In this document: positions 1 through 12,893 of the stretch, piece by piece
How the letters are laid out: each line of letters begins with the position of its first letter
How positions within the stretch are numbered: position 1 is the first letter of the stretch
Virus record (IMG/VR): IMGVR_UViG_2617270988_000017
Strand: one strand, 5' to 3'
From: a virus
Taxonomy: Duplodnaviria; Heunggongvirae; Uroviricota; Caudoviricetes
DNA length: 12,893 nucleotides
The notes under the pieces: generated by a model
Database searches by the model: none
Seen by the model: the letters and a program-made list of their open reading frames with translations, nothing else
Told to the model about the DNA's origin: nothing
Position numbers and translations under genes: made by a program

Positions 1-1461
1 ATGAAAAAATTACTGCATCTTTTTTTCCCGCTCTCGCTGCGGGTACGTTTTCTGTTAGCAACGGCAGCAGTAGTATTGGTGCTTTCGCTTGCCTACGGAA
101 TGGTTGCGCTGATCGGTTATAGCGTCAGTTTCGATAAAACCACGTTTCGGCTGTTACGTGGCGAGAGCAATCTGTTCTATACCCTTGCGAAGTGGGAAAA
201 CAATAAGTTGCATGTCGAGTTACCCGAAAATATCGACAAGCAAAGCCCCACCATGACGCTAATTTATGATGAGAACGGGCAGCTTTTATGGGCGCAACGT
301 GACGTGCCCTGGCTGATGAAGATGATCCAGCCTGACTGGCTGAAATCGAATGGTTTTCATGAAATTGAAGCGGATGTTAACGATACCAGCCTCTTGCTGA
401 GTGGAGATCATTCTATACAGCAACAGTTGCAGGAAGTGCGGGAAGATGATGACGACGCGGAGATGACCCACTCGGTGGCGGTAAACGTCTACCCGGCAAC
501 ATCGCGGATGCCAAAGTTAACCATTGTGGTGGTGGATACCATTCCGGTGGAGCTAAAAAGTTCCTATATGGTCTGGAGCTGGTTTATCTATGTGCTCTCA
601 GCCAATCTGCTGTTAGTGATCCCGCTGCTGTGGGTCGCCGCCTGGTGGAGTTTACGCCCCATCGAAGCCCTGGCAAAAGAAGTCCGCGAACTGGAAGAAC
701 ATAACCGCGAATTGCTCAATCCAGCCACAACGCGAGAACTGACCAGTCTGGTACGAAACCTGAACCGACTGTTAAAAAGTGAACGCGAACGTTACGACAA
801 ATATCGTACGACGCTCACCGACCTGACCCATAGTCTGAAAACGCCACTGGCGGTGCTGCAAAGTACGCTGCGTTCTCTGCGTAGTGAGAAGATGAGCGTC
901 AGTGATGCTGAGCCGGTAATGCTGGAGCAAATCAGCCGCATTTCACAGCAAATTGGCTACTACCTGCATCGTGCCAGTATGCGCGGCGGGACATTGCTTA
1001 GCCGCGAGCTGCATCCGGTCGCCCCACTGCTGGACAATCTCACCTCGGCGCTGAACAAAGTGTATCAACGCAAAGGGGTCAATATCTCTCTCGATATTTC
1101 GCCAGAGATCAGCTTTGTCGGTGAGCAGAACGATTTTGTCGAGGTGATGGGCAACGTGCTGGATAATGCCTGTAAATATTGCCTCGAGTTTGTCGAAATA
1201 TCTGCAAGGCAAACAGACGAGCATCTCTATATTGTGGTCGAGGATGATGGCCCCGGTATTCCCTTAAGCAAGCGAGAGGTCATTTTCGACCGTGGTCAAC
1301 GGGTTGATACTTTACGCCCTGGGCAAGGTGTAGGGCTGGCGGTAGCCCGCGAAATCACCGAGCAGTATGAGGGTAAAATCGTCGCCGGAGAGAGCATGCT
1401 GGGCGGTGCGCGGATGGAGGTGATTTTTGGTCGCCAGCATTCTGCGCCGAAAGATGAATAA
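1..1461 (+). CDS. phoQ: Sensor histidine kinase PhoQ of the PhoPQ two-component system, complete
   Basis: The 486-aa translation reads as E. coli PhoQ essentially end to end from memory (MKKLL...[15 protein letters not shown]; periplasmic acidic patch EDDDDAEM; H-box [12 protein letters not shown]; C-terminal [12 protein letters not shown]). ATG at 1, TAA at 1459-1461. Confidence 0.97.
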
Positions 1462-1971
1462 ATATGTCCTTTTATCACCACAGCAAGGCAACCAATTGAT
1501 TTAATTAAACAACTCACACTGCAAAAAGTGCTAAAAACAGCAAATTGACTACACCATTAACTACACCGTTCGGTGCACTGTATGAAACAACGTTGAACAA
1601 ATAGACACAAGAAATATACAGGCGGGTAATCTTTCCAGGGGGAAGCGCACCAATTCATGAGGGGCGTTAATGTCGATATGGGGATCCCCATAACGGGGCT
1701 ACCAGATTTTTTTTCCGGTTAACTGTTAATCAGGCTGGTGGGCTTTACCTGTTCGGTAGGTGTTATGATTATCGTAATACCTTTCCCCCAATGGGGTAAA
1801 AGCTCCAACCGTAACGATGTTCGTTATGGTTGCCTTGATGGTCTGAGTGGTCATTTTGACCATTCAGCCAATGACCTTAATCAGAATTTTTCGCTAAAAA
1901 ATGACGTTGGCCACGTCATCCGGAAAGCACAAAATCACGTCGATTTTTAATGAACGGTTAAACCGTCTTTT

Positions 1972-2008
1972 TGTCACGGTGTGTCACTGGTTGTCACTCT
2001 CCGTCACG
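1972..2008. repeat. Four GTCAC pentamers in perfect 10-bp phasing (putative protein-binding array)
   Basis: GTCAC occurs at 1973-1977, 1983-1987, 1993-1997 and 2003-2007, so all copies sit on one helical face. A palindrome ACGGTT-A-AACCGT lies just upstream at 1953-1965. Function is inferred. Confidence 0.4.
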
Positions 2009-2096
2009 ATTGAGGTGGTGGACATTCTGCCCGACCGCGCATTTTTGCGCTATCGGGAATATCAAACAGTTACCGCGCCGACTTCCTCAAATTGAG

Positions 2097-2237
2097 GTTT
2101 CCGAAAATATCAGCGGGTTAGCGATTAAGCTGACGAGTAATTAAACTGCGAAAATTTCGTAGTTTGTGACTATCTGAAAGATAGTCGGTTGTTCCGGCCT
2201 CAGCCGTTGGCTGTTTCCGAAAATATCAGTAGGTTAG
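2097..2237. repeat. Pair of about 25-bp direct repeats (GTTTCCGAAAATATCAG + GGTTAG) 116 bp apart, flanking an 8-bp-stem palindrome
   Basis: Copy 1 is at 2097-2121 and copy 2 at 2213-2237, with a 17-bp identical core. Between them, 2168-2186 is GACTATCT-gaa-AGATAGTC. Possible arm or recombination-accessory sites near the element's left end; function not established. Confidence 0.4.
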
Positions 2238-2238
2238 G

Positions 2239-2262
2239 CCAAAGCTCAAAAATGAGCTTTGG
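2239..2262 (-). terminator. Hairpin 16 nt downstream of the 93-aa ORF, possible terminator or RNA-stabilising stem
   Basis: Perfect 10-bp stem CCAAAGCTCA / TGAGCTTTGG with a 4-nt loop. There is no clean U-tract after the stem on the minus strand, so it is a weak terminator call. Confidence 0.35.
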
Positions 2263-2277
2263 AACAATATCAACAAG

Positions 2278-2559
2278 TTACCGCCGTAACCGCTCCGGCT
2301 TCTTCCAGTGGTACGTAATTTTCTCCGTTTCCCGATACAGTGCCACGCGGCGATTGTAGGCCAGCATTTCAAGAACGCGGATCCGTATGTTGCGCATATC
2401 CACATCATTAAGCTGGATACCATCACGGCGCATCACCTCAGCAACAACACGCGCATAATTTTCGGCTGTCACGCTGTCCGGCTGCGTGGCCTGTTCGTCA
2501 GTCTGCTGGCTGATTCCACCAGCACGGCGGATTAATCCCAGTATTTCGGCTTCTGTCAT
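2278..2559 (-). CDS. Hypothetical protein, 93 aa
   Basis: ORF with ATG at 2559-2557 and TAA at 2280-2278. It lies just outside cos-L and reads away from it. No family recognised by eye. Confidence 0.55.
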   Translation of the reverse strand: MTEAEILGLIRRAGGISQQTDEQATQPDSVTAENYARVVAEVMRRDGIQLNDVDMRNIRIRVLEMLAYNRRVALYRETEKITYHWKKPERLRR

Positions 2560-2592
2560 TGTGCACCCATCGTTCTGATTGTCTGGTGTCGT

Positions 2593-2705
2593 CGGGTCCT
2601 TCCTGGAATTATGGACCCGTTACGGGGCGGCGACCTCGCGGTTTTTATCTGTTTATGAAAATTTTCCGGCAAAAGTCAGATCCGTTCTTCTTCTCTGTAA
2701 CAGAC
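2593..2705 (+). other. Lambda-type cos site, left copy (cos-L): cosQ-like, cosN, lambda-like cosB
   Basis: 2593-2636 reads CGGGTCCTTCCTGGAATTATGGACCCGTTACG followed by GGGCGGCGACCT, then CGCGGTTTTTATCTGTTTATGAAAATTTTCCGG...CCGTTCTTCTTC. This closely matches the lambda right-end/left-end junction as I remember it (...CGGGTCCTTTCCGGTGATCCGACAGGTTACG | GGGCGGCGACCTCGCGGGTTTTCGCTATTTATGAAAATTTTCCGG...CCGTTCTTCTTCG). The cosN 12-mer is at 2625-2636. Its packaging direction points into the 3' end of terS. Confidence 0.75.
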
Positions 2706-2723
2706 TGTTTAACAATGAAAATA

Positions 2724-2797
2724 TTAAAAAAAGAAAGGATCTGACACGAGGCATTTTAGCCAGAAAATGCCATTATCAGATCCTTTCTCATTTTTGT
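2724..2797. terminator. Bidirectional Rho-independent terminator downstream of terS
   Basis: Compound hairpin with outer stem AAAGGATCTGA (2734-2744) / TCAGATCCTTT (2776-2786) and inner stem GGCATTTT (2750-2757) / AAAATGCC (2764-2771). An A7 run at 2726-2732 gives a U-tract on the minus strand, and TTTTT at 2791-2795 gives one on the plus strand. Confidence 0.7.
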
Positions 2798-2815
2798 TCA
2801 ATAATTGCGCGTCTG

Positions 2816-3358
2816 TTACTCGCCTTTCTTCTGTAGCAACTTTTCCGGTACGTTTCCGGTTGTTTCTTTCAAGTAATCAGTCAGTATCTGTGGGAGGTTG
2901 TCGGCAACTCTGGCACTGGCATTACAGGCTTTAACCACTTCCCTTTTAAGCCTATCCAGCATGGCGGGGGTAATCTGTGGGAAGCTCCTTTGCATAGTAA
3001 GCGGGAGGCTGTCCATGATTGATGAAATCTGACTCGCCAGCTTTGAAAGCGCGTACAGGCAAAACTCAGTATCAATCACGTCACCGCGATCGCGCTCGTT
3101 TTTAAGTTCCTGCGCCTCCGCCTGTGCTGTCAGTAATCTGATCCTGACTCGTAAGAGTTCATCATCATCAATATCGCCTTTGTCGTTTGTAAGCTGGCTA
3201 ATTGCATTGTTAACCCTATTGTCTATCACGCTGGCAACATCATAAAACGCCTCACGGCCTTTACGTTCAACGGGAGTCACTCCCCACTTGTCGAACGCTG
3301 TCGCACTTACACGGCAGCTTTTCGCCATGTTTTTTTTGTTCATCAGGTGCGATTTCAT
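2816..3358 (-). CDS. Terminase small subunit, lambda Nu1 family
   Basis: The 180-aa product aligns along its length with lambda Nu1 recalled from memory: N-terminal winged-HTH region (NKKNMAKSCRVSATAFDKW vs NKKQLADIFGASIRTIQNW) and C-terminal region (LTAQAEAQELKNERDRGDVIDTEFCLYALSKLASQISSIMDSLPLTMQRSFP vs LTRAQADAQELKNARDSAEVVETAFCTFVLSRIAGEIASILDGLPLSVQRRFP). ATG at 3358-3356. Confidence 0.9.
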   Translation of the reverse strand: MKSHLMNKKNMAKSCRVSATAFDKWGVTPVERKGREAFYDVASVIDNRVNNAISQLTNDKGDIDDDELLRVRIRLLTAQAEAQELKNERDRGDVIDTEFCLYALSKLASQISSIMDSLPLTMQRSFPQITPAMLDRLKREVVKACNASARVADNLPQILTDYLKETTGNVPEKLLQKKGE

Positions 3359-3360
3359 TA

Positions 3361-3534
3361 ATACACCAACTTAATTACTGCTTCAGGTTGGTGTATTGTT
3401 TGCATCTTTCCCTTTTTATTCATAAAGATAGATCAAACAACGAAACCACCACCACCCCCCTGAAAAGGCTCATAAATAGCGAAAAACCGCTAGGTCGCCG
3501 CCCCGTAACGGGCCATAATTCCAGGAAGGACCCG
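3361..3534 (-). other. Lambda-type cos site, right copy (cos-R): cosQ-like, cosN, divergent cosB, directly upstream of terS
   Basis: 3493-3534 is the near-perfect reverse complement of 2593-2635 (42 of 43 positions, one 1-nt indel), with the cosN 12-mer AGGTCGCCGCCC at 3492-3503. On the minus strand it continues CGGTTTTTCGCTATTTATGA (lambda-like), then diverges (CAGGGGGGTGGTGGTGG) and ends in the 10-bp inverted repeat ATACACCAAC (3361-3370) / GTTGGTGTAT (3387-3396) beside the terS ATG. The cosN-cosB-terS order and orientation match lambda. Confidence 0.75.
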
Positions 3535-3535
3535 T

Positions 3536-3558
3536 AAAAAAGCCGGATTTCTCCGGCC
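3536..3558 (-). terminator. Rho-independent terminator ending the capsid operon
   Basis: Minus-strand stem GCCGGA-gaaa-TCCGGC followed by T6 (plus-strand A-run 3536-3540), 6 nt after the stop of the 137-aa ORF. Confidence 0.75.
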
Positions 3559-3563
3559 TTGTC

Positions 3564-3977
3564 TCAGATGGTTTTCAGTATGCGATCGATGTCGCCGTCA
3601 TCGCCCTGGTTTCTGCCATCGTATGCCATGCCAGCTGATACGGCTTGCGGGCTGTGCATGTCCATAAAGTTTTCAAAGGCTGCGGTAAGTTCCGGCGCAA
3701 CCTTCGGACGTTCCTGCTCTATGGTCATGCTAAGGATGCTTTTAGCCGTACCAACATCGATACAAGGCACGTTTGCCATTGCACGCAACAGCGGCTGATA
3801 GTCTTTATGCTCATGAAGCGCCATAATCGCATCAGCGCGCGGCTTGTCCTGCTCTTCCAGTTTGTTTAGTTGATATACGGCCTCATAGGTTGATAAACCT
3901 CTGTCAGCCATTGCCCGCGCTTCGACTTTAAATTTACTCGCCAGCGGTAGCGTCATGATGCTTTCATTCGTTGCCAT
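3564..3977 (-). CDS. Hypothetical protein, 137 aa, last gene of capsid operon
   Basis: ATG at 3977-3975 is preceded by a strong SD (AGGGGGAA) and follows the decoration-gene stop with a short gap. No family recognised. Inferred to be capsid-associated from context only. Confidence 0.65.
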   Translation of the reverse strand: MATNESIMTLPLASKFKVEARAMADRGLSTYEAVYQLNKLEEQDKPRADAIMALHEHKDYQPLLRAMANVPCIDVGTAKSILSMTIEQERPKVAPELTAAFENFMDMHSPQAVSAGMAYDGRNQGDDGDIDRILKTI

Positions 3978-3989
3978 CGTTCCCCCTGC

Positions 3990-4325
3990 TTATCGGGCCA
4001 GCGGCTGAACGGATACGCCGGAACCCGCAAAGGCGGCGCATTTTTTCGCATCGGTGTCGACGCTCTCAGGCCAGTTAACGGCGGCAATATTGAATATCCC
4101 CGTCTTGTAACACTGTGCTGATTTCTGCTTTGACGTGCCCACAGGGTACGAGGTCAGATAAACAGCCTTGCCAGATTCCTGACCATCCCACGGCTTAAAC
4201 TCGCCATTGTCTGCCAGCATCAGCGGGGTAAATTCCTGAATAACGCCAGCATCAGCGGCAAAATGTACCAACGTCGTGGATACCTGCTGACTGCCTGCAA
4301 ATAACTCAATGTATGGAGTGTCCAT
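3990..4325 (-). CDS. Head decoration protein, lambda gpD family
   Basis: The 111-aa product matches lambda gpD from memory ([23 protein letters not shown] vs [59 protein letters not shown] vs [36 protein letters not shown]). SD GGGGGGA upstream of the ATG at 4325. Confidence 0.85.
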   Translation of the reverse strand: [111 protein letters not shown]

Positions 4326-4337
4326 AGAATCCCCCCG

Positions 4338-5393
4338 TTAACCAATTTTGACGGTAACAAATTTGCGAATATCTGCCGGTACCGGCTGCGGTGCACTGTG
4401 TGTCTGCACGTACTCAATCGCCGGATCGCCGTCCTCAATCCAGTTTTTCGGGTAAAACATGTTTTGTGTTGCGCCCGTTCTTACCGCTTCCTGATCCATT
4501 ATCGCACCATAGGCCACCAGCCCTTTATTGTTGGTGTTACCCAGGACCAGCAAATCAGGCTCAAGGAAATATTTTTCGGTACCATCGCTGTCAGTGTATT
4601 TGCCGGAATAGACGATAAGGGCCAGATCACCAAGATAGCCTTTAAAGCTCACCACTTCGCCCAGGTTTTTACAGGCCAGTTCGGCGGCGGATTCTGAACC
4701 ACGGGAAAGATCGTACAGCTCACGGAATTTTTTAAAGCTGCCTAATGTGCGCCATACCTCAGCGCCCATAATCATGACGTTTGCGGGGCAACCAGCCTGA
4801 TCAGCATAAAGCTCGATGTCATAGATTGGGTCGTGCATGTCTTTATCCTGCTCGGACCATTTTTTACCCTTGGCCTGCTCTATGATGCAGTTTTCCGGTA
4901 TTTTCCAGTCGATTTCATAGCGTTCTATGCCTTCGCCCTCAATGATGTTTTTTCCGGTCGTTACCGCATTCACCGCCAGCCATTCCACGCGTGCCTTAAT
5001 GGCGTTTATCTGGCGGCGCATGTTGCCAGTAATCAGGCGCATACGGCGATAGGTAGGGTCGTTAAGCTGTGCCGGATCTTCTCCAGCCATGCGCATGATG
5101 GTTTTCGTTGGATCGATTTCGTGCTTTGGCTTCATGTAGCCAGGTTTGATTGTGCTGGTTTCGTACCCTTTATCGCGCTGAACCTGGCTACCCACCATAG
5201 GCGAACAAAACGCCGACATGGTGACTTCTTCAATGTCCAGGGTATCCAGCATGATGTTTTGCGTGCTGAATGTCGCCACGTTCGGGAAAAACAGCGTGGT
5301 AAACAGAGGGCTGAATTTAAAATCCGCAATATCCCCGCGATTCAGGTACATGAAAAGCTGGTTAGTGTTAAGTGCCGTTGCTTTGCCTGCCAT
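4338..5393 (-). CDS. Major capsid protein, lambda gpE family (HK97 fold)
   Basis: The 351-aa product aligns with lambda gpE over its full length by eye, at moderate identity (for example KPGYMKPKHEIDP vs TPGYVKPKHEVNP; DPTYRRMRLITGNMR vs DPAYRRRRIIMQNMR; LVLGNTNNKGLVAYGAI vs MVLGNTQARGLRTYGCI; YPKNWIEDGDPA vs YPKNWVTTGDPA). SD GGGGGTGA. The E-then-D gene order is the reverse of lambda. Confidence 0.92.
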   Translation of the reverse strand: MAGKATALNTNQLFMYLNRGDIADFKFSPLFTTLFFPNVATFSTQNIMLDTLDIEEVTMSAFCSPMVGSQVQRDKGYETSTIKPGYMKPKHEIDPTKTIMRMAGEDPAQLNDPTYRRMRLITGNMRRQINAIKARVEWLAVNAVTTGKNIIEGEGIERYEIDWKIPENCIIEQAKGKKWSEQDKDMHDPIYDIELYADQAGCPANVMIMGAEVWRTLGSFKKFRELYDLSRGSESAAELACKNLGEVVSFKGYLGDLALIVYSGKYTDSDGTEKYFLEPDLLVLGNTNNKGLVAYGAIMDQEAVRTGATQNMFYPKNWIEDGDPAIEYVQTHSAPQPVPADIRKFVTVKIG

Positions 5394-5599
5394 TATTCAC
5401 CCCCATAATTTTTATGCATCCCAAGCGCCGCAAGTAAATAAGAGCGTACAAGTGAACCTATCGACGGCTCCGGCGTCATCAGCGGATCCAGTCCAGCCGC
5501 AACGCCAGCTTCATAGTTTTTTTTGTGGCGCTGCTTGAGCACCTCCACGATTTCGGGGCTTATGTACACCGAAACACCGCCTTTTTTCTCTTCAGCCAT
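5393..5599 (-). CDS. Hypothetical protein, 68 aa, first gene of capsid operon
   Basis: In-frame ATG at 5599 (MAEEKKGG...) preceded by GAGG. Its stop overlaps the capsid-gene start (TAATG), implying translational coupling. The track's longer start at 5632 has no SD. Confidence 0.5.
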   Translation of the reverse strand: MAEEKKGGVSVYISPEIVEVLKQRHKKNYEAGVAAGLDPLMTPEPSIGSLVRSYLLAALGMHKNYGGE

Positions 5600-5649
5600 A
5601 GTAAGAAATTCCTCTTCGACTAAAAAAATCATAACTGGATGTTTATCCA

Positions 5650-5684
5650 GTCCTGATTATAATCAGAATTGCATTTTATGCAAT
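5650..5684 (-). promoter_or_regulatory. Candidate sigma70 promoter for the capsid operon, embedded in two palindromes
   Basis: Minus strand reads TTGCAT (5683-5678), a 16-nt spacer, then TATAAT (5661-5656). The -10 lies inside the perfect 14-bp palindrome CTGATTATAATCAG (5653-5666) and the -35 inside TTGCAT-ttt-ATGCAA (5669-5683). The first ORF starts about 55 nt downstream. Confidence 0.5.
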
Positions 5685-5764
5685 GATATTGAGTTATGTT
5701 GCAAATTATGAAATGATTATCCCGATCACGAACGCCAGTGCATCCAAAAACCTCATATGCAAAA

Positions 5765-5802
5765 GCCCGATAAGAACCCTCTGACCTTATCGGGCTTTTT
5801 TT
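5765..5802 (+). terminator. Rho-independent terminator, plus-strand orientation, probably bidirectional
   Basis: Stem GCCCGATAAG (5765-5774) / CTTATCGGGC (5786-5795) with a 11-nt loop, followed by T7 (5796-5802). There are four U on the minus-strand side. Confidence 0.6.
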
Positions 5803-5808
5803 GGGCGC

Positions 5809-5830
5809 AAAAAAGCCGGATTGCTCCGGC
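5809..5830 (-). terminator. Rho-independent terminator downstream of the 74-aa cassette ORF
   Basis: Minus-strand GCCGGA-gcaa-TCCGGC followed by T6. Same stem sequence as the terminators at 3536-3558 and 6172-6194. Confidence 0.7.
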
Positions 5831-5850
5831 TATGTGTGCTGTGTGCTGGC

Positions 5851-6075
5851 TCAGTCTCTGATCTCTTTCAGAAATTCTATCAATGCATCTATCTGTTCAG
5901 GATTTACCGCCAGCATTTCACCGGATAGAGCACATCTCACAAAACCATGCTGATCCTTTTCAATCAGTGCGCCCGTCTCCAGGAATGCGCGGTAATCATT
6001 GATGCTCATCGTCTCCATGTTGTCAGCATGGTATTTATCACGCTGTTTTAATATCTCATCAAATTTCATCGGCAT
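5851..6075 (-). CDS. Hypothetical protein, 74 aa, terminator-insulated single-gene cassette (moron-like)
   Basis: ATG at 6075 with SD AGAGGAA about 10 nt upstream. Intrinsic terminators lie both upstream (6172-6194) and downstream (5809-5830, 5765-5802). No family recognised. Confidence 0.6.
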   Translation of the reverse strand: MPMKFDEILKQRDKYHADNMETMSINDYRAFLETGALIEKDQHGFVRCALSGEMLAVNPEQIDALIEFLKEIRD

Positions 6076-6171
6076 TGTTTTTTTCCTCTGTTGTGTCTGT
6101 TTGTTTCAGATAGTAACTATGCCTGACCGTGACGAAAACCCGGTAATGCGCCATACCGTTTCAACTGGTGC

Positions 6172-6194
6172 AAAAAAAGCCGGATTTCTCCGGC
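6172..6194 (-). terminator. Rho-independent terminator ending the replication/regulatory operon
   Basis: Minus-strand GCCGGA-gaaa-TCCGGC followed by T7 (plus-strand A-run 6172-6178), 8 nt after the perC-like stop. Confidence 0.75.
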
Positions 6195-6201
6195 TGTTTG
6201 A

Positions 6202-6474
6202 TTAGCTGTCCTGGTAATTGCGCCATATTTCATCACCAGCACCATCTATACCCATTTCGGCATAAGTGCGATCGACTGCCTTTTTCAGGTCTCCGAAATT
6301 ATCCGGCGGCTCCGGTGCCCTCTGTGCCTTCCTTGAACATTCCAGCCGTCGCATCGTGATGTGATGCCGTTCCTTGTCTGTCTCCACCAGCTGCATGACT
6401 TCACCCCATCGCGCCGCCGCCCTCCGGTAAAAGCCTTTCGCCTCCAGTTCCTCCGCTATGCGGTCATGTACCAT
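6202..6474 (-). CDS. PerC-family transcriptional activator-like protein, 90 aa
   Basis: Start MVHDRIAEELEAKGFYRRAAARWGEVM carries the PerC/Pch-type N-terminal motif as I recall it. ATG at 6474 has a strong SD (GAGGGGGTGA). The track's longer version overlaps ssb and is rejected. Confidence 0.65.
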   Translation of the reverse strand: MVHDRIAEELEAKGFYRRAAARWGEVMQLVETDKERHHITMRRLECSRKAQRAPEPPDNFGDLKKAVDRTYAEMGIDGAGDEIWRNYQDS

Positions 6475-6484
6475 CGTCACCCCC

Positions 6485-6895
6485 TCAGAACGAAATATCA
6501 TCACCGTAAGAGTCATCGCCTCCCGCTGGTGGCTGATTACCCTGTGTGCCTGTGGTTTTGCGTCTGTTCCCGCCTGGACGTGCCGCGCGGGCACTGATTA
6601 CGCTGTCTGCGATAACCTGCCAGCCCTGCCGCGTTTCTCCGTTCTGTCCGGTCCACTGGCTTACCTGCATCGTGCCGGATACGCTGGCAACATCGCCTTT
6701 TTGATGTTTAGCCAGGAAGTCGGCCTGTTTGCCAAATGCGATGACCGATAACCATAACGTCGCCTGTCCGTCCTGTGCCTGGCTGCATGGCAAAGATACC
6801 GCCATACGCGCCAGCGTCATCGGTGTGCCCTTGCTGGTCTGTTTTACCTGCGGGTCGTCCACCAGCCGCCCGTAAGCGGCTATCTGTGCCGTCAT
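6485..6895 (-). CDS. ssb: Single-stranded DNA-binding protein
   Basis: 136 aa with an OB-fold-like N-terminal region, a Gly/Pro/Gln-rich linker (GTQGNQPPAGGDDSYG) and an acidic C-terminal tip DDISF resembling the SSB DDDIPF tail. The start overlaps the upstream stop (ATGA). Confidence 0.85.
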   Translation of the reverse strand: MTAQIAAYGRLVDDPQVKQTSKGTPMTLARMAVSLPCSQAQDGQATLWLSVIAFGKQADFLAKHQKGDVASVSGTMQVSQWTGQNGETRQGWQVIADSVISARAARPGGNRRKTTGTQGNQPPAGGDDSYGDDISF

Positions 6896-7143
6896 AATTC
6901 CACCTCTCCGGTTTTAACGTTGATGGTTGTTACCTGTTCCGCTTCGGCAATCTCCCGTTCTGTCAGCGTGGCAAAGTTTGCCGCCGCCGTGGTCATGAAT
7001 GCGCTTATCAGGTCGGGATGTTCCTTCGCGTATCCTTCCCGCGTGTGGCGGTCTATCGTTCTGATTGCCACCTTTAAGGTGTGCTCAGTCATGTCTAACG
7101 CTTTATATTTTGGCTCTGTTCTGTCTCTGCGTTTTTGGGTCAT
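6892..7143 (-). CDS. Hypothetical protein, 83 aa, translationally coupled to ssb
   Basis: In-frame ATG at 7143 (MTQKRRDR...) with SD GAGAGG. The track start at 7173 is GTG and sits in the iteron array. The stop overlaps the ssb start. Confidence 0.5.
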   Translation of the reverse strand: MTQKRRDRTEPKYKALDMTEHTLKVAIRTIDRHTREGYAKEHPDLISAFMTTAAANFATLTEREIAEAEQVTTINVKTGEVEL

Positions 7144-7152
7144 TTCTCGCAA

Positions 7153-7348
7153 CCTCTCACTTTTTCGCCTCACTTTTTCAAGCGTCTCACTTCGTCGCAG
7201 TTGGGATTTTCGGTTTTTCTATGTGTGTGTTTCATAAGTATTTTTTTACCCCTCACTTTTGAGGATGTATACAGGTCGAAAAGTGAGGGAGAGCGGGCTA
7301 ATTTTGGCCCTCTTTCTATCCCCCTCGCTTTTGCTCCTCACTTTTATA
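7153..7348. repeat. Iteron array, putative origin of replication of the element
   Basis: CTCACTTTT-type repeats at 7156-7165, 7169-7178, 7186-7192, 7252-7260, 7278-7289 (inverted), 7323-7333 (variant CTCGCTTTT) and 7336-7347, plus an AT-rich stretch at 7230-7248. It lies immediately 3' of the rep gene, as is typical of satellite and plasmid origins. Confidence 0.55.
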
Positions 7349-8743
7349 GCGGCGCTACATCATCCCCATCGATACGAATAACCCCATCTTTTTCCAGCTT
7401 GTACAGCCAGCGCCGGAAGTTTTTCATTTCATACCCCAGCTTTTTCATGTCATCACGTAACAGCGGGATCGTGCACTTGTCGCCGTTCTGTGTGCGTGAA
7501 CGGATGCACCCCCATAGCGCGGTATGGTTTTCCGTCTTGTTCCCTGCCTCCTCGATGCGCTCCAGTTCAACAGGAGGGCGCGGATCATCCACCACCACCA
7601 GCGACGTGATTAATTCACCGTCAGCGTCGGTAAAAAGCTCCACCACGCGTAAGTCATATGCGGCTTCTTTGAGTTCCTCCGCGTCCTTCATTTTGGTGCA
7701 TGAGATAACCAGCGCTTCGCTTCCTGCGTCCTCCCTGCGTATCCGGTATTCAGCATCCAGCGAAGCACGAAATGCACTGGAACCGCGCGCGCCTTTCGTC
7801 TCATCCTTGCCGGAATGGTGAACCACCAGCACCGTGGCCCCTGTGCGTCGTTTCAGTTCGTCACAACCACGGATAAACGCCCCATATCACGGGAATCATT
7901 TTCATCATTCCCACCAAAGCAACGCGCCAGCGTATCCAGAATAATCATGCGTACAGGTTTACCCGTTTCCCGCTCCACCTGACGGGCAGCGATAACCATT
8001 TCATCAACATCAAGCGGGGCAGCCGGAAAGATGGGGCGGTTTACCAGATACAGATTTTTCACCTGCTCATCGTGCACAACCTCCCAGGCTTTTACACGAC
8101 GCGGAACACCTATACCGCCTTCACCAACCACATAGAGAACCGCACCATGTGCAACCCTGCGGCCTCCCCACTGGCGACCAGTGGCAACATGGCACGCCCA
8201 CGATCCGGCAAGGAATGATTTATAGGACCCGCTAGCCCCGTATATGCTGCATAGCGATACCGCCGGAATAATCCCCTTAACCACGTAATCCAGTTGCGTG
8301 TCGTATCCGGTAGATCCAACGCTCATCGGTAGCGTGGTTTTTCGCTGGTGGTTTTTTTCTTCCGCCGGCTCTTTCCCGCGCACCCGTTCCAGGTATTCGC
8401 GCCAGTTCTCCCGCATATGGCTGTGCATCCCTTCGGGGTAATAATTCGCATCAGTTACACCCGCCGCCGCCAGCTTGTGCGCAATGGCATTAATATTTGA
8501 TGGCCTGATGTGGCCTGCCTTGTACAGCCGGACACAATAGCGCCCCTCGTCGATGATTCTCAGGTCTGCCAGTTCATCCAGTTGATCATCAGCCAGCACA
8601 ACGGGAGGCACATTATCGCCAGCCAGTCGCCCGTCCTGTTCCTGCCACTGTTTCGCATGTGCCCAGGCATCACTACCCGCAAAAATAATGACTTCGGTCA
8701 TCTTGTCGTAAGGCTGTTTTTTTAAGTTCGGTGCGCTTTTCAT
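7344..8743 (-). pseudogene. Replication protein (primase/helicase-like, RepA-type P-loop ATPase with C-terminal winged-helix-like tail); reading frame interrupted near 7880
   Basis: The N-terminal ORF (8743..7853) has a Walker-A-like GASGSYKS and ILDTLARCFGG. The C-terminal ORF (7832..7344) continues in another frame with VVHHSGKDETKGARGSSAFRASLD, typical of RepA/AAA_25-like ATPases. The total span is 1400 nt, not a multiple of 3. The frames join if the G4 run (plus-strand CCCC 7880-7883) is G5, giving ...DSRDMGAFIRGCDELKRRTGATVLVVHH... Confidence 0.7.
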
Positions 8744-9039
8744 TTCTTGCCCCTGAATCCGTTAACCATGGTTTTCAGCTTCTGGATGTTTGCCCGTGCC
8801 CTGGCGTTGCTGGTGGGCACGTTATGCGGCGCGGTCTGTACCAGAGAAAAATCACGCCGGAACTGATAAACAGGCATCACGCAATCATATTCGTAACCTT
8901 CACGGCGGTAAGTTACGCACCGTCCCGCCACGCCCTTAATCATTACCGTGCCGCCGTACTGGTCGCGGTAAATATCACCGCGCGTAAATTTAGGGTGAGT
9001 GTTGCCACTGGCAGTTAAGCCAGAATATTTAAGTTTCAT
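8740..9039 (-). CDS. Hypothetical basic protein, 99 aa
   Basis: ATG at 9039 with GGAG upstream. The stop overlaps the rep start (ATGA). No family recognised. Confidence 0.55.
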   Translation of the reverse strand: MKLKYSGLTASGNTHPKFTRGDIYRDQYGGTVMIKGVAGRCVTYRREGYEYDCVMPVYQFRRDFSLVQTAPHNVPTSNARARANIQKLKTMVNGFRGKK

Positions 9040-9044
9040 TATTT

Positions 9045-9278
9045 TTATTCTCCGGTGTGCTGTTCGTTATATCTGTCGTGCAATGTCTCTATTTCCTGCA
9101 ACTCATTTATTACAGGCTCAAGAAGCGTTATTAATGCCGTGACAATTCTTGATTTTTGTTTGTCGCGTTCATTGTCGCCAAGTGTTTCAAGCCATATGCG
9201 CAATATTTCGTACATACCTTCAGCGTAAGCAAGGGCACTAAATGCGCGGTCTATTGTTTCGTGGTAAATATCACGCAT
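9045..9278 (-). CDS. Hypothetical small acidic protein, 77 aa
   Basis: ATG at 9278 with SD GGGGA. Net acidic and helical-looking. Tightly packed with neighbours (1-5 nt gaps). Confidence 0.55.
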   Translation of the reverse strand: MRDIYHETIDRAFSALAYAEGMYEILRIWLETLGDNERDKQKSRIVTALITLLEPVINELQEIETLHDRYNEQHTGE

Positions 9279-9279
9279 A

Positions 9280-9501
9280 TTAATCCCCGTCCGTTGTTTT
9301 TCTTAAAACAGCTTCTGTCACGAAATCAGCATAGTTAGCGGCAATATCAAGAATATTTAGCCCTGTATCTCTGTGCTCATCAGTGCAAAGAAAGAAAAAA
9401 GCCACCCGCATAATTTCAGATATTGACGAAAGCGCATCAGCCGCATCATCAGGAACGCCGGAAAATTCTTGTTTCAGGGAATTAAAACGATCATCACGCA
9501 T
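9280..9501 (-). CDS. Hypothetical small acidic protein, 73 aa
   Basis: ATG at 9501-9499 (MRDDRFNSLKQEFSGVPDDAADAL...). The track's longer N-terminus is rejected. It shares a PD-AADAL motif with the upstream 73-aa ORF. Confidence 0.55.
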   Translation of the reverse strand: MRDDRFNSLKQEFSGVPDDAADALSSISEIMRVAFFFLCTDEHRDTGLNILDIAANYADFVTEAVLRKTTDGD

Positions 9502-9715
9502 AACCCCCCCCATTTTCACAATCAGCAACAAGAATATTTTTAGCGTCATTCAGCGACCGCGTTGCGATGTATCGGATACATTCCAGGGCGAACTGTGTCC
9601 GGTCTTTCTGTTCTTCTCCCTGCGCAAGCTCTGCAGTGCATTCAATATCGATAAGCGCGTGCATCAGCGTAGTGAGCGCGTCGGCTGCTGCGTCCGGTGT
9701 GGTTTTATTGCACAT
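9494..9715 (-). CDS. Hypothetical small acidic protein, 73 aa
   Basis: ATG at 9715-9713 (MCNKTTPDAAADAL...) preceded by a strong SD (AGGAGGTG). It ends in NGGGYA encoded by a G8 run and overlaps the next start. Confidence 0.6.
   Translation of the reverse strand: MCNKTTPDAAADALTTLMHALIDIECTAELAQGEEQKDRTQFALECIRYIATRSLNDAKNILVADCENGGGYA
9504..9511. repeat. C8/G8 homopolymer at a gene junction
   Basis: Eight consecutive C on the plus strand (G on the coding strand). It encodes the GGG tail of the upstream ORF and lies 2 nt before the ATG of the downstream ORF. Confidence 0.9.
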
Positions 9716-9896
9716 GGCACACCTCCTGACGAATACGGGCGGCGAATACAGCAACACAACCGGACGGGCAACGGCTACGCGCTTCGCGTTCCGTCCAGGC
9801 GGTTACGTGGATGATTTGATGTTCTGACGCGCCAAAGATGATAAAGCGCCAGAGAAAGGCGGTTTGAGAATGTACAAGGGTAGGGATAGTAGCCAT
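9705..9896 (-). CDS. Small protein, 63 aa; possibly Icd-like (host cell division inhibitor family), tentative
   Basis: ATG at 9896 with SD GAGGAGG 8 nt upstream, TAA at 9707-9705. The WRF and FAARIRQ motifs resemble what I recall of Icd-like small proteins from P4-like islands, but this is unverified. A diverged tandem copy lies 369 bp upstream. Confidence 0.5.
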   Translation of the reverse strand: MATIPTLVHSQTAFLWRFIIFGASEHQIIHVTAWTEREARSRCPSGCVAVFAARIRQEVCHVQ

Positions 9897-10056
9897 GTTG
9901 GCAGCCTCCTCAGTGTGGTTAAGATAACCGCCACCGGAAACGCCAATTTCGCTGGTGGCGGACTGTACAGGGTTGGCGTAACCGGACACTGAAGAAACCG
10001 GCGCGGATTGCTCCGCCCCCGTACAGCCCACCATTGATAAGGTGTGACTATGCGGC

Positions 10057-10082
10057 ACAAAAAAACACGCGGGGCGCGTGTT
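10057..10082 (-). terminator. Strong Rho-independent terminator signature inside the upstream tandem copy
   Basis: Minus strand reads AACACGCG-CCC-CGCGTGTT followed by TTTTTTT (plus-strand A7 at 10059-10065). It is GC-rich with an uninterrupted U-tract. Confidence 0.65.
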
Positions 10083-10265
10083 ATGCGCTTCAGTTTTGCC
10101 CAGGACGCCAATCCCGGCACCCGTTTTATGAGGTGCGCGGGAATCATAGCTATTTTCGACACTGGCGATCAACTGGTTTTTTTCTCCGATATTCAGGGCC
10201 AGAAAACGCCACACAAAGGCCGTTTGTGTGTGTACAAGGTGTGGTATATGATTTACGGCAACCAT
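10083..10265 (-). pseudogene. Degenerate tandem paralogue of the 63-aa ORF (or translated leader); no in-frame stop before the terminator
   Basis: ATG at 10265 with SD AGGAG. The first 30 or so codons are homologous to the downstream ORF (PHLVHTQTAFVWRFLAL vs PTLVHSQTAFLWRFIIF) with synonymous and conservative changes. The frame then runs through the terminator without a stop, and a C-terminal-like motif (RVFLCRI vs AVFAARI) appears only in another frame. Confidence 0.35.
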
Positions 10266-10293
10266 AACGGCTCCTAGTTTACGTTGTTGGTTA

Positions 10294-10328
10294 GACGCCC
10301 CGTATGTGTTCCCAGCACTGCGGGGCGT
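10294..10328. promoter_or_regulatory. 8-bp inverted repeat ACGCCCCG / CGGGGCGT with a 19-bp spacer in the divergent control region
   Basis: Arms at 10294-10301 and 10321-10328, in the 5' leader of the minus-strand small-ORF operon and upstream of the RHH promoter. Confidence 0.4.
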
Positions 10329-10353
10329 TGATTTTTGTGTAATGGCAAGTACA

Positions 10354-10395
10354 ATGGTAATTACCATGTAGGTATAGTAATGAAGGGTAATTACC
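10354..10395. promoter_or_regulatory. Two GGTAATTACC operator-like palindromes at the RHH gene promoter
   Basis: Perfect 14-bp palindrome ATGGTAATTACCAT at 10354-10367 and GGTAATTACC at 10386-10395, centres 30 bp apart. The second abuts the RHH ATG. A TATAGT -10-like hexamer is at 10373-10378. Confidence 0.6.
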
Positions 10396-10569
10396 ATGTC
10401 AACACCATTAGAAAAACGTTCGCCTCCATACCAAATGCGATTACCGGAAGACTTCAGAGCGCAGCTAGAAGAAGCAGCTAAGGCCGATGGCGACACATCT
10501 TTAGCCACTTGGATTAAACGCGTTCTCCGCAAAGAATTACAGCAACGCGGCATAGAACCCAAAGGATAA
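10396..10569 (+). CDS. Ribbon-helix-helix (Arc/CopG-like) DNA-binding protein, 57 aa
   Basis: ATG at 10396, TAA at 10567-10569. The product MSTPLEKRSPPYQMRLPEDFRAQLEEAAKADGDTSLATWIKRVLRKEL has the typical RHH pattern (beta-strand YQMRLP, then two helices). It is absent from the ORF track because it is under 60 aa. Confidence 0.7.
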   Translation: MSTPLEKRSPPYQMRLPEDFRAQLEEAAKADGDTSLATWIKRVLRKELQQRGIEPKG

Positions 10570-10611
10570 AAACTATCAGCGCCGTGGTGTGAGGTATTAC
10601 GGCGCATTGCT

Positions 10612-10800
10612 ATGCAGGACAACACAATGACCGATAAAGAATTGACCAAAACATTATCACCGGCACGGAAAAGACGGCGCAGAAAGATAGAGCATGAATC
10701 AGAAAGATTCGCGCCATGTGCTTTTGCCCTTGAGCAATTCCTTAAAGAGTACAGGGAAAAGCGCTCATTGCAGGTATGGCAACGAACTGAACCAGACTGA
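10612..10800 (+). CDS. Hypothetical small basic protein, 62 aa, downstream of the RHH gene
   Basis: ATG at 10612 (alternative ATG at 10627 with AGGA upstream). It contains an ARKRRRRK basic patch. The coding call is weak. Confidence 0.4.
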   Translation: MQDNTMTDKELTKTLSPARKRRRRKIEHESERFAPCAFALEQFLKEYREKRSLQVWQRTEPD

Positions 10801-10894
10801 TTGCATTGCCCACCAGCCTGATAGCGGCTATCATCCCCGTGCTTATGTTTGGGATCACATACACATAAGGCGCAGCGGGTTAATTGTTCAGAAA

Positions 10895-10922
10895 GGCGGC
10901 TCCATATCGGGGCCGCTTTTTT
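10895..10922 (+). terminator. Rho-independent terminator between convergent alpA and the RHH operon
   Basis: Stem GGCGGCTCC (10895-10903) / GGGGCCGC (10909-10916) followed by T6 (10917-10922). Confidence 0.65.
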
Positions 10923-10948
10923 CGTGTTTGTCATATCTGTGATACCCG

Positions 10949-11155
10949 TTAAGCAGCCGTTCCGCGTGCTTCCTCTTCGCGTTCTTTCTGCCAGGACAAC
11001 ACATCATCCTCATACCATCCGCGACGGCGTAAACCAACGCGAAAACCCTGCGGAAATTCTCCGGCGTTGATCATGCTTTGCAGCGTGCTGTCTGCCTTGA
11101 TGTGGATAATTTTTTTTACTTCCTGGCGAAAGATAATTTTTCTGATTGCTTCCAT
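10949..11155 (-). CDS. alpA: AlpA-family phage transcriptional regulator / excisionase-like protein
   Basis: The 68-aa product matches the AlpA pattern (IIHIKADSTLQSMINAGEFPQGFRVGLRRRGWYEDDVLSWQ vs CP4-57 AlpA ...TGMARATIYDWLNPKSPRYDATFPKKRMLGVKSVGWIEAEIDEWL). ATG at 11155. Confidence 0.8.
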   Translation of the reverse strand: MEAIRKIIFRQEVKKIIHIKADSTLQSMINAGEFPQGFRVGLRRRGWYEDDVLSWQKEREEEARGTAA

Positions 11156-11288
11156 CGTGATTTACCTTGTGAATCCGGTGTATTCCGGTGACAAATACGG
11201 TAAATCATCGGATATGGGTAAAAACAGTTCCCACCGTTTTTAAACGGTATACACCGTTTTTTATATTGATGATTTGAAATGGAATTAT

Positions 11289-11311
11289 AAAAAAAGCGGC
11301 ATTTCTGCCGC
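11289..11311 (-). terminator. Rho-independent terminator after the int-proximal small ORF
   Basis: Minus-strand stem GCGGCA-gaaa-TGCCGC followed by T7 (plus-strand A-run 11289-11295). Confidence 0.7.
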
Positions 11312-11322
11312 TTCCAGGATTG

Positions 11323-11574
11323 TTACCGCCATTTTTTGGGCCTGCCTCCGATCTTCATAGATGCCGGACGTACGACCTTATCAATACTTACCGCCAGATT
11401 TCTGGAAGCGCCACGGGATACCAGAAAATCTACTACCTGTTTTTTTGATGGGGCCGTCGTTCTGTCCTCCGGATCGTAGGTTGACCAAAATTCATGCTGA
11501 ACCATCAGGGCCAGTTGCAGCCCGTCGCAATTGCATCTGATATTTTTTTGCATCTTAACGGTTTCATGTTTCAC
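11323..11574 (-). CDS. Hypothetical small basic protein adjacent to integrase, start uncertain
   Basis: The track start at 11574 is GTG. The first in-frame ATG is at 11553 and lacks a clear SD. The basic C-terminus reads IGGRPKKWR. No family recognised. Confidence 0.45.
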   Translation of the reverse strand: MKHETVKMQKNIRCNCDGLQLALMVQHEFWSTYDPEDRTTAPSKKQVVDFLVSRGASRNLAVSIDKVVRPASMKIGGRPKKWR

Positions 11575-11651
11575 GGCCTTGTCGTTAAATTTGATGCAAT
11601 TATACGACGGTTTTACATGGTTTTCGTAGTTTTTACTGGTTTTCTGTACAG

Positions 11652-12893
11652 CTACACGGCTCGGATACCCCTTTTACCACTGGCGAGGGTTACGCCCGTC
11701 GCCGCAGCCTCGACAAATTCGCCCCACCAGCGCATCAGCACGATGCGTTTTTCTATGTAGTTGCTCCGGTTGTATGCCCGTCTAACTTCGTTGGTGTCGA
11801 CGTGGGCAAGTGCCGCCTCTATTACGTCCGGCTCGAATCCTTCCTCGTTCGCTGCTGTGCTGAATATGGCGCGTAATCCATGAGACACCAGCACGCCAGC
11901 GAATCCCATACGCCGCAATGCTGCGTTAGCTGTCTGGCTGTTCATCGGCTGCTGTGGGTCTTTCAGACTTGGGAAAACGTAATTGCGGTGGTGGCTGATT
12001 GGTTTCATGGCCTCCAGCACCGCCATAGCCTGACCGGAAAGCGGGATAACGTGATCCCTGCGCATCTTCATGCGTCCGGCAGGTATCGTCCATTGCTTCG
12101 CGTCCAGGTTGATTTCATCCCACCGCGTTGATGACGCTTCGGCGGGACGGGTTACGGTCAGTAACTGCCATTCAATCAGTAATCTGGTCTGCCGTTCTGT
12201 TGCCGATACTGATAAAGCCTGCATAAGCTCGGGCAGCTGTTCGGGGCGGATTGTTGGCATATGTTTTTTTACAGGTGAGGGAAACGCCTTACGCACATTC
12301 ATAGCCGGATTGGCATCAATCAGCCCACTGTTGGCGGCGTAATCCATTACCTCATTAACGCGCTGTAAAACCCGCTTGAGTGTTTCCAGGTTGCCGCGCT
12401 CCTTGATGGGGGTAAGCACTTCAACGAACCTTCGGGCGGTGAGGGTATCTATTGGCGTGTTGCCGATGAACGGGAATACATATTTATCCAGCGAACGCCA
12501 GATGTCTTTAATCGTGTTGGGGGCCAGATTCTGGCTGATTTTCACCTGGTACCATGCCGCCGCCACATTTTCGAACGTGTTCCCTTGTCTTCGGGCCTCT
12601 GTCTCTCTTTTTTGCCTCTCGTGGTCCTGCGGGTCAGTTCCGGCACTGATTAACGTCCTGTACTCGCTACGGCGTTTTCTGGCATCAGCCAGGGAAACAT
12701 CTTCAAGCGATCCAAAACTCAGCAATATTCTTTTTTTGTCCGATGGTCGGTAGTAGGAAAATCTCCAGAGTTTTGATCCAGACGGTTTGACCAGGAGAAA
12801 AAGCCCTCCGCCGTCCTGCAGGGTGTACTCCTTTTGCGCTGGTCTGGCTGCTTTGATCTGCACTGTGGTTAATGGGTGTGTTTTTCTCGCCAT
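11652..12893 (-). CDS. int: Site-specific tyrosine integrase, P4 family
   Basis: 413 aa with an N-terminal arm-binding-type region (KEYTLQDGGGLFLLVKPSGSKLWRFSYY) and a C-terminal catalytic domain (HGLRAIFST...RAYNRSNY). The ATG is at the last three bases of the window, so the upstream region and att site are outside it. Confidence 0.95.
   Translation of the reverse strand: MARKTHPLTTVQIKAARPAQKEYTLQDGGGLFLLVKPSGSKLWRFSYYRPSDKKRILLSFGSLEDVSLADARKRRSEYRTLISAGTDPQDHERQKRETEARRQGNTFENVAAAWYQVKISQNLAPNTIKDIWRSLDKYVFPFIGNTPIDTLTARRFVEVLTPIKERGNLETLKRVLQRVNEVMDYAANSGLIDANPAMNVRKAFPSPVKKHMPTIRPEQLPELMQALSVSATERQTRLLIEWQLLTVTRPAEASSTRWDEINLDAKQWTIPAGRMKMRRDHVIPLSGQAMAVLEAMKPISHHRNYVFPSLKDPQQPMNSQTANAALRRMGFAGVLVSHGLRAIFSTAANEEGFEPDVIEAALAHVDTNEVRRAYNRSNYIEKRIVLMRWWGEFVEAAATGVTLASGKRGIRAV

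Follow-up and report, generated by a model that had tools for sequence, protein, structure and literature searches.

A probable P4/P1-type RNA immunity switch, headed by a recycled icd 5' end, in a PICI-like phage satellite of Escherichia coli

Between positions 9705 and 10330 of the window (by which we mean the whole stretch of 12,893 nucleotides that was analysed) two short coding segments sharing a WRF motif stand one behind the other, with a terminator hairpin and further inverted repeats between their starts. The sequence-only reading of this arrangement had hesitated between a tandem duplication with a decayed upstream copy and a terminator-controlled gate ahead of the replication genes, and the question is what the locus is. 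To judge from its sequence, the region is a P4/P1-type RNA immunity switch in which an IsrK/seqA RNA and a C4/CI antisense RNA are followed by a Kil/Icd-like gene that forms the end of a longer reading frame, with the layout seqA-CI-seqC of phage P4 and with all the features under study on the minus strand. It would be an ordinary member of a known system, and its one unusual evolutionary detail is the recycled 5' end of an icd gene at the head of an Eta-like frame. As a whole, the explanation that we prefer, a P4/P1-type RNA immunity gate in the early-left control region of a PICI-like satellite, is a likely one.

That the structures of this region are two RNA genes catalogued in Rfam had been missed in the earlier reading. 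IsrK and C4 are structural homologues of P4 seqA and CI (PMC3632133; PMC4825925), and in the window these RNAs and the sequences tied to them are placed as follows.

10060..10136, minus strand: isrK / seqA-like small RNA (Rfam RF01394, 66 bits with a gathering score of 50, model positions 1-77 of 77)
10057..10082, minus strand: intrinsic terminator of isrK, part of the isrK covariance-model match
9951..10038, minus strand: C4 / CI-like antisense RNA (Rfam RF01695, 77.6 bits with a gathering score of 45, model positions 1-87 of 87, E = 3.7e-14)
9904..9946, minus strand: seqC-like target (a'/b' in P1 terms), recognised by complementarity and compensatory changes

The hairpin with a U7 tract that had been described at 10057-10082 is present, its stem occupying 10082..10064 (8 bp, five of them G-C, with a loop of 3) and the U7 following at 10063..10057 (-14.6 kcal/mol, z -3.5). 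The TGTACA repeats and the GCGGA/TCCGC stem noticed between the copies are there too, and correspond to the outer stem of C4 and to its first hairpin (GCGGA-GCAA-UCCGC), respectively. The minimum free energy (MFE) fold of C4 (-46.9 kcal/mol) reproduces the structure of the model, an outer stem enclosing two hairpins and a joint, and this structure was parsed in 98 of 120 related loci, which were collected by scanning viral contigs for a C4 DNA pattern; the 63-amino-acid protein encoded downstream, used as a query in genome contigs, returned 3 loci only. The description of the leader as highly structured holds for the RNA running from isrK to the AUG (MFE -106.6 kcal/mol, z -4.6) but not for the upstream-copy region itself, in which no unusual structure was found (z +0.6).

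The loop of the second hairpin of C4 (UUUCUUCAGUGU, 9997..9986) and its single-stranded joint ACGCCAA (9979..9973) are complementary to two sites in isrK, UUGGCGU (10111..10105) and ACUGAAG (10094..10088), and to a pair of sites shortly before the icd/kil-like gene that make up the seqC-like target, UUGGCGU (9946..9940) and ACACUGAGGAGGC (9916..9904), the last of which covers the Shine-Dalgarno sequence (SD) of that gene. With the SD region (GAGGAGG) the C4 loop forms a 13-bp duplex of -19.0 kcal/mol. A scan of full-length C4 along the transcript was swamped by the self-stems of C4 and uninformative, and the tests were hence restricted to the loop and the joint. Across 43 specificity types the C4, isrK and SD-region sites covary, cognate duplexes having an advantage of 4-5 kcal/mol over non-cognate ones (-13.2 versus -9.2 kcal/mol for loop and isrK, -14.0 versus -8.9 for loop and SD, and -13.7 versus -9.7 for joint and isrK). 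Compensatory triple changes in C4, isrK and the seqC-like sites were found in the relatives UC4316, RM13752, 2024CK and STEC17; in UC4316, for example, the joint ACGCCAA has become AGGCUAA and both the isrK and the seqC-like site have turned from UUGGCGU into UUAGCCU.

If the WRF segments were additional antisense targets of C4, it would be at the RNA level that the repeat is kept. Both copies do contain UGGCG(U/C), a partial match to the C4 joint, and copy 1 is followed by CUGAA, a partial match to the complement of the C4 loop. However, both WRF segments have kept UGGCG in UC4316, where the joint and its isrK and seqC-like partners have changed, and this lack of covariation with C4 contradicts the repeats as its targets and leaves a part of the WRF repeat in RNA control unsupported. 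The same WRF sequence moreover occurs in TW14359-type islands with no C4 in cis, and the motif is one of the Icd protein family, also seen in P1-type Icd (FIWRF), so that we give this reading almost no credence.

Within the proposed immunity switch, the two WRF segments belong to the following features.

9705..9896, minus strand: Icd/Kil-like gene of 63 amino acids with a type-B 5' end, the downstream WRF copy (NF033153)
10182..10265, minus strand: upstream WRF copy, holding codons 1-28 of a type-A icd/kil allele (MVAVNHIPHLVHTQTAFVWRFLALNIGE), recognised by the match to TW14359

Their starts (ATG at 10265 and at 9896) are, as had been stated, exactly 369 nt apart and in the same frame, each with its own SD (AGGAG at 10275..10271 and GAGGAGG at 9911..9905). 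The conserved segment is likewise real, covering about 45 nt with about 78% identity (local alignment score 40, shuffles giving 15.0 +/- 2.0 with a maximum of 23) and encoding P(H/T)LVH(T/S)QTAF(V/L)WRF. The downstream copy matches the NCBIfam family of Icd-like host cell division inhibitors NF033153 (E = 1.4e-15, 57.1 bits, cut-off 25), the corresponding PGAP product of the near-identical O26 locus is WP_150322679.1, and the 63-amino-acid protein aligns with P4 Kil and P1-type Icd, both of which match NF033153. By this family membership, we take the product to be Icd/Kil-like.

Tandem duplication, which had been offered as the origin of the pair, is contradicted by the relationships of the upstream copy. 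Compared with the 78% or so between the two copies, an island of the O157:H7 strain TW14359 shares 97.6% identity over 164 nt with the upstream region, copy 1 included, and differs at 4 of the 84 positions of the 28-codon fragment. The matching region there begins an intact icd-like gene of 65 amino acids, and Sakai Sp7 is closely similar. Relatives whose upstream copy is whole, ends in a normal stop and lacks the hairpin, the finding that the sequence-only reading had named as telling against it, are therefore at hand in these two islands: each has a single intact icd gene whose 5' part is copy 1 and whose 3' part is the 3' part of copy 2, and neither C4 nor isrK gave a match in them. Copy 2, for its part, is of the type linked to isrK and C4 (together, the isrK-C4-icd' cassette) in the four cassette-bearing relatives aligned, and the WRF fragment is absent from the cassette-bearing relatives RM13752, 2024CK and STEC17. 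The upstream copy is, as we read these alignments, a 5' fragment of a different icd allele and not a local duplicate, and the two copies would be diverged alleles joined by recombination. The direction of the event, insertion of the cassette here or its deletion in the relatives, is argued and not proven.

The upstream copy has indeed no in-frame stop, and runs from 10265 through the downstream copy to 9705.

9705..10265, minus strand: Eta-like open reading frame (ORF) of 186 amino acids (PHROG 29966 over the full length, E = 6e-110)

This frame begins upstream of PisrK, the predicted promoter of isrK, crosses isrK, its terminator and C4, and closes with the 63-amino-acid Icd/Kil-like protein; it also matches the P4-Eta family PHROG 6928 (amino acids 28-178, E = 4e-23) and Pfam Phage_ASH (amino acids 40-133, E = 3e-17). 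The terminator, which had been placed inside the upstream copy, lies within the stop-free frame but outside the stretch of homology to the gene copy, which stops at 10182, after codon 28. We take the stop-free frame to be the counterpart of the nested eta/kil genes of P4 (our facts on which come from the P4 sequence and the summary in PMC10111431). In P4 an ORF at 8812..8168, with MMM at residues 16-18 that would give 197-199 amino acids, spans isrK and C4 and ends in the 65-amino-acid Kil.

The upstream copy could instead be a dead remnant, the fragment and the stop-free isrK-C4 frame being without a role beside a real RNA immunity module, and transcripts from the leftward promoter being simply terminated, or read through for other reasons. 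The fragment is rare (4 of the 120 C4 loci) and is without two thirds of the Icd domain, the upstream stretch of 43 amino acids having no match to NF033153; a join has a prior chance of one in three of being in frame, and among shuffled isrK-C4 cores 30% retain one open frame or more. Yet of 31 unique relatives, 27 have no stop in the phase of the downstream ATG until one has gone back beyond isrK, and the other two frames are open in 7 and in none; these counts overstate independence because the compared loci, 59-100% identical, are phylogenetically related. The in-phase frame has survived one 3-nt indel and one +1/-1 pair of indels, and in cassette-bearing relatives without the WRF fragment an SD and ATG at the equivalent position open the same frame. 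The nested arrangement of P4 is identical in kind, and translation of eta/kil has a reported role in read-through (PMC10111431). In the window, UC4316 and L128 the SD and ATG of the fragment are intact, the window and UC4316 types of the 28 codons differing at 2 of 84 nt. Of the earlier idea of a decayed paralogue there remains, then, a 28-codon 5' fragment of another icd allele, but one that has kept its SD and start and heads a conserved read-through frame, and a remnant with no role at all seems to us unlikely, though worth keeping in mind. Translation of the module is not universal, since 4 of the 31 relatives have a stop in the Eta-like frame and 28 of 88 have no open frame over isrK and C4 (all C4 loci, lambdoid phages included).

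The conservation of the frame might also be due to a function of the 186-amino-acid product as a protein, as an "Ash"/Bro-network regulator or as a fusion with two Icd N-terminal motifs, and not to the act of translation. The Phage_ASH match, several PHROG matches labelled as transcriptional regulator or repressor, and the grouping of P4 eta with Bro-network genes (PMC10111431) would agree with this. But the part of the frame matching Phage_ASH coincides with isrK and C4, and its most variable residues are those encoded where the frame crosses the RNA specificity loops, sequences that covary with the RNA targets. The N-terminal segments are unrelated from one relative to another (MVAVNHIPHLVHTQTAFVWRF... 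against MLNHTTHPQGRDSHNLNK..., in window-type and RM13752-type loci respectively), the "repressor" labels probably go back to an old P4 CDS called "cI gene product" (PHROG 1743 matches its Kil end), and the P4 immunity factor is an RNA (PMC3632133; PMC10111431). We consider a protein function improbable as the explanation of the conserved frame. The converse candidate, that Pfam "Ash" is purely a spurious translation of RNA, was favoured at first, because fewer than half of the 120 C4 loci (47%) have the frame open, and was then softened because of the 27 of 31 relatives open in phase and because P4 Eta and Gifsy-1 orf45 cover the same RNA. A stop-free frame of 409 amino acids (10934..9705), considered as a giant Eta coupled to alpA, was discarded: in UC4316 and L128 stops precede the SD and ATG, and the plus-strand ribbon-helix-helix gene lying across it has family support of its own.

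On either side of the proposed RNA immunity module the following signals and genes were recognised.

10374..10402, minus strand: P-left, sigma-70-like promoter of the leftward operon (TTGACA, 17 nt, TACTAT; 10 of 12 consensus matches)
10395..10386 and 10365..10356, no strand assigned: two perfect palindromes GGTAATTACC, putative operators read from the sequence
10396..10569, plus strand: divergent ribbon-helix-helix (RHH) gene of 57 amino acids (YlcI/YnfO / Arc-like), from family matches
10295..10328, minus strand: 5' leader hairpin (-18.4 kcal/mol, z -3.5)
10143..10172, minus strand: PisrK, predicted internal promoter (TTGATC, 18 nt, TATGAT; hexamers conserved in five of five cassette-bearing relatives)
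9494..9715, minus strand: next gene, 73 amino acids (PHROG 5146, E = 4e-13)

Both promoters are consensus matches only. P-left, whose position is conserved in TW14359, is proposed as the analogue of P4 PLL, with a function suggested by that analogy, and PisrK, ending 7 nt before the isrK +1, is the predicted analogue of PLE. The palindromes flank the P-left hexamers and overlap the start of the RHH gene; they are identical in TW14359, and other repeats take their place in UC4316 and 2024CK. The RHH gene (NCBIfam NF041551, E = 1.4e-3; PHROG 228, Arc-like repressor, E = 1.5e-6), at the place of which PGAP annotates YlcI/YnfO in L004, L005 and L007, is a candidate repressor of P-left. The leader hairpin keeps its position in relatives with different stem and loop sequences, and is followed by the conserved motif CTTCTAACCA(A/C)CAACG. 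At the other end, the ATG of the 73-amino-acid gene (9715..9713) stands 8 nt before the icd-like stop (9707..9705), an 11-nt overlap with a motif conserved in P4, which suggests translational coupling into the replication module; the genes downstream of the icd-like gene are small hypotheticals, DUF4222 and RepA.

The likeness to the P4 immunity leader had been put forward as a loose analogy, which was correct and too cautious, the region being homologous to the P4 immunity region. Shared with P4 are the order of isrK/seqA, C4/CI and then an SD and ATGGCTAC start of a Kil/Icd-like gene of about 65 amino acids, the long ORF with its start ahead of the internal promoter and Kil as its last part, the hairpin and U tract resembling an intrinsic terminator at the end of seqA/isrK, and a next gene overlapping the kil stop with replication genes (primase or helicase) downstream. 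Alignment of P4 DNA with the window is largely confined to the C4 core and the region of the kil SD and start; at the protein level identity is 32% over 111 amino acids. Unlike P4, the window has a lambda-type capsid gene E, decoration gene D, Nu1-type small terminase, RepA helicase and SSB, and has no sid, delta or psu. Its Eta-like ORF has an SD of its own and is not next to alpA (11155..10949), because the divergent RHH gene and the operators intervene (two plus-strand genes and the promoter/operator region lie between alpA and the ATG at 10265), and it begins with the reused 5' end of an icd gene, whose WRF motif is missing from P4 Kil. The second analogy that had been drawn, to lambda N-dependent terminators, finds no support, nothing N-like appearing in the general annotation of the window.

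With immI of P1/P7 (c4, icd, ant) the locus shares a C4-family RNA directly upstream of an Icd-family gene, an antisense target covering the icd ribosome-binding site, a downstream gene coupled to icd (in the window, as the overlap suggests), and F-I-W-R-F in the Icd N-terminus; it differs in having replication genes and no antirepressor (ant) downstream, and the P1-type locus has no isrK match at the gathering score. The isrK-orf45-anrP locus of Salmonella Gifsy-1 (Hershko-Shalev et al. 2016, PMC4825925) has an isrK small RNA with short and read-through isoforms, a processed C4-like RNA, STnc1160, and an ORF translated from a conserved AUG in the 5' stem of C4 and coupled to the next gene. 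G28 and G31 of IsrK, paired experimentally in that work, fall in the UUGGCGU element that in the window faces the C4 joint. Gifsy-1, by contrast, is a lambdoid prophage in which an antirepressor gene lies downstream and IsrK activates translation in trans, and neither an Icd-like gene nor an ORF starting upstream of PisrK is described (PMC4825925).

If the switch works as in P4, P1 and Gifsy-1, IsrK would be made from PisrK while the element is resident, and read-through and processing (in the C4 family by RNase P and others) would yield C4, which would mask the icd SD. RNA left untranslated would then be terminated, keeping the replication genes silent; in the P4-type scheme this termination is premature and Rho-dependent, and translation of eta/kil prevents it. 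Once P-left, under the control of its operators, fires, ribosomes would translate the Eta-like ORF across the RNA module and block its folding, pairing and termination, and the replication operon would be on regardless of immunity. In such a scenario the WRF "duplication" would have come about incidentally, when an icd allele was joined in frame to the isrK-C4-icd cassette, and only in-frame, stop-free joins would leave the island inducible.

Whether the isrK-C4-icd' stretch is a portable immunity cassette, coming and going within the icd/kil gene of satellites that are otherwise alike and creating an Eta-type ORF de novo whenever it joins the resident icd in frame, is a speculation to which we attach a rather small chance. 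If it were true, it would show the origin of the P4 eta/kil architecture, and closely related PICIs would differ in being under RNA immunity at all. It belongs to the same speculation that the 186-amino-acid product, with its second Icd N-terminal WRF motif, could have an activity of its own, such as modulating Icd/Kil toxicity. The O157:H7 and O55:H7 islands have no cassette, and islands with and without it offer a natural experiment on the contribution of RNA immunity to satellite induction.

The element itself is an E. coli phage satellite of the PICI-like and not of the P4-like kind. Its gene content comprises int, AlpA, the RHH gene, the icd-like gene, DUF4222, RepA helicase and SSB, with late genes for a lambda-type capsid, a decoration protein and a small terminase (Nu1-type), and the window does not hold the set of P4 core genes looked for (alpha primase, sid, delta, psu, epsilon). 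Matches to C4 and isrK in the "Bro zone" of Gram-negative PICIs have been reported, and P4-like immunity proposed there (Mageeney et al. 2023, PMC10111431). These are elements of the same class, sharing int, alpA, a Bro/immunity zone, replication genes and captured lambdoid late genes. That work contains no locus-level dissection, to which the present analysis adds the recycled icd 5' end, the related islands free of the cassette and the three-way covariation.

Current understanding is not overturned by any of these results. They place a well-studied switch (seqA/CI/seqC of P4 with nested eta/kil; c4/icd of P1) in a lambda-parasitising PICI-type satellite, of a kind hosted by pathogenic E. coli lineages such as O26, O103 and O111, and give exact coordinates for its RNAs, their targets and the read-through ORF. 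Three confusing annotations are explained as well, "ash family protein" pseudogenes, long "Icd-like" pseudogenes and "transcriptional repressor" PHROGs, as these arise from translations of RNA genes or pieces of the Eta-like ORF. The window is a mosaic, the best complete E. coli genome in the collection covering 79% of it.

The region under study is a catalogued system, already noted in this class of element (PMC10111431); new in detail are the recycled icd 5' end that heads an Eta-like ORF, the related islands that lack the RNA cassette, and the three-way covariation of C4, isrK and Shine-Dalgarno (SD) sites. Every feature of the finding lies on the minus strand, where an Rfam scan at gathering thresholds gave two full-length matches, isrK and C4 antisense RNA.

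Features of the region
10402..10374, minus: P-left, putative promoter of the leftward operon, between two GGTAATTACC palindromes and facing a divergent ribbon-helix-helix gene
10356-10395: two perfect 10-bp palindromes GGTAATTACC, 30 bp apart
10295-10328, minus: leader hairpin (-18.4 kcal/mol, z -3.5)
10265, minus: upstream ATG, SD AGGAG
10265..9705, minus: Eta-like read-through ORF, 186 aa, sharing its stop with the downstream 63-aa gene
10136..10060, minus: isrK (RF01394), 66 bits, gathering 50
10111..10105 and 10094..10088, minus: C4-complementary sites UUGGCGU and ACUGAAG within isrK
10082..10057, minus: terminator, hairpin plus U7 (-14.6 kcal/mol, z -3.5)
10038..9951, minus: C4 (RF01695), 77.6 bits, gathering 45
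9997..9986, minus: C4 hairpin-2 loop UUUCUUCAGUGU, complementary to isrK and icd-upstream sites
9979..9973, minus: C4 single-stranded joint ACGCCAA, complementary to isrK and icd-upstream sites
9946..9940 and 9916..9904, minus: C4-complementary sites UUGGCGU and ACACUGAGGAGGC just upstream of the icd-like start
9896, minus: downstream ATG, SD GAGGAGG

The sequence-only reading had described two copies of a small WRF-motif gene, each with its own SD, the upstream one lacking an in-frame stop and containing a terminator hairpin, and these observations hold. The two ATGs are exactly 369 nt apart in the same frame, and because no stop lies between them a single 186-aa ORF runs through into the downstream gene. 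Both starts are followed by a repeat of about 45 nt (about 78% identity; local alignment score 40, against 15.0 +/- 2.0 and a maximum of 23 for shuffles) encoding P(H/T)LVH(T/S)QTAF(V/L)WRF. The claim of a highly structured leader stands for RNA between 10136 and the downstream AUG (-106.6 kcal/mol, z -4.6 against shuffles) and fails for the upstream-copy stretch, which is no more structured than shuffles (z +0.6). The U7 terminator belongs to isrK. In C4, the inverted repeats centred on TGTACA make up the long outer stem, and GCGGA pairs with TCCGC to form hairpin 1. PisrK, a promoter-like site (TTGATC, 18 nt, TATGAT), ends 7 nt upstream of the isrK +1 and is kept in all cassette-bearing relatives.

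The ACACUGAGGAGGC site forms with the C4 loop a 13-bp duplex (-19.0 kcal/mol) that covers the icd-like SD. The covariation check proposed earlier bore out the pairing, as C4, isrK and SD-region sites differ in concert among related loci of other C4 specificity.

Pairing elements in four related loci carrying the isrK-C4 cassette
UC4316: C4 joint AGGCUAA; isrK UUAGCCU; upstream of icd UUAGCCU
RM13752: C4 loop CUUCGUUAA; isrK UAACGAAG; upstream of icd UAACGAAGAGG
2024CK: C4 loop CCUUUGAC; isrK GUCAAAGG; upstream of icd GUCAAAGGAGG
STEC17: C4 CCUUGAUUG / AGUCCUAA; isrK CAAUCGAGG / UUAGGAC; upstream of icd CAAUCAAGGAGG / UUAGGAC

Across 43 loop/joint types from 120 loci, cognate pairing was more stable than non-cognate pairing by 4-5 kcal/mol, and about 95% of non-cognate targets ranked below the typical cognate one. 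The WRF segments showed no covariation with C4 in the relatives aligned and were therefore ruled out as antisense targets. The wiring follows the scheme of P4 seqA-CI-seqC and likewise that of P1 c4 with its a/b targets; IsrK has been equated with seqA and C4 with CI (PMC3632133; PMC4825925), and the experimentally validated IsrK pairing residues of Gifsy-1, G28 and G31, fall in the same UUGGCGU element (PMC4825925). The suggested analogy with the P4 immunity leader was right, the relationship being one of homology; that with lambda N-dependent terminators is unsupported.

The nesting of the RNA module inside an ORF that ends as an Icd-like protein is also shared with P4, where isrK (8692..8615) and C4 (8507..8420) lie within a single ORF (8812..8168) whose three consecutive Met codons give 197-199 aa, the last 65 being Kil, the Icd-like domain. 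Unlike in P4, the window ORF has an SD of its own and lies apart from alpA. P4 Kil can be translated on read-through, and full-length Eta solely from the upstream late promoter (PMC10111431). The downstream copy belongs to the Icd-like family NF033153 (E 1.4e-15), which P4 Kil and P1-type Icd also match, and it has the F-x-W-R-F motif in common with the latter. The 186-aa ORF matches P4-Eta PHROG 6928 from residue 28, the junction described below, to 178 (E 4e-23), and PHROG 29966 over its full length. The Pfam Phage_ASH (PF10554) match, at aa 40-133 (about window 10148-9867), is a translation of isrK plus C4; the Ash family and several PHROGs with repressor labels probably trace to translated isrK-C4, to mid P4 Eta or to the "cI gene product" CDS once annotated in P4, which makes the product names given to these loci misleading.

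Of 31 unique relatives (59-100% identical) sharing the SD and the ATGGCTAC start, 27 keep the in-phase frame open back beyond isrK; for the other two frames the counts are 7 and 0. The in-phase frame also outlasts one 3-nt indel and one compensating +1/-1 pair. The property is weaker across all C4 loci, lambdoid phages included, with at least one open frame in 60 of 88 against 30% of shuffles. Where cassette relatives lack the WRF fragment, an SD-ATG in the corresponding position still opens this frame, there beginning with an unrelated peptide (MLNHTTHPQGRDSHNLNK...), which suggests that the act of translation counts more than the N-terminal sequence. A 409-codon stop-free frame (9705-10934, minus) begins just after alpA and takes in the entire RNA module, the promoter region and, in antisense, two genes of the plus strand; PGAP calls its upstream part a pseudo "Icd-like protein" at a near-identical O26 locus. 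Since stops occur there in UC4316 and in L128, another locus with the upstream WRF fragment, this extension is probably non-coding.

The repeat after the two starts had been read as a tandem duplication, an origin that the comparisons do not support. Searched alone, the first 164 nt of the upstream part matched many E. coli genomes at 97.6% identity, and in these they open an intact Icd-like gene. The O157:H7 strains TW14359 and Sakai (prophage Sp7) carry the same kind of island with a single 65-aa gene here, whose 5' part equals the upstream copy through ...CGGAGAA, except for four changes within the final 14 bases, and whose 3' part is that of the downstream copy; about 360 nt of the window between these parts are missing from it, and no C4 or isrK match was found in either island. 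RM13752, 2024CK and STEC17 have PisrK-isrK-C4-icd without the upstream WRF fragment, which occurs in only 4 of 120 C4 loci. The cassette-less gene and the fragment-less relatives together indicate, on sequence comparison, that the window joins the first 28 codons of one icd allele (type A) to an isrK-C4-icd cassette of another (type B), the junction falling immediately upstream of the -35 hexamer of PisrK (...GGAGAA|AAAAACCAGTTGATC). We favour insertion of the cassette into the type-A gene through an illegitimate left junction and homologous exchange within the conserved 3' half of icd; deletions between the repeats may also have followed. A hybrid leader occurs in L083 (IMGVR_UViG_2617271340_000010), some 120-200 nt ahead of its C4: an RM13752-type start (MRNHTTHPQGRDSHNLNK) is followed by YIWRFLA (TGGCGTTTTCTGGCCC), which directly precedes PisrK. 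This is a second, shorter icd-type/cassette junction, keeping only ...YIWRFLA.

Upstream, the GGTAATTACC palindromes lie on either side of the P-left hexamers and overlap the divergent gene at its start; relatives of other immunity types carry different repeats in this position. The leader hairpin is kept in relatives despite differing stem and loop sequences, and within about 20 nt after it most island relatives aligned, cassette present or not, carry the motif CTTCTAACCA(A/C)CAACG. Read on the plus strand, the hairpin region looks like a terminator whose tail is rich in T.

From the layout, complementarity, covariation and nested ORF that we observe, we infer the following mechanism. In the resident state PisrK would make IsrK, stopping at the U7 terminator, and read-through RNA would be processed to C4, which would mask the icd SD; the untranslated RNA would be terminated, keeping silent the coupled downstream genes, the first of which starts at ATG 9715, overlapping the icd-like stop, and is followed by DUF4222 and RepA. 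When P-left fires, ribosomes starting at 10265 would translate through isrK, the terminator and C4, blocking folding, pairing and termination, and the replication module would be expressed regardless of immunity.

The window is a PICI-like satellite with an integrase, an AlpA-type regulator, the divergent ribbon-helix-helix gene, the region under study, DUF4222, a RepA-type helicase, SSB, and late genes for a lambda E-type capsid, a D-type decoration protein and a Nu1-type small terminase, adjacent to phoQ. Over the 821 nt surrounding the finding, the window shares 99.9% identity with the island of E. coli O26:H11 strain 11368, as it does with many O26, O103 and O111 strains, and at the 11368-type locus PGAP annotates an "ash family protein" pseudogene and an "Icd-like protein". 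The late-gene half (1-6900) is unrelated to that island and resembles O55:H7/O157:H7 islands beside phoQ (97.8%). The whole window was found in no complete E. coli genome of the collection, and because the best coverage was 79% we regard it as a mosaic. In the RepA-family helicase (7344-8743, minus), a C run near 7884 is 1 nt shorter than in the intact 466-aa gene of 11368, leaving separate ORFs of 296 aa and 162 aa; this marks either a pseudogene or an error in the sequencing. A poly-C tract at 9504-9511, with 8 C here and 9 in 11368, sits where ORFs 9280..9549 and 9494..9715 overlap and could be a slippage-prone frame switch.

Follow-up and report, generated by a model that had tools for sequence, protein, structure and literature searches.

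A putative ribbon-helix-helix repressor and its paired palindromic operators over the replication-operon promoter of an EcCICFT073-type phage satellite

Results

We found that a 57-aa gene on the plus strand (10396..10569) of an EcCICFT073-type PICI, a phage satellite of E. coli, codes for a putative Arc-like ribbon-helix-helix (RHH) repressor, which is best explained as probably repressing both a predicted leftward promoter, P_L, and its own promoter through two palindromic operators, in a switch like that of P22 immI. The whole stretch of DNA analyzed, hereafter the window, is 12.9 kb long. The comparison set comprises 60 loci from many gammaproteobacterial genera; these are related sequences, so that all the locus counts given below come from nonindependent samples. 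A recurrent gene order, namely primase/helicase, Icd-like, RHH, AlpA, and integrase, is seen across genera, and in a phage genome collection the RHH gene is almost missing, with four phage records matched, none of them named P4.

In the O26 and O157 genomes, PGAP leaves the RHH gene unannotated and calls an "Icd-like pseudogene" (10419..10934) on the opposite strand. Taken at face value, this would mean that a minus-strand gene, either this one or a 409-aa ORF at 9705..10934 that stays open for 1,230 nt, is the coding entity and that the plus-strand ORFs are there by chance. However, of the 25 nucleotide differences that separate the RHH gene from its 80%-identical relatives in loci L002 and L003, 24 fall at codon position 3 and 24 are synonymous, leaving a single amino acid change, whereas the identical 25 differences entail eight amino acid changes in the antisense 409-aa frame. 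The two frames share third codon positions, which is a known cause of long shadow ORFs. Further, the Pfam and NCBIfam matches of the minus frame are limited to the part left of 10148, and in diverged relatives PGAP itself calls plus-strand genes. By the substitution pattern, both the 409-aa ORF and the "pseudogene" are shadows, and we consider the chance that either is a real gene to be negligible. The 57-aa plus-strand RHH gene proposed in the first-pass annotation is thereby borne out.

Homologs of its product form 93 clusters of 56 to 58 aa. The protein matches PHROG 228, "Arc-like repressor" (E 1.5e-6); the Pfam Arc model scores it at 14.3 bits, below the cut-off of 20.4, and matches 19 of 44 relatives (best E 1.5e-4). 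An AF2 model (pLDDT 74) shows an extended stretch at residues 1-17 and helices at 18-31 and 36-50, i.e., a strand-helix-helix pattern, in a monomer model in which the strand itself cannot form. The top Foldseek matches of this model are nearly all RHH proteins, including Arc, CopA, ORF56, NikR, and ParD, but at E > 1 and TM 0.5-0.62, and a search of solved structures by sequence/profile returned nothing but designed helical repeats and, at E = 1, AmrZ. Together, the fold and the PHROG match suggest that the gene product is an Arc-like RHH protein. The YlcI/YnfO family (NCBIfam NF041551), which comprises small prophage proteins of unknown function, resembles it in length, in the collinear strand-helix-helix pattern, and in position in E. 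coli PICIs, including EcCICFT073. However, the window protein scores 18.7 bits against the family cut-off of 30, its hhalign alignment with E. coli YlcI/YnfO-type sequences is weak (E 0.009, probability 4%), and the operators and the N- and C-termini are unlike.

The palindromes upstream of the gene are exact copies, 30 bp apart at the RHH start, as had been noted earlier: exactly two copies of GGTAATTACC are present in the window (10356-10365 and 10386-10395, with their starts separated by 30 bp), where 0.26 occurrences are expected by chance and two or more were obtained in 4 of 200 shuffles. The repeat also exceeds the length first given for it (ATGGTAATTACCATGT and AGGGTAATTACCATGT). The candidate distal operator, ATGGTAATTACCAT (10354..10367), is a perfect 14-bp palindrome over the start sites predicted for P_L, near 10366, and for the RHH promoter, P_rhh, near 10362. 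The candidate proximal operator, GGTAATTACC (10386..10395; extended repeat 10384-10399), lies in the P_L spacer and is directly next to the RHH ATG at 10396. In L002 and L003 the distal operator is unchanged though the flanking bases differ, i.e., the palindromes are kept while their flanks drift. Among the 21 unique upstream sequences of S[PS][QP][YF]QMRL-type proteins (22 minus one with the RHH start call off), 20 have GGTAATTACC at -10 from the ATG, and other β-strand types have TGTAATTACA, GGCGTATACC, or TGTAATTGAC in place of the proximal copy. Strand types and operators pair as follows: SP[QP][YF]QMRL goes with GGTAATTACC, TDQYQ[IL]RL with TGTAATTACA, PQFPMRL with GGTATATACC, and NPPFQFRL with TGTGTAATTACACA, and at least four or five operator/β-strand specificity classes are seen. 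Across genera, the operator sequence thus co-varies with the residues of the predicted DNA-reading strand. With their conservation amid drifting flanks and their change in concert with the strand, the palindromes behave as operators of the RHH protein. In a paired-operator scan of viral contigs, 22 of the 27 sites abut an RHH start and the remaining five are unrelated repeats, so that no helper-phage target of the RHH protein was found among them. The operator types include GGTAATTACC, TGTAATTACA, and GGTGTGGCCCAC.

P_L is a predicted sigma-70 promoter on the minus strand (10374..10402) with the -35 element TTGACA (10402..10397), a 17-bp spacer, and the -10 element TACTAT (10379..10374); at 10/12, it is the best consensus match of the region. 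The first-pass annotation had the promoter of the regulator facing that of the minus-strand operon. The palindromes are indeed found at the latter promoter, but it does not stand apart from the regulator: it is embedded in it, with its -35 falling within RHH codons 1-3. Of 47 unique upstream sequences, 41 carry a perfect TTGACA here, and 40 of these 41 have a -10 matching at least 4/6 at 16-18 bp. Consistent with this, the Ser2 codon is TCA in 45 of 45 unique RHH genes, compared with three to five codons at other conserved Ser positions. These patterns indicate that P_L is under selection at the nucleotide level. It is directed into the Icd-like/replication operon, with the proximal operator occupying its spacer and the distal operator over its start site. 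P_rhh, the weaker predicted promoter of the RHH operon (10328..10355, plus strand; TTGATT-16-TACAAT), has a -10 that abuts the distal operator. In GGTAATTACC-type loci TA(C/T/A)AAT is kept immediately left of this operator, and in TGTAATTACA-type loci P_rhh was looked for and was not convincingly definable. The YlcI/YnfO-type modules, one of which is carried by EcCICFT073 with its YlcI/YnfO gene at NC_004431.1 1380473-1380652, have an equal promoter and operator layout, with one operator in the spacer and one at +1; the leftward promoter of EcCICFT073, TTGACG-18-TATAGT, likewise points toward Icd-like.

An alternative is that the RHH protein acts on its own promoter only, or as a roadblock to alpA read-through, in which case the conserved TTGACA/-10 would be an operator extension or a translation signal. 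It is favored by the presence of ATGT in both operator copies. Yet the CAA that follows ATGT is missing from the distal copy and invariant at the proximal one, the -10 is there at the right spacing in all but one of the TTGACA cases, and the YlcI/YnfO-type modules carry an equivalent promoter outside the coding region. We therefore regard this alternative as improbable.

The RHH gene is followed by orf57 (10627..10800, plus strand), which encodes a small basic protein and is predicted to be co-transcribed with it. The first-pass annotation took the RHH gene for the only confident plus-strand gene of the element, which has other plus-strand features as well. By its dN/dS (0.10-0.50 across 15 pairs) and in-frame indels, orf57 is also a real gene. 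It is the ORF earlier read as 62 aa from 10612; translation probably begins at the second ATG (10627), for a product of 57 aa, in agreement with PGAP and the homologs. The protein matches PHROG 21027, a family of unknown function. Between the two genes lies a hairpin (GCGCCGTGGTG...TTACGGCGC; 10579..10605, plus strand; -17.7 kcal/mol, z -1.8), which is almost identical in all E. coli modules irrespective of RHH type, and the operon closes with an intrinsic terminator (10890..10922, plus strand; 14-bp stem and T-run; -21.7 kcal/mol, z -4.0) facing the alpA 3' end.

An RHH gene and then a small ORF beneath palindromic operators is reminiscent of the arrangement of type II TA loci, which raises the question of whether the RHH protein is an autoregulating antitoxin and the small protein a toxin or defense effector, with the satellite operon left uncontrolled. 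Numerous Foldseek matches are RHH antitoxins (ParD, CopA, AtaR, MazE9), and "HicB family antitoxin" is among the database names of the homologs. The comparative evidence runs against such a cassette: among the loci compared, orf57 is confined to E. coli/Shigella, where it accompanies two different RHH families, and most genera have no ORF downstream of the RHH gene, which outside E. coli is solitary, with a terminator next. This also shows that the small ORF, suggested earlier as a possible partner of the RHH gene, is not an obligate one. Moreover, orf57 has no Pfam, NCBIfam, or PADLOC match and falls in no toxin or defense family, and the 57-aa RHH protein has no toxin-binding tail; hence, neither the conserved adjacent toxin gene nor the antitoxin extension of type II TA systems is found. 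Finally, a TA cassette would leave the conserved leftward promoter unexplained, and we give it little credence.

The first ORF of the leftward operon (9705..10267, minus strand; SD AGGAG and ATG at 10267) matches Pfam Phage_ASH and NCBIfam Icd-like and is made up of an Icd-like 5' part, an "Ash" region, and an Icd-like C-terminus, with the icd 5' region duplicated (family D1). In a P4 Eta-like arrangement, this leader ORF covers two RNA genes on the minus strand. One is an isrK-family RNA, a relative of P4 seqA (10060..10136; Rfam RF01394, 66 bits, gathering score 50), which has a promoter-like site (10172..10143) and a terminator (10082..10064) of its own; the other belongs to the C4 antisense RNA family, related to P4 CI and P1 C4 (9951..10038; Rfam RF01695, 77.6 bits, gathering score 45). 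RNA immunity of the P4/P1 type is thus represented in the neighboring early-operon leader (9951-10136, minus strand) and not by the RHH gene itself. In addition, we predict a cis-antisense small RNA of ~80 nt (10259..10341, plus strand) with a promoter-like TTGTGT-17-TATGAT (10224-10252) and a terminator hairpin (10296-10331) with a U-tract. In 29 of 47 loci the -10-like hexamer is found at constant spacing, and the hairpin is kept in ~45 loci with compensatory changes. It is more stable on the plus strand (-18.9 versus -12.9 kcal/mol), and wobble pairs are accommodated on the plus strand only; because of this asymmetry, we read it as a plus-strand terminator and dropped a leader hairpin of the leftward RNA. 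An Rfam search with the predicted RNA gave no match. The hairpin was also considered as a C4 target and rejected, as no complementarity was seen by eye and it is also present in loci without C4.

On the far side of the RHH operon, and convergent with it, is an alpA-like regulator gene (10949..11155, minus strand). Its product falls under the cut-off of Pfam Phage_AlpA (E 0.0028), matches an excisionase/regulator PHROG (E 2.5e-6), and is labeled an AlpA-family or HTH regulator by PGAP. No AlpA boxes common to the alpA promoter and the RHH region were found.

Discussion

The arrangement described above suggests a switch in which RHH dimers would bind both palindromic operators, 30 bp apart, the proximal one filling the 17-bp P_L spacer and the distal one masking the P_L and P_rhh start sites. 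With operators over the spacer and both start sites, the bound repressor would silence P_L and limit its own synthesis, and given that P_L reads into the Icd-like/replication operon, both P_L and the protein's own promoter are most likely under its repression. P_L itself would drive the Icd-like leader ORF and then the replication operon of the PICI. Since P_L and P_rhh are opposed and overlapping, loss of the repressor could let P_L occlude P_rhh, resulting in a bistable, immunity-type switch. Three layers of control may be present in the window: the RHH switch as the outermost, the antisense RNA, predicted to overlie the ribosome site of the leader ORF, and the isrK and C4 RNAs within that ORF. 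We infer DNA binding, repression, and any link to a helper phage from sequence.

P22 immI reportedly combines the RHH repressors Mnt and Arc, the overlapping promoters Pant and Pmnt, and the sar antisense RNA. At the sequence level, the same promoter/operator layout is seen here, with the proximal operator in the P_L spacer, the distal one at +1, and P_rhh opposed. In both systems a small RHH repressor is transcribed away from the promoter under its control, that promoter has operators in its spacer and at its start site, opposed overlapping promoters form an autoregulated switch, and the first gene under control has its ribosome site covered by a short antisense RNA (here predicted). However, the controlled operon in the satellite opens with an Icd-like/Ash-like ORF and replication genes rather than an antirepressor. 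In place of Arc and Mnt, with their single operators of 21 and 17 bp, respectively, there is a single 57-aa protein and a pair of 10-14-bp palindromes 30 bp from each other, and the -35 is part of the region around the start codon of the repressor itself. The carrier is a satellite rather than a phage, with no detectable sequence relationship past the fold.

A second parallel is offered by Stl (Rpr) of SaPIs and Gram-positive PICIs, likewise a small regulator adjoining int and read opposite to the replication operon; a regulator in this position has been proposed to hold the island silent (PMC6092414). The RHH gene adjoins int/alpA and diverges from the replication operon in a similar layout. 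However, Stl proteins are larger HTH proteins that are lifted through binding a helper protein, whereas the 57-aa RHH protein has no obvious sensor domain and the known Gram-negative inducer is the activator AlpA. The immunity of P4, which involves P_LE, seqA, CI RNA, eta, and Vis (PMC10111431), finds its counterpart in the isrK (seqA-like) and C4 (CI-like) RNAs, which lie within a long leader ORF that follows an AlpA/Vis homolog, and RNA immunity could be overridden by a translated transcript from the upstream promoter, as it is by P_LL in P4. Yet P4 has no RHH gene, and its upstream promoter precedes vis and is activated by the helper, whereas the promoter here lies after alpA and is predicted to be RHH-gated.

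The RHH gene shares its locus with AlpA, the P4-like RNAs, and the predicted antisense RNA. AlpA overexpression alone induces EcCICFT073 (PMC6092414); hence, the RHH protein may not dominate control. Likewise, isrK/C4 immunity, which has a promoter of its own, lies downstream of P_L, so that repression of the operon would not be due to the RHH protein only. The first-pass annotation's picture of a master repressor that keeps the element silent until helper infection is accordingly one that we would only infer. Derepression by an SOS route, also raised there, is unlikely because the 57-aa protein lacks a cleavage domain and alpA of EcCICFT073 is induced independently of SOS (PMC6092414).

The specificity classes also bear on a different role, in which the RHH protein would mainly silence incoming PICIs with the same operator, rather than the resident's response to its helper, with tandem arrays stacking immunities. 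Related E. coli PICIs have one to three tandem modules with differing operators, and both the specificity classes and the tandem modules are what one typically sees in heteroimmune repressor systems. On the other hand, every module, including the YlcI/YnfO type, retains a P_L directed into the resident operon, which leaves intersatellite immunity unlikely as the main function, if less so than the alternatives discussed above. Its molecular mechanism is the same as that of the P_L/P_rhh switch we favor, and hence the two are compatible.

The founding paper on Gram-negative PICIs described islands transcribed in one direction, and these elements have no known repressor (PMC6092414); no RHH or Arc regulator of PICIs or satellites came up in our literature search. 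The RHH gene is the best candidate for the repressor thought to be lacking in Gram-negative satellites. More tentatively, and with more doubt than conviction, we propose that small RHH cassettes in general are the immunity repressors that Gram-negative PICIs and related P4-like satellites have seemed to lack, occurring as exchangeable types, stacked in tandem, and defeated by helpers. If so, the cassette would consist of the repressor, two operators, a replication-operon promoter in or beside the repressor start, and an antisense RNA. The tandem stacks would confer immunity of satellite against satellite, and helper induction could proceed by AlpA-driven convergent transcription through the RHH operon or by a helper antirepressor. 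Uncontrolled PICI replication is harmful to the host (PMC6092414), and an opposite-strand repressor candidate atop the operon promoter, also present in the model island EcCICFT073, offers a testable answer to how the islands are kept silent and suggests which barrier a helper phage has to break. In hundreds of E. coli genomes the gene is missed or misannotated, and its specificity classes could define PICI immunity groups. More generally, controlled induction is a requirement of PICI-based "drones" and diagnostics, for which such a switch may be of relevance.

The RHH gene and its product

The key finding in this region is that the predicted promoter of the leftward operon is embedded at the start of a ribbon-helix-helix (RHH) gene read from the opposite strand. 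That a 57-aa plus-strand gene exists here, as the first-pass annotation claimed, is borne out by its pattern of substitution: the ORF at 10396..10569 (+) differs at 25 of 174 positions from two E. coli relatives (~80% identity over the region), with 24 of the 25 differences at third codon positions and a single residue changed. In the antisense frame, the same 25 changes alter eight residues, and by this comparison (eight vs one) the antisense 409-aa ORF (9705..10934) was rejected as a real gene. Third codon positions of the two frames coincide, which is the usual origin of long shadow ORFs, and we therefore regard the 409-aa ORF as one of these. In the O26 and O157 genomes, PGAP labels antisense 10419-10934 (-) an “Icd-like pseudogene” and leaves out the RHH gene; in diverged relatives it annotates plus-strand genes instead.

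PHROG 228 (“Arc-like repressor”) matches residues 6-55 of the protein (E 1.5e-6), and the AlphaFold model has the topology expected of an RHH monomer: its N-terminus is extended, and two helices (18-31 and 36-50) come after it. The best Foldseek matches in the PDB are nearly all RHH proteins (Arc, CopA_SO, ORF56, NikR, ParD, MazE9, and AtaR), every one with E >1. Because the curated profile cut-offs are missed (14.3 vs 20.4 bits for Pfam Arc and 18.7 vs 30 bits for NCBIfam YlcI/YnfO), we assign the protein to an uncurated family of Arc-like RHH proteins. This family comprises 93 clusters at 90% identity, with members of 56-58 aa, in Enterobacterales, Pasteurellales, Aeromonadales, and Orbales; it is compact, with only 36 representatives at 50% identity in 1.84 billion proteins, and is nearly missing from phage genomes.

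Probable paired operators and predicted opposed promoters

The two palindromes reported upstream of the gene are likewise confirmed: GGTAATTACC occurs exactly twice in the window, at 10356 (distal) and 10386 (proximal), as against 0.26 copies expected by chance, and two matches were reached in 4 of 200 shuffles. The full repeat unit, GGTAATTACCATGT, is longer than first described, and its distal copy is a perfect palindrome of 14 bp. Across 60 loci from different species, nearly all carry a 10-14-bp palindrome twice upstream of the start codon, at positions ~-41 and ~-10, and its sequence co-varies with the amino acids of the strand predicted to read the DNA: SP[QP][YF]QMRL goes with GGTAATTACC, TDQYQ[IL]RL with TGTAATTACA, PQFPMRL with GGTATATACC, and NPPFQFRL with TGTGTAATTACACA. 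In two close relatives (loci L002 and L003), the palindromes are unchanged and the bases between and beside them vary. By these comparisons, the palindromes behave as operators of the RHH protein. When 2.9 million viral contigs were scanned for pairs of GGTAATTACC spaced by 15-30 bp, 27 sites were recovered, 22 adjoining an RHH start in satellite-sized contigs and five representing unrelated repeats; paired operators were found nowhere else in these contigs, and hence there is no sign of a helper-phage target.

The best sigma-70 match of the region, P_L, is read leftward, with a -35 of TTGACA (10402..10397), a 17-bp spacer, and a -10 of TACTAT (10379..10374; -). Its -35 falls inside RHH codons 1-3 (ATG TCA A..), its spacer is the proximal operator, and its predicted start, near 10366, lies within the distal operator. 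Of 47 unique upstream sequences, 41 have a perfect TTGACA where the -35 lies, and in 40 of these it is accompanied at 16-18 bp by a -10 matching 4/6 or better. The Ser2 codon is TCA in all 45 unique RHH genes, as compared with three and five codons at two other conserved serines and six at a conserved leucine; this constancy reflects selection on the DNA rather than on the protein. The predicted rightward promoter of the RHH gene, P_rhh (TTGATT-16-TACAAT, 10328-10355, +), is weaker than P_L, and its start too sits in the distal operator. As the two promoters are opposed and overlapping, RNA polymerase would occupy only one at a time.

In the most likely mechanism, RHH dimers on both operators would block P_L and damp P_rhh, keeping the replication operon off and the repressor level steady; were the repressor to drop, the stronger P_L would win and occlude P_rhh, and the arrangement would act as a switch. 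P22 immI follows the same logic, with Mnt and Arc and the overlapping Pant and Pmnt. The earlier picture of an autoregulated repressor of the minus-strand operon is right in outline, and is sharpened by P_L, with operators in its spacer and at its start. We consider it probable that the RHH protein is an operator-binding repressor of P_L; its standing as “master” control of the element is a more tentative proposition. Two routes by which a helper might intervene are speculative: AlpA-dependent transcription converging on the RHH operon, or a helper anti-repressor. Relief of repression by the SOS response, which had also been suggested, is unlikely, given that 57 aa leave no room for an SOS-cleavable domain and that alpA induction in EcCICFT073, the model E. 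coli phage-inducible chromosomal island (PICI), is helper-dependent and SOS-independent (PMC6092414).

The leftward operon and its RNAs

In most genera, the first gene of P_L is an Icd-like ORF, followed by small ORFs and then a primase or helicase; the RHH gene separates these from AlpA and the integrase. In the window, P_L is followed leftward by a conserved hairpin, a Shine-Dalgarno sequence with an ATG at 10267, and a 187-aa ORF, which is Icd-like at its beginning, closes with an Icd-like domain, and has two RNA genes within it. The RNAs, both identified by Rfam, are isrK (10136..10060), which has a promoter-like site and a terminator of its own, and C4 (10038..9951); the two models pick up relatives of the P4 seqA and CI immunity RNA. 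In P4, the seqA/CI RNAs lie inside the eta ORF, where an internal constitutive promoter yields a self-terminating immunity transcript and the transcript from an upstream promoter, when translated, reads through (PMC10111431). By analogy, we infer that P_L may be an upstream promoter able to override RNA immunity, gated by the RHH protein. A Pfam Phage_ASH match (9867-10148, -) coincides exactly with the isrK and C4 genes; at 9867-10148 and 10419-10934, the protein annotations look like shadows of RNA genes and of a gene left without annotation. There is also a 46-nt direct repeat (76% identity; 9843-9888 and 10203-10248) that duplicates the Icd 5' region and suggests insertion of an isrK-C4-icd cassette behind an older icd start.

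The hairpin following P_L (10296-10331) is conserved, with compensatory changes, in ~45 loci. It is more stable as plus- than as minus-strand RNA (-18.9 vs -12.9 kcal/mol; 13 vs 10 consensus pairs), has wobble pairs only on the plus strand, and is followed by a U-tract, and on these grounds is read as an intrinsic terminator of a plus-strand RNA. A -10-like hexamer, TATGAT (10247-10252), is found at constant spacing, 8-9 nt from the complement of the start codon of the leader ORF, in 29 of 47 loci, and the amino acids encoded opposite it are variable. We accordingly predict, within 10224-10341 (+), a cis-antisense RNA of ~80 nt lying across the translation start signals (ATG and Shine-Dalgarno sequence) of the first leftward gene; it matched nothing in an Rfam search, and its counterpart would be P22 sar.

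The downstream small ORF

The basic ORF downstream of the RHH gene, initially put at 62 aa, is a real gene (dN/dS 0.10-0.50 in 15 pairwise comparisons, with indels in frame), but homologues and PGAP place its start at the second ATG (10627), giving 57 aa; we term it orf57. Its product is basic and fast-evolving around a conserved core, ERFAPCAFALEQFLKEY. A role as partner of the RHH protein is unlikely: orf57 occurs only in E. coli and Shigella, paired with either RHH family, and elsewhere it is absent and a terminator ends the RHH gene. Searches of Pfam, NCBIfam, PHROG, and PADLOC found no family of known function and no defence-system match. Its co-expression with a lysogeny-type repressor makes an accessory function, such as exclusion or interference, as likely as a regulatory one. 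Between the two genes lies a strong hairpin (10579-10605, +) without a following U-tract, almost invariant in all E. coli modules, whichever RHH family and variant of orf57 they carry. Attenuator, RNA-stability element, and recombination joint are all possible roles for it. Downstream of orf57, a promoter-like TTGCCC-17-TATCAT (within 10806-10922, +) stands ~55 nt upstream of the hairpin of a strong terminator and ~85 nt before the terminator end. This site, kept in the related locus L004 and replaced in CFT073, may give rise to another small RNA converging on alpA.

The element and the distribution of the switch

The window starts with phoQ (1..1461), and everything beyond it belongs to an integrated satellite whose genes are read from the minus strand: the integrase (11652..12893, -) is followed by a small ORF, the AlpA-like regulator (10949..11155, -), and, to its left, Icd-like and small ORFs, a RepA-type helicase, SSB, PerC, capsid, head-decoration, and small terminase genes. 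This gene set and the phoQ/roxA site match EcCICFT073, in which capsid and decoration are c1499 and c1500 (PMC6092414). By sequence identity, the island is a mosaic: the left part (2266-9559) is ~98% identical to the phoQ/roxA island of O157:H7 TW14359, and the right part (6909-12893), integrase included, is ~97% identical to the tRNA-Pro island of O26:H11 11368. Judged against the intact genes of these two strains, the RepA-family helicase (7344..8743, -) has a one-base deletion in a C-run at ~7880, which splits it into ORFs of 296 and 162 aa; a sequencing error could account for this, or the island may be defective in replication. Upstream of alpA, two tandem 20-nt repeats (11222-11261), AAACAGTTCCCACCGTTTTT and AAACGGTATACACCGTTTTT, and a related inverted copy (11176-11195) are possible sites for a regulator of the alpA promoter.

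In related E. coli islands, plus-strand modules made up of an RHH gene (many annotated YlcI/YnfO) and a small ORF after it occur singly or in tandem arrays of up to three. Their palindromes differ by module (GTGTTNAACAC, GGTGTATTTCACC, or GGTGTGGCCCAC), and every module has a leftward promoter with one operator in its spacer and another at its start site; ahead of each module stands a copy of the hairpin together with one of the 5' end of icd. L002, L003, and L004 place these one to three tandem modules, of different operator types, between alpA and the Icd-like gene, and another locus, L008, has two RHH genes side by side; such arrangements suggest cassette exchange and stacking of specificities. 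Resistance plasmids also carry an RHH fragment, flanked by IS26 and IS903B, that comprises an NPPFQFRL-type gene, operators, terminator hairpin, and first leftward ORF (86 aa); it is seen on a K. pneumoniae IncR plasmid (NZ_CP089007.1, 34075-34738) and on ~100 other plasmids.

EcCICFT073 itself has a module of YlcI/YnfO and orf57 on the strand opposite to the remainder of the island, with an orf57 99% identical in DNA to that of the window and a promoter, TTGACG-18-TATAGT, directed at the Icd-like gene; the YlcI/YnfO family and that of the window align collinearly but weakly. Gram-negative PICIs have been described as “transcribed unidirectionally,” with AlpA as an activator whose overexpression induces the island and with the global repressor unclear (PMC6092414), and our literature search found no paper mentioning an RHH regulator in them. 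In mechanistic terms the switch is a classical RHH one, and what makes it of interest is where it sits, at the predicted main promoter of Gram-negative PICIs, the model element included, for which no repressor has been described.
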